Shown: positions 1 to 64,000 of the stretch, piece after piece
How positions within the stretch are numbered: position 1 is the stretch's first letter
Layout of the letters: each line of letters opens with the position of its first letter
Virus record (IMG/VR): IMGVR_UViG_3300050120_000230
Coordinates: 124,001-188,000 of that record
Length of the DNA: 64,000 nucleotides
Reading direction: 5' to 3' (one strand)
Notes under the pieces: model-generated
Seen by the model: only the letters and a program-made list of their open reading frames with translations
The model's database searches: none
What the model was told of the DNA's origin: nothing
Position numbers and translations under genes: made by a program

Positions 1-2
1 AC

Positions 3-1208
3 GAAGTCAACCAATATAACAAGAAACGCTGGATCACTACCGGCTTCAAGCTGCAACCCATGCGGATCGTTCTCTACGATACCGCAGACAGCTTGGTCAT
101 GCGGATGTGGGATGAGTATTCTCGTTGGTATTTCGGCGACTTCAACCAAGACGATGAAACTCAATTTCGATATGACGTGACGACCGCTGATTTCCTCGGT
201 GATGACATCGGCTTTGGTTTCGTGCCTCGTCCATCGGCGGCGTCAACTGATGGTAAGGACTCTTCACTCGATCTGAACTCACAATTCTTCTTCGATGCTA
301 TCGAAGTCTATCAAGTCTTCGGTGGTGAGTTCACGCAGTTCGATCTCATCAATCCCAAAATCGGCACGTTTGACCCGGACGAACTCGATTACTCGGCTTC
401 CGAGCCCGCGACGATTTCGATGACGCTCAATTTTGAAGCGATCATCTATCGCAACGGTGGTGCACCGACACCGATCAGCAGTAATTCCGACATCGCTGCC
501 GTGTTCGATGAAGACTTCGACGGTGACACCTTCGATGTGACCGGCGCGGCCGTGCGACACAATCTCTCGACGATGTCACCTTCGTTGATCCCGTTCGGCG
601 TCGATGACTTTCGCCGCGATCCGATCTCGGAAGCTACCGGGCTTTTGGACAATTCGGGTAACACCATCGGCGGCGGCGCCCTTGGGCAATTCGGTAATCT
701 GGATTTTGGATCACTGCGCGCAGCCGTGCGAGCAGGGAAGGGCATCGCGGGAGATGTCTCCTACTTGGCCAGTGGCAACATCGGCCTATCCACTCTCTTG
801 AACTTGCCGGTTGGAGGATCGTCCTCAACGATTAACGATCTACAATCGCGCCTTGGCCTGCCGCAACAGTCCCCGCGCGCGATCCTCGGTTCCACACTTG
901 ACGCTGCCACGGGCGCTCTTAAGGGGCGCGGCGGCGGTAGTGAGTTCGGAGACGACTACATCGACGATAATCTCGTTGGCGGTGTCGCGGCTAGTGCCTC
1001 CATCGACGACAGCAGTATCGGTGACCAATTGACACCAACTGGTCAGAGCGGATTGCTTCTGAACTCGCAGTCTTACGGCGTCATCAATGCACAACGTCCG
1101 AGTTACAGCCAAATTGGCTACAACGACAGCTATTCGACTTCATACAGCAGCAACAGTAGTGATGACAGTCTGTCAATTTCTACTGATTCGGACCCCATCG
1201 ATATCTAA
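3..1208 (+). CDS. Tail tube / baseplate-tube initiator-like virion protein (5' partial)
   Basis: Frame is open from the window edge. Segment FDLINPKI...ISMTLNFEAIIY resembles the T4 gp19/gp54 fold; lies directly upstream of the head completion gene. Confidence 0.55.
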   Translation, partial: EVNQYNKKRWITTGFKLQPMRIVLYDTADSLVMRMWDEYSRWYFGDFNQDDETQFRYDVTTADFLGDDIGFGFVPRPSAASTDGKDSSLDLNSQFFFDAIEVYQVFGGEFTQFDLINPKIGTFDPDELDYSASEPATISMTLNFEAIIYRNGGAPTPISSNSDIAAVFDEDFDGDTFDVTGAAVRHNLSTMSPSLIPFGVDDFRRDPISEATGLLDNSGNTIGGGALGQFGNLDFGSLRAAVRAGKGIAGDVSYLASGNIGLSTLLNLPVGGSSSTINDLQSRLGLPQQSPRAILGSTLDAATGALKGRGGGSEFGDDYIDDNLVGGVAASASIDDSSIGDQLTPTGQSGLLLNSQSYGVINAQRPSYSQIGYNDSYSTSYSSNSSDDSLSISTDSDPIDI

Positions 1209-1654
1209 TGGCAAAGTCTAAGTTCAGTCAGGGACAATATGCTCCCAATCATCCCGAAAAGATCATTGGCAAGACGCCAATTGTCTATAGGTCTAGTTGG
1301 GAAATGAGCTTGATGCGGGTATTCGATGAGAACCCCGCAGTCCTGCAATGGAGTTCCGAAAGCATTTCTATTCCGTATCAAAATCCGTTGACTGGTAAAT
1401 GGTCTTTGTATCTTCCCGACTTCTTCGTGATATATATGGATAAGAACAACGGAAAGCACGCAGAGATCATTGAGATCAAACCGTGGAAGGAAGACCCGAG
1501 AAACCCGGCCAAAGCCAGTGCTCGCACTAGACTGACACAGGCTATCAATCAAGCAAAGTGGACCGCTGCTATGGTCTACTGTCAGAAACGGAAATGGCAT
1601 TTCCGCATCATGACTGAGCGTGATCTGTTCGGCCTACCCGGTAAGAAGAAATAA
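1208..1654 (+). CDS. Head completion endonuclease (T4 gp4-like, PD-(D/E)xK)
   Basis: YRSSWE...F...WSSE...IPY...Y.PDF...EIKP motifs. Confidence 0.85.
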   Translation: MAKSKFSQGQYAPNHPEKIIGKTPIVYRSSWEMSLMRVFDENPAVLQWSSESISIPYQNPLTGKWSLYLPDFFVIYMDKNNGKHAEIIEIKPWKEDPRNPAKASARTRLTQAINQAKWTAAMVYCQKRKWHFRIMTERDLFGLPGKKK

Positions 1655-1657
1655 CCC

Positions 1658-2188
1658 ATGACCAAAATGATTGAACACACCTTGAATCTTCCGAGCATGG
1701 AAGACATTCTGAAGAGCACTGAGCCCACGGGCGATGCTGACGCAGAATTGGAACTGGAATTTGACAACGCGATCAACGAAGCCGCACTGAGTTCGGCTGT
1801 CGCACTCGCGGACGCGGCGGACAGGCATTTGGCGATCCAAGATGGAGACGGCCATTCGCAAGCGATGGACGAAATCCACAAAGAGACACTGAAGACGGCC
1901 CGTGACCTCGTCGATCTTGGTTTCAACGTCGATCAACGGTCGGCCGCCACCATCTTCGAAAAAGCCAACATGATGTATAAGACCGCACTCGATGCGAAGA
2001 GCACCAAGCGCGACATGCAGCTTAAGACGATGAAGTTGATGCTCGATCAACGAAAGATGGAATTGGAAGAGCGCAGGCTTCAACATGAAATGGGCGACGT
2101 GCCGGTGGATGCCGAAGCAACCATTGTGGAAGATCGCAACGAACTCATCAAGCGTATCCGAGATCAGGCAGCTTCCGACAAAGCCTAA
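1658..2188 (+). CDS. Hypothetical protein, structural operon
   Basis: 176-aa ORF abutting the gp4-like gene. Confidence 0.75.
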   Translation: MTKMIEHTLNLPSMEDILKSTEPTGDADAELELEFDNAINEAALSSAVALADAADRHLAIQDGDGHSQAMDEIHKETLKTARDLVDLGFNVDQRSAATIFEKANMMYKTALDAKSTKRDMQLKTMKLMLDQRKMELEERRLQHEMGDVPVDAEATIVEDRNELIKRIRDQAASDKA

Positions 2189-2820
2189 GTCACTCGTCCT
2201 TCGAGGATGACCAGACCGTTTCGCGGGTCACCAACGAGCCCCTCGTTCATGGCCAGCATCGGCCATTCTTCCGCGAAGAGCGTCACATCATAGGTCAAGT
2301 AGCCACCGCCACCGCCGCTTCCCGCATGAATAGCCGTGCCGTCGAGGATATCAGACGAGAAGTTCGAATATCCTTTGAGGTAGAAGCGGATAGAACCCTT
2401 CCAACCGGGATAGCCTTTGGGCAAATGATCTTTCCCAGCCCAATTCTGGGGTTTACCTGCGGGTGCGTTGTGACTGTTGCTGCAACAATCACTCCACCGC
2501 ATGTTTCGAAAGGTGAACTCCTTGAAGCAAAAGTCTTCTGGGATTTTCCCTTTGGATTTCTGAAGACGATACGAAGTTGAATTGTGGACGATTTGACGCT
2601 CGTAAAGTAGGCGTCCGTTCGCAACCAACCATTCTTCGATCTCATGGAAACTACCAAGGCGATAACGGTCGCGCATAACCTCGTCGGCTTTCGCCAGCCG
2701 CGCAATACGACTGCGTTTCACCCACCGCGCCGCAGACCGGCGGCACAGATGGCGTCGATAGTCGATGGTCTCTTCGAATAGAGAACCGGTCTTCCGGCAT
2801 TTCCAGACTTCGACTCGCAT
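2185..2820 (-). CDS. Hypothetical protein
   Basis: 211-aa ORF with TTGACG-N16-TAAGAC promoter immediately upstream. Confidence 0.75.
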   Translation of the reverse strand: MRVEVWKCRKTGSLFEETIDYRRHLCRRSAARWVKRSRIARLAKADEVMRDRYRLGSFHEIEEWLVANGRLLYERQIVHNSTSYRLQKSKGKIPEDFCFKEFTFRNMRWSDCCSNSHNAPAGKPQNWAGKDHLPKGYPGWKGSIRFYLKGYSNFSSDILDGTAIHAGSGGGGGYLTYDVTLFAEEWPMLAMNEGLVGDPRNGLVILEGRVT

Positions 2821-2864
2821 CTCATCGTCTTAGCAGAGTTTCCTATCTCGTCAACCAGATGCGG

Positions 2865-2871
2865 ATAAATA
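2865..2871 (+). promoter_or_regulatory. T4-like late promoter (A/C)TAAATA
   Basis: The same heptamer precedes late genes at 10815, 15341, 17526, 20648, 21230, 22676, 32199, 40167, 42584 and 48757 (+) and at 10762, 29491, 38114, 38441 and 45877 (-). Confidence 0.7.
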
Positions 2872-2899
2872 AGTAGAAACCGCCTTTTCGGGGATAATC

Positions 2900-3676
2900 A
2901 TGGACTTGAAACAGTATATCGCTGAGAGTGAGCGCACTTACACCTACCGGCTGAAGACTATCGTTCCGCTCGACGACTATGCTATGGATCGTATCGAGCG
3001 GGTCTGCATGAAGTATCAACCGCTTGACATCAGCAAGCCTCGCAAGACTCTGATGCAGAAAAACCCGCTCGATTTCACGAACATCGACGCTGCCGAAGTG
3101 TGGATCGTCGATCTGGAATTTGCACAACCCGCCAGCAGCTATGCTCTTGGACAAGAAGTCCGTCATGCTCTGGGTGTTCCTGAGAACAACGTCATCGTGC
3201 GTGGTTCAAACGATCCGACAGAAGTCGAAAGTGAGCGCCTCGTCGCCAGCGAAGAAATCGCGGCCGAAGCGAAGGAACAAGGTCTGACGCCTTCCGGCCT
3301 CTTGACCGATCCCACCTATTCCGAAGTGACACCCGGCGCCGATCTCTACGGCAAAGTGCACAACGAAAAGTTCCTCGACTATCTCCGCACCGTTCAGAAA
3401 GAACGCGAAGCGAAGAGCAGAGTGGACGCTCCCAATCCGCTGTTCCGCTGGATGGACATGCCCGAAGCGACCCCGGACGATGATGGCGCCTACAATGCCG
3501 ACATTCCCAATGCTCCGCGCATTGGTAAGGCCGGGAAAGACGCGAAGCCGGACGAGACCGTGAGCGACAAGGGTATCCTCACCGACCGCAAGCGCACCTA
3601 CAAGCGCCAATATGGCAAAGACGGCGAGCGCACGACGTTGAGCCGTTCGGTGGACACCACGAAAGACCCGAAATGA
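2900..3676 (+). CDS. Hypothetical virion-associated protein
   Basis: 258 aa, late promoter, N-terminus MDLKQYIAES. Confidence 0.8.
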   Translation: MDLKQYIAESERTYTYRLKTIVPLDDYAMDRIERVCMKYQPLDISKPRKTLMQKNPLDFTNIDAAEVWIVDLEFAQPASSYALGQEVRHALGVPENNVIVRGSNDPTEVESERLVASEEIAAEAKEQGLTPSGLLTDPTYSEVTPGADLYGKVHNEKFLDYLRTVQKEREAKSRVDAPNPLFRWMDMPEATPDDDGAYNADIPNAPRIGKAGKDAKPDETVSDKGILTDRKRTYKRQYGKDGERTTLSRSVDTTKDPK

Positions 3677-4329
3677 CCGACAGCCTCATTCTTGACCGGC
3701 TCCACACCGTGATGAATGATGCGGGGATCGATGACCACGAAATCATTGGCGGCGTCCGCCTCACGCCCGTTGGCTATCAGAAGCTTGCGGCGAAGATGAA
3801 GGTTGGTTTCAGGGACATCAACGGCATGATTAACGAACTCATCACGAAAGTGCGTGATGAGCAAAGTCTCGTTGCTGAAGCCTATAGCGATCTTCTCGAC
3901 GAAGATGATGAACGCTACAGCTTCGAAAAGGACTATCTCCGCAACGTTACCATCCACGACAAGGTGACGGGGCAAGACACATATCTTCAGGGCTCAGAAG
4001 CCAGCGAGATGCTCGGCCTGCTGGCATCTGGTATGACCGACAAACAGACGATTCTCGCACAGTATGCGGATGCTGAGCAGCCGATGAACGAGGATGCCGG
4101 AGATGTTAACGACACCTTCGAACCCGAACTCGAAATGGATCACGGTTCGTATAATTTTCCGTGGAAAGTCGGCAATCATCATGGCACCGCCACGGTGACG
4201 TATTCGGGGAAAGGCAACATCAAGCTTGTCTCGGTGCGCGACACTGAAGGGAACGAAATCCCCGACGTGGATCAAGCCGAATCCGATCTCATCACCCAGC
4301 AAGCCGTGGCGTTCATCGGAGACGCTTGA
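3673..4329 (+). CDS. Hypothetical protein
   Basis: 218 aa, ATGA overlap with the previous gene. Confidence 0.8.
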   Translation: MTDSLILDRLHTVMNDAGIDDHEIIGGVRLTPVGYQKLAAKMKVGFRDINGMINELITKVRDEQSLVAEAYSDLLDEDDERYSFEKDYLRNVTIHDKVTGQDTYLQGSEASEMLGLLASGMTDKQTILAQYADAEQPMNEDAGDVNDTFEPELEMDHGSYNFPWKVGNHHGTATVTYSGKGNIKLVSVRDTEGNEIPDVDQAESDLITQQAVAFIGDA

Positions 4330-4829
4330 TGAGAATCCACGACCTCTTCGAGGCCAGCGCCGACGCGGAGCATTTCGATGCACTCGACCGCACGGGGTTC
4401 TTCGGAGCGGCCGGAGCAGGCTGCGTGTTTCTAGCTCAAGACACGGGCCGTCTACTTCTCGCGCATCGTTCAGCAGATGTTGAACAGCCCCACACTTGGG
4501 GTGGCTGGGGCGGCGCCATCAATCGTGGCGAAAATCCCGAGGAAGCCGTTCGTCGCGAAGTGAGCGAAGAAGCCGGGTATCACGGAAACTACGAACTGCA
4601 ACCTCTGTTCGTATTCGCGTCCGGCAGCTTCCGCTATTACAATTTCCTCGTCATCGTCGATGAGGAGTTCAAGCCCCAACTGGATTGGGAAACGCAGGGT
4701 TTCGAATGGTGCGATTGGGGTCATTGGCCCACGCCGTTGCACTTCGGTCTGGTGTCGTTGTTTGGTGATCCCGCCAGCGCGAAGAAAATCCAAGCTGACA
4801 TCGCAGCCATCAAGCAGAATAAGACGTAA
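4329..4829 (+). CDS. Nudix hydrolase
   Basis: Nudix box GGAINRGENPEEAVRREVSEEAG. Confidence 0.9.
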   Translation: MRIHDLFEASADAEHFDALDRTGFFGAAGAGCVFLAQDTGRLLLAHRSADVEQPHTWGGWGGAINRGENPEEAVRREVSEEAGYHGNYELQPLFVFASGSFRYYNFLVIVDEEFKPQLDWETQGFEWCDWGHWPTPLHFGLVSLFGDPASAKKIQADIAAIKQNKT

Positions 4830-4888
4830 TTTCGTTTGCCAATTCCAATGCGCTGTGTAAGGTCGAGTGATCTTCACGGAGGCTACCT

Positions 4889-5317
4889 ATGGCATTTGAT
4901 TCTGAGGCCATCGACGGAACACGCGGTATGACCTTGCTGGGTCCTGACGGCGATCTTGAGATCGCGTGGGATTCCGAGAGCGAGGAAAAGGTCCGCGCGC
5001 TCATCGAAAAGAAAATGAGCGAAGGCGTGACCTTCTTCGTCATGCAGCCCATCGTCGGCGATGTGCTCCACATGCGTCGAAAAGTGACACGCGCCAGCCA
5101 ACTGGCCAAGGTCTCCAAGGTCACCATCAAGGACCCTGACATCGACGCGATGTTCTCGGCCGGTGAAATCGGTCTCTTCCGCGCAAATGGCGCCGAAGTG
5201 AACACCGGCGAAGCCGTTCGTGTTCGCGACGCCAAAGGCAAGCTCGATCACAGGGCGGCCAGCAAGGTGGCGGTGAAGCAACGCACCGTGGGCGTCCGAG
5301 CCCTCCAAGGGGGCTAA
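4889..5317 (+). CDS. Hypothetical protein
   Basis: 142 aa, GGAGG RBS. Confidence 0.8.
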   Translation: MAFDSEAIDGTRGMTLLGPDGDLEIAWDSESEEKVRALIEKKMSEGVTFFVMQPIVGDVLHMRRKVTRASQLAKVSKVTIKDPDIDAMFSAGEIGLFRANGAEVNTGEAVRVRDAKGKLDHRAASKVAVKQRTVGVRALQGG

Positions 5318-5320
5318 GCC

Positions 5321-6862
5321 GTGCCCGCCGCTGATGTGCAATACGTGCTCGATGGTTCGCTAGAAGCGGGCCACATCAGCGGTGACACGCATTTCTATCT
5401 CATGGAGATCGCCACCAACTCCAACGAGTTGATGGATGCCCATGAAGCCGAAGATCGTGATCGCCCGGCGGCCGAATCGCATTGGGCCAATCTCGCACGC
5501 ATGGGCCTCTACTTTGAGAGCCATTATGTGGATTGGCGGGCGAGTCATCCAGCCGAAGCTCGTATGGCCTCATTGCAGGGCCTCCGACACGTCCCCGAGA
5601 CGTTTCGCGAGTTCACCCAAGCCTGTTCACACAAAATGGCTGAACGGGGCCACAGGGCTCTTACACCCGCCGCGTTGGACATGCTGGACAAGGTCTTCGA
5701 GTTCAAGACGACGACGCGTGTCATGCGTCGAACTATGGCTCGGGCTGCTGCCGATTTCGCCGGGGCGTCACCAACTGAGCTAAGCGATGTTCGAACCCTG
5801 ATTGAAAATCGCTATGCAGACAATCGCCGCGCGCATGATGAGGCGATGCAGCGCCTTCAACAGAACATGCACACTCAGGTCAACAATTTCTGGGTGACCG
5901 TCACCAACGGCACCAATGCGACCACCAACAATTGGCGAGCGCATGTGAATGGCGTCTCACCGGAGAACTATCATCACAACGAGACCCAGTTCAAAAAGAC
6001 GCAGAAGATGTTGCGTGAACGGAAAGCTGACGAACGGCGAGTGCTGAAGCGCAGCATCAAGTTCTTCAGCAAGCTCGTTGGTTCTGACACTACGCGCGTG
6101 TTCATCGGCGGCGGCGGTATCCGCTTCGAGGGCAAACACGCGATCTACGAAATGAAGAAGATGTCGGGCATGATGAACTCGCATGGCGGGTTCCGAGCTT
6201 TGTCCGTCTATCACAAAGATCATCCCGATCTGATGCTCTGCAATCTGTGCATTGCCACGGACAAGGTTCCGTTGCTTGACCACGTCGCCAGCCTCATCAT
6301 GCACATCAAGTCGGGCAATGAGGAAGAAATCCTCAAGATCGGCAACGCTCGTGAAATTCACGAGACGGCCAGAGATTACGACTGGTTGGAGCCACATCTC
6401 CCCAAACCTTTCGACCGTGAAGGCCCACTGAACTGGGATCATCCTCGTCTGTTTGAACGCGATGAGTCACCCGGCTATCGTCGCAAACGGGAACGGATCG
6501 AAGCAGAAGCAATTCGGCTCCGGCCGATCATTGCCCGATACCTCTATGATGAAGTGCTCGCGGATTACATGCCACTCGTGCGCGCCGCAGGCTTGGCGAT
6601 CCGTAGTCCCGAATATCAATGGGCCACTGTGCAGACGGTCAACGCGACGGTCGGCACGAACGCGACGATGACAATCCCGTCGCCGTTCATGGGCCAAGCC
6701 GTTCCCACCCCGGTCGATCATCGTTTTTGCACACACGCCACGACGGTCGAACTTCTGAATCGTCCGTTGGTCGAACCGCTAGTTCCCGGTTTCGAAATGC
6801 AGATGGGGGCGGACTGGACTCCGCTTCCTGCCGCAGCCGAGACCGAATGGGTTGATGCCTAG
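5321..6862 (+). CDS. Hypothetical protein (513 aa)
   Basis: Long ORF, GTG start 3 nt after the previous stop; no family recognised. Confidence 0.8.
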   Translation: MPAADVQYVLDGSLEAGHISGDTHFYLMEIATNSNELMDAHEAEDRDRPAAESHWANLARMGLYFESHYVDWRASHPAEARMASLQGLRHVPETFREFTQACSHKMAERGHRALTPAALDMLDKVFEFKTTTRVMRRTMARAAADFAGASPTELSDVRTLIENRYADNRRAHDEAMQRLQQNMHTQVNNFWVTVTNGTNATTNNWRAHVNGVSPENYHHNETQFKKTQKMLRERKADERRVLKRSIKFFSKLVGSDTTRVFIGGGGIRFEGKHAIYEMKKMSGMMNSHGGFRALSVYHKDHPDLMLCNLCIATDKVPLLDHVASLIMHIKSGNEEEILKIGNAREIHETARDYDWLEPHLPKPFDREGPLNWDHPRLFERDESPGYRRKRERIEAEAIRLRPIIARYLYDEVLADYMPLVRAAGLAIRSPEYQWATVQTVNATVGTNATMTIPSPFMGQAVPTPVDHRFCTHATTVELLNRPLVEPLVPGFEMQMGADWTPLPAAAETEWVDA

Positions 6863-6959
6863 TAGTATTTGATGCTGCGGCGTCAATAGTATTTGACGAG
6901 CCTCTTTCCATAATCTAAATAGAGATTCACATCGCGCTCGCTCTGCGACTGCCTGAGAC

Positions 6960-7397
6960 GTGAACTTACCGACTGTTCCTCTGGGATTTGGACCGCTGTC
7001 CACCCCGGAACAGAAGGAGAAGAACATGTTTTTTGGTGATTTCACGAGCAAGCAAGATGTCTGTAAAGAGTTTAGTATTTCCGATTTTGAAGGCACTGTC
7101 GTCTTCGCGGCCTATGAGTATGAAGATTACAGCGGCTCCGCTGAGGTGATCTTCGTCCATGACGGGAAGTTCTTCATGGTCCAAGGGGGGCACTGCTCCT
7201 GCAACGGCCTTGAAGATCAGTGGGAACCTATCGAGATGCCGATTGAGGGGCTTCGGCGAATCATCGGCGACGGATGTGGAATGCTTTCCAAGTTTCGAGA
7301 GGGCCTCTCCGAGGCGCTCGAAATGTTGGTGGTGTTGAACCTTGAAGGCGCGTCCCCGGATGTTGTCTACACGGCTCTGAAACTCGCTTATGGATGA
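6960..7397 (+). CDS. Hypothetical phage protein
   Basis: GGHCSCNGLE.QWEP motif; start may be the ATG at 7026; followed by a hairpin and T-run. Confidence 0.75.
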   Translation: MNLPTVPLGFGPLSTPEQKEKNMFFGDFTSKQDVCKEFSISDFEGTVVFAAYEYEDYSGSAEVIFVHDGKFFMVQGGHCSCNGLEDQWEPIEMPIEGLRRIIGDGCGMLSKFREGLSEALEMLVVLNLEGASPDVVYTALKLAYG

Positions 7398-7437
7398 GAC
7401 AACGAGGCTCGCAGGGGAAACCCGGCGGGCCTTTTGT

Positions 7438-8298
7438 TTAACTGACGATGAACGATCCCGAAGCGGTGAACGTGTGGATCGTGAAACCCCCGGACGTGGT
7501 AATCGTCCCACCGGTAGCGGTCAACGTGCCCGTCAAGTAGCGGACGATGACCACACCTGATCCGCCTGATCCTGATGTCGCTGTGTTTGCGGCGCCGCCG
7601 CCCCCGCCACCACGATTTGCGACTGCGCTCCCACCTGTGGTTGAAGCTCCACCATTACCCGCACCAGAACCACCACTGCCCGCACGGCTTGATCCACCGC
7701 CGGTGCCATAACCGCCGCCGCCCCCGGAACCATATACAACTGCTGTGCCGGTGATCGAACTTGTGAAACCTGCACCGCCGTCACCGTTTGGAGCGGAAGC
7801 AGAAGTTGAACCGAGATTGCCCGCTTGCGTAGCGCCGCCGCCACCACCGCCAGTCGGGCCGCCGCTCGTCCCACCACCGGCGTTGCCTTGCCCAACAACT
7901 CCGTTGCTGGTGGCCGTAGCCGAGTTACCATTTCCGCCGCCGCCAGAACCACCGTCGTTGCCGGGGCCGGGACTAGAATTGGAAGAACCAGCGCCACCAC
8001 CAATAGAGACAATACTAACTGCGTTACCGATTAACGAAGAGTTGGCGCCGTTGTTTCGTGAGCCATCGTTTGCGTGGCCTACACCACCCGCGCCGACAAT
8101 GACGGCATAGCTCCCGGCCGCCACAGTAGTGTTTCCGGCAAGGACCCCACCGCCGCCACCACCACCGCCGCCGTCTGTGTTTCCGCCACCGGCGGTTCCA
8201 CCGGAACCCCCACCGCCAACCACCAAGAATTCAAGCGGGCCAGAGGCAACCGCGTGAGTTTTGGAGATGACACCTCGCATTGATGGCAGGATGAGCAT
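7438..8298 (-). CDS. Glycine-rich virion/fibre-associated protein
   Basis: GGGG repeats, EFLVVGGGGSGG and GSGGSGVVIVRY motifs. Confidence 0.85.
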   Translation of the reverse strand: MLILPSMRGVISKTHAVASGPLEFLVVGGGGSGGTAGGGNTDGGGGGGGGGVLAGNTTVAAGSYAVIVGAGGVGHANDGSRNNGANSSLIGNAVSIVSIGGGAGSSNSSPGPGNDGGSGGGGNGNSATATSNGVVGQGNAGGGTSGGPTGGGGGGATQAGNLGSTSASAPNGDGGAGFTSSITGTAVVYGSGGGGGYGTGGGSSRAGSGGSGAGNGGASTTGGSAVANRGGGGGGAANTATSGSGGSGVVIVRYLTGTLTATGGTITTSGGFTIHTFTASGSFIVS

Positions 8299-8882
8299 TA
8301 GTAAAGCCCACCATGACCGCTAACGAGGCCGCCATTGAGAATGGTTGCACCGTAGGTTCGGAAGCCGCTCTGCGGCAGACTCATCAAGAAGATATTCGAT
8401 CCCGGTAGGACTGCTTCTCGAACCGTGGATGGTGTTCCACTGATTCGTTGCATGTAAAAAACACTGTTGGGTCGGTCTATGGCAATTCGATATGTGCCAG
8501 TTACCAAGGCTGATGAGTCACCAGCAGAAATCGTGGTAGCATCGCCAAACCAATTACCACTCCAATACCATGCTTTGTAATTCGCAGAAGTCGTGTAAGC
8601 AAACGATCCGACAGTATTGGACAAACCCAAAAACCCAACCGATGATGGTGAGGAATCTTGGCCAGATGCTAGAGTGATATCGATGTAATACTGGCCGCTA
8701 CTAGGAAGCACACCGCTGAATACACCGAAGGTATTTGTGTTGTTAGATGTGGTCGCCGAAAAGGTTGGACCCGGAGATGCCAAGGAGACAGTATCTCCCA
8801 ATGCCGTGATCCAATTCACCGACGACAGCAGGGTGAGCCCAGTAGGCTTCATTGCCCCGCGCATCGTCGGTAGAATAATCAA
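8298..8882 (-). CDS. Virion accessory beta-rich protein
   Basis: Shares the N-terminus M(L/I)ILP(S/T)MRG with its neighbour. Confidence 0.75.
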   Translation of the reverse strand: MIILPTMRGAMKPTGLTLLSSVNWITALGDTVSLASPGPTFSATTSNNTNTFGVFSGVLPSSGQYYIDITLASGQDSSPSSVGFLGLSNTVGSFAYTTSANYKAWYWSGNWFGDATTISAGDSSALVTGTYRIAIDRPNSVFYMQRISGTPSTVREAVLPGSNIFLMSLPQSGFRTYGATILNGGLVSGHGGLY

Positions 8883-10735
8883 CTCATGTCACCCGACAGG
8901 ACGTATTCGGCGACCGTTCCGTTGGCAGTACGAACCGTCACGGAGATTTCAGACCACTGCTTACGGCCTTTGGTGAAGCCGTCAGCCTGACGAATAGTCG
9001 TGCCGGTGTTGGCCACGAAAGTCGGAATGCCAGTTGCATTCGCCACGCGAACCAAGCAATTGAACCCGGCGAACAATGTGTTCGGCAGAATCAAAGAACC
9101 ATTGCCGCTGTTCCATTCAACGACTCGCCCGTGGTCAATAACGGTGAGCACACCATTTGCCGTGATGATCGTGTTGCTGATGATCGAAAGCGGGAACTGG
9201 TGAACGTGATCTTCACGCGATGCGACGTTCGCCACACCAACTGCGTTCGTCGTTCCCAAACCTAGTGGGCTGATGATCGAATAGACCGCATTGGCGCCAT
9301 TGACGCCCGCGTTGCCTTGCGGCCCCGTCGCTCCGGTCAGGCCGGTGTTGCCAATGGGACCTTGCAGACCAGTTGAACCCGTGTTGCCGGTCGCGCCAGT
9401 GGCACCTGTGTTGCCGATTGGACCCTGAGCACCGGTGTTGCCTTGTGGCCCCTGCGCTCCAACGAGGCTGGTGAGCCAGAATGTGACGTTGCCCGAAAAA
9501 CCTTGGGTGACTGCGACTTGATACGCGTTCGCTCCATCGACCCCTGCGTTACCTTGCGGGCCGGTTGATCCCGTAGCTCCGGTGTTGCCAATCGGGCCTT
9601 GGACGCCAGCGTTACCTTGGGCGCCTGTATTGCCGATGGGACCTTGAAGACCAGTCGAGCCGGTGTTGCCGATGGGACCTTGAATACCCGCATTGCCTTG
9701 AGCACCGGTGTTGCCAATGGGACCTTGGGGACCGGTGGCCCCCGCATTGCCTTGAGGACCGGGAACGGTAGAATCGGCGCCTTGCGGGCCAACCAGCGTC
9801 AACAGCCATGAAGTCGTATTGCCAACGAAACCGTCTTCGACCGCGATGACGTAAGCATTCGCGCCATCGACACCCGCATTGCCTTGCGAACCAGCAGGGC
9901 CAGTGTCGCCCGTAGTGCCAGTGTTTCCTTGAATGCCCGGTTCGCCTTGATCCCCTTGGGGACCGACGAGCGATGCGAGCCAAGTGGAAACGTTGCCAGA
10001 GAACGCCTCTTCGGTGACGGCGATGGTGTATGCGTTCGCGCCATCGACGCCTGCGTTACCTTGCGGTCCAACAGGGCCTAGATCGCCTTGCGGGCCGGGG
10101 ACCGTCGAGTCCGCGCCTTGCGGGCCTACGAGAGATGCCAGCCATGTTGAAACGTTGCCGGAGAAACTCTCTTCTTCGACCGCGATCACGTATGCGTTGG
10201 CGCCGTCTACGCCTGCGTTACCTTGTGGGCCGACATCGCCTTGAACGCCGGTGTTCCCCACGGGACCTTGCGAACCAGTCGTTCCTTGAACGCCCGGCGG
10301 ACCTTGGTCACCGGGCGGTCCTTGCGGCCCGGTGTTGCCCGTGATGCCTTGGCTACCGGTCTCGCCTTGAACGCCGGTGTTCCCAATGGGACCTTGCGGT
10401 CCTTGCGGACCATCCGGTCCCTGTGAACCGGTGTCACCCTTCGGACCAGTATTACCGGTCGGTCCACTGATGCCTTGCGGCCCGGCAGGAATAGTCCCGG
10501 CGATAATGCTCGTGTTGTCAGTGAGATGGAAAGTCAGCACACCCGTGTTGGCAGCCAGCACGATGCCGTCGATGCCAATGCCATGCGGGCCAAGCTCGCC
10601 TTGCGGACCCTGCGGACCAACGACCGTGGTCACGGTTTCGGCCGATGCAGATGCATTGGGTTCGATCAAAATGGCGTTGCTGACGAAGTAAACGTTTCCT
10701 TCAGCATCAATGCGGAGATCATCAATTGTAGGCAT
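8879..10735 (-). CDS. Collagen-like (Gly-X-Y) fibre protein
   Basis: Long GPQG/GNTG triplet runs with repeated GANAY...WL.SLVG cassettes; late promoter at 10762-10768. Confidence 0.9.
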   Translation of the reverse strand: MPTIDDLRIDAEGNVYFVSNAILIEPNASASAETVTTVVGPQGPQGELGPHGIGIDGIVLAANTGVLTFHLTDNTSIIAGTIPAGPQGISGPTGNTGPKGDTGSQGPDGPQGPQGPIGNTGVQGETGSQGITGNTGPQGPPGDQGPPGVQGTTGSQGPVGNTGVQGDVGPQGNAGVDGANAYVIAVEEESFSGNVSTWLASLVGPQGADSTVPGPQGDLGPVGPQGNAGVDGANAYTIAVTEEAFSGNVSTWLASLVGPQGDQGEPGIQGNTGTTGDTGPAGSQGNAGVDGANAYVIAVEDGFVGNTTSWLLTLVGPQGADSTVPGPQGNAGATGPQGPIGNTGAQGNAGIQGPIGNTGSTGLQGPIGNTGAQGNAGVQGPIGNTGATGSTGPQGNAGVDGANAYQVAVTQGFSGNVTFWLTSLVGAQGPQGNTGAQGPIGNTGATGATGNTGSTGLQGPIGNTGLTGATGPQGNAGVNGANAVYSIISPLGLGTTNAVGVANVASREDHVHQFPLSIISNTIITANGVLTVIDHGRVVEWNSGNGSLILPNTLFAGFNCLVRVANATGIPTFVANTGTTIRQADGFTKGRKQWSEISVTVRTANGTVAEYVLSGDMS

Positions 10736-10869
10736 TTCACACCGATCCAAGTAATATCGTGTATTTAGGGTCGGGTGCTATTTTGGTTGGTGGCTGTTTT
10801 TCCTCAATTTTTGGCTAAATACTCGACCATAACTCGGAAGCCGGTGGTTCCTATACTACCAAGCCATAA

Positions 10870-12465
<1,596 letters not shown>

Positions 12466-12575
12466 CCAACAACGTTCGTTTTTCGACTGAAAAATATTGC
12501 ATTTTTCTGCTCTTTTTCGTTGACCGAATCGCTATCCGTGGTATTTTCATAATACAGCAACGCGGGAGCCACCAC

Positions 12576-13274
12576 ATGTCCATGTTCGACAGCGCCAAGA
12601 CCCTGAAGACCGGTAAGGCCCCCAAGGCGACTTCGGTCAAGGAACAAATCACGATTGCTGGCATCGAAGTGGTCGCCGCTCTCGACGTGGTCATCAAGTC
12701 GCTGGTCGCGCTGAAGAAGACCAAGGACGCCGACGTGAAGGACGCCATGATCGGCTACTTCGCCGAAAAGGGCGTGGCCACCGGCGCCCGTCCCGTCAAT
12801 TTCCGTGGCGTCGAAGGCGCCGCCTCCGCTTCCTGCGAACTCCGCATCCGTTCGTCCGCCTCGGCGTTGACCCCCGATGAAATCGAACTGCTCGCCGCGA
12901 AGAACATCCCCATGGAAACCGTGGTGGACACCGTCGAGACGTTCGTCATCAACCCGGAATACCTGAACGACGCCGAAATCATGGGCAAGATCGAAGCCGC
13001 CCTGAAGAAGGTCAAGGGCATCCCCGAAGACCTTTTCCTGAAGCAGGAAGGCCGCTCGAAGACCATCGTCGGCGAAGGCGCTTTCGACGCGCTGTTCTCC
13101 AACAAGGACATGAACGAAGAGGAAGCCATCGATCTGCTTCCCCTGATCTCGGTCCCGGCCATCAAGCCGACGCTGGACAACGACGATCTTTCCAGCGCCT
13201 TCGAGATCGCCCGCAAGATGCTGGTGCCGTCGAAGCCCGCCAAGGCCGCCAAGGGTGCGAAGGCCGCCGCGTAA
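12576..13274 (+). CDS. Hypothetical protein
   Basis: 232 aa, strong codon bias, upstream TTGACC promoter. Confidence 0.85.
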   Translation: MSMFDSAKTLKTGKAPKATSVKEQITIAGIEVVAALDVVIKSLVALKKTKDADVKDAMIGYFAEKGVATGARPVNFRGVEGAASASCELRIRSSASALTPDEIELLAAKNIPMETVVDTVETFVINPEYLNDAEIMGKIEAALKKVKGIPEDLFLKQEGRSKTIVGEGAFDALFSNKDMNEEEAIDLLPLISVPAIKPTLDNDDLSSAFEIARKMLVPSKPAKAAKGAKAAA

Positions 13275-13277
13275 GCG

Positions 13278-13577
13278 GTGCTCTACACCAGTCCAAGTTC
13301 TATCATCCCCACTGGGGTAACGGCCGGTGATATGTGGCACGCCACAGACACCGGTCGCCTTCATATCTGGACCGGAAGTTATTGGAAACCGGCTTGGGCC
13401 GTCGATCATCCGAATGTTCTTGAATGGACCGAACAGCGCCGCGCTGATTGGTCGAACTACAGAGACCGCATTCTCATCAAAGTGGTCGAACTTGTCATAA
13501 CGATTTTCATGCTTTCTCTGGTTGGTTTTTCGCTCTGGAATTGGCACATAAAAGTCGTGCTCCACATGCGGTCGTGA
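13278..13577 (+). CDS. Small hypothetical membrane protein
   Basis: C-terminal hydrophobic stretch. Confidence 0.55.
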   Translation: MLYTSPSSIIPTGVTAGDMWHATDTGRLHIWTGSYWKPAWAVDHPNVLEWTEQRRADWSNYRDRILIKVVELVITIFMLSLVGFSLWNWHIKVVLHMRS

Positions 13578-13608
13578 TACACAATTCAGATCAGCACTGG
13601 GTAAGAAC

Positions 13609-13839
13609 ATGACGCAAGAATTGCACGTCGTCCTCGGGGGCGAACTGGTTGATCTGGACGGAACGGAGTTCCGAGACCCTTCGAAAATCCACTACGTGGG
13701 GGTGTTCCCGAACCGCCCGGCCGCCGTGGCAGCATGGCGCGGCAACGCTCAGCAGACGGTGGACAACGCTCTGATGCGGTATTTCGTGCTCCCTCTGCAT
13801 GAACTTCTCGAACATCTGCATCCGATGGAACATCACTGA
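13609..13839 (+). CDS. DUF4170-like protein
   Basis: LHVVLGGEL.D....EF.D......VG.FP....A..AWRG.AQ.TVDNA.MRYF pattern, typical of Alphaproteobacteria. Confidence 0.75.
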   Translation: MTQELHVVLGGELVDLDGTEFRDPSKIHYVGVFPNRPAAVAAWRGNAQQTVDNALMRYFVLPLHELLEHLHPMEHH

Positions 13840-13851
13840 ACTCGCATTTGC

Positions 13852-13879
13852 TTGACGGTCCTCAGTATTGAGATAGATT
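13852..13879 (+). promoter_or_regulatory. Sigma70-type early promoter TTGAC-N16-TAGATT
   Basis: The same geometry occurs at 26807-26834 (+), 48172-48199 (+), 34694-34721 (-), 54647-54674 (-) and 2827-2854 (-). Confidence 0.65.
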
Positions 13880-13906
13880 GGTCTCAGGATTTGCAGGAGA
13901 CTTTTC

Positions 13907-14551
13907 ATGCGATTTGACGAATGGCGCTATCTCTGGCCACCCCGTCCGGGTTCGGAAAACGCCATCGCCAAGAGTCTGCTTCCCCACTTCGAAGAGCAGG
14001 GTTGGATCGCGCAGACGAAGATGAACGGAACGTGCAACGTCATGGGCGTGGCACCGGATCGGAAGACCATCCGCGCCATGTCTCGTCATAACGACGAACA
14101 CAAACTCTGGTCGCCGAGCGTCCACACGACCGCCCCGTTCAAGAAACTACCGGGAGTGGGCTGGTATGTGTTCGTGGCCGAACTCATGCACTCCAAGGTC
14201 ACTGGCGGGCCGCGAGACACCAACTACATCCACGACATCCTCGTGGCCGATGGTGAGTATCTCGTCGGTGTGACGTTCGCGGAGCGGCAAGCTCTCCTGC
14301 ACAAGGTGCTTGGAATCACCCCGGCGACGAAGAAAACCAAGACCCACTACATTCTGGACGATCACACTTGGGTGGCAGTGAACCATACTACCGGTTTCCC
14401 GGCGCTCTTTGAGACCCTCGTCAAGACGGTCGAGCACGAAGGCGTGGTGGTCAAGAACCCGAACGCCAAGCTCGGCATGTGCTCGCGGGAGAAATCGAAC
14501 AGCGCGTGGCAAGTCAAATGCCGCAGGGGTGGCAAGAACTACACGTCGTGA
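13907..14551 (+). CDS. Stand-alone ATP-dependent ligase-type nucleotidyltransferase domain
   Basis: KMNG (motif I), FVAEL, IHDIL, HEGVVVK and WQVK motifs; no OB domain. Confidence 0.65.
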   Translation: MRFDEWRYLWPPRPGSENAIAKSLLPHFEEQGWIAQTKMNGTCNVMGVAPDRKTIRAMSRHNDEHKLWSPSVHTTAPFKKLPGVGWYVFVAELMHSKVTGGPRDTNYIHDILVADGEYLVGVTFAERQALLHKVLGITPATKKTKTHYILDDHTWVAVNHTTGFPALFETLVKTVEHEGVVVKNPNAKLGMCSREKSNSAWQVKCRRGGKNYTS

Positions 14552-14562
14552 TATGGTGGCTT

Positions 14563-14820
14563 ATGGAAGCCTCACGCACTCGCCTCACCTTGGACCTGTC
14601 CGCCCGCCTGACGCGAAGCGTCGAGCGCATCACGGAGCAGCAGGGTATCAGTAAGGCCGACGTGTTTCGTAATGCTCTTGCCTTGCTTTTCGCGTTCGAT
14701 GACGCAGCGAAAGACGGGTTCGCCGTTGGCGCCTTTGATTCACGGCAGGGCATCTATCGTGAATTTGTTGGACGGGGTGTGCCTCACCGCGACGAGCACG
14801 TCATCGCCAGTGTAGCTTGA
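14563..14820 (+). CDS. Ribbon-helix-helix DNA-binding protein
   Basis: TRLTLDL...VERI....GISKADVFRNAL. Confidence 0.65.
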   Translation: MEASRTRLTLDLSARLTRSVERITEQQGISKADVFRNALALLFAFDDAAKDGFAVGAFDSRQGIYREFVGRGVPHRDEHVIASVA

Positions 14821-15310
14821 ACATCGCCGCCGTCTTCACGTCGGAGAACATGTAAACGGCGTCCTCCCTGTCTTGCACCATGCTCCATTTTTCGACGACG
14901 TTTTGATCGCACCATGCGTCTGCATCGGCAGACCACTTAACGCGCACTGCGGTGGGTGATGTCTCTAGTCCAGCCGCGAGTGCCTGTGCCGCATGATGCT
15001 GACTGGTCGTCTCAGCCAGTTCTTTTTTCAAATGATTGGCCATCATGAAGGCTGATTCGAGCGAGCGCACCGCCTCGATGGCCAACGTCGCCTCGCCGGA
15101 GCGCCGATTGTAATCTGGATCGTCCATTTTGCGATGAGAGATTCGCTCAGCATGATGCTGAAGAACTCCTCTTGCATATTCGAGAATTTCACCCCTCGAA
15201 GGCTGACGCCCGCGCTCGAACCGGGTCTCGTATTGATCCCGATACGACAAGGATGATCGGTTTTTTTGCTCGCGCAGAAGGTCAAATATTTTCGACTTAG
15301 CAGGGGGCAT
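14801..15310 (-). CDS. Hypothetical protein, FxxxxDAxxFKLxW family
   Basis: C-terminus FSDVKTAAMFKLHWR. Confidence 0.7.
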   Translation of the reverse strand: MPPAKSKIFDLLREQKNRSSLSYRDQYETRFERGRQPSRGEILEYARGVLQHHAERISHRKMDDPDYNRRSGEATLAIEAVRSLESAFMMANHLKKELAETTSQHHAAQALAAGLETSPTAVRVKWSADADAWCDQNVVEKWSMVQDREDAVYMFSDVKTAAMFKLHWR

Positions 15311-15375
15311 CGAGCAAATCCCAAAAGGCCGAGAGGGCGGATAAATACGATACTACAGGATTTTGGGAGCACCAA

Positions 15376-17331
15376 TTGATTTCGCTCGACACCGCAGCCA
15401 CCGAGGTCTTCCAGATTCTCCGCTCATATGATTATGCGGTGATGATGTATGACGACGACGGCAATCAGGTCTACAAGCCGGAAGAAACGCGTCGCTTCTT
15501 CGCAAAGCCCGAAAACCTGCTCGTTTCCCTAGTCGAAGACGGGGACAACAGCAGCATTCGGCTCTATCTCGGCAAGTCCACGGACATCTCTGACGTGCTC
15601 AGCCTCGATCAGACCCTTCGTCGGACAGCTACTAAATACAACATGATTTTCAACGTCAAACGCTACGGGCGTGACCTTCAACCGGCGGACTTCGCCACGA
15701 AGGCGTCTGTGACGGAGGACAAGAAAGAGGAAACTATGAACATTCTTGAAGGCATGTATGGAACGACACGCAGTTCCTACCTCAAGCTTGAAAACGCCCG
15801 CATGATCGTCCGCCACTCGAAGAAGATCGACGAAATGGTCATGGGCAGCCGTGGTCGTCACATCGACGCGATTTTCGTCGAAAACGCTGTAGGCGAACGT
15901 TTCCTGTTCCCCACTCGTCAACTGTCTCCGGCGCGCGCGATGACGCAGCACGTCAACCAAGGCGGCGGCTTTGCGGACATGGTCGGCCAACAGATTACTC
16001 GCATGGCGAATGACTATGCCAACCTCGGCGCCGCGTCTGGTCACATTGCAGCGAACTCGAACATGCTTGGCGAGTCGGCCCAAGCCGTCCGCCAGACGTG
16101 CCGGACTCAAATGCATGAGATGCGGAAGTGCTTTGAGCGCCTCGCCCGCGCCAACAATCCAGAAAAATGGGCCGCGTTCGCTGAAGCCGTAGAAGCAAAG
16201 TGCGACACCCTCAACGAGGGCGAAGAAGTCGCCATCGACATCACGGAAGTTCGCGACATGCTGACGGTCGAAGGCACGGAACTGGACGAGAGCGTGCTCA
16301 CCACTGTTGCAGAAGCCCTCAAGAGCGCCGAGATAGACGAAGGCGCGTCCAACGAGATCAAAGAACCGAAATGCCGCGAATGCGGCGGTAAGGGCCTCGT
16401 CAATGGTGACGCTGATGTCTGCCCGTCCTGCGCTGGTTCTGGTGTGGACTCCGTTGTCATCGTCGGCCGCCCGGTTTCCAAAGAAGCATGGGACGAACTG
16501 AAGAACGGTCATATCGAACTCTATCATCCCGTGGCCAACGACGACTCGGAACCGCGTTTCACCAGCCGAGCCGCCTATCTGGCGTTCAAGCTTGGCAAGA
16601 TCGTTCCTGAGATCAAGAGCGACAGCTTGGTCAATTTCCTCAGCTACGTTGCCGATCAACTCCAAAGCGGCCACAACGATCCGTCTCGTGCAAAGAGCCT
16701 CGAACGTATCGCCATGCACACCATCACCATCGCGACCCCGCGTGACGAAATGGCAGTGAAGAGTGAATCGGTAGAAGCTTATCGTGAGTTCACCGAATGG
16801 ATGGACTCCACGTCGCCGAGCCGTGTGCTCGCAGAGCATGACCCGGACGATCATGACTATGGCTACGAAGCCACGGATGACCAGATCGAAGGCGATGCAG
16901 AGCAAGTGGCCAATGATTTCGAACCCGAGGACTTCCTGAAGTCGTGTGGAGAAGATTTCCATTGGGGCACCGCTGAAGCGCCGGAAGAGAAGGAGTTCGA
17001 CAAGAGCTTCATCGTCGGCCTGCTGACCCGCTATCTGGACAAGAAAGTCGAAGAAGCGACCGGTCGCGAAGGCGATGTCTATGACATGAGCGAGTTCGCT
17101 GAGAGCCTGTTCGACCGTGTCGAGCCCATGCTGTCGGAAGCTGGCTATAAGCTGTCCGAAGGTGAACTGAGCCGCGAAGATATGGTCATCCCGACCAACC
17201 AAGGCGAAGACCTGAAGCGTGAAGTCACGAAATCCACGTCAACTGACCCGGTTACCGGTGAACAGATTCCGGCCGACACCGACTATATTGGCCGTATCCG
17301 CACGCTCGCGGGTATGCCGTGGAATCGTTAA
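15376..17331 (+). CDS. Conserved hypothetical protein upstream of SSB, with CxxCxGxG zinc-finger insert
   Basis: 651 aa, late promoter at 15341, CRECGGKG...CPSCAGSG. Confidence 0.85.
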   Translation: MISLDTAATEVFQILRSYDYAVMMYDDDGNQVYKPEETRRFFAKPENLLVSLVEDGDNSSIRLYLGKSTDISDVLSLDQTLRRTATKYNMIFNVKRYGRDLQPADFATKASVTEDKKEETMNILEGMYGTTRSSYLKLENARMIVRHSKKIDEMVMGSRGRHIDAIFVENAVGERFLFPTRQLSPARAMTQHVNQGGGFADMVGQQITRMANDYANLGAASGHIAANSNMLGESAQAVRQTCRTQMHEMRKCFERLARANNPEKWAAFAEAVEAKCDTLNEGEEVAIDITEVRDMLTVEGTELDESVLTTVAEALKSAEIDEGASNEIKEPKCRECGGKGLVNGDADVCPSCAGSGVDSVVIVGRPVSKEAWDELKNGHIELYHPVANDDSEPRFTSRAAYLAFKLGKIVPEIKSDSLVNFLSYVADQLQSGHNDPSRAKSLERIAMHTITIATPRDEMAVKSESVEAYREFTEWMDSTSPSRVLAEHDPDDHDYGYEATDDQIEGDAEQVANDFEPEDFLKSCGEDFHWGTAEAPEEKEFDKSFIVGLLTRYLDKKVEEATGREGDVYDMSEFAESLFDRVEPMLSEAGYKLSEGELSREDMVIPTNQGEDLKREVTKSTSTDPVTGEQIPADTDYIGRIRTLAGMPWNR

Positions 17332-17375
17332 GAGATTAATATTGACGTGCCGACGCGGCGCTCAGTATTCTGAGC

Positions 17376-17447
17376 ATGGATTGAGAAGTCCATGTGTGTA
17401 AGCCACTGACTTGGGGAGGAACTCATACGGGTTTCTCCCCTTTTTTT
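17376..17447 (+). ncRNA. Candidate small RNA
   Basis: TTGACG/TATTCT promoter, 5' hairpin ATGGA..TCCAT, intrinsic terminator GGGGAGGAAC..GTTTCTCCCC-T7, no ORF. Confidence 0.5.
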
Positions 17448-17617
17448 GGTTAACGATTAATATTGCGACCCGAAAAATAATCTGCGAGATTGAGGTTGTC
17501 AGGGAAAATTAGGTCTCTGACGAAGATAAATAGAAGTATCCGGCGACGATTGCAGTCATCCGGTTTTTTACAACTTGAAACATTTGTTCAGGCAAATTTG
17601 AAAGGCAACTGATTATC

Positions 17618-18601
17618 ATGGCTACTAAAGCTGAAATTATGGAAGCACTGAAGGCTCAAAAAGAAAAGAGCCAGCGTGGCAACAAGACCCAATCCAGCGG
17701 CGGCGACAATGCGTCCTACGCCTTCTGGAATATCGACGTTGGAGCAACGGCTACGATCCGTTTCCTGCCCGATAAGGACCCCAACAACACCTTCTTCTGG
17801 GTCAAGCGCGAAGTCATCAAGATGCCGTTCGACGGCGTCGAGGGTGGCGATTATCCCACCAACAAGCCCGTCACCGTCACTGTTCCCTGCGTGGAAATGT
17901 GGGGCGAATCCTGCCCGATCCTGACCGCCACTCGTCCGTGGTGGAAAGACCCCGCGAAGGAAGCTACCGCACGCACCTATTGGAAGAAGAAGTCTTTCAT
18001 CTTCCAAGGCTTCGTCGTGTCGTCGCCGTTCGAAGAGCAAAACCTGCCCGAGAACCCGATCCGTCGTTTCGTCATCAACCCGTCGATCTTCGAGATCATC
18101 GAGAAGAGCCTGATGGACCCGGAAATGGAAGACATGCCCACCGACTACGTCGGCGGCGTTGACTTCCGCATCGCGAAGACGAAGCAGGGAGAGTATTCGA
18201 ACTACAAGACTTCTTCGTGGTCCCGCAAGACTCGTTCGCTGAGCGAAGACGAACAGGCCGCTGTCCAACAGCACGGTCTCTTCAACCTCGCTGACTACCT
18301 CGGCCGCAAGCCGGACGCCGACGAAATGGCCGCGATCAAGGCGATGTTCGAAGACTCCGTTGCTGGTCGTCCGTTCGACGTGGCCTCCTTCGGGCAATAC
18401 TACCGCCCGTATGGCGACCGTGACTCGGATGCGGCTCCGGCTGCTCGCACGACCCCGGCCGCAACGGCTGTCCGTGAAACGGCTCCGGCCGCCGAGCGTG
18501 ACGAACCGGCCGCGACCACGACTCCGGCAGCACCGTCCTCTGCGACGGCCAACGCTCAAGAAATCCTTGAGCGCATCAAGAACCGGACGATGAAGGGCTA
18601 A
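17618..18601 (+). CDS. gp32: Single-stranded DNA-binding protein (T4 gp32-like)
   Basis: IRFLPD....FFW, VPCVEMWGE.CPIL, YWKKKS, F.I.KT..G.Y..Y..S. Confidence 0.92.
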   Translation: MATKAEIMEALKAQKEKSQRGNKTQSSGGDNASYAFWNIDVGATATIRFLPDKDPNNTFFWVKREVIKMPFDGVEGGDYPTNKPVTVTVPCVEMWGESCPILTATRPWWKDPAKEATARTYWKKKSFIFQGFVVSSPFEEQNLPENPIRRFVINPSIFEIIEKSLMDPEMEDMPTDYVGGVDFRIAKTKQGEYSNYKTSSWSRKTRSLSEDEQAAVQQHGLFNLADYLGRKPDADEMAAIKAMFEDSVAGRPFDVASFGQYYRPYGDRDSDAAPAARTTPAATAVRETAPAAERDEPAATTTPAAPSSATANAQEILERIKNRTMKG

Positions 18602-18609
18602 CGCCCATT

Positions 18610-18643
18610 GGGGGAGTGCCGCAGCGCGGCGCTCCCCTTTCTT
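18610..18643 (+). terminator. Intrinsic terminator after SSB
   Basis: GGGGAGTGCCGC..GCGGCGCTCCCC followed by a T-rich run. Confidence 0.7.
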
Positions 18644-18702
18644 CACCTACAATTTGAATAGCCCACTGTGGTGCGAACACCCATGTGCGGACGAAAGGAA
18701 AT

Positions 18703-19809
18703 ATGGTTCAACCCTTTGATCTAAGCAAACTCCGCAAGGGGATCGACAAGTCAATTCAGGGCTTGTCCTACGGGTTCAACGACCCGACGACTTGGCTCAA
18801 CACTGGTTGCTATGCCCTCAACTATCTGATCTGCGACCGATTCGACGGGGGTATTCCGCTCGAAGGCAAGTTCACGATGTTCGCGGGCGACAGCGGCAGC
18901 GGCAAGTCCTACATCGCCTCAGCCAATCTCATCAAGGACGCACAGGCCAAGGGGGTTTTCCCGATCCTCGTGGACACTGAAAACGCCCTCGACGAATCGT
19001 GGTTGAACGCACTGGATGTCGATACCGACCCGACCAAGATGATGAAGGTCTCCGGCGCCACCGTCGATGACGTTGCCGCTATGTTGGGCATGGTCATCGA
19101 TCTCTACCGCACGGAGAACGATCCGAAACCTTACGCTGATCGCGCCAAGGTTCTCATCATCATCGATTCCCTCGGAATGCTCATCACGCCGAACCAAGAA
19201 AAGCAGTTCATGGAAGGCGACATGAAGGGCGACATGGGCATCAAGGCCAAGCAAATCACGAGCATGTTGCGCGTGATGATGGCCAAGATCGCCTCGCAAC
19301 CCATCGGCCTCTTGGCCACCAACCACGTCTACGATAGTCAAGACCAATACAAGCCAGACACGATTCCGGGCGGCAAGATGTTGGAGTTCGCCTCGTCCGT
19401 CATCATTCAGATGAACAAGCTTCTTCTGAAGGAAGATGAAAACGGTGTGAAGCTGACGGACGGTGAAGTCGCGGGCATCAAGTCCTCGACCGTCGTTCGG
19501 AAGTCTCGCTACGCGAAGCCCTTCGAAAAGCTGAAGATCAACATTCCGTATGACAAGGGCATGGACCCTTATTCGGGCCTGTTCGATCTCTTCGAGAAGA
19601 AGGGTCTGATTACCAAGGACGGCGCGCGCTATGTCTACACTTCCCCGGTGACCGGCGAAGTGCTGAAGGACTATCGGAAACGTTTCAAGCCCGCAGGTTG
19701 GCTGGATCAGATCATGGCCGAGCAAGAAGCATGGGACAAAGAAAAGCCCGGTGTGGAAGGTTTCGACCACACGGAAGGCGCGAACTATATTGAGGGGGAA
19801 GACGACTAA
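18703..19809 (+). CDS. uvsX: RecA-like recombinase UvsX
   Basis: Walker A FAGDSGSGKS, IIIDSLGML, TNHVY, GG...FASS. Confidence 0.95.
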   Translation: MVQPFDLSKLRKGIDKSIQGLSYGFNDPTTWLNTGCYALNYLICDRFDGGIPLEGKFTMFAGDSGSGKSYIASANLIKDAQAKGVFPILVDTENALDESWLNALDVDTDPTKMMKVSGATVDDVAAMLGMVIDLYRTENDPKPYADRAKVLIIIDSLGMLITPNQEKQFMEGDMKGDMGIKAKQITSMLRVMMAKIASQPIGLLATNHVYDSQDQYKPDTIPGGKMLEFASSVIIQMNKLLLKEDENGVKLTDGEVAGIKSSTVVRKSRYAKPFEKLKINIPYDKGMDPYSGLFDLFEKKGLITKDGARYVYTSPVTGEVLKDYRKRFKPAGWLDQIMAEQEAWDKEKPGVEGFDHTEGANYIEGEDD

Positions 19810-19894
19810 CCCACTGAGATAAGTAGAAAATGCGCGAGCTTTGGAATAGTCTGAAGTTCGTGTGTTTTCATCCCCCAACTGTGAGTAGTGCGTT

Positions 19895-20131
19895 ATGAAT
19901 AGTGAGAGTAAAGTAGTAGCAGAACTTTGGGATTTGGTCCGAGATCATATCCCGAGTGCAAGGCGCCTAGAGATGGCCATTGGTTTTCTCAGAGCGTTCG
20001 AAGAATACGGTTTCGACTCTCGCGACATGCAAGACATCCTTGATGAGGATCGTTACCTCGCCCGTGCATATGCCGATCTCTACGATGTCGGTGAAGAAGG
20101 CGAAGAAGAAGACGAAGGTTACGGAGACTAA
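19895..20131 (+). CDS. Hypothetical protein
   Basis: 78 aa with acidic tail, between uvsX and uvsY. Confidence 0.8.
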   Translation: MNSESKVVAELWDLVRDHIPSARRLEMAIGFLRAFEEYGFDSRDMQDILDEDRYLARAYADLYDVGEEGEEEDEGYGD

Positions 20132-20137
20132 GCCAAT

Positions 20138-20614
20138 ATGGCTCGCTGGTATAGCAAGATCACTGCCGATCCGGTGAACTTCCACGAGGCGTTGGGAAAT
20201 GCACTCGAACATTTCCACAACGAGTACGAACTCGCACAGAAGGAGCTACGGCCAAAGCCGGGTAGTCGCATCATCGATCTGTCCACCAATCTGGCCGGGA
20301 TCGTTGAATATCGTTACGGGCAACTTCAGGAACTTGAGAGTATCCTGAAGTTTCTCGAAATCCAATATGACCGGGTTAAGGGTGAAAAGAAGCGCAACTT
20401 TTTCGAGCATTACAACCGCCAACTCTCCGAACGGTTGTCCGATCAATATGCCGAAATCGAGCCCGAAGTCATCTTGTTGCGAGAGTTCATCCAACAGGTC
20501 GCATTGATTCGAAACATGTTCCTCGGCATCAGCAAGGGCCTAGAAACTTTGCACTTCCAAATTGGTCATATTATTCAACTACGTAAGAATGGTATCGAGG
20601 ACGCCACTTTCTAA
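20138..20614 (+). CDS. uvsY: Recombination mediator UvsY-like
   Basis: Helical 158-aa protein with RN.FLGI.KGL...FQIG.I..LR..G.ED C-terminus; synteny with uvsX. Confidence 0.7.
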   Translation: MARWYSKITADPVNFHEALGNALEHFHNEYELAQKELRPKPGSRIIDLSTNLAGIVEYRYGQLQELESILKFLEIQYDRVKGEKKRNFFEHYNRQLSERLSDQYAEIEPEVILLREFIQQVALIRNMFLGISKGLETLHFQIGHIIQLRKNGIEDATF

Positions 20615-20690
20615 TAACGGCATTTTTTCAGGCGAGTTTTTCAGAAGCTAAATACTCGCATATATTAGCCGCCCGGAAAGAGTGTTGACG

Positions 20691-21200
20691 ATGCCTTCAC
20701 CTTCAGTCTTCAGCAATCATGCTGGAACCTTGTCCGACTCTTATGCCATCGGTAAACGAGGCATCAAACTGCTGCAAGGGACGAGTGATCCGGCTGGTGT
20801 AGATGCACCGATGGGCAGTCTCTACATTCTGCGCGGCCTAACTACGAACAAGGTCTACCAAATCGACGCCGATGGCGTCTGGACGGCATTGCTGTCCCCC
20901 GACGATATCATCTCGGCCAATGACAATCTCACTGTTGCCTTCGTAGATGGTAAGGTGACGATCACTGCACCGACCACCAAGCATCGCACGCAGTTTACCA
21001 CTTCTGATCTTTCGGCAGGCGTGTTGACCGTAACTCACAATCTCAGTGAGGACTATCCGATAGTTCAAATCTACGACAACACACGAAAAGCAGTATTGCA
21101 AGACGTAATTACAACCGTTGATGCTAATTCGCTCACGCTTGGGTTGTCTTCTTATGGTTCTTTTTCGGGAACATGGACGGTTACCATTATAGCGAGCTAA
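20691..21200 (+). CDS. Virion fibre-associated protein
   Basis: Late promoter; LTVTHNL...GTWTVT module shared with the next gene. Confidence 0.75.
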   Translation: MPSPSVFSNHAGTLSDSYAIGKRGIKLLQGTSDPAGVDAPMGSLYILRGLTTNKVYQIDADGVWTALLSPDDIISANDNLTVAFVDGKVTITAPTTKHRTQFTTSDLSAGVLTVTHNLSEDYPIVQIYDNTRKAVLQDVITTVDANSLTLGLSSYGSFSGTWTVTIIAS

Positions 21201-21272
21201 CGTCGTTCTGAACTATGTCGAGGTGTCACCTAAATACGGCGACACACAACTCTCGGCAGGGGAACATTCTAC

Positions 21273-22610
21273 ATGGACGTTGGCAATATTCTAGTTCACG
21301 GCTCTCTTAAGCAGACCGCGAATACTGCAATTCAAATCGCAGTTGGCACGACGGCAAACCGCCCGGCCAACCAAGCTGGTCTGGTTCGCTACAATAGCGA
21401 CCTATCTCGTTACGAAACCAATAACGGCACCGCATGGTCGAACATTGGCGCGGGCGACGGCACCGTCACCAGCATTTCGCTCACGGGCGTCGCAAACGCA
21501 ATCACCGTCTCCGGTTCTCCGATCACGGGCGCCGGTACGCTGACGCTGGCACTGGCTGGTGAACTTGCCGGTCTGAGCGCAATCTCGACGAACGGTCTGG
21601 TCGCTCGCACTGCTGCTGGCACCTACACCCCGCGCACCATGGCTGCTTCGGCCGTCGCTGGCGCTCAAGGCATCACGATCACGAACGGCGACGGCGTTGC
21701 TGGCGCCCCGGTTATCGGCTTCACGATCACTGGCCTGACCGCCGAAGCTGGTGCAATCGCTGGCACCAACACTCTGGCCATGAACGATGGCACGAACAAC
21801 CTGAAGGCCACGTTCACGCAAGTGGCGACCTTCATGGACACTCTGTTCGTGAACCAAGGCGGCGACACGATGACCGGTGCTCTGGTCCTCGCCGCCGATC
21901 CCGCGTCGGCCCTGCAAGCTGCTACGAAGTCCTACGTTGACAACGCAGCCGTTACCGCAACCACCAACGCACAGTCGAACTCGGTCCTGAAGGCTGGCAG
22001 CACCATGACCGGTCTGCTGGTCCTCAGCGCCGACCCGACTGCACCGCTTGGCGCTTCCACCAAGTCTTACGTTGACAACTCCATTGCCACTGCCATCTCC
22101 ACAGACACCTACACCGCTTCTGCGGCCGGTGGTCTGCTGCTGACTGGTAAGGCGTTCAGCGCCAACACCACCAGCGCATCGACCGGTCTGGTCGGCGGCA
22201 ACATCGCTGTTCGCTCGACCGCTCTGACTGGTCAAGTTCTGCGCTCGACCGGCACGGCTGGCGCTGAAGCAACTTGGGGTGCTCTCGATCTCACCAATGC
22301 CAACGCAGTCACCGGCGCTCTCGCCGTGGCGAACGGCGGCACCGGCGGTGCGACCGCAGCAATTGCTCGCACGAACCTCGTCGTCCCGAGCATTTTCCGC
22401 GCGTCTTTCACCAACGCCACTCTGGTCTCGAACGCACTGACTGTCACGCACAACCTGTCGCAACAGTTCGTCCATGTCACGGTCACCGACAACAACAACA
22501 AGATCATCCAACCGGATGACATCACTATGACCAGCACTTCGGCCAGCACGGTCGATCTCACGTCCTATGGTGCGCTTACGGGCACTTGGAACGTCACGGT
22601 TATCGGTTAA
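21273..22610 (+). CDS. Tail-fibre-like virion protein
   Basis: A/T/G-rich, GGDTMTG.L.L.ADP...AATKSYVDN repeats, GTTANRP module. Confidence 0.85.
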   Translation: MDVGNILVHGSLKQTANTAIQIAVGTTANRPANQAGLVRYNSDLSRYETNNGTAWSNIGAGDGTVTSISLTGVANAITVSGSPITGAGTLTLALAGELAGLSAISTNGLVARTAAGTYTPRTMAASAVAGAQGITITNGDGVAGAPVIGFTITGLTAEAGAIAGTNTLAMNDGTNNLKATFTQVATFMDTLFVNQGGDTMTGALVLAADPASALQAATKSYVDNAAVTATTNAQSNSVLKAGSTMTGLLVLSADPTAPLGASTKSYVDNSIATAISTDTYTASAAGGLLLTGKAFSANTTSASTGLVGGNIAVRSTALTGQVLRSTGTAGAEATWGALDLTNANAVTGALAVANGGTGGATAAIARTNLVVPSIFRASFTNATLVSNALTVTHNLSQQFVHVTVTDNNNKIIQPDDITMTSTSASTVDLTSYGALTGTWNVTVIG

Positions 22611-22630
22611 TTCCACATCACTACCATTGA

Positions 22631-22667
22631 GAGCCCGAAGGATATTTTCGTTCTTCGGGCTCTTTCT
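22631..22667 (+). terminator. Intrinsic terminator
   Basis: GAGCCCGAAG..CTTCGGGCTC followed by TTTCT. Confidence 0.6.
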
Positions 22668-22687
22668 GTATAGGACTAAATAAGGCC

Positions 22688-23785
22688 ATGAGAGAAGGCA
22701 ACGAGCAAACCGGTAATATCCAGCAACTTTCGACTGGATATCTTCAGTTGGCCAGCGGCACAACTGCTCAGCGACCTACCGCCAACAACGGTATGATGCG
22801 CTACAATACTGATTTTGCTCAGTTTGAGTTCTTTGCCGCTAATGCATGGTCGAATGCGGTTACAGCGACAAGTGTCGCGGCCACCTACCTTCCTCTCGCC
22901 GGTGGCAACGTCACTGGCAACCTTGGCGTCGCGGGCAACCTGTCGATGAGCGCCGGTAGCTTGAGTCTCACGGTCGGCAACGTCACGATGACTTCCGGCA
23001 ATGTCATTTTGACTTCTGGTAAGGTCGAACTCGCCACAGGCAACGCAACAGCGCCGTCTCTTACGTTCGGCAGCAACTTGAAAGCGGGTGCGTATTACAC
23101 CACAAATGCGGTGTCGATAACCGCAGATGGTTCAAACACGTTCGTTGTTCAATCGAATGTGGCCACACCAAGTTTCTTGTTCAATTCTATTGATGGTATC
23201 GCACTGCCATCCGGCACCACTGCGGATCGCCCAGTGACCGTCACCGCCGGTATTCATCGTTGGAACACGACACTCGGTGGTTTCGATTCCTACGACGGCG
23301 TGAATTGGGACACTCACTCCACTGCTTCGTTGACCGGCGCCGACAGCATCGCAAGTGAGCCCATCAACTTTGTGTATGACACGACGCGCTCGAAGTATCT
23401 GAGTCAAGCAACCATGTCGCAATACTACATCGCGACGACTGTGGCCACGAATGACTTCATCACATGGGATAGCATCTTTTCGTCGGATGTGGGTCTCATC
23501 ATGCCGTACAACGGCTGTATTACAGGTTGGGGCGTTTATATTACGAACATCAATACCTGTGCTCGTAATGTTTCCGTCTATGTAGGCGCCACAGAAAACA
23601 CCGGGCAATTTTTGATCGGCGGGACCGGCACAAACACCGGCGCCTATTCGCTGACCAAGACGAATGCCAATTTGAATTTCTCTGCTGGCAACAACATCCG
23701 AGTTCAAATGCGTTTCGCCGCAGGAACTACCGGCCATGGTTGGACCAATATGAACCTCATCATGTATTACAAGTGGAGGATTTAA
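22688..23785 (+). CDS. Tail-fibre-like virion protein
   Basis: Two SGTTA.RP...G..R.NT modules, late promoter. Confidence 0.8.
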   Translation: MREGNEQTGNIQQLSTGYLQLASGTTAQRPTANNGMMRYNTDFAQFEFFAANAWSNAVTATSVAATYLPLAGGNVTGNLGVAGNLSMSAGSLSLTVGNVTMTSGNVILTSGKVELATGNATAPSLTFGSNLKAGAYYTTNAVSITADGSNTFVVQSNVATPSFLFNSIDGIALPSGTTADRPVTVTAGIHRWNTTLGGFDSYDGVNWDTHSTASLTGADSIASEPINFVYDTTRSKYLSQATMSQYYIATTVATNDFITWDSIFSSDVGLIMPYNGCITGWGVYITNINTCARNVSVYVGATENTGQFLIGGTGTNTGAYSLTKTNANLNFSAGNNIRVQMRFAAGTTGHGWTNMNLIMYYKWRI

Positions 23786-23786
23786 G

Positions 23787-24557
23787 ATGCCTCTAATCGT
23801 TCAAAACACAACTGGCGATGACATCGAGATCGTGCAACTGGGTCTCACTGTCCCGGCATCTGATATCTATGATTTGTCGCTCCGTCAGCAAACGATCATC
23901 GCGGCCAGCGATGAACTCGCCGGGCACATTGCATCCGGTAATCTGACGGTTACGGCCGACACCCTAAACACCCTCGCCAATGCGACTGGCTATTTCCAGA
24001 TCGTCAGTGGCGAACCCGAAGACCGTCCGGCCTCGCCGCCGACCGGCACCATGCGTCACAACGCAAACACCAACGTGGTCGAGATTTATCAGTCCGGTGC
24101 TTGGCAGAGTATGCCGAACATGCAGAGCACGATTTTCGCCATCGACTCGGTTACCGGTGTGCTCTGCTCGTTTAATGAGGCTCGCGCAAAATACCTGAGC
24201 GTTGCTATCATCCCCGTCACGTATACGAACGCCAATGCGGCCGACCAATCGTGGCTCTACATAGATTCAAATATCAACCACTCTCAATCTGGATACGTGT
24301 CTCCCGTCTACGGAGTCATCACGAACATCAGTGTCTACACTGACATGATGATCGACAAGGATGTTTCGGTCTATGTGAACGATACGCTATACGCGAATGT
24401 CGTTACGTTCGCCGGGGAGCAAAAGGCAAACTCAGTCACCACATATATCAATTTTGATCCGGGCGATACTGTTCGTATTCGAGTCAATTCCACCAACAGT
24501 GGAGTTCTTGGAGCCATGTATGCCACGGTCTTCGTGAGCCTGCGAGGAACCGTCTGA
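23787..24557 (+). CDS. Virion fibre-associated protein
   Basis: RP.SP..G.MRHN.NT...EIY..G.W module. Confidence 0.75.
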   Translation: MPLIVQNTTGDDIEIVQLGLTVPASDIYDLSLRQQTIIAASDELAGHIASGNLTVTADTLNTLANATGYFQIVSGEPEDRPASPPTGTMRHNANTNVVEIYQSGAWQSMPNMQSTIFAIDSVTGVLCSFNEARAKYLSVAIIPVTYTNANAADQSWLYIDSNINHSQSGYVSPVYGVITNISVYTDMMIDKDVSVYVNDTLYANVVTFAGEQKANSVTTYINFDPGDTVRIRVNSTNSGVLGAMYATVFVSLRGTV

Positions 24558-25333
24558 TGACCGTCCTTTTCAACACGAGCAACGCTGCAATCGATCTCGA
24601 TGATTTCGGGATGACTATTCCCGCCTTGGGAACGGCCGACATCAGCCACATTCGCGCGCAGATCATCGCCAACTGTGCGGTTTTGATCGAGAACGTCACG
24701 AATGCCGTCATTGCCGTCGTGAACCAACAAGCGGACCCCACTTCATATTGGTCAATTGATGACGGTCTCGCGATCATTGAACTTGGTGTCAACGGCGCCC
24801 AAGTTGGCATCTCCAAGCCAACTCGTCCCGGTATCATTGAGGGGAATTACTACGGCCCGACCACCGACGCACCGTTGATCGACGATACGGTCCCGGCAAA
24901 TCACCTGAACGCCATTCCGGTGAACTATCTCGGTGAGCAATTCAACCGAATTGGCGTCTCGATCACGACACCCGGAGTTGCCAATTCTTTCTGCCGCCTC
25001 GGTGTCTACGAAAACAATGATGGTTTTCCCGGCAAACTCCTCTTGGACGCGGGTGTTGTTCCCTGCGACACCACCGGAAACAAGGAAATCATCATCGATT
25101 TCCAGACACCCTCTGATTGGTGTTTCCTGAGCACGCTAACCAGCGATCTCACCAATGCTCTTTCCGTGGCCTCTCAGCTTAGCGTTTGCGGCAACACCGG
25201 GAACAATGTCACCGATGTGACTCGACATATTCACACTGACTACACGGCGACTGACGGTTTCCCCGACATGTTTCCGAACACGGCCGTCGCTTCGACCAAC
25301 TATCCCCCGTTCGTCTGGTTCAGAAAGGTCTAA
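24557..25333 (+). CDS. Virion fibre-associated protein
   Basis: 258 aa, translationally coupled; CRLGVY.N....PG.LLLDAG motif. Confidence 0.75.
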   Translation: MTVLFNTSNAAIDLDDFGMTIPALGTADISHIRAQIIANCAVLIENVTNAVIAVVNQQADPTSYWSIDDGLAIIELGVNGAQVGISKPTRPGIIEGNYYGPTTDAPLIDDTVPANHLNAIPVNYLGEQFNRIGVSITTPGVANSFCRLGVYENNDGFPGKLLLDAGVVPCDTTGNKEIIIDFQTPSDWCFLSTLTSDLTNALSVASQLSVCGNTGNNVTDVTRHIHTDYTATDGFPDMFPNTAVASTNYPPFVWFRKV

Positions 25334-25336
25334 ACC

Positions 25337-25801
25337 ATGAGCACCATGGATCGCACAGAGACCTATCACAGCAACGGCGCCCTCATGAGCGTCGTGGACA
25401 ACCGCAATTTGGATGACATGAAAGCCAAGAAATGGGACGAAATCAACGCGTATCGTGAAGTCATTCTCGACCGTGGACTTTGGTATATGGGCTACCTCTG
25501 GGGTAGTGACGAACGCAGCCGTGCCAACATTACCGGTGTAACCGCTGGTATCGCTACGGGTATTCCTCTACCGACCGGCTTCACATGGCGCGACAACAAC
25601 AACAACAACGTGTCTTTCACCGCCACGAATATTGTGACGCTGGGTGCATACATGCTAGGCTACGTGAATGAAGTCTACAACGCAAGTTGGACTATGAAAA
25701 CCACGGTTGACGCATTGACTACTCTGGATGCAGTCGATGCCTTCATCATCGCCAATCAAACTTGGCCCGATGGTAATATGGACGGAACTAAGCCCGCTTA
25801 A
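25337..25801 (+). CDS. DUF4376-like tail fibre assembly protein
   Basis: K.KKWDEINAYR, SDE.SR.NI.G and W.D.NN patterns. Confidence 0.65.
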   Translation: MSTMDRTETYHSNGALMSVVDNRNLDDMKAKKWDEINAYREVILDRGLWYMGYLWGSDERSRANITGVTAGIATGIPLPTGFTWRDNNNNNVSFTATNIVTLGAYMLGYVNEVYNASWTMKTTVDALTTLDAVDAFIIANQTWPDGNMDGTKPA

Positions 25802-26259
25802 GCTAGCGGCTTTCCGGTGCTCGGAGCTTGAGCAGAAGCACGGAGCATCCAGCGATGCTTTTGATGCATTTCGATCCTCGCTCCAAGATAGTTCACGATA
25901 CCTTGCTGGTCATTTTGCTCGGCCGCGTGCAACGTTTCTTTCATCAGAGCGATCAAGACTTCATGTGCCTGCACAAATTTTGCTAGCATTTCACGAGTTC
26001 CGGGTTGATATGCCGGAGCGCCCGGAATCCGACTCAGTTGGATAAAATGTTCCATGCTCTGCGGCGCGTAAGCATCCAGTGCGCGCAGATGCTCGGCGAT
26101 ATCGTCCAAAGATTCCCAAATGTCGCGATATTGCTCTTCAAGCATTTTGTGGAGTTGGTAGAAGTCGGGTCCTTCCACGTTCCAGTGTGCACCATGAGTA
26201 GCGACATACAACGAGAACGCCGTTCCCAATGTCGCTTTCATCAATTCAATTAGTTCCAT
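25798..26259 (-). CDS. dps: Dps / ferritin-like DNA protection protein
   Basis: HWNVEGPDFYQLHKMLEEQY...D.IAEHLR signature. Confidence 0.92.
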   Translation of the reverse strand: MELIELMKATLGTAFSLYVATHGAHWNVEGPDFYQLHKMLEEQYRDIWESLDDIAEHLRALDAYAPQSMEHFIQLSRIPGAPAYQPGTREMLAKFVQAHEVLIALMKETLHAAEQNDQQGIVNYLGARIEMHQKHRWMLRASAQAPSTGKPLA

Positions 26260-26789
26260 TTTGCTCCTTGGCCCACTTTCCCAGCAGGATCAATTCGTTG
26301 AGATTTGCATCATTCTTTATTCGGTTTGCGCGATAACTTATGATTTGAACATTACCCGGCACATATCCGATATTCGAATCGATTCTATCTAGTGAAGGTG
26401 CACTTTCTCGATCTTGATGCGTTGGTTTGACCAAAATAGAAATGTTCAAAATTGGACATGTTTTGGGGATTGGTGGCAAATTGGTTAACGTCAAATCAAA
26501 ATGCACGCCTGATTTTTTTTGCTCTTTGCTTCGCAGCAGAGAGCATCTTCGCCAGCACCATCTTTGGTGTCACGATCAGTGCTGCAACTCTTTCCCGAGC
26601 ACATTCACGATGGCATTCCACACAATTGTTGATCGAGGTGTATCTCACAGACACATGACCTCGTTTGCACGGAATGCCTGTGAAGAATAATTTCGACTTA
26701 CTTTTCGTCGCTGCATCTCGATTTGCTGGAAGAGATAGCACATCGAGATCAATGTGTTTCAGCTTCGACGGCCCGCGTTTCATATGCAT
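26246..26789 (-). pseudogene. HNH-like endonuclease split by a frameshift at an A8 run
   Basis: ORF 26496-26789 (FFTG.PCKRGH...CVEC) and ORF 26246-26506 (CPIL...SLDRID...GY..GNVQIIS.RAN..K) join if one A is removed from the run at 26513-26520. Confidence 0.7.
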
Positions 26790-26863
26790 ATTTAGCGTGA
26801 ATCTGCTTGACCAAACTTTCTAGGGTGGTAAGTTGATTTTCCAGTCAATCGAGGAGAACATCT

Positions 26864-27298
26864 ATGGGCGCGCGCACCACCACCACCCTCGGCGATTTCG
26901 GCCGCAGCATCCGCAACGAACCGGCCTACGGCATCTACAAGCATCGTTTCTATCTCGCGAAGGACACCGTCCCCGCCGCCGAAGTGGAAGCGTGGCTTCG
27001 CAAGGCATATGTCGAGGCCCGCTCCGGCCGCCTCTATCGCGTCGTGAAGTATCGTCACGCGGACGGCAATCACTACGTCGATTACATCTGGATGCAGAAG
27101 TGCACGGACAACGACGAGATGTTCATCAAGATGAACTGGGGCTTCGAGAAGCACAAAATCGCTCGCGGCGAACGCGTCGCCCGCCGGAAGCTGACCAAGG
27201 AACAGAAGTCCGAACTGGACGAACTGATCGCCTACCACCGTCGTCGGTTCTACGAGATCAACGACGAGGCTCTCGCCGCGAAGGAAGCGCAAGCCTAA
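26864..27298 (+). CDS. Hypothetical protein
   Basis: 144 aa, GAGGAG RBS, early promoter. Confidence 0.85.
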   Translation: MGARTTTTLGDFGRSIRNEPAYGIYKHRFYLAKDTVPAAEVEAWLRKAYVEARSGRLYRVVKYRHADGNHYVDYIWMQKCTDNDEMFIKMNWGFEKHKIARGERVARRKLTKEQKSELDELIAYHRRRFYEINDEALAAKEAQA

Positions 27299-27525
27299 TG
27301 CGGCTCCAATGGCAATTCAACGACGGCTTGGGGTGGCGCGGTGGCGCCACCCTTGAGTCGGTCACCGTCGCGGAAGTGGCTGAAGCTGCCAAGGAAGCCC
27401 ACTGGAGCCGGTGGCCGAACGATCATCTCCGTGTCATGAAGGAAATCGCCCCGCAGCAGTATCGCATGGTGTGGTGGCAAGACGGCCATGCGGCCGAAGA
27501 AAGGATGTCCGATGCCGGTATCTGA
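27298..27525 (+). CDS. Hypothetical protein
   Basis: TAATG coupling to the previous gene. Confidence 0.6.
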   Translation: MRLQWQFNDGLGWRGGATLESVTVAEVAEAAKEAHWSRWPNDHLRVMKEIAPQQYRMVWWQDGHAAEERMSDAGI

Positions 27526-27676
27526 TGTCAGGGAAGCGCAAGATCAGATCAAGGCCGTCGTGGCGAAGCTGAAGAAATCGGCCGACGATTTCGAACCAGT
27601 GACGCTCGAACCCAACGAGGCGATGTGGGCGTTCCGCATCATCACCGAAGGGTTTCCGGGGCTCGCCCCGAAGTGA
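27512..27676 (+). CDS. Hypothetical protein
   Basis: Small coupled ORF with AGGA RBS. Confidence 0.55.
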   Translation: MPVSDVREAQDQIKAVVAKLKKSADDFEPVTLEPNEAMWAFRIITEGFPGLAPK

Positions 27677-28416
27677 TCCTGAACGATGATGCCAGCCCCG
27701 AGGAAAAGCAAGCGGTCCTGATGGACATGTTTGCTCCCGAGCCACTCAACGAGGAACTCGTGCCGTTCCTCGCGCAAGGGCGGCTGGGCCAAGGCATCTA
27801 TCATCCGCTGATCCACGACCCATTTTACCAAGAGGCAATGAACAAGCGGATCAACGCGATGTTCAAGCACAAGACTGAAGCGGTGGCGAAAGCTATCGAA
27901 GAGGGACGCTGGGCCTCAATGCTGTTTCTGCATGAGCGCCCCTATCGTCTCGAAGCGTTGGAGGAAATCCTCTACACGCACGAGATCGACGATCCCGAGA
28001 TCGTCTGGCCGCTGATCGCCAGCGTGTGGACCGACAGCGAGAACATCAATCAGAACTTGGATCAGTGGCTCGAAGTGTGGGATTCCTCGATCCCGCGCCG
28101 GTTCGAACTGGTCATGGACGAAGAAGAACGCGCGGCGCTCGCCGCTCTTCCCGAGACCTTCGAAATCTATCGCGGCATGGGCGCCGAAGAGGCCGCCGAT
28201 GGGATGTCGTGGACGACCGACAAGGTCAAGGCGACATGGTTCGCCCATCGGTTCTCCGGGCTCACCGAGCACATGCCCTATCTGGCTACGGCGACCGTAG
28301 CCAAAGCCAATGTGCTGGCCCACTTCCTCGGCCGCAACGAAAGCGAGATCGTCGTGTTGCCGGAGAACGTGGAAGGTATGGTGGTCAAGCGCCTTCGCAA
28401 AAAGGTGCGAAAGTGA
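27673..28416 (+). CDS. Hypothetical protein, possibly ADP-ribosyltransferase-like
   Basis: IYRG...SWTTD...A.WFA...ESEIVV pattern. Confidence 0.65.
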   Translation: MILNDDASPEEKQAVLMDMFAPEPLNEELVPFLAQGRLGQGIYHPLIHDPFYQEAMNKRINAMFKHKTEAVAKAIEEGRWASMLFLHERPYRLEALEEILYTHEIDDPEIVWPLIASVWTDSENINQNLDQWLEVWDSSIPRRFELVMDEEERAALAALPETFEIYRGMGAEEAADGMSWTTDKVKATWFAHRFSGLTEHMPYLATATVAKANVLAHFLGRNESEIVVLPENVEGMVVKRLRKKVRK

Positions 28417-28727
28417 GTTTCGATGAAGCCCGCCGTTTCCGCGACCAGCCAAGCCCGTCCTTGGAATTTTCCGCCTTGGATGTTTACAAGCGACGTACCG
28501 AGATCACCGACAGCATCGACGTGTGGTTCACCGATACGGGCCAATGGCGCTATCTTGCCATGCAAAACGGGAAAATCAGTGACGAAGTGCGCGAGTGGTG
28601 TGAAGCCAATTTCAAATCAGCATTCACCTTCAGCAAAATGACTGTCGCGGCTATCACAGCCGAGAACCTGCATCTTCACGTCACCTCAGATACAGACGCG
28701 CTCAATTTCATCATGCGGTGGTTCTAG
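28413..28727 (+). CDS. Hypothetical protein, FxxxxDAxxFKLxW family
   Basis: VREWCEANF...SDTDALNFIMRWF. Confidence 0.7.
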   Translation: MSFDEARRFRDQPSPSLEFSALDVYKRRTEITDSIDVWFTDTGQWRYLAMQNGKISDEVREWCEANFKSAFTFSKMTVAAITAENLHLHVTSDTDALNFIMRWF

Positions 28728-29485
28728 ACGATGGCGTGAACGAGGCGTTTGACCTCGTCAGTGGCGTGCAGAGGAACGTGATTATAGATCATCTCCGGCG
28801 GACCATCGTCCTCGACGCGAACGATCCCCACGATCCGGGTAGACCCGTCGAAACCGACGACGTTCGGAATGCGAACGGAGTGCCGTGATTTCAGTTCCGG
28901 GTGTTCCATTCGAGAGAAAATTCGGACGAGCTTTTCTTTGGTATCTCCCCAAGTGAACTCGGCTTCTCCATCGACACCGAGTTTCATTTCAAGCCACGCC
29001 TCTGCGGCTTCGTGGATCAAACCTTCGGGAAGGTCACCGTGTTGATCTCCTGCGAGTTCGGAGAAACCAACCGCCAACCGCTCGACATAGTTTTCGAAAC
29101 TTTCGTCGCCCGGATACATGTCTTCGATCTCGGGACTACGAAGCTGATAGCCATCGGCTTGCAGCATGGACTTCAACACATGGTCGAAGATGATGTCGAT
29201 GGTGTCCTCGTCCGGCAAGGCTTTCTTCATATCGACTTCGATGACGATCAGCAAATAGTCAGCGATCTCGTGCGCGTTGAGATAGTCTCGCAACTGGATG
29301 GCATACCGAGACGCGTAGACGCCCTCTAGGCTGGCCCAACGCATGTCATCGTAGTTGCCGCCATTATGGTTCGGCACGAGCCCGTGGGCTTGAATAGAAA
29401 CCAGATTCGTCAGACGCGTGACATGCAGGTAGAATGACCGAACGTCCGTCAACTGCCTCTCGACCAAATTAATCCATTCGCGCAT
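28724..29485 (-). CDS. Late protein with possible ART-like fold
   Basis: MREWINLVE N-terminus, YLHVT...SI..HGL.P...GVY motif, late promoter at 29491. Confidence 0.7.
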   Translation of the reverse strand: MREWINLVERQLTDVRSFYLHVTRLTNLVSIQAHGLVPNHNGGNYDDMRWASLEGVYASRYAIQLRDYLNAHEIADYLLIVIEVDMKKALPDEDTIDIIFDHVLKSMLQADGYQLRSPEIEDMYPGDESFENYVERLAVGFSELAGDQHGDLPEGLIHEAAEAWLEMKLGVDGEAEFTWGDTKEKLVRIFSRMEHPELKSRHSVRIPNVVGFDGSTRIVGIVRVEDDGPPEMIYNHVPLHATDEVKRLVHAIV

Positions 29486-29531
29486 TCCCATATTTATCGA
29501 CGGCACATTTGGTTTGCGATAATTTGAAAAT

Positions 29532-30110
29532 GTGCACCATCCTTTCACTCTCGCGTCGGTCAAGAAGGGCTCCCTCAAACTTGAGGGCACCGGGCGCGTG
29601 TTTCCTATGCAGCTTCTTCCGGTCTTTGCGTCGGCAGAAGAAGCTCATCAGTGCATGGGGTTCCATTTTTCCATGTGGCTCGAAGCCAACCCCGACGTGA
29701 CGGACTATCGCTTGGCGTTGGATATGGAAGTTTGCGACTCGCCAATTACCGTGCATCGTCAAGCGCCGGTGTGGATTTTCTTCGGGAAACTGAAAGACAA
29801 AAATGCGTTCCAAAGATGGATTGCACGTTACAGGGAGTGGTTCGGCGGAAACGATATCGACCGCGCCTATTTTCCAGTATTGCCGATCAGCGGCCGTCAC
29901 ACACTGACTTTTCTGACTATTCCTTCTGGGATGAAACTCGATCCTAGAATGATGGACATGACTTTCCCTGATGGCAGCGTCGAACGTTGGGCGTGGGTAT
30001 TGAGTAATTGTCGCAACCCAGTCTATGTGACCCCTAACGGGCTTGCATTCACGTCTGCGAAAGAAGCTCTCCATTTCAAACTGCGATGGTCCGAGGCCCA
30101 AAATGTCTGA
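29532..30110 (+). CDS. Hypothetical protein, FxxxxDAxxFKLxW family
   Basis: C-terminus FTSAKEALHFKLRWS. Confidence 0.7.
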   Translation: MHHPFTLASVKKGSLKLEGTGRVFPMQLLPVFASAEEAHQCMGFHFSMWLEANPDVTDYRLALDMEVCDSPITVHRQAPVWIFFGKLKDKNAFQRWIARYREWFGGNDIDRAYFPVLPISGRHTLTFLTIPSGMKLDPRMMDMTFPDGSVERWAWVLSNCRNPVYVTPNGLAFTSAKEALHFKLRWSEAQNV

Positions 30111-30531
30111 GAAACCCAACGACCCATGGACTACGGCAAGTGGCTCACGCATCAAAGCGTGGTTTGTGATGCGTCTCGATCTGCCTATGTCGCAGGGCAA
30201 GTTCGGTATCCAAATTGGGCACGGCACCGATTTCATTCACATGGTCGGCGCCCAGAATCCATTCTACGAAACGTGGCTTGATCCGCACGGCGGAAACCGC
30301 CGTAAGATTGCCCTACGCGCCAAGACTCTCGCCGATCTCGAAGTCGTAAAATCTGAATGCGACAAGGCTGGCATGATTACGAAGCTCATCATGGATGCGG
30401 GTCTGACCGAGTTCGGCCAACCGACCATCACCGGATTGGTGATTCTCCCGCACGATGACGGCACAATCCCGAGCGTTTTGAAGCGGGCTCAAGCATGGCG
30501 GCCGACCGATGGCACAGCCCCGACCAGCTAA
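30103..30531 (+). CDS. Peptidyl-tRNA hydrolase type 2 (Pth2)-like protein
   Basis: MRLDL.MS.GK...Q.GH, KIAL, I.DAG.TEF..PT.T motifs. Confidence 0.85.
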   Translation: MSEKPNDPWTTASGSRIKAWFVMRLDLPMSQGKFGIQIGHGTDFIHMVGAQNPFYETWLDPHGGNRRKIALRAKTLADLEVVKSECDKAGMITKLIMDAGLTEFGQPTITGLVILPHDDGTIPSVLKRAQAWRPTDGTAPTS

Positions 30532-30952
30532 CGGACCTCGCGGCTATACCGGTCCACCCGGCTGCGTTGGTCCACCGGGTGTCACACGTCCGTATGGCAC
30601 CCATGTGACTTCCTTGCCGGGAGTCTCTCCGTATTTGATGGCCCAATTCAGAGATCAATTTTACCACATGCAACATCGCAAGGGACGTAACGACAATCGA
30701 ATTTGGCTGCTTGTCAAACTCTTAAAATGGACAAAGGTCGATCTGCCCATCGAAACCATCAGTCTGGCCGGAGGCCAACGTGATTCTTCTACAGACATGG
30801 GTCTGGTGTTTGCCAATTGTGACAGGGGTGTCCAGAACATTAAAGATTGGTGCGATAGCCAGTGCCGAAAGCCGTGGCGTTATGAACCGTCCGGCACATT
30901 TCTTTTTCGTTCAATGAACGATGCAGCCATTTTCAAACTTAGGTGGTTCTGA
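30509..30952 (+). CDS. Hypothetical protein, FxxxxDAxxFKLxW family
   Basis: IKDWC...FRSMNDAAIFKLRWF. Confidence 0.7.
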   Translation: MAQPRPANGPRGYTGPPGCVGPPGVTRPYGTHVTSLPGVSPYLMAQFRDQFYHMQHRKGRNDNRIWLLVKLLKWTKVDLPIETISLAGGQRDSSTDMGLVFANCDRGVQNIKDWCDSQCRKPWRYEPSGTFLFRSMNDAAIFKLRWF

Positions 30953-31161
30953 TGCCCGAACCGGTCGTTGAATATTGCGTTGAGGAAGCTGACACTGACG
31001 GGAAGGGCACCGAGATCGGCTGGGGCGGGTGGAGCACTCACTCGACCGAAAAAGAGGCCGAAGACGCGATGTGGGCGATGCCCAAAACTGAAGGCCGCCT
31101 GCGCGTCGCTAGGGTGACCACTGAGACACTTTGTGTGCGAGACTGTCCCAGTGAGCGGTAA
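30952..31161 (+). CDS. Hypothetical protein
   Basis: TGATG coupling. Confidence 0.6.
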   Translation: MPEPVVEYCVEEADTDGKGTEIGWGGWSTHSTEKEAEDAMWAMPKTEGRLRVARVTTETLCVRDCPSER

Positions 31162-31468
31162 TTCTCCTGAGCCCCTCAGAGAGGCTCTGTGGGCCGTTTT
31201 GGAGGGCATCCATTGCCGGATACCCGACAATGATGGCGATGGCTCTGAAACATCTTTCGAGAACCTGCGCTGGATGGTGGATCGCTGCTTGTCCGACGAG
31301 ACCATGCCGCTCGACAAGGTCAGTCGGTGGGTGGGCTTCATCCAAGGCGTTCTGGCAACCAAGGGCTTGCTCAGTGTCGCCGAAGAGCGAGATCGAACGA
31401 GGCCGATCTTTCACAAAGCCTATCGCGAAATGGGCATCACGCCCCCGGCAAGCACCAGCCGTGGTTGA
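31151..31468 (+). CDS. Hypothetical protein
   Basis: DKVSRWVGFIQGVL...E.RD.TRP.FH motif. Confidence 0.7.
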   Translation: MSGNSPEPLREALWAVLEGIHCRIPDNDGDGSETSFENLRWMVDRCLSDETMPLDKVSRWVGFIQGVLATKGLLSVAEERDRTRPIFHKAYREMGITPPASTSRG

Positions 31469-31682
31469 AAGAGTCTCTGACGTATTTGATCGCGAGTGGC
31501 CCTATCAAATCACGTTCTATACTCCCATTCTGTCGGACGGATCGCTCTATGAGATCAAGAAATGGTGTGTCGATAATCTCAAGGGCGATTGGAGCTATTT
31601 CAGTCGCGGCAGTTTTTTCGAGGTGTTCGTCTTTGATGACCACACCGACGTGATTTTCTTCAAAATGAATTTCGAATGTTGA
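31461..31682 (+). CDS. Hypothetical protein, FxxxxDAxxFKLxW family
   Basis: IKKWCVDNL...FDDHTDVIFFKM. Confidence 0.65.
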   Translation: MVERVSDVFDREWPYQITFYTPILSDGSLYEIKKWCVDNLKGDWSYFSRGSFFEVFVFDDHTDVIFFKMNFEC

Positions 31683-31930
31683 CCCGCGTCGTTCACTGCA
31701 AACGAGAGCCCTACGATGTCTACATCGGGCGGGGATCGAAATGGGGCAACCCGTTCGTAATCGGCAAGGACGGAGATCGGCCAACCGTGATCGCAAAATA
31801 TTGCGACTATATCGCCCAACGTCCCGACTTGCTGGCAGATGTCCATGAACTTCGTGGTAAGGTCATCGGCTGTTGGTGTGCCCCACAAGCGTGCCATGGC
31901 GATGTGCTCGCGGAACTGGCGGATTCATGA
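31676..31930 (+). CDS. DUF4326 protein
   Basis: YDVYIGRGSKWGNPF...L.CWCAP..CHGDVL. Confidence 0.88.
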   Translation: MLTRVVHCKREPYDVYIGRGSKWGNPFVIGKDGDRPTVIAKYCDYIAQRPDLLADVHELRGKVIGCWCAPQACHGDVLAELADS

Positions 31931-32202
31931 AAGTCTTTGTTTCGGATTCTATCATCAGAGATGGCCGCGATTTCTATGACTGGCTACGTCAGTCAAATTG
32001 GCGACTCGTGACTTCGCATTCCAAAACGGACGGGAAAGGCAAAGATGTCGGTGCGAGCGTCTACGAAACAGATGAACTTTCGGACGGCGAAATTCTTCTT
32101 TTGAAATTGCAGTGGCCCATCATTGGCGCGGTTGCGAATGATGGTTCGGTGCGATGGTCATCGGACGATTTCAGGTGGCTGGTAAAAGCTGGCTACGACT
32201 AA
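31927..32202 (+). CDS. Hypothetical protein
   Basis: ATGA overlap; ILLLKLQW motif. Confidence 0.6.
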   Translation: MKVFVSDSIIRDGRDFYDWLRQSNWRLVTSHSKTDGKGKDVGASVYETDELSDGEILLLKLQWPIIGAVANDGSVRWSSDDFRWLVKAGYD

Positions 32203-32210
32203 ATAATTCC

Positions 32211-32558
32211 ATGGAAAACATGGGCAAGACGACGATTGATCTGGCTGACGACAAGCAGATGGTCATCTCGAAAGATTTCGATGAAGATTTGGGACACCCG
32301 GTCTACACGGCCACGGTGCAAGGGGAGCCTAGCCCGGTCGCAAAAATTGTCGAAAGTGATATCGATAACTGGCTGAGCAATCAAACGCTCGCCAAGTCGT
32401 TGCAAGCACACGGCCTTACGAACCAAGCGGTCAACAATGCTCTAGAAGGTCTGGCTAATTTCCACGCCAGCTTCAAGACCGACGAAAACACCACGTTCGA
32501 TGTGAGCGTTGATCCCGTCCACGAATCGGTGGGCGTCGGAGTGACGATCAAGTTCTAA
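32211..32558 (+). CDS. Hypothetical late protein
   Basis: CTAAATA at 32199. Confidence 0.65.
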   Translation: MENMGKTTIDLADDKQMVISKDFDEDLGHPVYTATVQGEPSPVAKIVESDIDNWLSNQTLAKSLQAHGLTNQAVNNALEGLANFHASFKTDENTTFDVSVDPVHESVGVGVTIKF

Positions 32559-32815
32559 GGAACAAGTTTCTCGACCGTCCAGATGCCGAGTTCTTCGCCA
32601 TATGGATCGACACCGATTTCGCCACGACACAGCGATGTCCACGCCGTCCCAACCCATCCATTTTCGTATTCGGGCATCCCGGCGCCGCAGAGGCTCAACT
32701 GATAGCCGAGATGTTTTTCCAGAGCGTGGTCGAACGCTGCGGGATCATGCGTCGCATCGTCATCTTCGAACGTGAATTTCTGCTCGCCGTTCAAAAACAC
32801 AACATACGTCGTCAT
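32555..32815 (-). CDS. Hypothetical protein
   Basis: Coding-like 3' part of track ORF 32555-33061; start uncertain. Confidence 0.55.
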   Translation of the reverse strand: MTTYVVFLNGEQKFTFEDDDATHDPAAFDHALEKHLGYQLSLCGAGMPEYENGWVGTAWTSLCRGEIGVDPYGEELGIWTVEKLVP

Positions 32816-32944
32816 CGCAAACCCCATCTCGTGCAACGAATACATATCATCAACTGGTTTGGGTGGAAAGGCCGCGAGTGCACTCCGCACCGTTTCGGCA
32901 AATCCCGCTACGCATAGCGGGCAGACTAGCGGCCGGTCCCAGCC

Positions 32945-33611
32945 TTTCCCCCAAACCAATTGAGTGGTGAGTGTCGGACGACACAGTCCTGTCGGTCTGC
33001 ATCCAGATTCCCGAGTCGGGCATTGCTCCCGAATTCTCCGCGAGGGGGTTATGATACCCAAGCGGTGGTGCTGTTACCCTCGGCGACAACTCAGCGGCCA
33101 TCCCTCCACCCGTCATCCCTCGACCCGAAAGTTGCCGGGATGGCGAATTCGTGGCACCCACTTCGTTGCACAATCAACCCCGGTATGGACTGCCGGGATG
33201 TGCACTAAAGGAGGGGGCAAGGCGCCGCAAGCTGGTCCCCTCTTTTTCTACCGAACTTCAGATGTCCAATCCTACGTGCTCGGCGACAGTTCGAATATTC
33301 CGCTACTGGGGGTCCTTTTTCAGGAGGCAGTCTACCCCCTTACTAAAAGACCCTTTTCGCGAGGACATCCGCTCTCCCCGATCTGCGCTGCGGAGACTAA
33401 CCCGCCCGCTCTGACCGAAGTGCGCTACGCCCAAAACCCTTCGTGTGGTTACAAGAACCCCCGGCTCAATACGCTTAGGCTCAGCCCGCATTGGGCCTGC
33501 CCCAGCAACCTTCCGGCGTTGAAACCGGCGTTTACGCGTCTTCGCTTACCGCACCCCACCACGAGGTGTTTCGGCTAGAGATGGTGGCCCGGAGGCTCAT
33601 GTAACCACACG
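32945..33611 (-). ncRNA. Candidate large structured ncRNA A (GOLLD/ROOL-class-like)
   Basis: No credible ORF; 23-bp stem between 33589-33611 and 33442-33464; many hairpins; lies next to tRNA-like units. Confidence 0.6.
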
Positions 33612-33618
33612 CATACTG

Positions 33619-33718
33619 TGCGGGGACTAGGGCTCGAACCTAGTGTCTTCCCTACCTCACCGAGTGTGGCCACACCCTCGTATAGTAGGACTGCTCTAAC
33701 CCGCTGAGCTACCCAACA
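33619..33718 (-). ncRNA. Degenerate tRNA-like unit with a hairpin insert in the anticodon loop
   Basis: D-arm AGCTCAGCGGGTTAGAGC and T-arm CTAGGTTCGAGCCCTAG; poor acceptor stem. Confidence 0.55.
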
Positions 33719-33776
33719 AAACCTTTTCGGACTTACCGGTTCATCACCGCGCCGAGCGTGCCCCGAAGGGCGGAAT

Positions 33777-33881
33777 TGGCACCACGAGGAAGACTTGCAC
33801 TTCCATACCCTTGTCAACAGCAAGGCTCATCATATTCCCGCAGATCGTGGCCACGATCTCCGGCTTTTAGATCACCGTGGT
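33777..33881 (-). ncRNA. tRNA-Asn(GTT)-like unit with ~30-nt insert
   Basis: Acceptor ACCACGG/TCGTGGT-G-CCA, T-arm GGAAG-TGCAAGT-CTTCC, arm CCTTG-CTGTTGA-CAAGG. Confidence 0.55.
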
Positions 33882-33940
33882 ATCTCGTGCCCTCTCGGGC
33901 ATGTTCATGTTGGTAGCCGTTCCCCGCTAAGGGACAGTCT

Positions 33941-33997
33941 TATTCGTGGTGGGGATCGAACCCACGACCCAAGGCTCTACCGCTGAGCTACACGACC
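33941..33997 (-). ncRNA. Mini tRNA-like unit lacking the anticodon arm
   Basis: GGTCGTG-TAGCTCAGCGGTAGAGC-CTTGGGTC-GTGGGTTCGATCCCCAC-CACGAAT. Confidence 0.6.
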
Positions 33998-34014
33998 TAC
34001 ACTACCACACTTTC

Positions 34015-34688
34015 ACTCAGTTCGCGTGCACGCTCCCCGAGCTAAACCTAGATTGCGTGAACCTCTCAACGATAGAGCGGAAGGATCAGGCCGCTTCATT
34101 GCTTCCACGGCCCATACGATCCAATCACCACGCAACCAAACCTTCGTGCCCATTCGGGCGAAATCTCCAACCACGCCCTCGCTCTAAGCGAACGACAACG
34201 GATCGGCGAGGTGTCATCGCTGTCTAGCCCACGATGGTCCCCTTCGGATCGCTCACGCTATATTTCAAGACGCAGCGCCGCAACTTTTTGCCCATTCAGG
34301 CGAATTGGTGGAGGGACTTCCCTCTCCAACGAAGCGGCTCGCGCGGGGCCATCTCCAAAGTCGGAGTGTGAAGTTGGGCCTACCCCCTAAGCAATGGCAT
34401 TTCGGCCACTCAGGTTTATCCCACTTTTCCAGCCTAGTCTCGGGTCTAGAAATCCCTACCTTCAGCTTCTCTCGACACTGAGGGCCAGACACTTCCTCCT
34501 GAACCCTCGCGAGGGTTAGAGAATCTGCGCTGACACTTTTAGCTCGGAATGCTCACGCAATCCCGCCTCAGTAATTCGTGTTGCCTTCCCGAGATCAGAA
34601 CGCTGGTAAACCGCCGGGCCAAACCCTTTGGCTCTTCCAAGGACTTCTGGTTAGCTAATGCCGAACCAGCGCCCCGTTCTCAAGAACA
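34015..34688 (-). ncRNA. Candidate large structured ncRNA B (ROOL/GOLLD-class-like)
   Basis: Own promoter at 34694-34721; 12-bp long-range stem between 34551-34562 and 34051-34062; dense hairpins. Confidence 0.6.
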
Positions 34689-34791
34689 ACCTCAATCTAC
34701 ACCGCCCCCGAGAACGGTCAAGCAATTTCTTTTGGTTGACCAAAAATCTTTTCGTGGGAGTATTCAATCTATAGTCAGCCGGGAGAACCAT

Positions 34792-35262
34792 GTGCAATAC
34801 GAGACCCACATCTTCAGCAAGAATGAGCCGTGGGCCACCGAATGGCACATCCTCTACTTGACAGCCGCCGACGCGGAGAAGGTGTTTCTCAGCACAAATG
34901 AATCCGTGAAAGGCTACCGTCGCAACGGTGGCGAATGGGCGCGCGCCAGTCATGATAGCTATCGCTATCTCAGGCGTGAAGTTGATGAATGGGTCCGTGC
35001 CAATGCCGGACCCCAAGAAGGTGAAGTGTGGGAATGCGACCGCTACTACCACGCGGACGAGCCTCTCCCAGCATTGCCGCAACGCGCCGGTCGCCGAGCA
35101 TGGCTGGATGCCTTCAAATGCTGGCCAGAAGTCTACGGAAACTACCATCATCACCAGTGGGCGGCCGGATCGCACCTCGACACCGAAAAGAAAGGGATCA
35201 GAGCTTTCATTCGGTTCAGAAGCGAGACGACCGCTGTGCTGTTCAGGACGCTGTTCCTGTAA
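34792..35262 (+). CDS. Hypothetical protein, FxxxxDAxxFKLxW family
   Basis: GTG start after GGGAGA; VDEWVRANAG...FRSETTAVLFRTLF. Confidence 0.7.
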   Translation: MQYETHIFSKNEPWATEWHILYLTAADAEKVFLSTNESVKGYRRNGGEWARASHDSYRYLRREVDEWVRANAGPQEGEVWECDRYYHADEPLPALPQRAGRRAWLDAFKCWPEVYGNYHHHQWAAGSHLDTEKKGIRAFIRFRSETTAVLFRTLFL

Positions 35263-35264
35263 AT

Positions 35265-35338
35265 TGGCAGGGGTGGAGAGAATCGAACTCTCGTCTTGGG
35301 TTTTGGAGACCCCTACTCTACCATTGAGCTACACCCCT
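35265..35338 (-). tRNA. tRNA-Trp(CCA)
   Basis: Cloverleaf, loop CT-CCA-AA, CCA end. Confidence 0.93.
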
Positions 35339-35418
35339 ATTAGATAACTTGGGATACCACCGGTTGCAAATCAGGATATATACGTAATACTTACGTATTT
35401 CCGGGGGCTATCACGACA

Positions 35419-35688
35419 ATGACTACTCCATCTACGATCAACGGCGCCACTGTGACTATTGTCAGGATTGGCAAATCTCTCGTTTCCTTGCAGTCACAAA
35501 ATCTCGTCACACAACCCGCAAGCGCCGGGCAGATGTCCTTCCAGATCAATTGCGATTCGAAGCTGCTGATCGCGAACTCGAAGATCACGATTTTCTCTTC
35601 GACGTTCGGTGCGAAGATCGACAACGTCACCGTCCTCGCCGATCATTTCGGCGCGGGTAGTCACCAGATCACTGGCCACGTCATCTGA
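35419..35688 (+). CDS. Hypothetical protein
   Basis: 89-aa ORF inside the tRNA array, antisense to it. Confidence 0.6.
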   Translation: MTTPSTINGATVTIVRIGKSLVSLQSQNLVTQPASAGQMSFQINCDSKLLIANSKITIFSSTFGAKIDNVTVLADHFGAGSHQITGHVI

Positions 35689-35692
35689 ATTG

Positions 35693-35782
35693 AGAATCAG
35701 GTGGGACTCGAACCCACGGGGACAAGCTTCGCTTGTTACGGGGGTAAAAACCCCGCCCTCTCGCCGCTGAGGTGACTGATCC
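35693..35782 (-). tRNA. Atypical tRNA-Lys(TTT) with long variable arm
   Basis: Loop TT-TTT-AC, V-arm ACAAGC-GAA-GCTTGT, U73, no CCA. Confidence 0.7.
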
Positions 35783-35822
35783 ATTTATTGAACATTCGTA
35801 GAGATATCAATACTATTGGTTA

Positions 35823-36416
35823 ATGTTTTGTGAATTTTGTTCTGACTTGATTTCTTCTCGATATGGTTCTGGTCGTTTTTGTTCTTCCAAAAGTGCCAGA
35901 GGTTTCAGCACCAAAGCTAGGCGCGCAGAGATCAATTCCAAGGTCAGCAAGAAATTATCGAATAGACCGTCTGGTCGAACGCTCGATTGCGTGACCATTT
36001 CTTTTCTGGCTGACAAACGACGTGAAAAACTCATGGAACTGCCATGGGAATCAATTGGCCTATACGCCAAAAAATCTCGCGTTCTGGGTGAACAAAATCA
36101 CCGGTGCAATGGATGCAACCTTGATGAATGGCGGGGCCAGCCGTTGGTTTTGGAAATCGAACATAAAGATGGCAATAACCAAAACAACGCCCGAGAAAAT
36201 CTCGAAGGCTTGTGTCCGAATTGCCATAGCCAAACGCCAACATGGCGTGGTCGTAACAAGGGTCGATCTAAATCAATCTCAGATCAAGAATTCATCGAAC
36301 ATCTGCAAGCTGCTAGCAGCATTCATCGCGCGCTGTTGAGCTTAGGTCTCTCAGCGAAGGGAACGAATTATAACCGTGCGAGAACTCTCATCCAATCACA
36401 TGGCATTTCTATGTGA
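35823..36416 (+). CDS. HNH homing endonuclease
   Basis: CNGC...LEIEHKDGNNQNN..ENL..LCPNCHSQT. Confidence 0.92.
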   Translation: MFCEFCSDLISSRYGSGRFCSSKSARGFSTKARRAEINSKVSKKLSNRPSGRTLDCVTISFLADKRREKLMELPWESIGLYAKKSRVLGEQNHRCNGCNLDEWRGQPLVLEIEHKDGNNQNNARENLEGLCPNCHSQTPTWRGRNKGRSKSISDQEFIEHLQAASSIHRALLSLGLSAKGTNYNRARTLIQSHGISM

Positions 36417-36492
36417 TGGTGAACCCCCTCGGATTTGAACCGAGAATCTCCTCCTTAAAAGGGAGTTGCATTAACCGTTATGCTAGGGGTCC
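36417..36492 (-). tRNA. tRNA-Lys(TTT)
   Basis: Loop CT-TTT-AA, CCA end. Confidence 0.9.
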
Positions 36493-36493
36493 G

Positions 36494-36634
36494 TTAGAAA
36501 GTAGCATTCAGAGGTGAATTCATCTCGGGATATTCTGTCGCGAGAACAGACCCTTCATATGTTCCCCAGCCAACGAAAGCCAGAACTAAAGCAATGATTG
36601 TGGTGCCGAGCGCGATTTTGAATGTCTTTTGCAT
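36494..36634 (-). CDS. Small membrane protein inside the tRNA operon
   Basis: MQKTFKIALGTTIIALVLAFVGWG..., 46 aa, not in the ORF track. Confidence 0.5.
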   Translation of the reverse strand: MQKTFKIALGTTIIALVLAFVGWGTYEGSVLATEYPEMNSPLNATF

Positions 36635-36678
36635 AGCAACAATTTATCTCTCTGAGATGTTGCGATGCAATATATTTG

Positions 36679-36762
36679 AGGGCGCGGTGGGACTCGAACC
36701 CACGGTGTGCTTACGCAAAAAGATTAAGAGTCTTCCCCCTTCGCCGCTCGGGACACGCGCCC
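36679..36762 (-). tRNA. Atypical tRNA-Lys(CTT) with long variable arm
   Basis: Loop CT-CTT-AA, V-arm TGC-GTAA-GCA, U73, no CCA. Confidence 0.75.
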
Positions 36763-36766
36763 ATGT

Positions 36767-36841
36767 TGGTGGATCGGGAGAGATTCGAACTCTCGACCTT
36801 GGGCTTAAGAGGCCCCTGCACTACCGCTGTGCTACCAATCC
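36767..36841 (-). tRNA. tRNA-Lys(CTT)
   Basis: Canonical cloverleaf, CCA end. Confidence 0.93.
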
Positions 36842-36845
36842 ATTG

Positions 36846-36933
36846 TAGTCCTGCTTGGATTCGAACCAAGATCACGCCCCGATCTGGGACTACGGATTAT
36901 AAATCCGACGCTCTGCCGTTGAGCTACAGGACC
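36846..36933 (-). tRNA. tRNA-Ile(TAT) with long variable arm
   Basis: Loop TT-TAT-AA, V-arm GTCCC-AGATC-GGGGC. Confidence 0.8.
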
Positions 36934-36991
36934 AAAGGGTCTGCTGTAGCAGCGATATTCGTTTACTCATTTGGTCCTCCTCTTTTTGCTG

Positions 36992-37075
36992 TGCGCTCGG
37001 CTGGGCTCGAACCAGCAAGACCTTCCGGCCGCTCCGTTTTAAGTGGAGTGTGGCTACCAGTTTCACCACGAGCGC
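36992..37075 (-). tRNA. tRNA-Leu(TAA)
   Basis: Type II cloverleaf, loop CT-TAA-AA. Confidence 0.9.
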
Positions 37076-37080
37076 ATGAT

Positions 37081-37162
37081 TGGTGCCCCTCCTCGGATTC
37101 GAACCGAGATGCTTTCGCGCCAGATTTTGAATCTGGTGTGTCTACCGTTCCACCAGAGGGGC
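37081..37162 (-). tRNA. tRNA-Leu(CAA)
   Basis: Type II cloverleaf, CCA end. Confidence 0.93.
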
Positions 37163-37205
37163 ATAGAAACCTGAAGATCACATGGCGTGAACCTCAAGTC
37201 CATAT

Positions 37206-37287
37206 TGGTGCGGATGGAGGGAATCGAACCCCCACGCTTTCGCAACAGATTCTAAATCTGCCGTGGCTACCGTTACACCACATCCGC
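37206..37287 (-). tRNA. tRNA-Leu(TAG)
   Basis: Type II cloverleaf, CCA end. Confidence 0.93.
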
Positions 37288-37295
37288 ATTGTAGT

Positions 37296-37382
37296 TGGTG
37301 CGAATAGCAGGACTCGAACCTGCACGGCCTTTCGGCCACTGACTTCTGAAGCCAGCGCGTCTACCTATTCCGCCATACTCGC
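37296..37382 (-). tRNA. tRNA-Leu(CAG)
   Basis: Type II cloverleaf, CCA end. Confidence 0.93.
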
Positions 37383-37390
37383 ATTGTATT

Positions 37391-37472
37391 TGGTGCCCAG
37401 AACAGGACTCGAACCTGCACGCCGAAGCAACATCCTCTCAGAATGCCGTGTCTACCGTTTCACCATCTGGGC
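37391..37472 (-). tRNA. tRNA-Leu(GAG)
   Basis: Type II cloverleaf, CCA end. Confidence 0.9.
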
Positions 37473-37480
37473 ATTGTAGT

Positions 37481-37556
37481 TGGCACAACCGACTGGGCTC
37501 GAACCAGTGGCCTCATCCTTCGGAGGGATGCGCTCTTCCAACTGAGCTACGGCTGT
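37481..37556 (-). tRNA. tRNA-Arg(CCG)
   Basis: Loop CT-CCG-AA, CCA end. Confidence 0.93.
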
Positions 37557-37568
37557 AAATGATGTGCT

Positions 37569-37645
37569 TGGCAGAGACGACAGGGATCGAACCTGTGACC
37601 TCCTGATTCGTAGTCAGGCGCTCGTTCCGGCTGAGCTACGCCTCT
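37569..37645 (-). tRNA. tRNA-Arg(ACG)
   Basis: Loop CT-ACG-AA, CCA end. Confidence 0.93.
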
Positions 37646-37670
37646 GCAAAGCACATCATCGAAGTGTGTT

Positions 37671-37746
37671 TGGCTGGAACGGAGGGGATCGAACCCACGA
37701 CCTTCAATTCCGCAAACTGACGCTCTTCCAACTGAGCTACGTCCCA
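37671..37746 (-). tRNA. tRNA-Arg(GCG)
   Basis: Loop TT-GCG-GA, CCA end; this anticodon is uncommon in bacteria. Confidence 0.85.
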
Positions 37747-37840
37747 GCAAAACACACTTTATCAACGCCCCCGACCCATGGAAAAGCCGGGGGCGCCTAT
37801 TCATCAACCTCACCGGTGGCGACCGGCGAAGCCTTGGATT

Positions 37841-37855
37841 CAATTGTCAAAGATC
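37841..37855 (-). promoter_or_regulatory. rrn-like boxA antitermination site
   Basis: GATCTTTGACAATTG between the attenuator and the first tRNA. Confidence 0.6.
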
Positions 37856-37886
37856 GGTTAAGGTTGAAGGGAAGAAAGCGAACAAG

Positions 37887-37919
37887 AAAAAACCCCGGAG
37901 GCGGTGGCCCTCGGGGTTC
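37887..37919 (-). terminator. Attenuator terminator of the minus-strand tRNA operon
   Basis: GAACCCCGAG-ggccaccgc-CTCCGGGGTT followed by a T-run. Confidence 0.85.
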
Positions 37920-37948
37920 GTGTAGCTCTGAAGATTTTGGGAAGGCTT

Positions 37949-38050
37949 TTAGCCGTTACTCCCACCATCACCATGCACACGACTCCCCGAGCCCGCCAAC
38001 CACTTCAGTCGGAGGGTTTTCAGTCGGAGAGTGGCGAGGCGCCGGTTCAT
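37949..38050 (-). CDS. Leader peptide of the Arg/Leu/Lys/Trp tRNA operon (MNRRLATLRLKTLRLKWLAGSGSRVHGDGGSNG)
   Basis: AAGGA RBS, 33 codons, 13 of residues 3-18 are R/L/K/W; overlaps the antiterminator arm. Confidence 0.8.
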   Translation of the reverse strand: MNRRLATLRLKTLRLKWLAGSGSRVHGDGGSNG

Positions 38051-38113
38051 GGAAAGGTTCAGAGTCCTTGGTGTTGGGTTGCAAACGCAGCAGTTGCCAC
38101 GTCGTTCAGATTT

Positions 38114-38145
38114 TATTTATCACCGATGTGCTGACCATCTGTCAA
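38114..38145 (-). promoter_or_regulatory. Composite TTGACA / ATAAATA promoter of the minus-strand tRNA operon
   Basis: TTGACA at 38145-38140 and ATAAATA at 38120-38114. Confidence 0.7.
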
Positions 38146-38171
38146 CATTCTTTTTTGTGGTGAACCAAAAA

Positions 38172-38435
38172 TTATCTGATGGCGGCTTCCTTGCCGCCCA
38201 TTTTGGTGTAGAGCCGCTCGGCCGTCGCCAAGCTCTCGCGTCGGCTGATGGGCTGATAAGCCCAGTTGCCTTTGTGGTCTTTACTGAACACAACGTAGTA
38301 GGGCGACGGCTTTCCATTCCGAGACACATTTTCGGCGCGAGCCAGCGCATATCGCCCATCGCTCTTGAGAATAGTCCAGCTTGGGGTCGATTGCATCGTG
38401 CTTTCGACGAGGTTCATTAGGTCACGCATTCTCAT
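38172..38435 (-). CDS. Hypothetical late protein
   Basis: MRMRDLMNLVES start, CTAAATA at 38441. Confidence 0.65.
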   Translation of the reverse strand: MRMRDLMNLVESTMQSTPSWTILKSDGRYALARAENVSRNGKPSPYYVVFSKDHKGNWAYQPISRRESLATAERLYTKMGGKEAAIR

Positions 38436-38458
38436 GACGGTATTTAGCGGCTGACCGA

Positions 38459-38857
38459 TCATGACCACACGATCTTGAACAGCAGGCGATCTTCGTCTCG
38501 GCTGAAGCAGAAATAGGTCATCCAAATCGAATGTGATCCGATCAGAGGTGAATCTCTTTTTTTCCGGCGAGTGCAAGAGAAGGCGGCCCAAGGCCCGAAG
38601 GCCATCGTCGCCAACATGGGCATTTCATCCAAAAACCGTTCGTTTTGGAACGTCGGCGTGGCCCATCGATAGTTGAGTTTGTTGTCCCGCACGCATTCAA
38701 GCGCCGTTCTGAGATGAATGGGCGAAGAGTGTGAAACTTCGTAGTCGGTTCTGTTTTTCGCGTGCAGATCGATGTAACCGGAGGGGATCATGGAGAACTC
38801 TTGCTCTCCCCCGAAAGATTGTTGAACGACGCGCACCCAATTTCGTTTCCGCTTCAT
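38459..38857 (-). CDS. Hypothetical protein, FxxxxDAxxFKLxW family
   Basis: FSRDEDRLLFKIVWS. Confidence 0.65.
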   Translation of the reverse strand: MKRKRNWVRVVQQSFGGEQEFSMIPSGYIDLHAKNRTDYEVSHSSPIHLRTALECVRDNKLNYRWATPTFQNERFLDEMPMLATMAFGPWAAFSCTRRKKRDSPLIGSHSIWMTYFCFSRDEDRLLFKIVWS

Positions 38858-39075
38858 GAGGTGGGGTAGGCTTTGAGCAGTTCCTCGAACATGTAGCCGA
38901 AGCACGAATCCCACGTCTGACCAGACGGGCCGACTTCGTTACGAAGAGCTTGTCGAACTGCTCTATCGGCTTCCCAGACGGCGATGTGTGCGAGCGCCTT
39001 GGCAAGCGTCGGTTCTTTGCAGGCGATGGCGATCTGCTCTTGCAAGGGCGTAATGGTCATGACTTCGTCAGCCAT
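38854..39075 (-). CDS. Hypothetical protein
   Basis: Coupled small ORF. Confidence 0.6.
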   Translation of the reverse strand: MADEVMTITPLQEQIAIACKEPTLAKALAHIAVWEADRAVRQALRNEVGPSGQTWDSCFGYMFEELLKAYPTS

Positions 39076-39280
39076 TGATGATCCTCTGGATTTCTTCAGG
39101 ACTCTTATCCTGCCAAAAAGTCCCGGTCGGGTAGATATATTTTTTGAACATATCGGTAGCCCACGTCCCGCCGGGGTTCAGTAGGTCTTCGGACGTTGCG
39201 TTGATGACGCAGTCTGCTGTCGCCCAAGCTCTAGCCATTGCTTCTTCGTCGGCTGGATCGACGGCCGACACTTGGGTCAC
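39068..39280 (-). CDS. Hypothetical protein
   Basis: Coupled small ORF. Confidence 0.6.
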   Translation of the reverse strand: MTQVSAVDPADEEAMARAWATADCVINATSEDLLNPGGTWATDMFKKYIYPTGTFWQDKSPEEIQRIING

Positions 39281-40095
39281 AGCATGTCAGCCGTGATTTC
39301 GAGGGGAAGAAGCTTGGCGATGTAAGCTTTCTCAAGCTCCAAGGCGACCTGTCCGTGTTCGGTCTTCAACCAACTCGCGGCGCGATGTGCGGCCGAAATG
39401 TAGTGTGACACGCCGGGGTCGGCCTTGGCCTGTTGTTCCAAAAACTCCGGGTCAAGGTGGATGCGTTTGTCGGTGACGATGTTCACGGCCACGCGGTGTA
39501 GGCGCTTATCGAAGGTAGTCGTCCGTTTGATCTTGGTGGCCACGTTTTTGTCGGTGATGTCCCTGACCATATAGGTCGGCGTCGTCAACTCGGCGTTGAA
39601 GCCATGCCCGGCGGGGCGGGCGTCTTTATCGAAGATCGTCTTCCAGACTTCGCCACGATGTTTCCATTCTGCGCTCGGAACGGAACCGGGTCGTTCGTTG
39701 TCGTGCCACCAGAAGTGTTTCACGAGGCCAAGCCGCATGAACTTGTTGATCCACTCGTTGTGTTCGCAGCGAATGATGCCGTAGACGGCGCCGTCATAGG
39801 GGATGATGGAAACTTCGAAGTCGAAATCGTAGTCGGGGTTTCGGTATCCGGTTTTCTTGATCTCGCGTTGTGAATCCATCATCTCTTGATAGACGCCGGA
39901 CAGCACTCTGGTCGGCATGGGTTTTTCCCGTGCCAAGGCGTCGTCGATGTTTCTCTGACTGGTGTTCGCGTAGAGATCGAGAATCTTGGCGTGCGTGAGC
40001 GCCTTGAGAGTCTCGCGCCATTGGGCGAGCCCGCGTTCGATCTCGAATATGTTGGTGGTCGTGAACTTCACGCCCCGACCAATGTGCCAGCCCAT
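39277..40095 (-). CDS. Hypothetical protein
   Basis: Long ORF; start placed downstream of a TTGACG promoter near 40150. Confidence 0.75.
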   Translation of the reverse strand: MGWHIGRGVKFTTTNIFEIERGLAQWRETLKALTHAKILDLYANTSQRNIDDALAREKPMPTRVLSGVYQEMMDSQREIKKTGYRNPDYDFDFEVSIIPYDGAVYGIIRCEHNEWINKFMRLGLVKHFWWHDNERPGSVPSAEWKHRGEVWKTIFDKDARPAGHGFNAELTTPTYMVRDITDKNVATKIKRTTTFDKRLHRVAVNIVTDKRIHLDPEFLEQQAKADPGVSHYISAAHRAASWLKTEHGQVALELEKAYIAKLLPLEITADML

Positions 40096-40199
40096 CTGAT
40101 TCCACGCCCGCTTGTGATCGCGCGACCCTATAGGCCGTAATTTTTTCGTCAACCAGTTTGATCCGCATAAATATCGGACAGTCATTTGTCCGGTGAGTC

Positions 40200-41291
40200 A
40201 TGCCTCTTGTTAACAACGTCCGCACTACACCCGGCTCGGACGTAAAATTCTTCGCGAACACGACGCCCGATGCAAACTCGGTTGCTAAGGTCGATGCTGT
40301 CCCGACTGTTGCTGGACCTCCGGGTCCGCAAGGTGTTGGCATTCGTTCTATTACGATTTCCGACAGCGATGACCTTCTTTTCACTCTAACTGACAACACC
40401 ACTATTGACGCAGGTACTCTGCCGCCCGGTCCCACTGGTCCAACTGGACCTACTGGTGTCACTGGGCCGCCGGGTCCGATTGGTAATATCGGCCCACAGG
40501 GTATCAAGGGCGACAAAGGCGACACGGGTGCAACCGGCACGGCTGGTATTCCGGGTGTTCAAGGTCCGAAGGGCGACAAAGGCGACACTGGTCTGACGGG
40601 TTCCGTTGGCCCGGAAGGCGATCACGTCACCAACGCGGTCATCAACGGCTCGAATCACATCATCTTCACGCTGAGCGACAACAGCACTATCGACGCTGGT
40701 CTGTTGCCTCCCGGCCCGACCGGCAACGCAGGCCCCACGGGTCCGCAGGGTCCTCAAGGCGTGGACGTGGCGAACGCGACGATCAACGGTTCGAACCATC
40801 TCATCTTCACGCTGTCGAACTCGGCTGTTATCGATGCCGGTCCTTTGCCGCCCGGCCCCACGGGTGGCATTGGTCCGACTGGACCGGCTGGTCCCGCTGG
40901 TCCGCAAGGTAACGCTTCGACGGTGGCTGGCCCGGCCGGACCCGCAGGCCCGAACTTCGAAACGGTCGTCAATCTCAACACCGCCACCGGAACGGTCACG
41001 CTCGATCTTGGCTCGAACAGTTTCTACAATCTGACCCTCACCGGCAACGTCACCATCGCGTTCTCCAACACGGCGCTGACGACTCGTTCCTATACGGCCG
41101 TCGTTTCCATCAAACAGAATTCCAGCGGTGCGGGAACGTTCACGGTGACGTGGCCGGGAACCTGCAACACGCCGGGCAACGTCGTCTATTCGCAATCGAC
41201 GGGTCTGGGCGCCACTGACCTCTACACCGTGTTCACGATCAACGGCGGGGCGAGCTACTTCCTCAGCCAAATTGGGCAACTGTATTCCTAA
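40200..41291 (+). CDS. Collagen-like fibre protein
   Basis: GPxG triplets, repeated A.INGSNH.IFTLS..IDAG.LP module, late promoter at 40167. Confidence 0.88.
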   Translation: MPLVNNVRTTPGSDVKFFANTTPDANSVAKVDAVPTVAGPPGPQGVGIRSITISDSDDLLFTLTDNTTIDAGTLPPGPTGPTGPTGVTGPPGPIGNIGPQGIKGDKGDTGATGTAGIPGVQGPKGDKGDTGLTGSVGPEGDHVTNAVINGSNHIIFTLSDNSTIDAGLLPPGPTGNAGPTGPQGPQGVDVANATINGSNHLIFTLSNSAVIDAGPLPPGPTGGIGPTGPAGPAGPQGNASTVAGPAGPAGPNFETVVNLNTATGTVTLDLGSNSFYNLTLTGNVTIAFSNTALTTRSYTAVVSIKQNSSGAGTFTVTWPGTCNTPGNVVYSQSTGLGATDLYTVFTINGGASYFLSQIGQLYS

Positions 41292-42538
41292 TGCTCTACC
41301 GCTATCTTCGCCCTCTGCCGGTCCTCGCTACGCCCATTGGTTCGGTGCCTCTACCGTTGACGATGGATCGCGGAGCTTTGAGCACTATTTGGAAAGACGT
41401 TCCTACGCCAATCGCTATGCGTTCGGCTGATGGCACGAAAGTCGTGTTTGGCTCGACAGTGTCGGGAGCCCCGCCGAAGAGCTACATCCAAGGCTACGAT
41501 TTCACGAACGCTATGGGGACTGTCTTCTCTACGGCCGGGAACGGCGTGGGTATCCTGATGGACACGCCCGGTGTCACCAACTCAACTGGTTTCCAACCGA
41601 CCATTCGAAACATCGGCATTAGCCCGGACGCGCATTACGCGATTGGTATCGCTTCGACGAACGGCAAGATCGGCACCGGCAGCATCGCGGAATACACTTC
41701 GATTCAGTATTTCAAGCTGACCAGTGGTCAATACACGCTTGTCTTCCAGCGTCCGTCTACCAAGAACAAGGACCGGAACCAACTTCTCAATTTCTACGAT
41801 GCGACGAGCTACACGCAGAACTTGGAGTTCACGGACGGCACAACAAACGAGGCCCTGCAAAACCTCCTGTTGAGCGACACTGCCTCGCCGACTGTGGTCA
41901 ATCAGTTCACGACGGCCCTATTCATCAAGGTGCTCACCTCATTCACGGTCGGGGGCGATGTCGTTGTCGTCTACACGACCTTGCAGTCCGGCCCGCAGAA
42001 CACGGCCATCCTATACGATGTCTACCGGCCTGCCGCAGGCTCCGTCTTCACGGCTATCGTGCAAGGTGTTCAGTTCCCCGGCTACGACAACACCGTTTGC
42101 GCGGCATTGCCGCAGTTCGAAGCCATGCCCGGCAACAAGGTCGCCATGTCGTTGACTTGCACGACCATCTCTTTGAACCCGAGCCTGTTCCTCTATCAGT
42201 ATGATGGAGCCGGTGGTTTCACGGCTCTGCCCATCGACGTGCCGCTATCTGGTCCGGCACAAGGATCGACGTTCAACAATTACAACCAGAATACGGTCCA
42301 GATGTCTTATGGCGTCGGCGCCAGCAAAAACATTCTGGCGATCAACAATGCGAGTGGCCAATTCCTCTATCGCTACACGGGAACTGGTCTTCAAAAGGTC
42401 CCGCACGCTCAATTTTTGCCGAATCCGGCAGTCGTGACATATATTTGTGCAGACTACCTCGGCAGGCTTTTTGTCTATTGTAACAACCAGTTCGGCGGCA
42501 GCACCGCGACCGGACAACTCTTCGATCTCGGGGTCTAA
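41291..42538 (+). CDS. Putative receptor-binding/virion protein
   Basis: 415 aa, beta-rich, TAATG-coupled to the collagen gene. Confidence 0.75.
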   Translation: MLYRYLRPLPVLATPIGSVPLPLTMDRGALSTIWKDVPTPIAMRSADGTKVVFGSTVSGAPPKSYIQGYDFTNAMGTVFSTAGNGVGILMDTPGVTNSTGFQPTIRNIGISPDAHYAIGIASTNGKIGTGSIAEYTSIQYFKLTSGQYTLVFQRPSTKNKDRNQLLNFYDATSYTQNLEFTDGTTNEALQNLLLSDTASPTVVNQFTTALFIKVLTSFTVGGDVVVVYTTLQSGPQNTAILYDVYRPAAGSVFTAIVQGVQFPGYDNTVCAALPQFEAMPGNKVAMSLTCTTISLNPSLFLYQYDGAGGFTALPIDVPLSGPAQGSTFNNYNQNTVQMSYGVGASKNILAINNASGQFLYRYTGTGLQKVPHAQFLPNPAVVTYICADYLGRLFVYCNNQFGGSTATGQLFDLGV

Positions 42539-42559
42539 CTTTTTTCGGAACATTTTTTA

Positions 42560-42590
42560 TTGACGGGCTTTTGGTGCTCTGACATAAATA
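42560..42590 (+). promoter_or_regulatory. Composite TTGACG / ATAAATA promoter of the plus-strand tRNA operon
   Basis: TTGACG at 42560-42565 and ATAAATA at 42584-42590. Confidence 0.7.
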
Positions 42591-42642
42591 GGTTTCACAA
42601 ACGGGGTTCGCCCCGCCAATCGTTCTAGGAGACTGCTTTTCA

Positions 42643-42786
42643 ATGTCGCTCGTGGCCAACGCCATTTTCGCAACCATTACCACCGCGCCAATCGGCGTGG
42701 CGATGGCTGCTGGCGTTGTCGTGGCCGCCCCGATGTTCCAAAATCAGCCGGTTTTCCAACCCGTGACCGGAGGCCGTATGTCATAA
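42643..42786 (+). CDS. Leader peptide of the Ile/Val/Gln/Met/Pro/Asn/Ala/Thr/Phe tRNA operon (MSLVANAIFATITTAPIGVAMAAGVVVAAPMFQNQPVFQPVTGGRMS)
   Basis: AGGAGA RBS, 47 codons, 39 of them for amino acids whose tRNAs lie downstream. Confidence 0.85.
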   Translation: MSLVANAIFATITTAPIGVAMAAGVVVAAPMFQNQPVFQPVTGGRMS

Positions 42787-42814
42787 ACTGACCAAACTCA
42801 GTTTCAGACATGCG

Positions 42815-42848
42815 AAGCCTCCGAGGGGAAACCTCCGGGGGCTTTTTT
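42815..42848 (+). terminator. Attenuator terminator of the plus-strand tRNA operon
   Basis: AAGCCTCCGAGG-ggaaa-CCTCCGGGGGC followed by T6. Confidence 0.85.
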
Positions 42849-42891
42849 AATGCCCTGAAACCAAGCCAATACCACCGCACTGCGATTTTGT

Positions 42892-42966
42892 AGTCTCTTA
42901 GCTCAGCGGTAGAGCAGCGTCTTGATAAGGCGAAGGTCACTGGTTCAATCCCAGTAGGGACTACCA
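42892..42966 (+). tRNA. tRNA-Ile(GAT)
   Basis: Cloverleaf, CCA end. Confidence 0.93.
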
Positions 42967-42981
42967 AATCGCAGGACTTAC

Positions 42982-43056
42982 GGGCGAATAACTCAGCGGT
43001 AGAGTGCCTCTTTCACACGGAGGAAGCCGGGGGTTCGATCCCCTCTTCGCCCACCA
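42982..43056 (+). tRNA. tRNA-Val(CAC)
   Basis: Cloverleaf, CCA end. Confidence 0.93.
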
Positions 43057-43084
43057 CTACTCGATGAGTGACGTAGCTCATCAA

Positions 43085-43100
43085 GGTCTTTGACATCGTT
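43085..43100 (+). promoter_or_regulatory. rrn-like boxA antitermination site
   Basis: GGTCTTTGACATCGTT followed by a GC-rich hairpin. Confidence 0.6.
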
Positions 43101-43160
43101 GATAGCGTGAAATAACGGCCGCTCCCGTGATCGGGGGCGGCCGACTAAGAAGAGTTTTGC

Positions 43161-43233
43161 TGAGGATTAGTTCAGTTGGTAGAACGCCACACTCTGAATG
43201 TGGATGTCCGAGGTTCGAGTCCTTGATCCTCAG
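43161..43233 (+). tRNA. tRNA-Gln(CTG)
   Basis: Loop CT-CTG-AA; no CCA; acceptor stem extended by 13 bp. Confidence 0.88.
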
Positions 43234-43290
43234 CAAAACTCTTCTAGTTTTTTCACAAGCGTCCGTCGCAAGACGGCGCCTGTGAACTAA

Positions 43291-43375
43291 TGGGGAATGG
43301 TGTAATGGTAACATCCCTGACTTTGAATCAGGAGACGAGGAGTTTATGTAGGTTCGAGCCCTACTTCCCCAGCCA
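43291..43375 (+). tRNA. tRNA-Gln(TTG) with enlarged variable region
   Basis: Loop CT-TTG-AA, 15-nt variable region, CCA end. Confidence 0.85.
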
Positions 43376-43397
43376 TATTTTACGCGATGTGTTTTGG

Positions 43398-43475
43398 TGC
43401 GGGATGGTAGCAGTCTGGTAGCTCGTTAGCCTCATAAGCTAAAGGTCAGCGGTTCAAATCCGCTTCCCGCACCCA
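43398..43475 (+). tRNA. tRNA-Met(CAT), initiator-like body
   Basis: fMet-like D and T arms, but anticodon stem TTAGC/GCTAA lacks the three G-C pairs. Confidence 0.85.
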
Positions 43476-43495
43476 AACACATCGCGAACCTTTGA

Positions 43496-43573
43496 CGCGG
43501 GAAGGACAAGACAGTTAGTCACTAGCCTCATAAGCTAGACATCTGGCAGATGCGAGCACTGCTCCCGCACCCA
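43496..43573 (+). tRNA. Divergent tRNA-Met(CAT)-like gene
   Basis: C1xA72, loop CT-CAT-AA, non-canonical D and T loops, CCA end. Confidence 0.6.
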
Positions 43574-43648
43574 AACTTGGCACGGTGATGAACCGGTAAG
43601 TCCACAGAGTTATTGACTTGGTGCTACGAAAATCCGTAGCTGCAAGGT

Positions 43649-43981
43649 ATGAATGATCCACCCAAATTCGTCCGAGCCAGCCGCGAATATCGAGAGCATC
43701 TCATCGCTTTCGTTCAGCGGGCAGTTTGGGCGAGAGGACAGCCGGGTTTCGAGTTCGATGTGATGGGACGAACGTTCCTGATCGCGACCGAGACTGACTA
43801 CCTTCCGGGTTGGTCAGCCCGGCCTCTAACTCAACCGGACTTGATCTTCTTCAAAATGTTGTCGCGAGAACGCGATGACAACCACTGGGGCGCCTATTGG
43901 CGTCGCGGCAAGGGGATGAAGGTTTACGGAAACAGCACCGTATTCGAGCGGGACATGCTTTTCCTCAAGTTCGCAGAATAA
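43649..43981 (+). CDS. Hypothetical protein
   Basis: 110 aa, C-terminus FERDMLFLKF. Confidence 0.7.
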   Translation: MNDPPKFVRASREYREHLIAFVQRAVWARGQPGFEFDVMGRTFLIATETDYLPGWSARPLTQPDLIFFKMLSRERDDNHWGAYWRRGKGMKVYGNSTVFERDMLFLKFAE

Positions 43982-44146
43982 GCGAAATATCGTACAACAC
44001 GAAAAGCGATAAATCGTGCAAGGAATCATCGGGATCAGCGTCGGCAGTTCCTCCCCTCGGGGTGTGAAAACGGACCCCCGGTGACTTAGGCTAGAGGGTT
44101 GTAGGTGACCTGTATTTGACTGGGAACCTTCGTCCATGTGTTTTGT

Positions 44147-44223
44147 CAGGGTGTAGCTCAGTCTGGTAGAGTGGCGTCCTCGGATGGCGAGGGTCGCAGG
44201 TTCAAATCCTGCCACCCTGACCA
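44147..44223 (+). tRNA. tRNA-Pro(CGG)
   Basis: Loop CT-CGG-AT, CCA end. Confidence 0.9.
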
Positions 44224-44240
44224 AACACATGGTTCACCAA

Positions 44241-44393
44241 ATGGATGTGCTTTCCGAGAGGCATGTTGTGCATCGTCAAGAACAATCACCGTCCGTAGAG
44301 GGACGCCCGAGCGGGTTGCGGAGATTGTAGGAGACGATGTGCCAAGCGCGCGAACGGCTGCAAATCGGCATGTCTCGCGGTAAGCACATCCAT
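44241..44393 (+). ncRNA. Candidate ~150-nt rod-like ncRNA
   Basis: Ends pair (ATGGATGTGCTT..AAGCACATCCAT); internal stems GCATCGTC/GACGATGT and ACAATC/GATTGT. Confidence 0.5.
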
Positions 44394-44395
44394 GA

Positions 44396-44471
44396 TGGAT
44401 AGTAGCTCAGTTGGTAGAGCTTTCGGTTGTTACCCGAATGGTCGCAGGTTCGAGCCCTGCCTATCCAGCCA
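44396..44471 (+). tRNA. tRNA-Asn(GTT), variant loop
   Basis: Loop TT-GTT-AC, CCA end. Confidence 0.9.
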
Positions 44472-44490
44472 AAATGACCTTCGGGTCTGA

Positions 44491-44565
44491 TTGGACGTAG
44501 CACAATGGTAGTGCAACTCCCTGTTAAGGAGAAGGTTGTAGGTTCGAGTCCTACCGTCCGAGCCA
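44491..44565 (+). tRNA. tRNA-Asn(GTT)
   Basis: Loop CT-GTT-AA, CCA end. Confidence 0.92.
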
Positions 44566-44655
44566 TTTCTGGGTGGGCTGCAACCCCCAACTTCATCCAT
44601 CGGGTGAAGAGGTGAGACGCACAAAGCGCGTCTCTGACAAAGCGCAGCACATCAT

Positions 44656-44731
44656 GGGGCCATAGCTCAGTTGGTAGAGCGATTCCTCGGCAGGGAATAG
44701 GTCGCCGGTTCGACTCCGGCTGGCTCCACCA
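44656..44731 (+). tRNA. tRNA-Ala(GGC)
   Basis: G3:U70, loop TC-GGC-AG (C33), CCA end. Confidence 0.88.
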
Positions 44732-44837
44732 TTAAAGAAAGCCCCGCTGTTTCCAGCGAGGCTCCCTAGACCGAATCCACCACCGCACCGAAGCGCGGAC
44801 ATCAAAGGTGGACATCGTCACAAGGGATGTCAAGACC

Positions 44838-44887
44838 CGCTGTCCAAGGCTTGGACGGCACTCGCTGTCCAAGGCTTGGACAGCACT
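44838..44887. repeat. Tandem 25-bp hairpin repeat
   Basis: CGCTGTCCAAGGCTTGGAC(G/A)GCACT x2. Confidence 0.85.
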
Positions 44888-44984
44888 CCGCACGGTGATG
44901 AGCCGATAAGTCGGCAGATTTTGCCCACCAAAAAAGGCCCCGGCGAACCGGGGCCTTGATGGCACTGCACCGAAGTGCGGATGC

Positions 44985-45182
44985 TTAGGCGGTTTCGGCG
45001 TCCGAGCGGGTCGCGTATTCGGCCTTCAGGGATTCGAGGATCGACTGCTTGGCGGTGGCGTCGGTGACCGACGTTTCGCCGAGTTCGCGTTCGACCTTGG
45101 AAATGGCGTTCTTGATGTGCGGGGTTGCCATCTTCGACACCGGGGTTTCCGTGGTGCCGGACTTCCAGACTGCTTCAGCCAC
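44985..45182 (-). CDS. Hypothetical protein
   Basis: 65 aa, GGAGG RBS; M.T.HI.NAI motif; followed by a terminator. Confidence 0.7.
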   Translation of the reverse strand: MAEAVWKSGTTETPVSKMATPHIKNAISKVERELGETSVTDATAKQSILESLKAEYATRSDAETA

Positions 45183-45304
45183 AAGGGCCTCCTTGGTAGG
45201 TGGGTGGGAGTGCTAACCGGTTTGGTTAACGAAAACCATATATCCACCCCTGCGGCGTCATGTCAACAGCACAAAATCGTGCACTGCTCGTTGAGGGAAA
45301 ACAC

Positions 45305-45378
45305 GGGGTAATAGCTCAATGGTCGAGCACCGGCTTCGCAAGTCGGGGATCAGGGTTCGATTCCCTGTTACTCCACCA
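45305..45378 (+). tRNA. tRNA-Ala(CGC)
   Basis: G3:U70, CCA end. Confidence 0.92.
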
Positions 45379-45403
45379 AACATAAATAGTTTCAACTACA
45401 TAT

Positions 45404-45479
45404 GCTGTCTTAGCTCAGTTGGTAGAGCGCCGTATTGGTAATGCGGAGGTGGTGGGTTCGATCCCCGCAGTCAGCACCA
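45404..45479 (+). tRNA. tRNA-Thr(GGT)
   Basis: Cloverleaf, CCA end. Confidence 0.93.
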
Positions 45480-45482
45480 TTT

Positions 45483-45559
45483 CAGGGTATAGCGCAGCAT
45501 GGTAGCGCGTCACGTCGGGAACGTGAAGGTCGCAGGTTCAAATCCTGCTATCCTGACCA
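45483..45559 (+). tRNA. tRNA-Pro(GGG)
   Basis: Loop TC-GGG-AA (C33, A37), CCA end. Confidence 0.88.
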
Positions 45560-45565
45560 ATTAGG

Positions 45566-45871
45566 TCAATCCATACAGAACGGATTGGCGATGTTCGTCA
45601 GCGGCACAGTGTCCAAGATGATCGGGTTTTTGAAGAACTCGGACGTAAATTGATGCGAACCATTCGGGTTCATATATCGACGAGTTGCGGCCGTTTGGGC
45701 TCCCTTGACGGTTTTGAATACGCCGCTGAACCACATGATTTTATCAGCATCGCGTGGTGAGGTAACGCCGTACTGCCAAACGGTCATACCTTTCGGGTGT
45801 TCGATCCCTCTGGCATAGAACTTCTGCTCAATGGGAGCGTCATTCTCCGTGATGATTTCTCTCATACGCAT
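45566..45871 (-). CDS. Hypothetical late protein
   Basis: MRMREIITEND start, CTAAATA at 45877. Confidence 0.65.
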   Translation of the reverse strand: MRMREIITENDAPIEQKFYARGIEHPKGMTVWQYGVTSPRDADKIMWFSGVFKTVKGAQTAATRRYMNPNGSHQFTSEFFKNPIILDTVPLTNIANPFCMD

Positions 45872-45904
45872 ATGAATATTTAGGCCGCATGGCCAAACAG
45901 ACAT

Positions 45905-45981
45905 CGGGGTGTAGCTCAGCTTGATAGAGCATCCGGTTTGGGACCGGAGGGTCGGAGGTTTGAGTCCTCTCGCCCCGACCA
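45905..45981 (+). tRNA. tRNA-Pro(TGG)
   Basis: Loop TT-TGG-GA, CCA end. Confidence 0.92.
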
Positions 45982-46010
45982 ATTCAGAGACCTTCCCAAA
46001 GGGTCTCTAC

Positions 46011-46087
46011 GGTAATGTAGCTCAGTCAGGTAGAGCAGCGGGCTCATAACTCGCGTGTCGCTGGTTCGATCCCAGCCATTACCACCA
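46011..46087 (+). tRNA. tRNA(CAT), elongator Met or Ile2
   Basis: Loop CT-CAT-AA, A73, CCA end. Confidence 0.9.
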
Positions 46088-46088
46088 C

Positions 46089-46163
46089 GGACGATTAACT
46101 CAGCGGTAGAGTGCCTCTATGACATGGAGGAAGCCACTGGTTCGATCCCAGTATCGTCCACCA
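46089..46163 (+). tRNA. tRNA-Val(GAC)
   Basis: Loop AT-GAC-AT, CCA end. Confidence 0.9.
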
Positions 46164-46225
46164 ATTTACTTGACGAAACGCCCGTCCATGAGATCATATG
46201 TTGATCTTGCAAAGGGAGGGCATCC

Positions 46226-46501
46226 ATGACGACTGTGAAACTCTCCGAAGCGGAACACAACGCTCTCTCACTTCTGGTTCGCTCGGGCGGCTCGATCCTC
46301 ACGTCGGCCATTCCCGATAAGAACGAGAAGGACGTGTTTGACAACGTCGAGGCAGGCATCAAGGTCTACGTGAAACTTGAGACCCGTGGTCTGGTTGTCG
46401 TGACCGAGGAAGAGCCGTTCGAACTTGAAGACGGCACCGAGTTCCAGTTCACGAACGAAGTCTACATCACCGACGAAGGTCGGCACGCTATCAACCGCTA
46501 A
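46226..46501 (+). CDS. Hypothetical protein
   Basis: 91 aa, GGAGG RBS. Confidence 0.75.
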   Translation: MTTVKLSEAEHNALSLLVRSGGSILTSAIPDKNEKDVFDNVEAGIKVYVKLETRGLVVVTEEEPFELEDGTEFQFTNEVYITDEGRHAINR

Positions 46502-46564
46502 CAGGCCACATATGGCCTATTAGGCGCCGGAAACGGTTCTAATAGGCCAACTATGGCCTCTTAT

Positions 46565-46639
46565 GCTTGGGTAGCTCAGGGGTAGAGCAGTGGGCTGAAA
46601 ATCCGCGTGTCGTTGGTTCGATTCCAACTCCAAGCACCA
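46565..46639 (+). tRNA. tRNA-Phe(GAA)
   Basis: Loop CT-GAA-AA, CCA end. Confidence 0.93.
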
Positions 46640-46809
46640 TTTTGGTTATTTTGACCGCAAGGTAGATCATACCGCCCGGCCAAAGCAAACCGCCCCACAA
46701 AACTTGGCACAGAAATGTGCACAAGTCGAAGTGGTTGGATTTGATCTCTATGACCTGAAGAAGGCCCCAGAAGATCAATCCAATCAAAGAGTAAACAATC
46801 CATGGGCTC

Positions 46810-47940
46810 ATGCCCATATTTAGAGAGGAACGGTCCCTTGGAGTTTCACGGCTAAGCCCAGAGCGCCTTAATCGGTATCTGGCACTGCAAGATTTGACCG
46901 ACGCATCGTCGGGCGAACACGCAATCAACCTCGTGCTGGACAAGCTGGTAACGGCAATTGAGCAATGGTCGGGCCTCAAGGCAGACATCGTTCGGTCCAC
47001 TCCTATCGTTTCCGTTCGGGACAACTACGACCGGCTCTACTATGAGCCGGACGCGGTCGCACGCTCTGCGCGCTATTCCCACTACGTTGACGATGAGCAC
47101 ATTCTTCGCACCCACACGACGGCGGCCATTCCCGGCCTGCTGACGGAGACCACGGCCGACCGGCTGATGGTTCTACCGGGTCTTGTCTATCGCCGCGATG
47201 TGATGGATCGGATGCATGTGGGAGAACCGCACCAAGTCGATCTCTGGGTCGCTAGGCGGTCAAGGCTCCGTCGTGATGATCTGTTGAAGATGATCGGCGC
47301 GGTTCTCAACGCGATCCTGCCCGGCTGCGAATACCGCTGCAACGAGACAATCCATCCATACACAGTAAATGGCTTGGAGGTCGAGGTTCGTGTGGACGAC
47401 CGGTGGATAGAGGTGCTCGAATGTGGGGAAATCCATCCGTGGCTTTTGAACGACAACGGCTTGCCTAGTCAGGAGTGGTCGGGCTTGGCGATGGGGCTGG
47501 GCCTAGACCGCCTTGTAATGCTCCTGAAGGGCATGGACGACATTCGGCTGCTTCGCAGCACGGATGCTCGTATTGCCCGCCAGATGGCTTCCCTGAGCCC
47601 CTACGAGGCTGTTTCGAACCAACCTATGACCAAGCGGGATATGTCGCTCACGGTGAGTGATCCTGACATCGAATTGATCGGAGATCGCATCCGGGTGGCG
47701 CTCGGTGATCGGGCTGACTGGTTGGAAGAGATCGTGGTCGTTTCGGCATCGAGTTGGGATGAAGTCCCGGCCGTGGCGAGGGAGCGTCTTGGGATGGCGC
47801 CTGAGCACACGAACCTGTTGCTGCGGCTCATCATGCGCTCACCGTCCGAGAGCATTCCGAAAGAGATCGCCAACGAAATCTACGACATAGTCTATGGCGA
47901 GCTTCACGAAGGATCGGCGGGGTATCAGCGTGTATCATAA
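46810..47940 (+). CDS. Single-chain PheRS-alpha-related class II ligase with C-terminal FDX-ACB-like domain
   Basis: LRTHTTA, motif 2 GLVYRRD..DR.H...PHQ.D, HPYT, W.EVLECG..HP, motif 3 GLAMGLGLDRL.ML..G..DIRLL, then RDMS domain. Confidence 0.88.
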   Translation: MPIFREERSLGVSRLSPERLNRYLALQDLTDASSGEHAINLVLDKLVTAIEQWSGLKADIVRSTPIVSVRDNYDRLYYEPDAVARSARYSHYVDDEHILRTHTTAAIPGLLTETTADRLMVLPGLVYRRDVMDRMHVGEPHQVDLWVARRSRLRRDDLLKMIGAVLNAILPGCEYRCNETIHPYTVNGLEVEVRVDDRWIEVLECGEIHPWLLNDNGLPSQEWSGLAMGLGLDRLVMLLKGMDDIRLLRSTDARIARQMASLSPYEAVSNQPMTKRDMSLTVSDPDIELIGDRIRVALGDRADWLEEIVVVSASSWDEVPAVARERLGMAPEHTNLLLRLIMRSPSESIPKEIANEIYDIVYGELHEGSAGYQRVS

Positions 47941-47958
47941 ACAAGACGGGAAGGCCCT

Positions 47959-48088
47959 TAATGCATCGTTTATGATGCACTACGGTCGATTTCACAGTCT
48001 AGTGCATCAGTTTTGATGCATTACGCAATTCGCCAAAAATGACGAGTTATGAACAAAAATAGCCCTAACTCGTCAAAATTGGCGAATT
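47959..48088. repeat. Two nested-palindrome inverted repeats
   Basis: 47959-48023 and 48027-48088; each arm is itself a quasi-palindrome; a third copy of the design lies at 46503-46559. Confidence 0.75.
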
Positions 48089-48090
48089 AT

Positions 48091-48165
48091 GTCGATGTAG
48101 CTTAGTGGCTAAAGCATCCGGTTGAAACCCGGAGATCGGCGGTTCGAACCCGCCCATCGGCACCA
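48091..48165 (+). tRNA. tRNA-Phe(GAA), variant
   Basis: Loop TT-GAA-AC, divergent body, CCA end. Confidence 0.9.
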
Positions 48166-48224
48166 TTATACTTGACCAATAGTCAGACTGCGGTAGATTG
48201 AACTTAAGCAGAAGGAGTCGACCC

Positions 48225-48500
48225 ATGACTGTGCGCGGAAAGTTCAATATAACCCTCGGTGGCGCCATGACGTTCTTGGGTCGTGCGGTAATCGTCGGCG
48301 TGGTCATTGCCTCGATAGGTCTCGTGGTCCATTTGGTCTCATCCGAGATGCATCTGGAACTTCAGAACCGCGAGGCGCGCGGCGTCATGGAAGGTCAGTG
48401 CTCGCAAATGAAGTGGTCGCTGGACACGAACGCCTACAGCAAGGACAACATGCCGATCTACAAGCACGTCTACGCTGAAATCTGCAAGGACGTGAACTAA
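48225..48500 (+). CDS. Small membrane protein
   Basis: AAGGAG RBS, one hydrophobic helix. Confidence 0.7.
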   Translation: MTVRGKFNITLGGAMTFLGRAVIVGVVIASIGLVVHLVSSEMHLELQNREARGVMEGQCSQMKWSLDTNAYSKDNMPIYKHVYAEICKDVN

Positions 48501-48751
48501 AGCCAGAACGTCTTGAAGAGGACGGCATCGCGTTCGTCCTCGAAGCCGATCACCGGCGACGAGACATAGGGTAGGGCGCCATCCGGGTTGTCCGAAAACA
48601 CCTTCGTTTGCTCTTCCCACTCGCCTTTGACGTTGACGATCAGCCATTCACGGACGTGCGGCTGAACCCGGCCGCGACGGCATCGGTTGTTTCTCTCGTC
48701 CGTTTCGAAATTGTATTGCCCAGTCTCGGGCGTCAGTCTGAGCCAGATCAT
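48497..48751 (-). CDS. Hypothetical protein, FxxxxDAxxFKLxW family
   Basis: VREWL..NV...FEDERDAVLFKTFWL. Confidence 0.75.
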   Translation of the reverse strand: MIWLRLTPETGQYNFETDERNNRCRRGRVQPHVREWLIVNVKGEWEEQTKVFSDNPDGALPYVSSPVIGFEDERDAVLFKTFWL

Positions 48752-48768
48752 CTGACATAAATATCGGT

Positions 48769-49083
48769 ATGCGAGATTGGATCAAGCTTTTTGAAGATCA
48801 AGACGATGATGCTCAGGCGCTCTACGCTCGTGAGCATTACATCGAGCACATGATCGTGCACACTTGCGCTCAGGCTGGGATGGACTTGGTCTCTCAGCGG
48901 CCGATCCTCTACGATGAGCAGGACAATCGCACCGCGACCATTCGTGTCGCCGACTCGGTGACGTTGGAGCAACTCGCCAAGATCACGCATCTTGGGTCTG
49001 GTTGGACGATCCTTGGCGCCCCCAATGGGTACGGCGTGAGCGTCCAATTCATCGTCGATCCGAAGCTCGACCTAGGGAAATAA
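48769..49083 (+). CDS. Hypothetical late protein
   Basis: MRDWIKLFED start, ATAAATA at 48757. Confidence 0.7.
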   Translation: MRDWIKLFEDQDDDAQALYAREHYIEHMIVHTCAQAGMDLVSQRPILYDEQDNRTATIRVADSVTLEQLAKITHLGSGWTILGAPNGYGVSVQFIVDPKLDLGK

Positions 49084-49092
49084 CCGCAAGGG

Positions 49093-49295
49093 CTCAGCTA
49101 CTATTCCTGAGAGTCACGCAACCGGTGTAGCTGGTGCGATACTGGTCGGATTATTAACGACTATCACTTCCTGTTTTGGTCGGAAGAACCATGGTTCTCA
49201 GCTATTGTTCCTGAGAGTCACGCAACCCGTATAGTCGGTGCGATACTGGTCGGAATAGTAACAACCATCACTCCCTGTTTGGGTCGGGAGCACCA
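49093..49295 (+). repeat. Tandem 104-nt structured non-coding repeat (2 copies)
   Basis: 49093-49191 and 49197-49295; compensatory stem change CTTCC/GGAAG vs CTCCC/GGGAG. Confidence 0.85.
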
Positions 49296-49369
49296 AGACC
49301 TTTTAATAGCCGATCTAGGTATGTAGGTCAAACAATTTCGTTGACCGAATTTCAAATCACCATGAAACT

Positions 49370-49819
49370 GTGCGGATGGAAGTTTGTCTCATTCGCCCCG
49401 ACCATTTCGACGCCATGGATGACATCCTGAATGGTAATGGGATGCCGCTCGCTCGTGCGTTCCCGCCGACCTATTTCGTGGCGCTGGATAGAGGGGAAGT
49501 CATCGGTGGTGGGGGATACGCCAAGATCAACCCAAGTACGGGCTGGCTGGCGTCTGTGGCCGTCGCCAAGCACCGCAAGCGCACCGGGGTGGGTTCGGCT
49601 GTCGTTGCCGCCAATCTACGCTATGCGGCCGAACGTGGAATGGGGTCGATGTGGCTGGAAACGTATTTCTGGAACAGCCGGTTCTATGAGAGCCTTGGTT
49701 TCGAAGGCATCGCACCCGCCCTCGTCCCGGCTCGCATCAAGGAGTGGAGAACCAAGAAGCACTGCCGCTTCATGGCGAACACTCTATTGCCAGCGCATTT
49801 TGAAATGAAGCGCCTCTGA
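49370..49819 (+). CDS. GNAT acetyltransferase
   Basis: WLASVAV...HRKRTGVGS acetyl-CoA motif; FYESLGF. Confidence 0.88.
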   Translation: MRMEVCLIRPDHFDAMDDILNGNGMPLARAFPPTYFVALDRGEVIGGGGYAKINPSTGWLASVAVAKHRKRTGVGSAVVAANLRYAAERGMGSMWLETYFWNSRFYESLGFEGIAPALVPARIKEWRTKKHCRFMANTLLPAHFEMKRL

Positions 49820-50377
49820 TTCGTTCATGAATTTGAAGACTGCTTTGATCGGATCATCACCGCCGGGTCCGTAACGGCGATACGTCCACTTCGTATGCGG
49901 AGCATGGGCGATCAGCCAATCGCGAAGCTCCGGCGTCATGGTCCCAGTACCATTCGACAGTTCTTCGCGATCTTCGAGGATCACGACACAATCATTGTCG
50001 CCGAAGAAAGGATCAACCATGGTCATCGGTCCTTCGAAGTAAATGTTGCGATGGGAAAAAGAGTTCACCAGCGCATACGTGTTATCTACTGCTTTATAGT
50101 GTTCGATTATGCGATGTGCAAGTTTTGAAATGTCGCTTTCATCCCAAAAACTGATCTCGACTTGCCCCGCCCTAGAAAAATCAACGTCGTAGGCTTTGCG
50201 ATCCGTGTGACGTTTCAGAACATTGTCGTCGAGCCAATTGCGAACCTTGGCGTTCAAACAAAAGATGTGATGAGTTCGATCCTTATCATCGACTACCCAC
50301 CGCCAATGCCCCAATTCTGCTTGAAGCTGATGTGTGAGTTCGAAGACATATCTATGTGGACGATGGCGTCGTCTCAT
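49784..50377 (-). CDS. Hypothetical protein, FxxxxDAxxFKLxW family (two modules)
   Basis: VRNWLDDN / LRDWL..H...FMNESEALHFKMRW. Confidence 0.7.
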   Translation of the reverse strand: MRRRHRPHRYVFELTHQLQAELGHWRWVVDDKDRTHHIFCLNAKVRNWLDDNVLKRHTDRKAYDVDFSRAGQVEISFWDESDISKLAHRIIEHYKAVDNTYALVNSFSHRNIYFEGPMTMVDPFFGDNDCVVILEDREELSNGTGTMTPELRDWLIAHAPHTKWTYRRYGPGGDDPIKAVFKFMNESEALHFKMRWQ

Positions 50378-50715
50378 AGGAACATCAGTTTGAATAGCGC
50401 CGCGTCTTCCTGTCGGAAGAACTCGATAAACAGGTCTCGATTTGTCGTGTCTGCGTCGGACAACACCCCGTAGCGCGTTCTAAACGTCTCGGACGAGTGC
50501 GGTGCATTCCGGCTCTCTCGGCGCTCAGCCGGAACGTTGTCTTCGATCCAACGAAATGCTTTCTCGGCTCTGGGTTTGAACGTGTCATAGTTGCACCGAA
50601 GTCGGAAAACGTTTCCACTCTCGTGCGCTATGTCCGGCGGGGTGAACTCCATCAAAAGCGGAATGTACGGGCAGTAGTACCCGGCTATTTCTTCGTCTTC
50701 GATCTTGACTACCAT
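50374..50715 (-). CDS. Hypothetical protein, FxxxxDAxxFKLxW family
   Basis: FRWIEDNV...FFRQEDAALFKLMF. Confidence 0.65.
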   Translation of the reverse strand: MVVKIEDEEIAGYYCPYIPLLMEFTPPDIAHESGNVFRLRCNYDTFKPRAEKAFRWIEDNVPAERRESRNAPHSSETFRTRYGVLSDADTTNRDLFIEFFRQEDAALFKLMFL

Positions 50716-51650
50716 GTCGTGTTCTTGTCGTCCGCGCCGCACGCCTTCAGCCATTGGAAGAGGGGCACACTGCCATCGTAGAGCATGTTGATATGGTCCG
50801 GCCGATAGTTCGCCAGCGAGATCGGGGGACCAACGCGGCCCGGTTCGGGCGAGATGAGATAGGTCCCGCACATTTGCGGCGGAAGATATTTGTGCAAGCT
50901 GATTTGCGACTGCGGACCATTGCCGCAGCCACCACCGATGTTCATGATGTCTGCGATATGCCACGCCATGGGTTTGCCGAACGGCAACCGCGTGGTTCGA
51001 ATGTTTTCAAGAACGATCAGGTCTCGCGCCGTGATCGACATGTAACGCACACCGTGCATTCTTGCGACGATGCAGACGGAATCGAGCACGATGTTGTATT
51101 CGGTCTGCATCATGGCCCGATGCTCTTCCGAGTATTTGTCGATCAGCAATTGCATCAGGCCATCGGCGCGCTGCTCTCGCGAAAGCGAATCGTGCCATTT
51201 GGAAAAATCTTCACCTCTTTCGTCGATGCGATTCTTGGCGCCGACGAGACGGCCGATCTGAAAGTCCAAGGTCGTGGAAAGGTTGTGTGCGTCGCCGAGA
51301 GCATCATCCAGTTCTTCGAGGAACATGAAAAGTTTGGCGAGCGATTCACCGTTGGTCGCAAACAGTTCAAGGAACTGACGGTTGTGCGAACCTTTTTCGT
51401 GCCCCTCCGCATGAAGCAGGACGGTTTCTTTTCCGAAGTCCGCGCGGAAGGTGCGGGCCATTCGATCCATGCACCAAGGGAAGCCGTTCGTCCAACCGTA
51501 GAGCGGTCGGGGACTACCGTAGCGTTGGCGGTCATCCAGCCATTTGCTGATAATGTTCCACGATCCGTCCTCGCCCATCGCAAGTTTTTGCTGAAGGCTC
51601 AGGCGTTCGTTCAGTCCATATTCGTGGAGCTTTGTGAAGCCATCTCCCAC
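50709..51650 (-). CDS. Hypothetical protein
   Basis: 313-aa ORF in a minus-strand operon. Confidence 0.75.
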   Translation of the reverse strand: MGDGFTKLHEYGLNERLSLQQKLAMGEDGSWNIISKWLDDRQRYGSPRPLYGWTNGFPWCMDRMARTFRADFGKETVLLHAEGHEKGSHNRQFLELFATNGESLAKLFMFLEELDDALGDAHNLSTTLDFQIGRLVGAKNRIDERGEDFSKWHDSLSREQRADGLMQLLIDKYSEEHRAMMQTEYNIVLDSVCIVARMHGVRYMSITARDLIVLENIRTTRLPFGKPMAWHIADIMNIGGGCGNGPQSQISLHKYLPPQMCGTYLISPEPGRVGPPISLANYRPDHINMLYDGSVPLFQWLKACGADDKNTTW

Positions 51651-52102
51651 GAATTGTCTCCTTCAGCGTTGCCGGTAATCAGGTCGGTGAAGAGCATGAC
51701 CAGCGGGACGATATTCTGGTTGGAACAGCCGACCACGAATTGATGGTCCGCATATTCTTTCCCCTTTCTGTCAGTATAAACTTTGGGGACGAAAGCCGCA
51801 ATCAGGATGTCGTTCCCGAGTTTAATCTCGACCCAGCGAGCAAACCGGATGACGGCGAATCCGTTGCCCTTGAGACGCACCGGGCAGGAACCTCGCTCCC
51901 ATTGAATACCGCAAGAGGCGCCACTACCCTGCAAGTTGGTAGATGAAGTGAGGTGCAACAGAAGTCGTGTCCAACTTCCGGCTCGCTGCGTCAACGCATC
52001 TACGGACGTAAAGAGACTTGTCTCTGCATCATCGAGCACGAACACTTCTGGTAGAAATTGCAAAGCCTCAACCACGCGAGGCGGCTTCTTGAAATCCAGC
52101 AT
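51611..52102 (-). CDS. Hypothetical protein
   Basis: 163-aa ORF. Confidence 0.55.
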   Translation of the reverse strand: MLDFKKPPRVVEALQFLPEVFVLDDAETSLFTSVDALTQRAGSWTRLLLHLTSSTNLQGSGASCGIQWERGSCPVRLKGNGFAVIRFARWVEIKLGNDILIAAFVPKVYTDRKGKEYADHQFVVGCSNQNIVPLVMLFTDLITGNAEGDNSWEMASQSSTNMD

Positions 52103-52157
52103 TTGAAATCTTCAAAATATATTGGACAACCTCCGGCGAAATAGTCGGAGGCGTAGA

Positions 52158-52370
52158 TCAACGCGACTTGGTGTAGGTTCCGTCTCCGTGGCGCTCTACG
52201 AAACAGAGCCAGCGAACTTTGCCGTTCCGACAACGGCGAGGCATCCACGCAAATACGTGAAAGCCATAGCATTCAATCGGGCTGCGGATTTCATCATCAC
52301 ACCACGGCGTGCCGATCTTCACTCCGACCGAGTTGTGCTCATCGATGTCGAGCCAGATGAGGTCACTCAT
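52158..52370 (-). CDS. Hypothetical protein
   Basis: Coupled small ORF. Confidence 0.55.
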   Translation of the reverse strand: MSDLIWLDIDEHNSVGVKIGTPWCDDEIRSPIECYGFHVFAWMPRRCRNGKVRWLCFVERHGDGTYTKSR

Positions 52371-52783
52371 ATGGCTGTCTTCGCCAGCATTCGCAGAACG
52401 GCCGCGACGTGATCGGAAGACGCACGACACTTGAACTCGCTCATTCCACCGAGCTTACTCGGATGACTGGCGAGCACCAACGTCTCTCCCTCGTTTCGAG
52501 TGAGCGAAAGGATCAACAATTTCCCGTGGGATCGAGATTGCTCGTTGCCGAATGTGAACACCGTGTGTCGCACGTCGGCGTGCGTGCCGCTGATGTCCCA
52601 GCCCATCCAATTGAGTCGGTCATCCTCGTCGGGAGTGTCCCGCATATGGATGACCAAATTGTCCATGAAGCCGTCCCAGAGGCGCGGGCCTTTTACGGAG
52701 ACACGCTCATCGGTCAGGTCGATGGGAAGGCGTTCGACCGCCTCCATCGTCGTGTCCAGTTCGTCGAGCGTGAAAACTTTCAT
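52367..52783 (-). CDS. Hypothetical protein
   Basis: 138 aa. Confidence 0.7.
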   Translation of the reverse strand: MKVFTLDELDTTMEAVERLPIDLTDERVSVKGPRLWDGFMDNLVIHMRDTPDEDDRLNWMGWDISGTHADVRHTVFTFGNEQSRSHGKLLILSLTRNEGETLVLASHPSKLGGMSEFKCRASSDHVAAVLRMLAKTAI

Positions 52784-52821
52784 ATGGCCAGACTACACAT
52801 CTCGAACTGGTTCACCAAATA

Positions 52822-53049
52822 TTATGACCAGAACAGCTTGAAAAAGAGAGCGTCCTTTTCGAGCGCAAACATCACATCGGGTGGGGCGTCTTTGTTAGGA
52901 CGAAAATACACCGGACCCATGAGATTATCTCGACACCATGCAAGCAGTTCCGGTTTGAGGACAAACGCGTGCCCGCTGAAATATTCCACGCCTTGCTCTG
53001 GCACCACCACCGCCAGAGGATATTCGATATCGTTTTCCTTAAGAAACAT
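52822..53049 (-). CDS. Hypothetical protein, FxxxxDAxxFKLxW family
   Basis: LLAWCRDNL...FALEKDALFFKLFWS. Confidence 0.75.
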   Translation of the reverse strand: MFLKENDIEYPLAVVVPEQGVEYFSGHAFVLKPELLAWCRDNLMGPVYFRPNKDAPPDVMFALEKDALFFKLFWS

Positions 53050-53572
53050 GGCGGGCGAGGATGGGAGGACCGACGCGAGTGATGACCAACATAGTCACCA
53101 GAAGCCCGGCGGACATTAACAGGCACGCAAGAGCAAGATGAGGGTGCCCGGCGCGAACCATCAGAATGTAGTAGACACCGGCCATGAAGACATGCGCGTA
53201 GCGTGTGCGATAGCGAAGCAGCACTGATCGGACAGATCGATAGGCTTCGGCTTTCTTGGTCCCTTGCAATCGTCTGATGGCGAACGGGACCACGCCGAAA
53301 GCACAGATAATGTAGCCAAGACCGATGACCGCGACGACGAGATGAAACCAACATTGGATCGTCACCGGCCATGCGATCCATTTCAGATGCCAGCGTGTTT
53401 CATTGGCGCCGCCGAGCAGCAAGACCATCACGCCAATGCAGCCCCAGAAAAGATTCTGGACATGGGTCGCGCGATCTTTCTGCCGGGCTTCATCGAAACG
53501 TTCCCGCTGCATGTCTTCCGGCATAATTTGCTTGAGGATGCCAGCGAGATGAATGATCGATGCCCGCCTCAT
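53039..53572 (-). CDS. Multi-pass membrane protein
   Basis: About four hydrophobic segments. Confidence 0.7.
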   Translation of the reverse strand: MRRASIIHLAGILKQIMPEDMQRERFDEARQKDRATHVQNLFWGCIGVMVLLLGGANETRWHLKWIAWPVTIQCWFHLVVAVIGLGYIICAFGVVPFAIRRLQGTKKAEAYRSVRSVLLRYRTRYAHVFMAGVYYILMVRAGHPHLALACLLMSAGLLVTMLVITRVGPPILARHVS

Positions 53573-53946
53573 GCCGGGACCAGTGCTTCAACGAGTTCAC
53601 CGATGTGTCGAGCTTCATACGACGCGCACCGACACCGCGCCGCTCGCTCGCGGTCGTCCTGTTGCTCATACAATTCGACGCGAGCGCGTTGGGCGTGCAT
53701 CCGTTCCTTCGCGAGATCGACGATGATTGTCTTCAATTCGGCCGCCGTTTTGGCGCTGATCTTGGAGATCAATTCGACGATGGCGTCCGCCTCCAACGCG
53801 GCGCTCCATTCGGTCTCATAGGAGAACGTGCGGCCCTTGGCGAGGTATCGCAGGGCCTCAACCTCGCTCACGCGTTTTCGCTCGTTGGCGATGCCTAGGG
53901 CGGCCTCTTTGAGCCGTCGCATGTTCAAGGGTCGGCTGGTCGCCAT
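53569..53946 (-). CDS. Hypothetical protein
   Basis: Helical ORF. Confidence 0.6.
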   Translation of the reverse strand: MATSRPLNMRRLKEAALGIANERKRVSEVEALRYLAKGRTFSYETEWSAALEADAIVELISKISAKTAAELKTIIVDLAKERMHAQRARVELYEQQDDRERAARCRCASYEARHIGELVEALVPA

Positions 53947-53953
53947 CCGCGTG

Positions 53954-54640
53954 TTAGGGCCTCTGGTTATGCTGCCGCGTGGTGTATTGCTCGACCAGTT
54001 CGGCGACCATCGCATACAGAATGGGGTCACCATCCTTCAGCGCGGGCAGCAGATCGGCCTTCTCGCTCATCCACTTCCGAGCGAAGCCCGGATCATGTTC
54101 AATGATCGAGGGCGCGTTGGACAGGATGTCGGCCAGCTTGTCCGTTTTCACGTCGGCGTCTTGTTCGGCGGTGTGGACCAGATCGAGCGCCTTGCGTTCG
54201 GCACGATTGCCATCCCACGGCATACTCACGTCGGTCAGACCAGACGTGATCCGTCGAACTTCCAGACCGAACCTGTGCCCATCCACCAAGCCGCCGAATT
54301 CTTCGATCAGGTCCAACGTGATACCCTCGACCAGAATCAGTTTGGCTCCACTCTTCAGGAATTTCGCGGTATCTTTGACCCGAGTGCCGTGTTCGTCGGT
54401 GAAGTAGCGAGTATCTTCAACCAAATCGTGGAACATCATCGCCACTTGCTGGGCGACAGTGATCTTCGACCCGCGTGGCAGCCATTGCAGGATCGCGACG
54501 CACTCAGCCGGGTGAACGATGTAGGGCTCGCCAGAATATTTCCGCATCTGACCCACCGCAGCGTGACCCGCCATAGCGAAGAAGTAAGCCTTCTCCACAC
54601 GGTGGTCGCTCAGACTAGGGGTTTGGTTCCATTGGGTCAT
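53954..54640 (-). CDS. HD-domain (p)ppGpp hydrolase-like protein (SpoT/Mesh1 type)
   Basis: H..GQMRKYSGEPYIVHP...HDLVEDT...KLADILSN. Confidence 0.88.
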   Translation of the reverse strand: MTQWNQTPSLSDHRVEKAYFFAMAGHAAVGQMRKYSGEPYIVHPAECVAILQWLPRGSKITVAQQVAMMFHDLVEDTRYFTDEHGTRVKDTAKFLKSGAKLILVEGITLDLIEEFGGLVDGHRFGLEVRRITSGLTDVSMPWDGNRAERKALDLVHTAEQDADVKTDKLADILSNAPSIIEHDPGFARKWMSEKADLLPALKDGDPILYAMVAELVEQYTTRQHNQRP

Positions 54641-54670
54641 GTCCCAAATCTACCCTAAAAACGAGTTTGG

Positions 54671-54958
54671 TCAACGAAAATGGTCCCACTTCATGCGGAA
54701 TAGCATCTCGGCGCCGGGGTTCGGAAATTCCAACTCGACCTTTGTCGGCCGCGTCATCCAGCCGCCTTTGTTTCCCCAGCCGTTATGCGACCGTGCTTTC
54801 TTTTCATGATAGCTAATTTTGGTGCCAGCGATATTGTTCTGCATCCATTTTGCGAACTCGGGTTCGAAATACGGATGGTTGATGCACTGCCATGTAGAAG
54901 GTGCTTGGAAAAATCTCTCATCGTAGAAATCGGAAAGGAAAAGCGTCAATGGTGCCAT
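54671..54958 (-). CDS. Hypothetical protein, FxxxxDAxxFKLxW family
   Basis: FAKWMQNNI...FPNPGAEMLFRMKW. Confidence 0.7.
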   Translation of the reverse strand: MAPLTLFLSDFYDERFFQAPSTWQCINHPYFEPEFAKWMQNNIAGTKISYHEKKARSHNGWGNKGGWMTRPTKVELEFPNPGAEMLFRMKWDHFR

Positions 54959-55106
54959 AGGAAATGATCCACGATGGCGAACACTACGACGACAACGAGC
55001 AAGATCGTCGAAAGGATACTTGGGGCTCCATCTTCTCCGCGAGGGCCGCGCTCACCCTGCTCGCCACGAGGGCCTGTCGCCCCGGTTGCACCCGGCGGTC
55101 CCGATA

Positions 55107-55346
55107 TCATTTGACTCTCCGATTCGCGAAGTCACTGAACTCTTTCAAGCGACGTTCGACGGGTTCGGGATCACCGTTGGAGACCCTTATTAGGTCTTGA
55201 TAGATCGATGGCGACGCCACGGCGTCAAATTCTTCGAACCACCTACGCCGCTTCGCAGCCCACCAGTATGGGTTTTCGCTTCGAGTATAGCCGTAGCGTG
55301 CAGCCTCCCCACCGTCGCGCGGCGTCAGCGTGATGATGCTGGGCAT
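55107..55346 (-). CDS. Hypothetical protein
   Basis: Small ORF with NPY motif. Confidence 0.55.
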   Translation of the reverse strand: MPSIITLTPRDGGEAARYGYTRSENPYWWAAKRRRWFEEFDAVASPSIYQDLIRVSNGDPEPVERRLKEFSDFANRRVK

Positions 55347-55522
55347 TCGGGGATTTCTTTGATCGTATCGAGATCAGGATAGGGCTTCATCACATGCGGA
55401 TACATGTAATTGATCTGCTCGTGGATTGGCAGAGCAATGAGCTTGTCCCAGAGCCGTTCAGCTTTTTGCCCACCTTTGTTCAACGTTTTGATGCGGCGCT
55501 GAACGAGAGATTTCTTAGACAT
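55325..55522 (-). CDS. Hypothetical protein
   Basis: Small coupled ORF. Confidence 0.55.
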   Translation of the reverse strand: MSKKSLVQRRIKTLNKGGQKAERLWDKLIALPIHEQINYMYPHVMKPYPDLDTIKEIPECPASSR

Positions 55523-55841
55523 AGAGCACCACGATCCGGCCGACGCTGGCGAACTGGTTGTAGTTCAATTCATGTTTCTCGCAAACGACTTCTCGCACAC
55601 GTTTGCGTTTGGCCATGCCCTTCAACACCAGCCGGGCCATAGCGAGACGATCTTCATCCCGCTCTGGCACCATGGCGTAGACAGCGGCCTTCCGAGGGAT
55701 CACCCGAACGCGCCCGGCGTATGGGTTTTCTTCGCCATCCTTGTAGTAGTCAGGCACGTCCATGCGTGTGTGCTCGGCGTAGAGGGTCTCCACGCTCTCG
55801 ACGGTCACGCCTTCCAGACCTGTTTGAATGATCGCGGTCAT
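55515..55841 (-). CDS. Hypothetical protein
   Basis: Coupled ORF. Confidence 0.7.
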   Translation of the reverse strand: MTAIIQTGLEGVTVESVETLYAEHTRMDVPDYYKDGEENPYAGRVRVIPRKAAVYAMVPERDEDRLAMARLVLKGMAKRKRVREVVCEKHELNYNQFASVGRIVVLYV

Positions 55842-56194
55842 TTGCCAGCCAATAGGTCCATGAACCCTATGAAACTGGCAGCATCAGCCTTGGCCTCTGC
55901 TTCGGTTCTCAACGGGGGATAGGGAACCTCACCGTCAATCACCTTGAAGTCCGTGCCTTCGCGAACTCCCGTCTTCAGGGTGCGGAAGTTCCACGCACCG
56001 GTCGCCTTGCCCAGTGAGAGGGAGGTATCGTCATCGGGATACGGTTCTTGACGCACAAGGCATTGGTCGCCCTTGCGAATCTTCATGAGACTCCCACGCC
56101 GCCATTCAACCTCAACGTCGATCAGCGAGATGACGCGAAGGTTTTGCTGAAGGTGAACAACGATGCCGTTGCTCATCGTCGTCGATGTCCACAT
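55838..56194 (-). CDS. Hypothetical protein
   Basis: Coupled ORF. Confidence 0.7.
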   Translation of the reverse strand: MWTSTTMSNGIVVHLQQNLRVISLIDVEVEWRRGSLMKIRKGDQCLVRQEPYPDDDTSLSLGKATGAWNFRTLKTGVREGTDFKVIDGEVPYPPLRTEAEAKADAASFIGFMDLLAGK

Positions 56195-56202
56195 GTCGTC
56201 CT

Positions 56203-56574
56203 CTACGAACAGTTCGAGATGATGTGCAGTTTCACCGGCGATGTTATCTGAAACCGTTCGAGCAGGATAGAGGACACTTCGGCGATTTCTTGAGTCAACC
56301 GCTCAACATCGAAGGCTTCGAAGAACGTTGAACCGTCTGACCACTTGCCTTTGTCGCACGCGATTACCCGGCCGATATAGCGATAGTGGGCGCTGTCCAT
56401 GTCAGTGAACGTCACCAGATCGCCGGGCTTTGGCTCGTAGATCACCAGATCGCCGTAGCGGTCGGACCAGTCGTCATAGGCGTGTTGGCCATTTTGCCCA
56501 TCGGTCGGAAGTTTGCCCCACTGCGGACCAACGTCGGTTCCGATTAGAACATAGGTGTCAACGTTCGTGCCCAT
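56203..56574 (-). CDS. Hypothetical protein
   Basis: 123 aa. Confidence 0.75.
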   Translation of the reverse strand: MGTNVDTYVLIGTDVGPQWGKLPTDGQNGQHAYDDWSDRYGDLVIYEPKPGDLVTFTDMDSAHYRYIGRVIACDKGKWSDGSTFFEAFDVERLTQEIAEVSSILLERFQITSPVKLHIISNCS

Positions 56575-56577
56575 GTT

Positions 56578-57063
56578 CTAGCTCACGTAGTTGATGAGAT
56601 GCAGACCGAAATTGGTGTCTGCGATGCTGGGCGGGGGTTCGATTCCTTGCGCGACGAGATAAGCGAAAGCCGCTTTCTCCCATGTCGCGATTTCGGACTT
56701 CAGGTCCGTGGTCGGGATTGGATAAGAAGCGAAGCACTGGCGACCGTATCCGCCCGCCTCGCCGCCGTAACCGATGAAGATGCCATTGTTGCGGTGGGCA
56801 TCGCCACGATTCCAGTCATAGTAGACGGTCTCTGCGATGAACAACTTCTTGTTCGGGTTGGTTTTTTGGAAAGCTTCCACGAAACAATCGCGGGTGCCTT
56901 GCTCTTCGACGATTATTTCCACCTTCTTGCCACAGGCTGGACAGAAGGTGTTGTCCACCCGCTCGGGATGATCGCAGCTTGGCGTAGAGGTTGACGGCCA
57001 CTTAATGTCGTTCGTCCAGAGTAGGACACCGATACCGCCATAGGCGCGTGTTGTGATGCTCAT
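56578..57063 (-). CDS. Hypothetical protein with zinc ribbon
   Basis: CDH...FCPACG. Confidence 0.7.
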   Translation of the reverse strand: MSITTRAYGGIGVLLWTNDIKWPSTSTPSCDHPERVDNTFCPACGKKVEIIVEEQGTRDCFVEAFQKTNPNKKLFIAETVYYDWNRGDAHRNNGIFIGYGGEAGGYGRQCFASYPIPTTDLKSEIATWEKAAFAYLVAQGIEPPPSIADTNFGLHLINYVS

Positions 57064-57413
57064 TTTGCATCCCATTCTTTTTTGCACTCAGGGCACTCGC
57101 CCACGTCGAAGCGGGTTACGCCGTGAAAGCATCGCCAGAATTGACCGCTCGTGACCATGGTCCTGAACGGTGGTTCGTAGAAATTGCGTGGCCGCCCTTC
57201 GAACTCGATCTCGCGCATCACGATGGTGCTGCATCGATTGACTTCGGCCGCCAGTTTGTGCGGTGTTGCCATGAAGACGGGCATGTCGCCCTCGTCGTCC
57301 CAACCACAAAAATAATGACCGGTTTTGCCACCCATCGTGCAGTTGCAGCGTTCGAGATCATCGCCCTCTGGCATGATCCCCGTCGCGGAGAGGAACATCG
57401 TCGCGGTAATCAC
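57060..57413 (-). CDS. Hypothetical Cys/His-containing protein
   Basis: DDLERCNC..GK.GHYFCG. Confidence 0.7.
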   Translation of the reverse strand: MITATMFLSATGIMPEGDDLERCNCTMGGKTGHYFCGWDDEGDMPVFMATPHKLAAEVNRCSTIVMREIEFEGRPRNFYEPPFRTMVTSGQFWRCFHGVTRFDVGECPECKKEWDAK

Positions 57414-57874
57414 AGGGCTTCCAGCGCAGCCTTGGCTTCGGAGATAGCGAGGTGCATGTCTTCGATATCTTGGAAAGACATCTGAGCGGCGCCATTGAGA
57501 GCTACGTGCACGTTGATCCCGGCGGTCGAGTCCCGAGCGGCGTAACGGTCGATCTCGTCTTGCGTCATCGGATATCGAAAATCTGCGGGAGTTTTTCCTC
57601 CGTAGGTTTTCGATATGGCGAGGTAGTGCTTGTAGTTGTAGCCTTTGCCCAAATTGACGATGATCGTCATCTGAGCGCCCGCTGTGCTCTTTCGAATCTC
57701 GACTTGCGGAAACCCGAGTTTCACGCCGGTGAGTTTCGCCTTCCAGCGTTCCTCGTCATTCTTCGACATATTGGGAACGAAGCCACCCACGGGTCCACCA
57801 TCAAACCCGTGAGCGTCTTTCCATTCCTGAGTGGACTGCACCTTCTGCGGCTTGTCCCACATCAGGATGCCCAT
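57410..57874 (-). CDS. Hypothetical protein
   Basis: 154 aa, coupled. Confidence 0.75.
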   Translation of the reverse strand: MGILMWDKPQKVQSTQEWKDAHGFDGGPVGGFVPNMSKNDEERWKAKLTGVKLGFPQVEIRKSTAGAQMTIIVNLGKGYNYKHYLAISKTYGGKTPADFRYPMTQDEIDRYAARDSTAGINVHVALNGAAQMSFQDIEDMHLAISEAKAALEAL

Positions 57875-58719
57875 CAGTGTTTCCCCGTCGCGATGACGGC
57901 GGCAACCGGTTGTTCGGAATCCACCACCGTGACGTTGGCCGTGCCGTTCTCGGCCGCCTTGGCGACCGCTTGGGCGCGCATGACCTTGGTGTAGTCGGTG
58001 ACCGACCGATCCGAAGGAGCCTTCGTGCGAGCCGCATCCGCCTGCGCTTGCAGGGATGCGGTGACCAACTTCTCATTGGCATCCGCGATCTTTTCGGTGG
58101 GATACATGCCGCGCAATTGGACGAGACCGTAGCGAACGATTTTGTCCGACTGATCGCCAAAACCCTGAGCCTGATAGTAGGCAATGGTCTTCGCTTGAAT
58201 GCGGTTCGTGATGGCTTTTTCGACCGCGTCACGATCTCGGATCGAACCGTCCTTGAAGCCAAACCCAGCCATAGCGTCACGCACGGCAGAACGGACGATG
58301 GTGATCTCGCGGTCGGTGTAAGGTCCCGGCAGCCGAGACTTCACGTTCGTCAAATTACGCGGGTCGATGGCCCAACTGACGCTCACCGGCACTTCGATGC
58401 TGACGCCGTCGTTGGTGACAGACGTGATCGAAGTGTAGTCGGGATCGGCATTGGCGCCATCGGTCATGAAGTTCAGATCGCTGAACTCCATGGTGACTTT
58501 GTCGGCATGAGACAGCGGGACCACGTAGTGGAGGCCGGGACCAATAATGTTCGGCTGAACGACACCGAATCGAGTGGTGAACGCCACCTCATGGCTCTTC
58601 ACCGTCACCCACTGACCGGGGCCAATCAGAGTAAGGAACGAAACGATGGCGATGATCCAGATTGCGATCACGCCAGCCTTACGCATCGCCTTGTAGGAGA
58701 TGACAAATTCTTGGTCCAC
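57874..58719 (-). CDS. SPFH / band 7 (prohibitin-like) membrane protein
   Basis: N-terminal TM helix, TRFG.V....GPGLH...P, T.DG..I.V.VSV.W, RSAVRD. Confidence 0.85.
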   Translation of the reverse strand: MDQEFVISYKAMRKAGVIAIWIIAIVSFLTLIGPGQWVTVKSHEVAFTTRFGVVQPNIIGPGLHYVVPLSHADKVTMEFSDLNFMTDGANADPDYTSITSVTNDGVSIEVPVSVSWAIDPRNLTNVKSRLPGPYTDREITIVRSAVRDAMAGFGFKDGSIRDRDAVEKAITNRIQAKTIAYYQAQGFGDQSDKIVRYGLVQLRGMYPTEKIADANEKLVTASLQAQADAARTKAPSDRSVTDYTKVMRAQAVAKAAENGTANVTVVDSEQPVAAVIATGKH

Positions 58720-58769
58720 GGGTAGCCCCCAAAAGAGTGCCCTCGCCGAAGCGAGGGCTGACCGGTGCC

Positions 58770-59486
58770 TTACTTACGGACGCCGACGAATTGCAGCAGG
58801 AATTGGAACAGGTTGATGAAATCGAGGTAGAGGTTGAACGCTGACAGGTTGGCTCGAACGACCATATCGCCGCCATTCGCGTAATCGCTCTTCAGGCGTT
58901 GCGTATCGTAGGCGATGAAGCCTGAGAAAATCAGCACGCCGATGGCCGAGACGATGAAGTGCATACCGGGGATGAAGATCGAAGCGATCATCGCGACGAT
59001 CAGCCCGAAGAGAGCCGCGAACAGGAATCCACCAATGGGTCCAAGATCGCGCTTCGTTGTGTAGCCCCACAGGCTCAACGCACCGAACATCGCCGACGTT
59101 ATGACGAACGTCGAAGCCAGCGACATACCGGTGTAGATTTGGAACAACACGCCGCTGCTGATGCCGAACATCACGGAAGACGCGTAGAACAGGAAGGCGC
59201 TTCCCCCGCGTGTGGCCGTGTTCTTCAGCAGCCATCCCATGACGAGGATCAGCACGATGGGGCCGAAGCAGACGGCCATCCCGAGGATCGTGTAATCGAT
59301 CTTGCCGTTAGGCAGCGTGTGGAAAAAGGCGTTGCCGAATGCGGTGTTGCCGGTCAACCACGCAAGGGCGGCCGTAATCAGCAATCCCACCGCAAGGCGA
59401 TTGTAGACGCTGATGAGAAAGGCGCGAAGCCCGATGTCGTAGTCGGCGTCAGTGCGAACGCCGGAAACAGTTTGATCCAAGTCCAT
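58770..59486 (-). CDS. Bax inhibitor-1 / YccA family membrane protein
   Basis: GLRAFL..VY, GYTTKRDL, IF.GFIAYDTQRLK, LYLDFINLF. Confidence 0.93.
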   Translation of the reverse strand: MDLDQTVSGVRTDADYDIGLRAFLISVYNRLAVGLLITAALAWLTGNTAFGNAFFHTLPNGKIDYTILGMAVCFGPIVLILVMGWLLKNTATRGGSAFLFYASSVMFGISSGVLFQIYTGMSLASTFVITSAMFGALSLWGYTTKRDLGPIGGFLFAALFGLIVAMIASIFIPGMHFIVSAIGVLIFSGFIAYDTQRLKSDYANGGDMVVRANLSAFNLYLDFINLFQFLLQFVGVRK

Positions 59487-59495
59487 AGATTCCTC

Positions 59496-59684
59496 CTAGT
59501 TCCACCAGCCGAACCACAAACCCCAACCATCAATCGAGCCAAGCGGCGCGAGGAAGGCGAGGACGAACAGACGAATCCATTCGTGGTGCTGGAAGCAGTA
59601 TACTAAGTGGTGAACATAGCCCACGAGTGCGAGAATCCAAATAACAATCCACGCGATGCCCATTCCGGCAATGATACGCATCAT
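59496..59684 (-). CDS. Small membrane protein
   Basis: Hydrophobic, 62 aa. Confidence 0.6.
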   Translation of the reverse strand: MMRIIAGMGIAWIVIWILALVGYVHHLVYCFQHHEWIRLFVLAFLAPLGSIDGWGLWFGWWN

Positions 59685-59905
59685 GGTTTTTTCCTCAGCG
59701 GATTTTTTGAGTTCAGGAGACTGAACGGGTTCAGCATGTTGCGTTCGCTCACCAGCTTTCCCTTTCCAGCAAAATTTCAAGTTTGGTCGCCGCGCCTCTC
59801 AACCGCACGAGCGTCGTCCGTCCTTCGATGCGTTCGCGCACCTCTTGGAGGATCGCTTCTAGTTCGGCCGCAAGATCGTCGCGGTGCAGGACTTTGTCGT
59901 CGGCT

Positions 59906-60205
59906 TCAGTCATCGGCTCCGTATTTCCCGAACTCGGAGGCGGTCACGGTAAACGGTTCGCAGGCGGCCTCGATTTCCGCGATGAATGCCTCGGCGTGCT
60001 TCGAATCGACCATCATGATCCGATGGAGCATGGTGCCCGAGCATTTCGGGAAATCGATCATCAGTGGGCCGGATTGAACCGAGCGCGTGGCAATCCCATC
60101 GTTGATGGCTTTCATCTCGATGTCGAAAATCGCTTCTCGTGCTGCGGATGGAAAAGCGAAATCCAGATAGCGATAGTCCCAGTTCTCGCGGAAGCGAATG
60201 CTCAC
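59906..60205 (-). CDS. Hypothetical protein
   Basis: Coupled ORF. Confidence 0.65.
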   Translation of the reverse strand: MSIRFRENWDYRYLDFAFPSAAREAIFDIEMKAINDGIATRSVQSGPLMIDFPKCSGTMLHRIMMVDSKHAEAFIAEIEAACEPFTVTASEFGKYGADD

Positions 60206-60423
60206 AGACGGCCCTCGCGACGATCAATGCTGCGTTGTTCTTCGACGGTCACGCAAACGAACTCCCGCTTGCTTGCATAGCCACACGAGCGAGACATGCA
60301 GAACCACACGTCCTTTTGTTTCTCGACATCAATCGAGCCGCATTCCGGGCAGGAATACCGGGCGGTCAGCTTACCATCGGTATAGACCTTGCCGTAGATG
60401 AGTGTGACTTCGGGCGCTTCCAT
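60202..60423 (-). CDS. Small zinc-ribbon protein
   Basis: CPECGS...WFCMSRSCGY. Confidence 0.65.
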   Translation of the reverse strand: MEAPEVTLIYGKVYTDGKLTARYSCPECGSIDVEKQKDVWFCMSRSCGYASKREFVCVTVEEQRSIDRREGRL

Positions 60424-60749
60424 CAGCAGTCACCGAGGTTGTCATCGGCGGTGAGCCACCCCTGCCGCCACCAACCCCGTTCGCCATCGCGATGATAGGG
60501 GTTGCGATCAAGGGCCACCGTCCCGGTCACTCGGGCTGCGAAGCCCTCGTCGCGGATACGTTGGACGATGCCGGGCTCGTTGCGAATGATGTTGGCGACG
60601 TAGCCGAGCAGCGGATCATGCGGCATCGGTTCGGCGCCACGTTCCACCAGTTGGGCACTCATGCGACCTTCGGGATCGCCGCCCTCATTGCGCTTCATGA
60701 CACGAAGACCTTCACGCGCCGTAGCGATGTCGTTTTCGACCCAACTCAT
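60423..60749 (-). CDS. Hypothetical protein
   Basis: NPY...WWRQGW motif. Confidence 0.7.
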   Translation of the reverse strand: MSWVENDIATAREGLRVMKRNEGGDPEGRMSAQLVERGAEPMPHDPLLGYVANIIRNEPGIVQRIRDEGFAARVTGTVALDRNPYHRDGERGWWRQGWLTADDNLGDC

Positions 60750-61108
60750 GCCGCCACCTTCGGGATGACCTTGGAGACGTAGACCAAGTGGTCAACGAAG
60801 AACGCTTTCTCGACGGCGCCGCCGGGGACGCGGTTGAGAATGTCCCGGCCTTCGGCTTCGGTCGTTGCGGCTTTCACCAGCGGCCAGAAATGGGCGGCGA
60901 TCTCGGCCGCTGCGATGGTCTCTTCCTCACGGGCAGCGACATAGCGCGCCACGATCTTGGCTTCGGTATCCTTGGGCGGCGTGGCGGCGCGAAGCGTCGC
61001 AGTGGCCCTCACCAGATCATTGATCTCGGACTCTCCGGCCAGCCCGGCGCGGATCATCGCGACGACGTGTTCGAGGTTCGTGACCGCGTTTTCCATGGAT
61101 GAAGTCAT
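60746..61108 (-). CDS. Hypothetical protein
   Basis: GGAGG RBS, early promoter. Confidence 0.7.
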   Translation of the reverse strand: MTSSMENAVTNLEHVVAMIRAGLAGESEINDLVRATATLRAATPPKDTEAKIVARYVAAREEETIAAAEIAAHFWPLVKAATTEAEGRDILNRVPGGAVEKAFFVDHLVYVSKVIPKVAA

Positions 61109-61231
61109 GTTGGTCCCTCCCTCAAGTGGCGGCCAGATTCGCAGGTTTTTGCGTTTCGTCAACGAAATTCTAAGCGCGGGACGGCAGAGCCGCCCACACG
61201 ATCCCCGTGATGGTGAGAACGATTATCAACA

Positions 61232-61696
61232 TCAATAGCCCTCCAACATGCCCGAGAACTTCAGGGCTTGGCCCATGGCGGAAACGCCGTAGACATCTTC
61301 GTATTCGCGAATGCGCGCGTCGAGATCGTCTTCCTCGGCGGCCCACTTGGAGATGTCGGGGTCAAACCGGTCGCCGTCCACTTCATCTTCCTCGTCGTCG
61401 AGGAAGTCTTCCAGCGGCGGCACGTTGTCCATGAACGCCTTCATCGTGGCGTAGGAATATTCGCGCGGGCGGACGTTGTAGCGATCCTTGTAGAGATCGC
61501 TGTAGCTGTCGGCCATCCACGGATCGACCAGATGGCCGGGGGCCTCGGCGCCGTAGGCGGCCAGTAGGGCGGGTTGAAGAACGGTCTTGTATTCGGCGGT
61601 GCGAGCAGTTTGCTCAGCATCCGAGCACCGAAAAAAGCCTTCGGTCAGTTCGGAGATGCGGTCCACAACGATGGAAAGTTCGTTCATCTTGCCCAT
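61232..61696 (-). CDS. Hypothetical acidic protein
   Basis: AGGAGA RBS before MGKMNE. Confidence 0.75.
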   Translation of the reverse strand: MGKMNELSIVVDRISELTEGFFRCSDAEQTARTAEYKTVLQPALLAAYGAEAPGHLVDPWMADSYSDLYKDRYNVRPREYSYATMKAFMDNVPPLEDFLDDEEDEVDGDRFDPDISKWAAEEDDLDARIREYEDVYGVSAMGQALKFSGMLEGY

Positions 61697-61812
61697 GAAA
61701 GTATCTCCTGTGCCGTTGGCGTTTCGCCATTGATTAGAGTTTCGCACGGATATGAATCTGGTCAACCAAAATAAATTGACTTGGAGACCTCTCCTAACGC
61801 CTTCTGACACTC

Positions 61813-62499
61813 ATGTTCGTCGAAGACATCATCAACGATCTGGCTCACCGGATTGCCGCAGCAGATAAGGACCCCGTTGGGGCCGCTCTGCGCGAGGACC
61901 CGTGGACGCAAAAGTTCGTGGAAAGCCTGCAAGGCTCGGTGAAGTCTGGACGTGCTCTTTCGACAGAGCAAGGCCGAGTTTTCTTGAACGTGTTGCGGCG
62001 CCTGAAGCGCCAGTGCGGTGGCCCGGTAAGCGGCATGTCTGCCGAACTGCTCGATCAGTTTCTATTGGCGCCTCGCTTTCGAAACCCACCGTATCAATCC
62101 ACGCCGGTGAAGAAAGAGGTTCGCTACCTCGGGGACAATAAGCTGGGATTTCGTTGCAAACGATCCGATGAGATCATGCACGACATCAAAGCCATGTCTA
62201 ATCGTGGCCGCGATAGCACTTGGAAAGAACAACACCGCCCATACTTCAATCGGCAGCACAAGTTGTGGGTGATCTCCATCACCGCTGACACCTACCAAAG
62301 CGTGGTCAAACTGATCGGCAGTCATGGCTTCGACGCTGACGACGCGGTGATCGAATATCTCGCATTGGCAGACAGCAGTCGAGGCCAAGCCAGCACCTTT
62401 GTTCTCGATGATACGACGGGCTCCATTGTCGTCAACATCTGTGACAATCCTGTGCTCGAAAGCTGGGTCAAGCGCGTGATCTTTGGGGAAATCCTGTGA
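61813..62499 (+). CDS. Conserved hypothetical protein upstream of the helicase
   Basis: 228 aa; LSTEQG and V.YLGDN motifs. Confidence 0.8.
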   Translation: MFVEDIINDLAHRIAAADKDPVGAALREDPWTQKFVESLQGSVKSGRALSTEQGRVFLNVLRRLKRQCGGPVSGMSAELLDQFLLAPRFRNPPYQSTPVKKEVRYLGDNKLGFRCKRSDEIMHDIKAMSNRGRDSTWKEQHRPYFNRQHKLWVISITADTYQSVVKLIGSHGFDADDAVIEYLALADSSRGQASTFVLDDTTGSIVVNICDNPVLESWVKRVIFGEIL

Positions 62500-63284
62500 A
62501 CCAAGATTTTCTCATCTCTGGTTCACCGGGCATGGCACGCCGTCTTGTGCAATTGGCTTCCGTTTGCACAATCAATCTCGATCCTGCGGTCGTCGCTCTG
62601 GCTGGCACTGGCTTCCTGACTGACGAAGATTTCGCGCCATATCCGAAGCTTTCGCTGACCGAACGCTCAGCCGTTCAGCGCATCATCGACTTCGAATTCC
62701 GTTGTGTGTTCCCGGCCCAAGGAACAGTCGGTGGCATGGTGCTATTGGCGGCAGCGAAACTCGCCAAGATCGAACCGATCTTCGTGCTCACGCGCCGTGA
62801 ACGCTACTGGCAATCCTTCGCCGAAGAGATGAAAATCCCGCCCGAGAATCTCGTGATGATGACGCGCATTGATCGTCGCAAAGGGCCGGACCCCGACCTG
62901 ATCCGTGACCGTCGCCATGGTCTATTGATCGTGGACGAGATGATGGACTCACTGGAATCCTCGATCCTCGCCATGGATTTCCAGAAGACGGTTATTCTCT
63001 CCAATCGACGACTCATCACCGATCTCACACAGGCGATCACCGTGCTCTCGCCGGACTCACCGACCGACCTTCTCACCAACATCAATCCGTATTTCAAGAA
63101 AGACTTGGCGGCGGCTGGCTTCAAGACGACACGCCGCGAAGATTTGGCGTTCATGCTGGGTGTCGTCACCGATCTCATGGTGTTCACCTCCGAGCCTGAT
63201 CCCGAAGACATCGAGATCGACCCCGAACTGTTTGCCCGGTTGGAGCGCAATGTGGCGCTCGGCCACCTCCGTTTGGACGGCTGA
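62496..63284 (+). CDS. Hypothetical protein
   Basis: 262 aa, GTGA overlap. Confidence 0.75.
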   Translation: MNQDFLISGSPGMARRLVQLASVCTINLDPAVVALAGTGFLTDEDFAPYPKLSLTERSAVQRIIDFEFRCVFPAQGTVGGMVLLAAAKLAKIEPIFVLTRRERYWQSFAEEMKIPPENLVMMTRIDRRKGPDPDLIRDRRHGLLIVDEMMDSLESSILAMDFQKTVILSNRRLITDLTQAITVLSPDSPTDLLTNINPYFKKDLAAAGFKTTRREDLAFMLGVVTDLMVFTSEPDPEDIEIDPELFARLERNVALGHLRLDG

Positions 63285-63424
63285 TCTTCATAAATAAGTA
63301 TATGTAAAAGCTCGATATTTTCGAGCAAAGGTCTAGCTAGTATTTCTGACTAGACAGAAGATATTGCATTTCAAGTTCCTCAGCAATTACGCTGAGGCTA
63401 TTCATTTTTACTGGTATATTTTAA

Positions 63425-64000
63425 GTGAAAACTGCTGTTCTCAAGATCAGCGACCAAGTCAACTGCAAGCTAGAGGGCCTAGAGCCTGAAGTTCGCCGCA
63501 AGATTTCGGACGCCTGCAAATATTTCGTGCCCTACGCTCGCCATATGCCCGCTTTCAAGCTCGGGCGGTGGGACGGGAAGATTGCGTTCGCGTCCATCGG
63601 CGGCAGCACGTTCATCAATATGCTTGATCGCATCCTGCCGTTGGTGATCGAAGCGGGTTACGACATTCAGGTTGATGATCGTCGTCCGAGCTACAGTTTT
63701 GAGTTCCCTGAGATCACGGAAGACATGCTGGCCGAAAAGGTCTGGCCGGAAGGTCACCCTATTGCTGGGCAGTCGATCATGCTGCGCGACTATCAGGTGC
63801 AGGCGATCAAGACCTATCTCGACAACCTGCAATCCATTCAGTCGATCTCTACCGGCGCCGGTAAGACGCTGCTGACGGCCACGCTGTCGTCGCTGATTGA
63901 GCCCTACGGCCGCTCCATTGTCATTGTGCCGAACAAGAGCCTCGTCGAGCAAACCGAGGAAGATTACCTGAACCTTGGCCTCGACGTGGGCGTGTTCTAC
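63425..64000 (+). CDS. uvsW: UvsW-like SF2 DNA helicase (3' partial)
   Basis: GTG start; P.FKLGRWDG, LRDYQ and Walker A STGAGKT; runs off the window. Confidence 0.9.
   Translation, partial: MKTAVLKISDQVNCKLEGLEPEVRRKISDACKYFVPYARHMPAFKLGRWDGKIAFASIGGSTFINMLDRILPLVIEAGYDIQVDDRRPSYSFEFPEITEDMLAEKVWPEGHPIAGQSIMLRDYQVQAIKTYLDNLQSIQSISTGAGKTLLTATLSSLIEPYGRSIVIVPNKSLVEQTEEDYLNLGLDVGVFY

What the first reader, a model, noticed from the sequence alone, without database searches (positions are those of the whole stretch)
37887..38145. Ribosome-stalling attenuator whose leader peptide spells out the Arg/Leu/Lys/Trp tRNA operon
Seen: promoter (TTGACA plus ATAAATA), AAGGA RBS, then a 33-codon ORF at 38050-37949, MNRRLATLRLKTLRLKWLAGSGSRVHGDGGSNG. 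13 of residues 3-18 are R/L/K/W, using CGG, CGC, CGA, CTC, CTG, TTG, AAA, AAG and TGG, the codons read by the downstream Arg(CCG/GCG/ACG), Leu(GAG/CAG/CAA), Lys(TTT/CTT) and Trp tRNAs (no TTA, CTA or ATA codon is used). The RNA has all three classical pairings: 1:2, ACTCTCCGA (38032-38024) with TCGGGGAGT; 2:3, CTCGGGGAGTCGTGT (37991-37977, codons 20-25) with ACACGAACCCCGAG (37923-37910); and 3:4, the terminator at 37919-37887. Established: trp/his/ilv-type attenuation logic. Inference: stalling on these codons, from starvation or anticodon-nuclease attack, frees segment 2 and turns on the matching phage tRNAs. I know of no description of this for phage tRNA operons, but could not search the literature.
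Basis: partly seen in the sequence, partly recalled or inferred. Interest (0 to 1): 0.95.

Follow-up and report, generated by a model that had tools for sequence, protein, structure and literature searches.

The report
Codon-matched attenuators of phage tRNA arrays
In this huge phage and its relatives, each cluster of tRNA genes is preceded by a tiny translated leader built from the very codons those tRNAs read, followed by a switchable terminator. This looks like a demand sensor that turns phage tRNA production on when decoding of those codons slows, a use of attenuation I could not find described.

Summary
No experiment exists.

The main addition is that the unit is not unique.

- **Second unit in the window.** A copy with the same rare promoter heads the divergent tRNA array at 42560-42848. 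Of its 46 codons after the start, 37 are read by that array's tRNAs, and all 14 anticodons are represented.
- **Relatives.** Four related megaphage loci keep both leaders in frame.
- **Other leader types.** A more distant phage (L018) and an AT-rich megaphage (L020) carry five more leader types. Each spells its own array: Tyr/Asn/Phe/Val/Met/Trp/Ile, Arg/Gln/Asp, His/Lys/Phe/Trp, Ser/Arg, and Ile/Tyr/Gly/Ala/Glu.
- **Statistics.** The combined p for four units is 2e-14. Among 548 small ORFs in the window, each of the two leaders ranks first for its own array's codon set.
- **Folding.** With a ribosome placed at each codon, the terminator is lost only while the ribosome sits in the matched-codon block.

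Best reading: ribosome-mediated attenuation that gives demand-driven feedback on phage tRNA supply. Ten literature searches found no description. I rate it a new variant of a known kind, with high interest.

The parts
38114..38145 (-). Promoter of unit 1: TTGACA (38145-38140), a long spacer, then GATAAATA (38121-38114)
   Evidence: this pattern occurs only here and at 42560-42590 in 64 kb (expected 0.01). It is conserved in L006, L008, L014 and L021.
38084..38103 (-). Small 5' UTR hairpin of the leader transcript
   Evidence: It appears in the minimum-energy fold. The sequence is not conserved in relatives, so its role is uncertain.
38065..38069 (-). AAGGA, a Shine-Dalgarno-like motif 14 nt upstream of the ATG
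   Evidence: CAAGGA is conserved in four relatives. The spacing is longer than the 3-7 nt seen at most other genes of the window with such a motif.
37949..38050 (-). Leader ORF 1: 33 codons plus a stop
   Evidence: Start, frame and stop are kept in L006, L008, L014 and L021, including an in-frame extra Leu codon in L021.
37997..38044 (-). Regulatory block, codons 3-18 (RRLATLRLKTLRLKWL): 13 of 16 codons are read by the Arg, Leu, Lys and Trp tRNAs downstream
   Evidence: This is the stretch in which a stalled ribosome abolishes the terminator in the model. It is nearly invariant at the nucleotide level in relatives.
38024..38032 (-). Segment 1 (ACTCTCCGA), which pairs with segment 2. With the inner stem it forms the hairpin 38032-37983.
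   Evidence: Minimum-energy fold.
37977..37991 (-). Segment 2 (codons 20-25), which pairs either with segment 1 or with segment 3 (the antiterminator)
   Evidence: L006 carries changes in both segment 2 and segment 3 and keeps an antiterminator in a shifted register.
37910..37923 (-). Segment 3, shared between the antiterminator and the 5' arm of the terminator
37887..37919 (-). Intrinsic terminator (3:4): an interrupted GC-rich stem of 12 pairs, -19.9 kcal/mol, followed by a U run
   Evidence: It is conserved in all relatives.
37747..37886 (-). Conserved spacer between the terminator and the first tRNA. It holds a TTGACA-containing block, two hairpins (about 37832-37807 and 37796-37766) and GTGTGTTTTGC next to the tRNA. 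Function unexplained.
   Evidence: consensus fold with compensatory changes. L021 keeps two hairpins with different sequences.
35265..37746 (-). Regulated tRNA array 1: Arg x3, Leu x5, Ile(tat), Lys x4 and Trp
42560..42590 (+). Promoter of unit 2: TTGACG, spacer, then CATAAATA
42627..42631 (+). AGGAG, 11 nt upstream of the ATG of leader 2
   Evidence: It is conserved in relatives.
42643..42786 (+). Leader ORF 2: 47 codons plus a stop. Of the 46 codons after the start, 37 are read by the tRNAs of the + array, and all 14 anticodons are represented.
   Evidence: In relatives it was called as a 46-47 aa gene.
42767..42774 (+). Antiterminator strand of unit 2: CCGGAGGC (codons 42-44), which pairs with GCCTCCG of the terminator's 5' arm
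42814..42848 (+). Intrinsic terminator of unit 2 (-21.5 kcal/mol, U run), 44 nt before the first tRNA
   Evidence: It is nearly invariant in relatives.
42892..48165 (+). Regulated tRNA array 2: Ile, Val x2, Gln x2, Met x2, Pro x3, Asn x2, Ala x2, Thr and Phe x2, with embedded protein genes including a PheRS-like gene

Best explanation
Each of the two divergent tRNA arrays of this roughly 415 kb phage is one operon headed by a ribosome-mediated transcription attenuator.

**Proposed sequence of events for unit 1 (38145-37887, minus strand).**
1. Transcription starts at a shared promoter type.
2. A short leader ORF is translated while the polymerase moves on.
3. The first half of the ORF is a block of codons read by the tRNAs encoded downstream.
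4. If those codons are decoded fast, the ribosome runs through the block and over segment 2. The 3:4 terminator forms and the tRNA genes are not transcribed.
5. If decoding is slow because cognate charged tRNA is scarce, the ribosome stalls inside the block. It covers segment 1 and leaves segment 2 free to pair with segment 3. The terminator cannot form and the array is transcribed.
6. The phage tRNAs then made relieve the stall, so the circuit is negative feedback on decoding capacity for exactly those codons.

**Shown from sequence:**
- the anatomy of the unit;
- the frame-specific codon match;
- the covariation of that match with tRNA content across phages;
- conservation of the ORF;
- the mutually exclusive pairings and their dependence on ribosome position.

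**Inferred:**
- that the leader is translated;
- the sign of the response;
- the physiological trigger, which could be host shut-off, a mismatch between host tRNA pool and phage codon usage, amino-acid starvation or tRNA-cleaving defences.
For: 1. **Two units in the window.**
- They share a promoter pattern found nowhere else in 64 kb.
- Own-array codons: 14/32 (p = 0.0015) and 37/46 (p = 4e-8).
- Own array versus other array: Fisher p = 6e-7.
- The enrichment is frame-specific, and each leader ranks first among 548 small ORFs for its own array's codon set.

2. **Covariation with tRNA content.**
- In L018 the leader before Tyr/Val/Ile/Met/Asn/Phe/Trp tRNAs has the block YRNFVNMNVVWNFI.
- In L018 the leader before Arg/Asp/Gln tRNAs has RQRRDQQQRDRQSDR.
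- Combined p for four units is 2.4e-14. The correct leader-array pairing ranks 1 of 24 permutations.
- In the AT-rich megaphage L020, SRSRSSRS precedes Ser/Arg tRNAs (p = 3.5e-6).
- In L020, IYIGYIAEGGYEAG precedes Glu/Tyr/Gly/Ile(tat)/Ala tRNAs (p = 0.006).
- In L020, an H/K/F/W-rich block precedes His/Lys/Trp/Phe tRNAs.

3. **Conservation.**
- Both leaders keep start, frame and stop in L006/L009, L008, L014 and L021.
- All five versions of leader 2 keep 36-37 of 45-46 codons in their own set, although the L021 peptide is strongly diverged.

4. **Structure.**
- With only the RNA 3' of a ribosome folded, P(terminator) for unit 1 is about 0 at A-site codons 4-16. It is at least 0.84 from codon 18 and at codons 1-2, and 0.96 without a ribosome.
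- The same window is seen in L006, L008 and L014, in L018A and L018B and in L020i.
- Shuffled leaders rarely give it.
- In eight of nine units, the last codon at which a stalled ribosome still leaves the terminator's 5' arm pre-paired falls within a few codons of the end of the matched-codon block.

5. **Need for read-through.** In unit 2 only 44 nt separate the terminator from the first tRNA, with no promoter-like site. The array therefore depends on read-through.
Against: - There is no experimental evidence. The phage is an uncultured metagenomic contig.
- The Shine-Dalgarno-like motifs lie 14 and 11 nt from the start codons, longer than at the other genes with such a motif.
- Equilibrium folding of unit 2 is only partly switch-like, with P(terminator) between 0.06 and 0.8.
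- Three units show no antiterminator at equilibrium: leader 1 of L021, L020ii and L020iii. Leader 1 of L021 and L020iii do show one before the 3' arm is made. L020ii stays ambiguous.
- Leader 1 does not sample CTA, TTA or ATA.
- Among close relatives, nonsynonymous changes in leader 2 are not clearly biased towards staying in the set. In each of the three pairwise comparisons, 3-4 changes stay in the set and 2-4 leave it, against a random expectation of 0.40 staying in.
- Strong nucleotide conservation of leader 1 means few informative compensatory changes.
- The conserved 140 nt block after the unit 1 terminator is unexplained and might carry its own control.
Confidence: 0.8

Rival explanations
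1. The leader is translated and its codon content is selected to match the array, but the read-out is not classical stall-induced antitermination. Examples would be leader translation controlling processing or stability of the precursor, protecting it from Rho, or a response with the opposite sign.
For: - L020ii shows no convincing antiterminator.
- Unit 2 is only partly switch-like at equilibrium.
- A conserved structured spacer of unknown role follows the unit 1 terminator.
Against: - Every unit ends in a strong intrinsic terminator directly after the ORF.
- In eight of nine units an upstream segment competes for the terminator's 5' arm.
- That competition is lost once the ribosome passes the end of the matched block, or within a few codons of it. 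This positional match is what attenuation predicts.
Confidence: 0.1
2. The small ORFs are ordinary genes for micro-proteins (leader 2 would be a hydrophobic membrane peptide) or the units are small RNAs. Each would have its own promoter and terminator, and the tRNA arrays would be expressed independently.
For: - Leader 2 is rich in Ala, Val and Ile, like a membrane helix.
- Gene callers annotated it as a 46-47 aa gene.
- Nucleotide conservation is high.
Against: - Seven leader types of very different chemistry (R/L/K/W, R/Q/D, S/R, H/K/F/W and others) each match their own array.
- The leader 2 peptide diverges in L021 while its composition stays at 80% in-set.
- Leu is nearly absent from the hydrophobic leader 2, and the Leu tRNAs sit in the other array.
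- No promoter-like site lies between the unit 2 terminator and its first tRNA.
- No Rfam family matches the region.
Confidence: 0.05
3. The codon match is a coincidence of composition or of RNA-structure constraints on a non-coding leader.
For: Leader 1 contains an 11 nt direct repeat (38029-38019 and 38014-38004). This inflates the count of R/L/K codons. Its p-value taken alone is modest (0.0015).
Against: - The enrichment is frame-specific.
- Each of the two leaders ranks first among 548 small ORFs for its own array's codon set.
- The match is replicated in unrelated sequences and in an AT-rich genome.
- In-frame conservation includes an in-frame codon insertion.
Confidence: 0.02

Closest known systems
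Leader-peptide transcription attenuators of enterobacterial amino-acid operons (trpL, hisL, leuL, thrL, pheL and the multivalent ilvL of ilvGMEDA)
   Same: A promoter, a short ORF with a block of regulatory codons, 1:2 / 2:3 / 3:4 alternative pairings and an intrinsic terminator before the regulated genes. thrL and ilvL also mix codons for several amino acids. (Established knowledge; background in PMC1183508 and PMC3082878.)
   Different: - The regulated products here are tRNAs, not biosynthetic enzymes.
- The leader samples up to 14 different anticodons and 9 amino acids.
- The element belongs to a phage.
- The feedback variable would be decoding capacity supplied by the operon itself.
- There is no sequence similarity.
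pheST attenuator (pheM leader) of E. coli
   Same: Leader-peptide attenuation applied to a component of the translation apparatus that acts on the same tRNA. (My own knowledge.)
   Different: It controls a synthetase, uses a single amino acid and is a cellular gene.
T-box riboswitches
   Same: The same regulatory purpose: sensing the state of a specific tRNA to switch a terminator or antiterminator upstream of translation-supply genes.
   Different: T-boxes bind uncharged tRNA directly through a specifier codon and the T-box sequence, with no ORF and no ribosome. No T-box or other Rfam family matches here.
Leaderless polycysteine short-ORF attenuators of mycobacteria (bioRxiv 10.1101/834739)
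   Same: A short ORF that starts at or next to the transcription start and is enriched in codons for the sensed amino acid. The two L018 units have their ATG 5-6 nt after the -10 element.
   Different: They use a single amino acid, control cellular biosynthetic operons and are not reported upstream of tRNA genes.

Membership tests
Ribosome-mediated (leader-peptide) transcription attenuator | A short ORF with start and stop codons between a promoter and the regulated genes, on the same strand | tested here: met
   The ORF is kept in frame in four relatives.
Ribosome-mediated (leader-peptide) transcription attenuator | A block of regulatory codons cognate to what the operon supplies | tested here: met
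   the enrichment is frame-specific, both leaders rank first for their own codon set, and the match covaries with array content.
Ribosome-mediated (leader-peptide) transcription attenuator | An intrinsic terminator between the leader ORF and the regulated genes | tested here: met
   stems of -14 to -27 kcal/mol with U runs in all nine units.
Ribosome-mediated (leader-peptide) transcription attenuator | An antiterminator mutually exclusive with the terminator, whose formation depends on where the ribosome sits | tested here: met
   For the flagged unit. The result holds in most other units and is ambiguous for L020ii.
Ribosome-mediated (leader-peptide) transcription attenuator | An anti-antiterminator (1:2) that overlaps the regulatory codons | tested here: met
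   The hairpin 38032-37983 is in the minimum-energy fold. Relatives carry one or two mismatches in it.
Ribosome-mediated (leader-peptide) transcription attenuator | The leader is translated, and read-through responds to the supply of cognate charged tRNA | not testable with these tools
   This needs reporters, ribosome profiling, 3'-end mapping or in vitro coupled transcription-translation.
T-box riboswitch | Stem I with a specifier loop and the conserved T-box sequence | tested here: not met
   The Rfam scan of 34000-50000 at E <= 1 returned only tRNAs and chance hits.
Independent small-protein gene | The amino-acid sequence, rather than the composition, is conserved, and its transcription is unrelated to its neighbours | tested here: not met
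   The leader 2 peptide is diverged in L021 while its composition is retained. There is no promoter between the terminator and the tRNA in unit 2.

The most novel reading that the evidence does not exclude
Huge phages of at least two very different host backgrounds (GC 55% and GC 34%) regulate each tRNA array with a 'codon-sampler' leader peptide. This short ORF strings together the codons read by the array's own tRNAs and gates an intrinsic terminator, so the phage makes tRNAs only when the cell's decoding capacity for those codons falls. It would be a previously undescribed class of attenuator. It would measure tRNA supply rather than amino-acid supply, and could double as a sensor of host tRNA depletion or of tRNA-cleaving defences.
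Probability: 0.6. Interest if true: 0.95.

Novelty: new variant of a known kind. Interest (0 to 1): 0.9.

Why it matters
- **An open question about phage tRNAs.** Why large phages carry tRNA arrays, and when they express them, is unsettled. Proposed reasons include codon-usage compensation, replacement of a degraded host pool and escape from anticodon nucleases. A leader that reads out decoding speed for exactly the array's codons would mean the phage measures need and supplies tRNAs on demand. This makes the competing ideas directly testable with reporters.
- **A wider scope for attenuation.** It would extend leader-peptide attenuation from amino-acid metabolism to non-coding RNA genes and to viruses.
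- **Multivalent sensing.** One 47-codon ORF would sense up to 14 anticodons.
- **An annotation signature.** A matched short ORF followed by a terminator marks the boundaries of tRNA operons in uncultured phage genomes.
- **A compact sensor.** The units are natural sensors of tRNA availability that could be used as research tools.

Tried and rejected
**Searches for relatives.**
- Searches of the cultured and deposited phage collection with the leader region and with 20 kb around it found only tRNA matches.
- IMG/VR searches with the two neighbouring proteins and with leader DNA found only the window's own contig, IMGVR_UViG_3300050120_000230.
- The 415 aa protein upstream of unit 2 has no homologue.
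- An alignment of 15 homologues of the 302 aa protein was too diverse to back-translate.
- Exact-pattern scans of metagenome and genome contigs with the conserved core of leader 1 re-found only known relatives, or found nothing.
- Several loci reached through the PheRS-like protein were uninformative:
  - L013 and L024 are cellular.
  - L012 and L017 begin inside an array.
  - L022 (LR745206.1) has no tRNA in the fetched 41 kb.
  - L023 has its PheRS-like gene outside any array.

**Analyses that led nowhere.**
- The 11 nt direct repeat in leader 1 occurs nowhere else in the window.
- The motif GCAYGGTGATG, shared with two array gaps, is not above chance.
- Column-wise counting of pair covariation on the five-sequence alignments was given up, because the alignments shift register at the terminator and the core is nearly invariant. 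Each homologue was folded on its own instead.
- A test of whether nonsynonymous changes preferentially stay in the codon set gave no clear signal among close relatives.

**Not possible.** The rest of the 415 kb contig could not be read, so I could not look for a third array (Gly, Ser, Asp, Glu, His, Tyr, Cys) with its own leader.

Full report
**Source and setting.** The window is part of IMGVR_UViG_3300050120_000230, a 415 kb viral contig. Loci fetched from it are 100% identical to the window. GC content is about 55%. The window holds 31 tRNA genes in two divergent arrays, one on the minus strand at 37746-35265 and one on the plus strand at 42892-48165. The finding lies at the head of the minus-strand array.

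**Check of the observation.**
- The ORF is 38050-37949.
- 13 of residues 3-18 are R/L/K/W, with the listed codons.
- Segment 1 is 38032-38024, segment 2 is 37991-37977 and segment 3 is 37923-37910.
- The terminator is 37919-37887 and is followed by a U run.

The RNA 38112-37880 folds at -89 kcal/mol (z = -3.0), and the minimum-energy structure contains the 1:2 hairpin and the terminator. The only weak point is the AAGGA motif, which lies 14 nt from the ATG. The few other genes of the window with a Shine-Dalgarno-like motif mostly show 3-7 nt.

**A second, independent unit in the same window.** The region in front of the plus-strand array has the same anatomy:
- promoter TTGACG-spacer-CATAAATA at 42560-42590;
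- a small GC hairpin;
- AGGAG at 42627-42631;
- a 47-codon ORF at 42643-42786;
- a strong terminator at 42814-42848;
- the first tRNA only 44 nt later.

The promoter pattern shared by the two units occurs nowhere else in the 64 kb, where 0.01 matches are expected. Leader 2 is made almost entirely of I, V, Q, M, P, N, A, T and F, which are exactly the amino acids of the plus-strand array.
- Of the 46 codons after the start, 37 are read by that array's tRNAs, against a background of 0.407 in the window's long ORFs (p = 4e-8).
- Only 2 are read by the other array.
- Leader 1 has 14 of 32 own-array codons (background 0.194, p = 0.0015) and 7 from the other array.
- The own-versus-other table gives Fisher p = 6e-7.
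- All 14 distinct anticodons of the plus-strand array have a Watson-Crick cognate codon in leader 2. For leader 1 the figure is 9 of 12, or 11 with wobble.
- The same DNA read in the other two frames gives 5-7 of 32 and 15-18 of 46.
- Among 548 ORFs of 25-60 codons in all six frames, leader 2 ranks first for the plus-strand set. Leader 1 has the densest 16-codon run for the minus-strand set.

**Relatives.** The cultured-phage collection and IMG/VR held no close relative of the flanking genes. Two other proteins led to syntenic loci. One is a PheRS-like protein that sits between the two tRNA-Phe genes. The other is the 302 aa protein between the two leaders.

| Locus | Source | Contig size |
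|---|---|---|
| L006/L010, L007 and L009, L011 | soil metagenome contigs | 8-29 kb |
| L008 | NCBI assembly contig | 570 kb |
| L014 | JGI contig | 288 kb |
| L021 | IMG/VR contig | 578 kb |

The order of tRNA genes is largely conserved. Both leaders are present with the same promoter, start, frame, stop and terminator.
- In leader 1, codons 3-18 are nearly invariant at the nucleotide level, while the 5' UTR has diverged.
- L021 carries an in-frame extra Leu codon.
- All five versions of leader 2 keep 36-37 of 45-46 codons in their own array's set, although the L021 peptide is much changed.
- Gene callers had already called leader 2 as a 46-47 aa gene in these contigs.

**Covariation with array content.** This is the decisive comparison. 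L018 is a 21.7 kb contig with 70% PheRS identity. It has differently composed arrays and two other leaders behind the same type of promoter, with the ATG only 5-6 nt after the -10 element. Across the four units, two in the window and two in L018, the enrichment on the diagonal is 2.0-2.5 fold and at most 1.56 off it. The correct assignment ranks first of 24 permutations, and the combined p is 2.4e-14.

L020 is a 508 kb IMG/VR contig with GC 34%, Bacteroidota-like TAnnTTTG promoter motifs and 47% PheRS identity. It has three more units. The sequence evidence therefore covers seven leader types in at least three lineages and two very different genome compositions.

| Unit | Leader block | tRNAs downstream | Own-array codons |
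|---|---|---|---|
| L018A | YRNFVNMNVVWNFI | Tyr, Val, Ile, Met, Asn, Phe, Trp | 17/30, p = 1e-4 |
| L018B | RQRRDQQQRDRQSDR | Arg, Asp, Gln | 15/33, p = 3e-4; all 5 anticodons covered |
| L020i | H/K/F/W-rich | His, Lys, Trp, Phe | 9/33, p = 0.07 |
| L020ii | SRSRSSRS | Ser, Arg | 8/21, p = 3.5e-6 |
| L020iii | IYIGYIAEGGYEAG (includes two ATA codons) | Glu, Tyr, Gly, Ile(tat), Ala | 14/30, p = 0.006 |

L020i also has many Ser codons, and a Ser tRNA lies further downstream.

**Mechanism.** I folded only the RNA 3' of a ribosome placed with its A site at each codon in turn, and computed the probability of the terminator helix.
- **Unit 1.** The probability is about 0 for codons 4-16, 0.63 at Trp17, and at least 0.84 from codon 18 and at codons 1-2. 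It is 0.96 without a ribosome. The stall-sensitive window is therefore the matched-codon block.
- **Other units.** The same behaviour is seen in the L006, L008 and L014 versions, in L018A (codons 11-15), in L018B (codons 10 and 14-15) and in L020i.
- **Shuffle control.** Dinucleotide-shuffled leaders placed in front of the same terminators rarely show it. For unit 1 the mean is 1.2 codons against 13 observed.
- **L006.** It has changes in both segment 2 and segment 3, and keeps an antiterminator in a shifted register.
- **Weaker cases.** Unit 2 is less switch-like at equilibrium. Leader 1 of L021, L020ii and L020iii show no equilibrium switch.
- **Kinetic measure.** I also asked whether the terminator's 5' arm is already paired upstream before its 3' arm has been made. 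This gives a step in eight of nine units. The step falls within a few codons of the end of the matched block:

| Unit | Step (last codon before the drop) | End of matched block |
|---|---|---|
| win- (unit 1) | 17 | 18 |
| win+ (unit 2) | 39 | 42 |
| L018A | 17 | 18 |
| L018B | 16 | 20 |
| L020iii | 20 | 18 |
| L021+ | 38 | 39 |

The G/S/R-rich tails of the leaders overlap segment 2 and vary in composition between relatives. I read them as shaped by RNA pairing rather than by sensing.

**Interpretation.** The best reading is a leader-peptide attenuator that couples transcription of each tRNA array to the speed at which its own codons are decoded. This gives negative feedback on tRNA supply.
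- Shown from sequence: the anatomy, the frame-specific match, the covariation, the conservation and the position-dependent alternative pairings.
- Inferred: translation of the leader, the sign of the response and the trigger.

The rivals are a codon-matched leader with a different read-out, independent micro-protein or small-RNA genes, and coincidence. They are weighed in their own sections. The last two are hard to reconcile.

**Comparison with what is known.** The logic is that of the trp/his/leu/thr/ilv/phe leaders and of the pheST attenuator. The purpose resembles that of T-boxes, but no T-box or other Rfam family is present. The L018 units resemble leaderless short-ORF attenuators (bioRxiv 10.1101/834739). 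What is new:
- the regulated genes are tRNAs;
- the sensing is multivalent;
- the element is viral;
- the loop is self-referential.

Ten full-text searches with varied terms found no description of leader peptides or attenuators in front of tRNA arrays. The library lacks most subscription journals, so this is absence of evidence only.

**Verdict.** I rate it a new variant of a known kind, with interest 0.9 and confidence 0.8 in the mechanism as stated.

Noticed in passing
window 46810-47940 (+): A single-chain PheRS-like protein (Pfam tRNA-synt_2d, E = 1e-34) is encoded between the two tRNA-Phe(gaa) genes inside the + array. Its homologues range from 92% to about 45% identity in other huge phage contigs and in Rhizobiales-like bacteria. 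It proved a useful marker for finding related tRNA arrays.
   Followed up: partly
window 37747-37886 (-): The 140 nt between the unit 1 terminator and tRNA-Arg is more conserved than the leader's 5' UTR. It holds a TTGACA-containing block, two hairpins with compensatory changes and GTGTGTTTTGC next to the tRNA. L021 keeps two hairpins with different sequences. Similar GTGTTTTG motifs precede tRNAs at 43387 and 44136. Function unknown; it could be a processing signal or a second control element.
   Followed up: partly
window 35823-36416 (+): An HNH endonuclease gene lies between two tRNA-Lys(ttt) genes, antisense to the array. L020 and L014 also have an HNH gene next to their Lys tRNAs.
   Followed up: no
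window 49093-49295 (+): Two tandem 99 nt copies, 86% identical and each ending in CCA, lie just beyond the + array. ARAGORN does not call them as tRNAs and they have no Rfam match. They may be an unrecognised tRNA-like or other small RNA.
   Followed up: no
window 35692-35782, 36845-36933, 36678-36762, 43291-43375: Four tRNAs are unusually long for their type: Lys(ttt) 91 nt, Ile(tat) 89 nt, Lys(ctt) 85 nt and Gln(ttg) 85 nt. At the position of Ile(tat), relatives have a tRNA with anticodon cat. L014 has a tRNA with a four-base anticodon call there, and L020 has one with an eight-base anticodon loop.
   Followed up: no
L018 13930-14050 (+): Between the terminator of unit B and tRNA-Arg lies a piece with a 7 bp acceptor-like stem, a GGTTCGAATCC T-arm and a 3' GCCA. 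ARAGORN does not call it, so it may be a tRNA-like element or a decayed tRNA.
   Followed up: no
L020 1300-1345, 6240-6275, 13440-13470: The three leader units of the AT-rich megaphage sit behind TAnnTTTG motifs, which are typical of Bacteroidota promoters (my own knowledge). This suggests a host quite different from that of the window's phage.
   Followed up: no
window 43580-43602 and 44890-44912 (+): A 23 nt motif (GCACGGTGATGA..CCG.TAAGTC), 91% identical between its two copies, occurs in two gaps of the + array. Its first 11 nt also occur in leader 1 at 37976-37966. That 11 nt core is not above chance on its own.
   Followed up: partly

Follow-up and report, generated by a model that had tools for sequence, protein, structure and literature searches.

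A predicted leader-peptide attenuator in front of tRNA genes in a giant soil phage

We found that a giant soil phage carries a short open reading frame (ORF) followed by a predicted intrinsic terminator in front of an array of 17 tRNA genes, and that this ORF is built almost exclusively from the amino acids carried by those tRNAs. Our data, which are entirely computational, are best explained by a ribosome-mediated (i.e., trp-type) transcription attenuator that regulates tRNA genes rather than biosynthetic genes, such that the phage probably switches its tRNA genes on when decoding of the corresponding codons runs slow. The DNA analyzed here (referred to as the window) is a 64,000-nucleotide stretch of IMGVR_UViG_3300050120_000230, a viral contig of 415,409 bp, in which window position 1 is contig position 124,001. 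The window encodes a large terminase (10873-12465), tail tube, and collagen-like tail fibres. By terminase, the nearest cultured relatives are Sinorhizobium phage Phosso (58%) and Agrobacterium phage Atu_ph07 (56%), and the contig therefore represents a giant tailed phage, probably of a Rhizobiales host. ARAGORN and Rfam agree on 31 tRNAs within the window, arranged in two divergent arrays, referred to here as array 1 (minus strand) and array 2 (plus strand), each of which is preceded by its own candidate leader ORF (leader 1 and leader 2, respectively). The positions of these features are collected in Table 1.

An earlier note, made from the sequence alone, had described the promoter-like site, ribosome-binding site, leader ORF, terminator and antiterminator in front of array 2, and had interpreted them as an attenuator whose leader covers every anticodon of the downstream tRNAs. 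We found that every one of these features is present and that the interpretation is supported by the computational tests applied here. In leader 2, 39 of 47 residues (38 of 47 codons by wobble rules) belong to the nine amino acids whose tRNAs follow, and all 14 distinct anticodons of array 2 have a Watson-Crick cognate codon in the ORF. The peptide contains no Lys or Trp, one Leu and one Arg. We next questioned whether this match could arise by chance. The background fraction of cognate codons in the long ORFs of the window is 0.406, which gives a binomial P = 4e-8, and none of 13,069 sliding 46-codon windows in these gene proxies reached 37 cognate codons (the maximum is 33). Leader 2 also ranked first of 655 small ORFs called mechanically. 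However, when the peptide was held fixed and synonymous codons were resampled, neither full coverage of the 14 anticodons (P = 0.11) nor the number of cognate codons (P = 0.07) was significant. These data indicate that the match is at the level of amino acid, or tRNA family, and that the coverage of every anticodon emphasized in the earlier note adds nothing beyond amino-acid composition.

Table 1. Positions of the features of the two leader-array systems within the window. L003, L004, L009, L103, L105 and L096 are related loci described in the text.
Position	Strand	Feature	Details
42560..42590	+	Promoter-like site of leader 2	TTGACG (42560-42565), 18-nt spacer, then cATAAATAg (ATAAATA 42584-42590); the pattern TTGAC-N15-20-WAAATAG occurs twice in the window against 0.02 expected; the same type precedes the orthologous leaders in L009, L103 and L105 and both L096 leaders
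42603..42614	+	Predicted 5' UTR hairpin GGGG-UUCG-CCCC	Equivalent GC stem with a UUCG or CUCG loop in L003, L004, L009, L103 and L105
42627..42632	+	Shine-Dalgarno AGGAGA	10 nt before the ATG; the block CTAGGAGnCTGnnTTTCAATG is invariant in four loci, with variants in L103 and L105
42643..42786	+	Leader 2 ORF, 47 codons plus stop	TAA at 42784-42786; proposed sensing codons 2-42, tail GGRMS
42670..42710	+	Conserved predicted hairpin inside the ORF (ORF nt 28-68)	Candidate RNA polymerase pause or synchronising hairpin; predicted in all six loci and in the alignment fold
42768..42782	+	Region 2, upstream arm of the predicted antiterminator (CGGAGGCCGUAUGUC)	Codons 42-47; GGAGG core invariant, extension with compensatory changes
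42807..42823	+	Region 3, downstream arm of the predicted antiterminator	Overlaps the 5' arm of the terminator
42815..42848	+	Predicted intrinsic terminator	12-bp bulged stem (42815-42842) plus U6 (42843-42848); about -20 kcal/mol; local z-score -5.3
42892..48165	+	tRNA array 2, 17 tRNAs	Ile, Val, Gln x2, Met x2, Pro x3, Asn x2, Ala x2, Thr, Val, Phe x2; same amino-acid set in L003, L004, L009, L103 and L105
46810..47940	+	Single-chain PheRS-alpha-like gene	Inside array 2, between the two tRNA-Phe genes; Pfam PF01409, E = 1e-34
43087		TCTTTGACA motif followed by a GC hairpin	Follows the second tRNA of array 2
44957..44934	-	Strong terminator of opposite-strand ORFs	Within array 2
38114..38145	-	Promoter-like site of leader 1	TTGACA (38145-38140) and gATAAATA (38121-38114); conserved in L003, L004, L009, L103 and L105
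37949..38050	-	Leader 1 ORF, 33 codons	Six orthologues
38024..38032	-	Region 1 of leader 1	
37982..37990	-	Region 2 of leader 1	
37887..37918	-	Predicted terminator of leader 1	-18 kcal/mol with U6
37845	-	TCTTTGACA motif followed by a GC hairpin	Between the leader 1 terminator and its first tRNA
35265..37746	-	tRNA array 1	Arg x3, Leu x5, Ile(UAU), Lys x4, Trp

We next asked whether other leaders match their arrays in the same manner. In leader 1, 13 of 17 codons at positions 2-18 are Arg, Leu, Lys or Trp against a background of 0.195 (P = 6e-7, with 0 of 14,925 windows matching it), and the two leaders are close to mirror images in composition. Furthermore, a more distant relative, locus L096 (Logan SRR10873859_19177, which carries a PheRS 70% identical), has differently composed arrays and two unrelated leaders. 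The first, a 31-codon ORF from position 5914 of that locus, has a core in which 16 of 20 residues are Tyr, Asn, Phe, Val, Met, Trp or Ile, and is followed by a terminator and by tRNAs for Tyr, Val, Ile, Ile, Val, Met, Asn, Phe, Trp and Phe. The second, a 34-codon ORF from position 13760, has residues 6-20 that are 14 of 15 Arg, Gln or Asp, and is followed by a terminator and by tRNAs for Arg, Asp, Asp, Gln, Gln and Arg, up to the contig end. In a 4x4 matrix of leader composition against array amino-acid set, observed over expected enrichment is highest on the diagonal in every row and column (diagonal binomial P values of 0.011, 1e-6, 6e-4 and 2e-6), and the true assignment ranks first of 24 permutations. 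Trp occurs only in the two leaders whose arrays hold tRNA-Trp, and Gln-rich and Asp-rich leaders occur only before Gln and Asp tRNAs. This covariation at the level of the whole system is the strongest argument against coincidence. It also bears on the possibility that the switch is real and depends on translation, but senses general translation capacity or transcription-translation coupling (i.e., ribosome availability or global starvation), with the composition match being a by-product, for example of the preferred codons of the phage. This possibility is favoured by the lack of significant codon choice given the peptide, by the tolerance of residues outside the matched set (Arg-His, Ser-Leu and Gly), and by the consideration that, with 9 of 20 amino acids as inputs, the device would respond to most kinds of translation stress. 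However, the four leaders, with four different compositions, each match their own array and not the others, Tyr, like Trp, appears only in leaders whose arrays hold those tRNAs, Leu is almost absent from a hydrophobic 47-mer whose Leu tRNAs sit in the other array, and no genic window reaches the observed fraction. We therefore consider it unlikely.

We next asked whether the match between leaders and arrays is a general property of DNA upstream of phage tRNAs. An unbiased scan, in which every small ORF within 650 nt upstream of each tRNA array was scored, returned the leaders as the best hits in 6 of 7 loci (the window, L004, L009, L103, L105 and L096). In L003 the leaders are missed because an upstream in-frame start lengthens the mechanical ORF. 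The same scan over the tRNA region of Phosso, covering 48 tRNAs in record positions 350-450 kb and tested as 135 ORFs with tight clusters or 16 with loose ones, found nothing (best P = 0.009, uncorrected). Thus, the match is not a general property of DNA upstream of phage tRNAs.

To determine whether leader 2 is conserved, we used the PheRS-like gene inside array 2 as a handle to find related loci. Three syntenic loci, L003 (NCBI JAWVHG010000015.1, 569 kb), L004 (JGI Ga0207711_10001323) and L009 (IMGVR_UViG_3300046660_000488, 578 kb), have the same layout of a collagen fibre gene, a gene of about 400 aa, a small ORF and then the same tRNA array. A profile search with these peptides found 12 family members (P0121-P0132) in related metagenomic phages, and the DNA of two more loci, L103 and L105, was added. 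All 12 peptides are 46-47 aa with 35-41 residues in the tRNA-matched set, and none contains Tyr or Trp. In the six loci analyzed as DNA, frame and stop position are held, indels are in whole codons, the array encodes the same nine amino acids, and every anticodon has a wobble-cognate codon in the leader of that locus. Among homologues, 49 of 62 alternative residues at positions 2-42 stay in the matched set against 47% expected from single-base neighbours (P about 2e-7, not phylogenetically corrected), although this bias could partly reflect selection for hydrophobicity. Most family members carry residues outside the set early in the peptide (Ser-Leu at 2-3, Arg-His at 6-7) with no matching tRNA in the array, and Gly occurs in every leader without a Gly tRNA, although these are the G-rich structural codons. 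Variable sites are spread 12/14/17 over the three codon positions and nonsynonymous differences outnumber synonymous ones, which is not the signature of an ordinary protein but fits constraint on set membership and RNA structure.

These observations also bear on whether leader 2 might encode a small hydrophobic (membrane) protein with its own function, in which case the hairpin would simply be its terminator, or that of the tail-fibre genes, the tRNAs would be transcribed by readthrough or from unrecognised promoters, and the match to the tRNAs would be coincidence. In agreement with this, the peptide is hydrophobic and conserved in 12 phages, gene callers annotate it as a gene, and substitutions within Ala/Val/Ile/Phe/Met are also what a membrane helix would show. 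Conversely, the peptide is nearly free of Leu, Phe is exchanged for Pro or Asn in homologues, the pattern of substitution is as described above, and the polar Arg/Leu/Lys and Arg/Gln/Asp leaders show the same tRNA matching. In addition, the last codons of the ORF are complementary to the terminator arm, and this complementarity is conserved. A Pfam scan of other window proteins, which did not include the leader itself, gave nothing relevant. Overall, we regard a membrane protein with a coincidental composition as unlikely.

We then asked whether the leader transcript supports two mutually exclusive structures. Folding of 42600-42850 gave a minimum-energy structure in which region 2 pairs with region 3 so that no terminator forms, while the 3' part folded alone gave a small hairpin plus the terminator (z = -4.7 and -5.3). 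The two states are close in energy, as expected of a switch. A simple consensus scan missed the terminator because of its bulge. The terminator is -18 to -24 kcal/mol with a U-run, and in all six orthologues of leader 2 it is -18 to -21 kcal/mol with U5-6. In these orthologues, a transcript truncated at the terminator loop pairs the 5' arm of the terminator with GGAGGC at ORF nt 126-133 (codons 42-45), just before the stop at codon 48. The alignment fold keeps this helix, with compensatory changes in its extension and apical hairpin, and nine pairs across the consensus fold show double changes. The duplex of regions 2 and 3 (-26.9 kcal/mol) is stronger than in 99.9% of codon-shuffled ORFs (P = 0.001). 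Leader 1 and both L096 leaders show the full trp-like layout (i.e., 1:2, 2:3 and 3:4 pairings), in which region 1 lies among the sensing codons and pairs with region 2, which otherwise pairs with the terminator arm. For leader 1, these pairings are predicted in six orthologues, but the 2:3 duplex alone is no better than shuffles, so that this case rests on conservation in six loci. The ORF also lacks a good Shine-Dalgarno sequence. The strong and conserved secondary structure, together with the flat variability across codon positions, raised the question of whether the region is an untranslated structured RNA (i.e., a processing or stability element, or a riboswitch that binds tRNA directly like a T-box) with an incidental open frame. 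We found no Rfam match at E <= 1, including T-box and known leaders, in 34000-50000, where only tRNA matches and sub-threshold chance hits were returned. Furthermore, the frame is preserved in the homologues, together with start, Shine-Dalgarno sequence and stop, and amino-acid composition, a property of the reading frame, tracks the tRNAs in four unrelated leaders. An untranslated element is therefore very unlikely.

Taken together, these data lead us to favour, with reasonable confidence, the following model, in which translation of the ORF, termination at the hairpin, the direction of the response, and tRNA supply rather than amino-acid supply as the physiological signal are all inferred. 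Transcription would start at the promoter-like site and a ribosome would load at AGGAGA and translate leader 2. If decoding is fast, the ribosome reaches the UAA, where it probably protects roughly 12-15 nt on each side and would thereby cover region 2, leaving region 3 free to form the terminator, and RNA polymerase stops 44 nt before the first tRNA. If any of the cognate aminoacyl-tRNAs is scarce, the ribosome would stall at or before about codon 36 (codons 2-36 contain all nine amino acids), region 2 would pair with region 3, and array 2, together with the PheRS gene within it, would be transcribed. Once phage tRNAs accumulate, leader translation would speed up and termination would resume, which amounts to a multi-input OR gate with negative feedback on decoding capacity. 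In agreement with this model, no promoter-like site lies between the terminator and the first tRNA of array 2. However, array 2 may not be a single transcript, as the earlier note had assumed in calling it an operon, since it contains opposite-strand ORFs with their own terminator and a copy of TCTTTGACA, so that distal tRNAs may have other inputs. The exact TCTTTGACA motif followed by a GC hairpin occurs only twice in the window and is conserved in relatives. Since no -10 element follows it at 16-19 nt in any locus, we consider it unlikely to be a sigma-70 promoter, although it could still be a processing site or a phage-specific start that partly bypasses the attenuators. The earlier note also predicted a third operon, for Gly, Ser, His, Asp, Glu, Cys and Tyr tRNAs, with its own matched leader. 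Such an operon was not located, as the search could not be extended to the rest of the 415-kb contig and tRNAs are too divergent between relatives (60-90% identity) to serve as probes, but a relative does have matched leaders before arrays that contain Asp and Tyr tRNAs.

Leader-peptide attenuators are known from amino-acid biosynthetic operons (trpL, hisL, leuL, thrL, ilvL/ivbL and pheL) and from pheST. As in those systems, a short ORF rich in regulatory codons sits between promoter and downstream genes, and a terminator competes with an antiterminator whose upstream arm could be occluded by a ribosome at the end of the ORF. Multi-amino-acid sensing would have precedents in ilv (Ile/Val/Leu) and thr (Thr/Ile), and pheST is likely a precedent for a target within the translation apparatus. 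In contrast, the genes downstream of leader 2 are tRNAs, with only the embedded PheRS-like gene falling within the classical scope, so that the output would replenish the decoder rather than the amino acid. In addition, nine amino-acid inputs are spread over about 40 codons instead of a short run, the element is carried by a phage and comes in sets that partition the tRNA repertoire, and it has no sequence or Rfam similarity to known leaders. T-box riboswitches likewise control translation-apparatus genes by terminator/antiterminator choice in response to tRNA status, but a T-box binds uncharged tRNA directly through a specifier codon and needs no translation, while here the signal is carried by a conserved ORF. 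In full-text literature searches, which did not reach most subscription journals, we found no description of leader-peptide attenuation of tRNA genes in phages or cells. If real, this device would show that phages regulate their tRNA supply by feedback on actual decoding speed, that a single attenuator can integrate nine amino-acid inputs, and that the grouping of tRNA genes into arrays has a regulatory logic. It would also offer a compact natural sensor of tRNA availability for synthetic biology. It bears on the long-standing question of whether phages carry tRNAs for codon-usage compensation or to replace depleted or cleaved host tRNAs. More tentatively, it is possible that in this clade of giant soil phages the tRNA repertoire is split into amino-acid-defined regulons, each guarded by its own matched leader peptide, which together deploy replacement tRNAs only when particular host tRNAs run short, for example after cleavage by host anticodon nucleases or after phage-induced host shut-off. 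This would make it an on-demand counter-defence and homeostasis circuit, not merely codon-usage compensation.

We also asked how widely these leaders could be found. Megablast and blastn against GenBank phages found only tRNA-level hits, and tblastn of the leader found nothing. In IMG/VR, the flanking 415-aa protein and the PheRS returned only the source contig, DNA patterns for both leaders of the window found only that contig and IMGVR_UViG_3300046660_000488, and back-translated patterns for the two L096 leaders found nothing. The leader alignment and a leader 1 pattern found nothing in GTDB genomes. Most PheRS homologues at 65-68% identity lie in cellular contexts without tRNA arrays, two further loci (L097 and L006) are cut inside the array, and the huge phage LR745206.1 has a 45% identical PheRS but no tRNA nearby. 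A 92-aa ORF after the L096 leader is not homologous to the 91-aa ORF in array 2. Large tailed phages such as T4, T5, Atu_ph07, AP-J-162 and Phosso also carry tRNA arrays interspersed with homing endonucleases and small ORFs, and these clusters are constitutively or temporally expressed. The papers on Atu_ph07 and AP-J-162 discuss tRNAs only in terms of codon usage and mention no leader. In Phosso, the arrays mix amino acids and none of the upstream small ORFs matches the array composition. A 54-aa ORF plus terminator with the same promoter type does precede the tRNA region of Phosso, but two more promoter-like sites follow it and its composition is uninformative. Phosso was treated as a negative control rather than as a member.

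We found that a single-chain PheRS-alpha-like gene (Pfam tRNA-synt_2d) sits between two tRNA-Phe(GAA) genes inside array 2, the plus-strand tRNA array. It is presumably under the same leader as the array, a leader that has three Phe codons. The closest homologues of this gene outside the phage clade (65-68% identity) lie in cellular contexts or carry Rhizobiales names, which hints at the host lineage and at a monomeric PheRS family shared by bacteria and giant phages. The two arrays also hold genes on the opposite strand, namely an HNH homing-endonuclease gene antisense inside array 1, the minus-strand array, and minus-strand small ORFs with a strong terminator inside array 2. Our data therefore indicate that the arrays are mosaics and may not be single clean operons. 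Several tRNAs of normally short classes (Lys-UUU, Lys-CUU, Ile-UAU, and Gln-UUG) are 85-91 nt long and score lower against the Rfam tRNA model. Long Asn and Gln tRNAs recur in relatives, and these tRNAs may have unusual extra arms or insertions.

Coordinates of additional features in and around the tRNA arrays and in related loci
Feature	Sequence	Position	Strand
PheRS-alpha-like gene	window	46810-47940	+
Motif TCTTTGACA, after the second tRNA of array 2	window	43087-43095	+
Motif TCTTTGACA, between the leader-1 terminator and the first tRNA of array 1	window	37845-37853	-
Promoter-type site, gene with ATG at 7027	window	6893-6922	+
Promoter-type site	window	42560-42591	+
Promoter-type site	window	38114-38145	-
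Long tRNAs (Lys-UUU, Lys-CUU, Ile-UAU, Gln-UUG)	window	35692-35782, 36678-36762, 36845-36933, 43291-43375	
HNH homing-endonuclease gene	window	35823-36416	+
Small ORFs with a strong terminator (44957-44934)	window	44732-45247	-
54-aa ORF followed by a terminator	Phosso, L109 (PV764938.1)	19668-19975 (about 419,670-419,975 of PV764938.1)	
Leader 1	L103	5600-5777	-
Leader 1	L105	6240-6342	-

We next considered sequence elements that are shared between the two arrays. The exact motif TCTTTGACA followed by a GC-rich hairpin occurs only twice in the window, once in association with each array, and its position is conserved in relatives (the loci designated L003, L004, L009, L105, and L090). No -10 element follows the motif, and a processing site or a phage-specific start are possibilities. 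In addition, three sites in the window share a promoter type, TTGAC-N17-19-(A/T)AAATA(G), which also drives an ordinary protein gene. The same type appears in relatives and in Sinorhizobium phage Phosso upstream of its tRNA region. Just upstream of its main tRNA region, Phosso has a 54-aa ORF ending in Arg-Gly-Gly-Thr-Lys-Ile-Ile, followed by a good terminator, with the same promoter type and a possible antiterminator (CCGGGUC pairing with GACCCGG). However, two further promoter-like sites follow this ORF, and its composition is uninformative because the array is mixed.

Lastly, we compared leader 1, the leader of array 1, with its counterparts in L103 and L105, two of the related loci. In these more distant orthologues, leader 1 carries an AUA (Ile) codon and a UUA or CUA (Leu) codon that the window's leader 1 lacks. 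Array 1 carries an Ile-UAU or CAU tRNA (possibly Ile2) and the matching Leu tRNAs. This hints that rare-codon decoders are also monitored.

What the first reader, a model, noticed from the sequence alone, without database searches (positions are those of the whole stretch)
46565..48165. PheS-related single-chain ligase bracketed by two different tRNA-Phe(GAA) genes
Seen: tRNA-Phe (46565), then a 376-aa class II ligase with PheRS-alpha motifs 2 and 3 fused to an FDX-ACB-like C-terminal domain, then a divergent tRNA-Phe (48091), all on one strand. Established: bacterial PheRS is an alpha2beta2 enzyme, while mitochondrial PheRS is a monomeric alpha plus ACB chimera; this protein's N-terminus (LALQDLTD..GEHAINL) recalls a bacterial PheS-related family of unclear function. 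Inference: a self-contained or orthogonal Phe-charging pair, possibly lacking editing, or a tRNA-dependent ligase for another amino acid.
Basis: partly seen in the sequence, partly recalled or inferred. Interest (0 to 1): 0.75.

Follow-up and report, generated by a model that had tools for sequence, protein, structure and literature searches.

The report
Phage SrmL ligase between tRNA-Phe genes
A huge phage from peat carries, between two different phenylalanine tRNA genes, an intact one-chain relative of phenylalanyl-tRNA synthetase from a catalogued but untested family (NCBI's 'mystery ligase' SrmL), and this position is the first clue to which tRNA the family works on.

Summary
Two tRNA-Phe(GAA) genes (46565-46639 and 48091-48165, + strand) bracket a 376-aa ORF (46810-47940, +).

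The ORF is a full member of NCBIfam NF051887, "PheS-related mystery ligase SrmL" (443 bits, cut-off 300). It passes neither the bacterial PheS model nor the mitochondrial PheRS model. Its AlphaFold model (pLDDT 94.7) matches human mitochondrial PheRS over its whole length (TM 0.80): a class II core plus a C-terminal FDX-ACB domain, with no coiled coil and no editing subunit.

The window lies in a 415-kb viral record with 52 tRNAs and at least four other synthetase-like genes. These include a mini HisRS-like gene lying between two tRNA-His genes.

SrmL keeps the adenylation residues and most Phe-ring contacts. It differs from canonical PheRS at several pocket positions and at the residues that read G34.

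In bacteria SrmL always accompanies canonical PheS/PheT (10 of 10 genomes tested) and is never next to tRNA-Phe (0 of 60 loci).

Best reading (about 0.5): an editing-free auxiliary Phe-tRNA(Phe) ligase serving phage translation. The gene is a new member of a known, uncharacterised family. No activity was shown.

The parts
46170..46197 (+). Promoter-like site, TTGACG-N16-GATCAT. It is one of five copies of a recurrent motif, TTGAC-N16-18-AGATY.
   Evidence: Found by the promoter scan. The motif occurs 5 times in the window against 0.77 expected by chance. The sequence is conserved in L002. Function is inferred, not shown.
46226..46501 (+). 91-aa ORF of unknown function, the first gene of the putative unit
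   Evidence: ORF list. No Pfam family matches. It is conserved and syntenic in L002, where a 92-aa gene is called at 5280-5558.
46565..46639 (+). tRNA-Phe(GAA) number 1, of the cellular type, with CCA encoded
   Evidence: ARAGORN; Rfam 61.9 bits. It is identical in L002 and 84-87% identical to alphaproteobacterial tRNA-Phe. Reading the sequence by standard tRNA numbering, it carries U20, G44, U45, U59, U60, A73 and the G34-A38 purine run.
46810..47940 (+). SrmL, a 376-aa one-chain PheS-related class II ligase
   Evidence: NF051887 443 bits, cut-off 300. AlphaFold2 model pLDDT 94.7. Best PDB fold match is 3CMQ, TM 0.80. dN/dS = 0.13 against L002.
46909..47586 (+). Class II catalytic core, residues 34-259, with the motif 2 arginine (R128) and the motif 3 arginine (R234)
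   Evidence: Pfam PF01409. R128, H141, G206 and R234 are invariant in 52 diverse family members.
47602..47925 (+). Divergent FDX-ACB (anticodon-binding-type) domain, residues 265-372, with a family-specific insertion of about 10 residues (316-325) that opens a conserved Y316...R326-L-G328 motif
   Evidence: hhalign against PheT C-termini: 98.6% probability, E=6e-16. Pfam FDX-ACB scores E=0.072 here but 33.3 bits in a candidate-phyla-radiation (CPR) paralogue. The fold match covers this domain.
48091..48165 (+). tRNA-Phe(GAA) number 2, divergent, with CCA encoded
   Evidence: ARAGORN; Rfam 65.3 bits. Four compensatory pairs and no one-sided stem change against L002. No match in four alphaproteobacterial genomes. 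Reading the sequence, it has C20, A45, A59, C38 and a 4-nt variable loop.
48172..48199 (+). Next promoter-like site, TTGACC-N16-TAGATT, which closes the putative unit

Best explanation
The gene encodes an intact, selected SrmL-family enzyme. It is a one-chain class II ligase built like mitochondrial PheRS: a PheS-type catalytic core plus an FDX-ACB RNA-binding domain. It has no coiled-coil arm and no editing subunit.

Proposed mechanism:
- It activates phenylalanine with ATP and transfers it to tRNA-Phe(GAA).
- It does so without a beta subunit.
- In the phage it is probably transcribed as one unit with the two tRNA-Phe genes around it.
- It adds Phe-charging capacity for phage translation, including for a divergent phage tRNA-Phe that may be a poor substrate for the host's heterotetrameric enzyme.

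Shown: family membership, fold, conservation of catalytic residues, purifying selection, synteny.

Inferred: the amino acid, the tRNA substrate, action as a single chain, co-transcription, and the benefit to the phage.
For: Family and fold:
- NF051887 scores 443 bits, above its cut-off.
- The model has pLDDT 94.7 and matches 3CMQ over its full length, TM 0.80.

Catalytic residues:
- The motif 2 arginine R128 and motif 3 arginine R234 are invariant in 52 diverse members.
- Residues that hold the amino and carboxyl groups are kept: Q142, H/Q102 and T/S104. The equivalent of Glu217 is D144.

Phe-ring contacts, mapped from the M. tuberculosis PheRS structure (PMC8136816):
- Of the five contacts (F255, F257, T258, A305, R201), three are identical in SrmL: T185, A227 and R128.
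- F257 is replaced by Y184, and F255 by H182.
- Human cytosolic PheRS, a genuine PheRS, varies at the same positions: N410, Y412, N434 and F438.

RNA-binding domain:
- The FDX-ACB domain is homologous to that of PheT.
- It keeps D277 and S279, which correspond to Mtb D745 and S747. Those residues contact A35 to A37.

Synteny:
- The gene is flanked by the genome's only two tRNA-Phe genes. The same holds in L002, and a tRNA-Phe is close by in L010.
- In parallel, a mini HisRS-like gene lies between or beside two tRNA-His genes in three related phages.

Phage context:
- The phage record has no PheT and no other PheS.
- It does carry other synthetase genes, so synthetase genes are part of its repertoire.
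- Promoter-like motifs bracket the unit.
- dN/dS is 0.13.
Against: - No activity data exist. NCBI itself names the family a mystery, and four literature searches found nothing on it.
- All 10 cellular genomes tested that carry SrmL also carry a canonical PheS above its cut-off. The 5 tested for PheT have it as well. These include genomes of about 0.8 Mb. SrmL is therefore not the housekeeping PheRS and may do something different.
- None of 60 bacterial SrmL loci has a tRNA-Phe within 5 kb. There is no conserved neighbour gene.
- Three more distant phages have SrmL away from tRNA-Phe.
- SrmL differs from both bacterial and organellar PheRS at the sites that set specificity. FPF becomes H-P-Y, GCG becomes E-C-G, and HQVEG becomes HQxDxW.
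- The residues that read G34 (Mtb D778 and R830) have no conserved counterpart. They are replaced by an insertion of about 10 residues and a C-terminal H-E-G-x-x-G-Y motif.
- A true organellar-type PheRS found in other viral or phage-like contigs keeps all the canonical residues. It sits among tRNA-Leu and tRNA-Ser genes. Adjacency is therefore not a general rule.
- The phage record is 72% complete.
Confidence: 0.5

Rival explanations
1. SrmL is a tRNA-dependent ligase with altered specificity. It binds tRNA-Phe(GAA), or another RNA, through its remodelled FDX-ACB domain. It attaches an amino acid other than Phe, or it serves a non-ribosomal purpose such as a tRNA-dependent transfer reaction or an RNA modification. 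GluQRS is a precedent for the latter.
For: - Both specificity sites differ from bacterial and organellar PheRS. The pocket has H182, Y184, E204, D144 and W146. The residues that read G34 are replaced.
- A true organellar-type one-chain PheRS keeps the canonical residues.
- SrmL is always an extra copy beside PheS/PheT, even in genomes of about 0.8 Mb.
- The SrmL tree tracks phyla, which suggests a stable and distinct cellular role.
Against: - The floor of the ring pocket (T185, A227) and R128 are as in PheRS.
- The variable pocket positions are the same ones that vary in human cytosolic PheRS, which is Phe-specific.
- No conserved partner gene such as a transferase or carrier protein lies nearby.
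- The phage setting, among 52 tRNAs and other synthetase genes, points to translation.
Confidence: 0.2
2. SrmL does not act on tRNA-Phe at all. It would be a regulatory or protein-modifying paralogue, as HisZ and PoxA are for their synthetase families. On this view its position between tRNA-Phe genes is a historical accident of phage tRNA-array shuffling.
For: - The linkage occurs in only one phage lineage: the window, L002 and L010.
- None of 60 bacterial loci is linked to tRNA-Phe.
- Other one-chain PheRS-type genes sit among non-cognate tRNAs.
Against: - HisZ and PoxA have lost the anticodon-binding domain. SrmL keeps an FDX-ACB domain with conserved D277, S279 and a conserved Arg-rich insertion.
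- The adenylation residues are invariant.
- Two cognate pairings, Phe and His, occur in the same genomes. That is very unlikely by chance.
Confidence: 0.15
3. The gene is a decaying or non-functional passenger.
For: None beyond the absence of any functional data.
Against: - The frame is intact over 376 codons.
- dN/dS is 0.13 at dS 0.68 against L002.
- All family-invariant residues are present.
- The model is confident.
Confidence: 0.03

Closest known systems
NCBIfam NF051887, 'PheS-related mystery ligase SrmL'
   Same: Full-length match of 443 bits against a cut-off of 300. All family-invariant residues are present. The gene sits inside the SrmL clade (99* support). Within it, it joins an alphaproteobacteria-plus-huge-phage subclade (100* support).
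   Different: It is phage-borne and lies inside a tRNA array between two tRNA-Phe genes. The 60 bacterial loci examined are stand-alone genes with no tRNA-Phe nearby. The family has no assigned function.
Mitochondrial/organellar one-chain PheRS (FARS2; TIGR00469; PDB 3CMQ, 3TUP)
   Same: The domain plan is the same: a PheS-type core plus a C-terminal FDX-ACB domain, with no coiled coil and no editing domain. It is the best fold match, TM 0.80 over 413 columns, in the closed form. The core-to-domain junction is almost the same length, 34 against 35 residues, counted on the sequences.
   Different: - TIGR00469 scores 114 bits against a cut-off of 258.
- It forms a separate clade.
- The organellar type keeps FPF, GCG, FHQVEG, the D-x-F motif and the C-terminal Arg that read G34. 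SrmL does not.
Bacterial PheRS (PheS alpha, TIGR00468, with PheT beta, TIGR00472), an alpha2-beta2 enzyme
   Same: The class IIc catalytic core has motifs 2 and 3, and most Phe and ATP contacts are kept. The FDX-ACB domain is homologous to the C-terminal domain of PheT.
   Different: - TIGR00468 scores 108 bits against a cut-off of 237.
- No N-terminal coiled-coil family is detected. In the Mtb complex that arm contacts G19/U20 and the T-loop.
- There is no beta subunit or editing site in the phage record.
- In cells, SrmL coexists with PheS/PheT.
Synthetase genes of huge phages (general knowledge: huge phages are reported to carry many tRNAs and some aminoacyl-tRNA synthetases)
   Same: The setting is a 415-kb viral record with 52 tRNAs and several synthetase-like genes.
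   Different: This gene is not a copy of the host's housekeeping enzyme. It belongs to an uncharacterised paralogous family and is bracketed by cognate-looking tRNAs.

Membership tests
SrmL (NCBIfam NF051887) | Whole-protein HMM score at or above the curated cut-off of 300 bits, with a full-length match | tested here: met
   443.1 bits; residues 27-368 match profile positions 2-349 of 349. Confirmed on the genome.
SrmL (NCBIfam NF051887) | Family signature residues, derived here from 52 members: R128, H141-Q142-x-D144-x-W146, H182-P-Y184-T185, E204-C-G206, A227, R234, D277-x-S279, R326-L-G328, N335 | tested here: met
   All are present in the window protein.
SrmL (NCBIfam NF051887) | Placement inside the family clade in a tree that includes PheS and organellar PheRS | tested here: met
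   The SrmL clade has 23 rows and 99* support. The window sequence lies inside it.
Mitochondrial-type PheRS (TIGR00469) | HMM score at or above the cut-off of 258.35 bits | tested here: not met
   114 bits, in two stretches. A true member from another viral contig scores 385.7 bits.
Mitochondrial-type PheRS (TIGR00469) | One-chain architecture: catalytic core plus C-terminal FDX-ACB domain | tested here: met
   Foldseek against 3CMQ gives TM 0.80 over the full length. hhalign gives 98.6% for the C-terminal domain.
Mitochondrial-type PheRS (TIGR00469) | Canonical residues that read G34: Asp and Phe/Tyr after strand 2, and a C-terminal Arg (Mtb D778, F780, R830) | tested here: not met
   No conserved Asp or C-terminal Arg appears in either alignment register. 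An aromatic residue, Y316, may stand in for F780. An insertion of about 10 residues occupies the site.
Mitochondrial-type PheRS (TIGR00469) | Monomeric enzyme that forms Phe-tRNA(Phe) | not testable with these tools
   This needs biochemistry. The one complex-prediction job was not folded.
Bacterial PheS alpha subunit (TIGR00468) | HMM score at or above the cut-off of 237.45 bits | tested here: not met
   108.3 bits, covering residues 88-259 only.
Bacterial PheS alpha subunit (TIGR00468) | Works with a PheT beta subunit encoded in the same genome | tested here: not met
   No TIGR00472 match at E<=0.01 in the phage record. The caveat is that the record is 72% complete.
FDX-ACB domain (Pfam PF03147) | Pfam gathering score of 31.1 bits | tested here: inconclusive
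   14 bits, E=0.072, for residues 265-376. Homology is nevertheless supported by hhalign (98.6%), by the fold match and by a paralogue that scores 33.3 bits.

The most novel reading that the evidence does not exclude
SrmL and the divergent tRNA-Phe2 form a phage-encoded Phe-charging pair that largely bypasses the host enzyme.

- tRNA-Phe2 lacks U20, U59 and A38. Canonical alpha2-beta2 PheRS reads these directly or indirectly, partly through the alpha coiled coil.
- SrmL lacks that coiled coil and has a rebuilt anticodon-reading surface.
- The phage could therefore keep decoding UUY codons when host tRNA-Phe or host PheRS is depleted, inhibited or attacked.

If true, this would also assign a substrate to the whole SrmL 'mystery' family and provide a naturally compact candidate pair for orthogonal translation.
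Probability: 0.2. Interest if true: 0.8.

Novelty: new member of a known kind. Interest (0 to 1): 0.6.

Why it matters
- **An untested family.** SrmL is widespread. At least 567 hits were found among species-representative genomes. They come from Myxococcota, Actinomycetota, Gemmatimonadota, candidate-phyla-radiation (CPR) bacteria and some Alphaproteobacteria. The library search found 173 clusters at 50% identity with E<=1e-30. No function is assigned.
- **A specific hypothesis.** The phage arrangement points to tRNA-Phe(GAA) as the acceptor, and it provides two natural candidate substrates next to the gene.
- **If it is a PheRS.** It would be a prokaryotic and viral counterpart of the minimal mitochondrial enzyme. 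It would be relevant to translation fidelity without editing, to how phages take over translation, and to compact orthogonal synthetase/tRNA pairs.
- **If it is not.** It would be a new synthetase paralogue with a new activity.

Tried and rejected
- **Complex prediction.** SrmL with tRNA-Phe2 was submitted to complex prediction. The job was not folded and gives no evidence for or against binding.
- **Close relatives in viral contigs.** A single-protein scan found none. The alignment-based scan found five loci.
- **Conserved neighbours.** None was found in 80 bacterial loci. The apparent top clusters were overlapping alternative-frame ORFs. A set of neighbours shared by 6-7 loci in one cluster of closely related loci, mostly CPR-type genomes, consists of unrelated housekeeping-type genes: a class II D/K/N synthetase, dCTP deaminases, a methyltransferase and a decarboxylase.
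- **Literature.** No paper on SrmL or on a bacterial or phage one-chain PheRS turned up.
- **An idea I dropped.** I first thought the F-x-F ring sandwich was universal in PheRS, so that H-P-Y would imply another amino acid. PMC8136816 shows that human cytosolic PheRS has N and Y at those positions.
- **Sequencing runs.** Only the source peat metagenome holds this DNA. No RNA run was found.
- **Tree errors.** Three 'PheS' rows in the three-family tree (Sorangium, Microbacterium, Longimicrobium), and one in the earlier alignment (G010), were wrong-frame ORFs and should be ignored.
- **Integration scar.** I considered whether the two tRNA-Phe genes are an att-type duplication left by integration into a tRNA-Phe gene. 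I rejected this because the two genes share only 53 of 80 aligned positions and each is conserved separately.
- **Polarity.** The relationships among SrmL, organellar PheRS and PheS could not be rooted, because no outgroup sequence was available.
Full report
**1. What is there**

ARAGORN finds 31 tRNA genes in the window. They include tRNA-Phe(GAA) at 46565-46639 and 48091-48165 on the + strand. Rfam's tRNA model scores these 61.9 and 65.3 bits against a gathering score of 29. Between them lies one long ORF, 46810-47940 (+), 376 aa. Its N-terminal 26 residues are conserved in homologues, so the ATG at 46810 is a credible start.

The window is bases 124001-188000 of a 415,409-bp viral record that CheckV rates 72% complete. 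The DNA comes from a peat metagenome. The record carries 52 tRNA genes, and only these two are Phe. GC content is even across the region.

**2. What the protein is**

Sequence matches:
- Pfam sees only the PheS-type class II core, residues 34-259.
- NCBIfam NF051887, "PheS-related mystery ligase SrmL", scores 443 bits against a cut-off of 300, over residues 27-368.
- The mitochondrial model TIGR00469 scores 114 bits against 258. The bacterial PheS model TIGR00468 scores 108 bits against 237. Both fail.

Structure:
- An AlphaFold2 model built on 52 diverse homologues is very confident, with pLDDT 94.7 and pTM 0.91.
- Its best PDB match is human mitochondrial PheRS 3CMQ over the whole chain, TM 0.80 over 413 columns.
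- Bacterial PheS chains match only the core, TM about 0.55.

C-terminal domain (residues about 265-372):
- It misses Pfam's FDX-ACB threshold, E=0.072.
- It aligns to PheT C-terminal domains with 98.6% probability, E=6e-16.
- A CPR paralogue passes the Pfam threshold.

No N-terminal coiled-coil family is detected. The phage record has no PheT and no other PheS-type gene apart from a weak GlyRS-like hit.

**3. Active site**

Across 52 family members, the motif 2 arginine (R128) and the motif 3 arginine (R234) are invariant. H141, Q142, D144, W146, Y184, E204, G206 and A227 are invariant or nearly so.

I mapped these onto the M. tuberculosis PheRS structure paper (PMC8136816).

Ring contacts:

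| Mtb PheRS | SrmL |
|---|---|
| R201 | R128 |
| T258 | T185 |
| A305 | A227 |
| F257 | Y184 |
| F255 | H182 |

Contacts to the amino and carboxyl groups:
- Q215 corresponds to Q142.
- H175 corresponds to position 102, which is His or Gln in the family. E. coli PheRS has Gln here.
- S177 corresponds to position 104, Thr or Ser.
- E217 corresponds to D144.
- G282 corresponds to E204.

The same paper notes that human cytosolic PheRS has Asn, Tyr, Asn and Phe at the positions of F255, F257, G282 and V286. These positions therefore tolerate change in a genuine PheRS. The pocket is compatible with Phe. It is still a family-specific variant that differs from the canonical PheS of the very same genomes.

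**4. RNA-binding domain**

In Mtb PheRS the anticodon contacts are as follows:
- G34 is read by D778 and R830 and stacks on F780.
- D745 and S747 contact A35 to A37.

SrmL keeps D277 (43 of 52 members) and S279 (50 of 52). It has no conserved Asp or C-terminal Arg at the positions that read G34. In their place it has:
- an insertion of about 10 residues (316-325) that opens a conserved Y316-(D/E)-(D/E)-L-P-x-x-A-R-x-R326-L-G328 motif;
- a C-terminal H-E-G-x-x-G-Y motif.

The alignment register is uncertain by about two residues. Y316 may stand in for the stacking aromatic residue. Anticodon-loop binding is likely. GAA specificity cannot be read from the sequence.

**5. The two tRNAs**

tRNA-Phe1:
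- It is identical in the related phage L002.
- It is 84-87% identical to alphaproteobacterial tRNA-Phe.
- By my reading with standard numbering, it has U20, G44, U45, U59, U60, A73 and the G34-A38 purine run.

tRNA-Phe2:
- It has no match in four alphaproteobacterial genomes.
- It has C20, A45, A59, C38 and a 4-nt variable loop.
- Against its L002 orthologue, all eight stem substitutions form four compensatory pairs. It is therefore a maintained tRNA.

PMC8136816 reports that the alpha coiled coil of canonical PheRS contacts G19/U20 and the T-loop, and that the G34-A38 stack is read indirectly. SrmL lacks that coiled coil. A match between SrmL and tRNA-Phe2 is therefore conceivable, but it is inference only. 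Other isoacceptors in this genome are also present as divergent pairs without any synthetase gene beside them.

**6. Linkage**

The order tRNA-Phe, SrmL, tRNA-Phe is identical in L002, a 569,661-bp contig whose SrmL is 87% identical at the protein level. In the complete 578-kb phage holding L010, the order is tRNA-Phe, tRNA-Val, SrmL, with a second tRNA-Phe 1.7 kb upstream.

More distant phage SrmL genes, at 39-59% identity, have no tRNA-Phe within 3 kb. One of these phages has two tRNA-Phe-like sequences about 8 kb away.

A striking parallel exists in the same genome. A 195-aa HisRS-like core lies between its two tRNA-His genes. This gene is:
- flanked by two tRNA-His genes in the 578-kb phage;
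- next to two tRNA-His genes in a 517-kb phage;
- directly upstream of SrmL in a 508-kb record.

Two cognate pairings in one lineage are very unlikely by chance. They do share ancestry, so they count as few independent events.

Promoter-like motifs (TTGAC-N16-18-AGATY, 5 copies against 0.77 expected) sit at 46170 and 48172. They bracket a 91-aa ORF, tRNA-Phe1, SrmL and tRNA-Phe2. This suggests one transcription unit.

**7. The family in cells**

- An alignment-based scan of species-representative genomes gave at least 567 hits. They fall in Myxococcota, Actinomycetota, Gemmatimonadota, CPR bacteria and some Alphaproteobacteria.
- None of 60 loci has a tRNA-Phe within 5 kb, and no neighbour gene is conserved.
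- The family tree largely follows phyla. The window protein sits with two other huge-phage sequences as sister to Xanthobacteraceae sequences, in a clade of alphaproteobacteria and phages with 100* support. This, together with tRNA-Phe1, suggests an alphaproteobacterial host. That is an inference.
- All 10 SrmL-bearing genomes tested also have a canonical PheS above its cut-off. The 5 tested for PheT have it too.
- In a sample of 121 genomes, only 5 carry SrmL.

SrmL is thus an accessory enzyme, not the housekeeping PheRS.

**8. Relation to organellar PheRS**

The weakest viral hit, L011, turned out to be a true organellar-type PheRS. It scores 385.7 bits on TIGR00469 and E=9e-94 against human mitochondrial PheRS. 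It keeps FPF, GCG, D-x-F and the C-terminal Arg.

Using its homologues, I built a quick tree. It separates SrmL (99*), the organellar type (98*) and bacterial PheS (99*) into three clades that meet at an unresolved node. SrmL is therefore neither a mitochondrial-type PheRS nor a PheS. Polarity is unknown because the tree has no outgroup.

**9. Verdict**

The gene is a new, phage-borne member of a known but uncharacterised family.

The best-supported mechanism, at about 0.5, is an editing-free one-chain ligase that forms Phe-tRNA(Phe) and serves phage translation. The phage also encodes other synthetase-like genes.

The main rivals are an altered amino-acid or RNA specificity (0.2) and a role unrelated to tRNA-Phe (0.15). 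Nothing here shows activity.

Noticed in passing
Outside the window, same genome: G000:C1:378727-379314 (-), which is L092:1228-1815(-): A 195-aa mini HisRS-like class II core (Pfam tRNA-synt_His 1.5e-17; hisS model 139.6 bits, below its cut-off). Its matches cover only the catalytic-core models, and at 195 aa it is too short to hold an anticodon-binding or insertion domain. It lies between the genome's two tRNA-His(GTG) genes. Orthologues (77-79% identity) are flanked by or next to two tRNA-His genes in two complete huge phages (L109, L110). In a third record (L111) the gene sits directly upstream of SrmL.
   Followed up: partly
Outside the window: G000:C1:51218-51937 (+), which is L006:1309-2028: A 239-aa minimal class II core, most like GlyRS (NF003211, 9e-13). 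It lies about 550 bp upstream of tRNA-Arg(TCT) and tRNA-Arg(CCT).
   Followed up: partly
Outside the window: G000:C1:112734-113270 (-) and 348532-349854 (-): Two full-size synthetase-type genes. One is a 514-aa open frame matching tRNA-synt_2b (111.6 bits). The other is a 654-aa open frame matching tRNA-synt_2 of the D/K/N type (367.7 bits). Class I families were not searched.
   Followed up: no
L011:2872-3939 (+), from a 532,729-bp viral contig; also L125 and L126: A 355-aa protein that passes the mitochondrial PheRS equivalog model (TIGR00469, 385.7 bits). It is about 50% identical to organellar PheRS of protists, algae and plants. Relatives lie in phage-like contexts of densely packed small ORFs, on contigs up to 519 kb. 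In a quick unrooted tree the named eukaryote sequences form one subclade, with these metagenomic sequences branching outside it. Whether these viruses infect bacteria or eukaryotes, and which way the gene moved, is open.
   Followed up: partly
window 13852, 34721 (-), 46170, 48172, 54674 (-): A recurrent promoter-like motif, TTGAC(C/G)-N16-18-(T)AGAT(T/C). It occurs 5 times against 0.77 expected from shuffles. It may be a phage promoter class.
   Followed up: partly
window 35692-35782, 36678-36762, 36845-36933 (-): ARAGORN calls tRNA-Lys(TTT), tRNA-Lys(CTT) and tRNA-Ile(TAT) genes of 85-91 nt, which is unusually long for those identities. The two Lys genes lack an encoded CCA (the Ile gene's end was not examined). 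Their true identity is uncertain.
   Followed up: no
Outside the window: G000:C1:373385-373472 (+): A tRNA with a CTA anticodon, which would read the amber stop codon. ARAGORN labels it 'Pyl'. Stop-codon use in the genome was not examined.
   Followed up: no
window 49370-49819 (+): A GNAT acetyltransferase of 149 aa, about 1.2 kb downstream of tRNA-Phe2. It is syntenic in L002. Some GNAT toxins are known to acetylate charged tRNAs, but no such link was tested here.
   Followed up: no
L019:4971-6146 and 6285-7412 (+); L108: Some CPR genomes of about 0.8 Mb carry two SrmL-family genes, in tandem in L019, in addition to canonical PheS and PheT.
   Followed up: partly
window 40200-41291 (+): A 363-aa ORF with collagen triple-helix repeats, just upstream of the + strand tRNA array. 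It is syntenic in L002.
   Followed up: no
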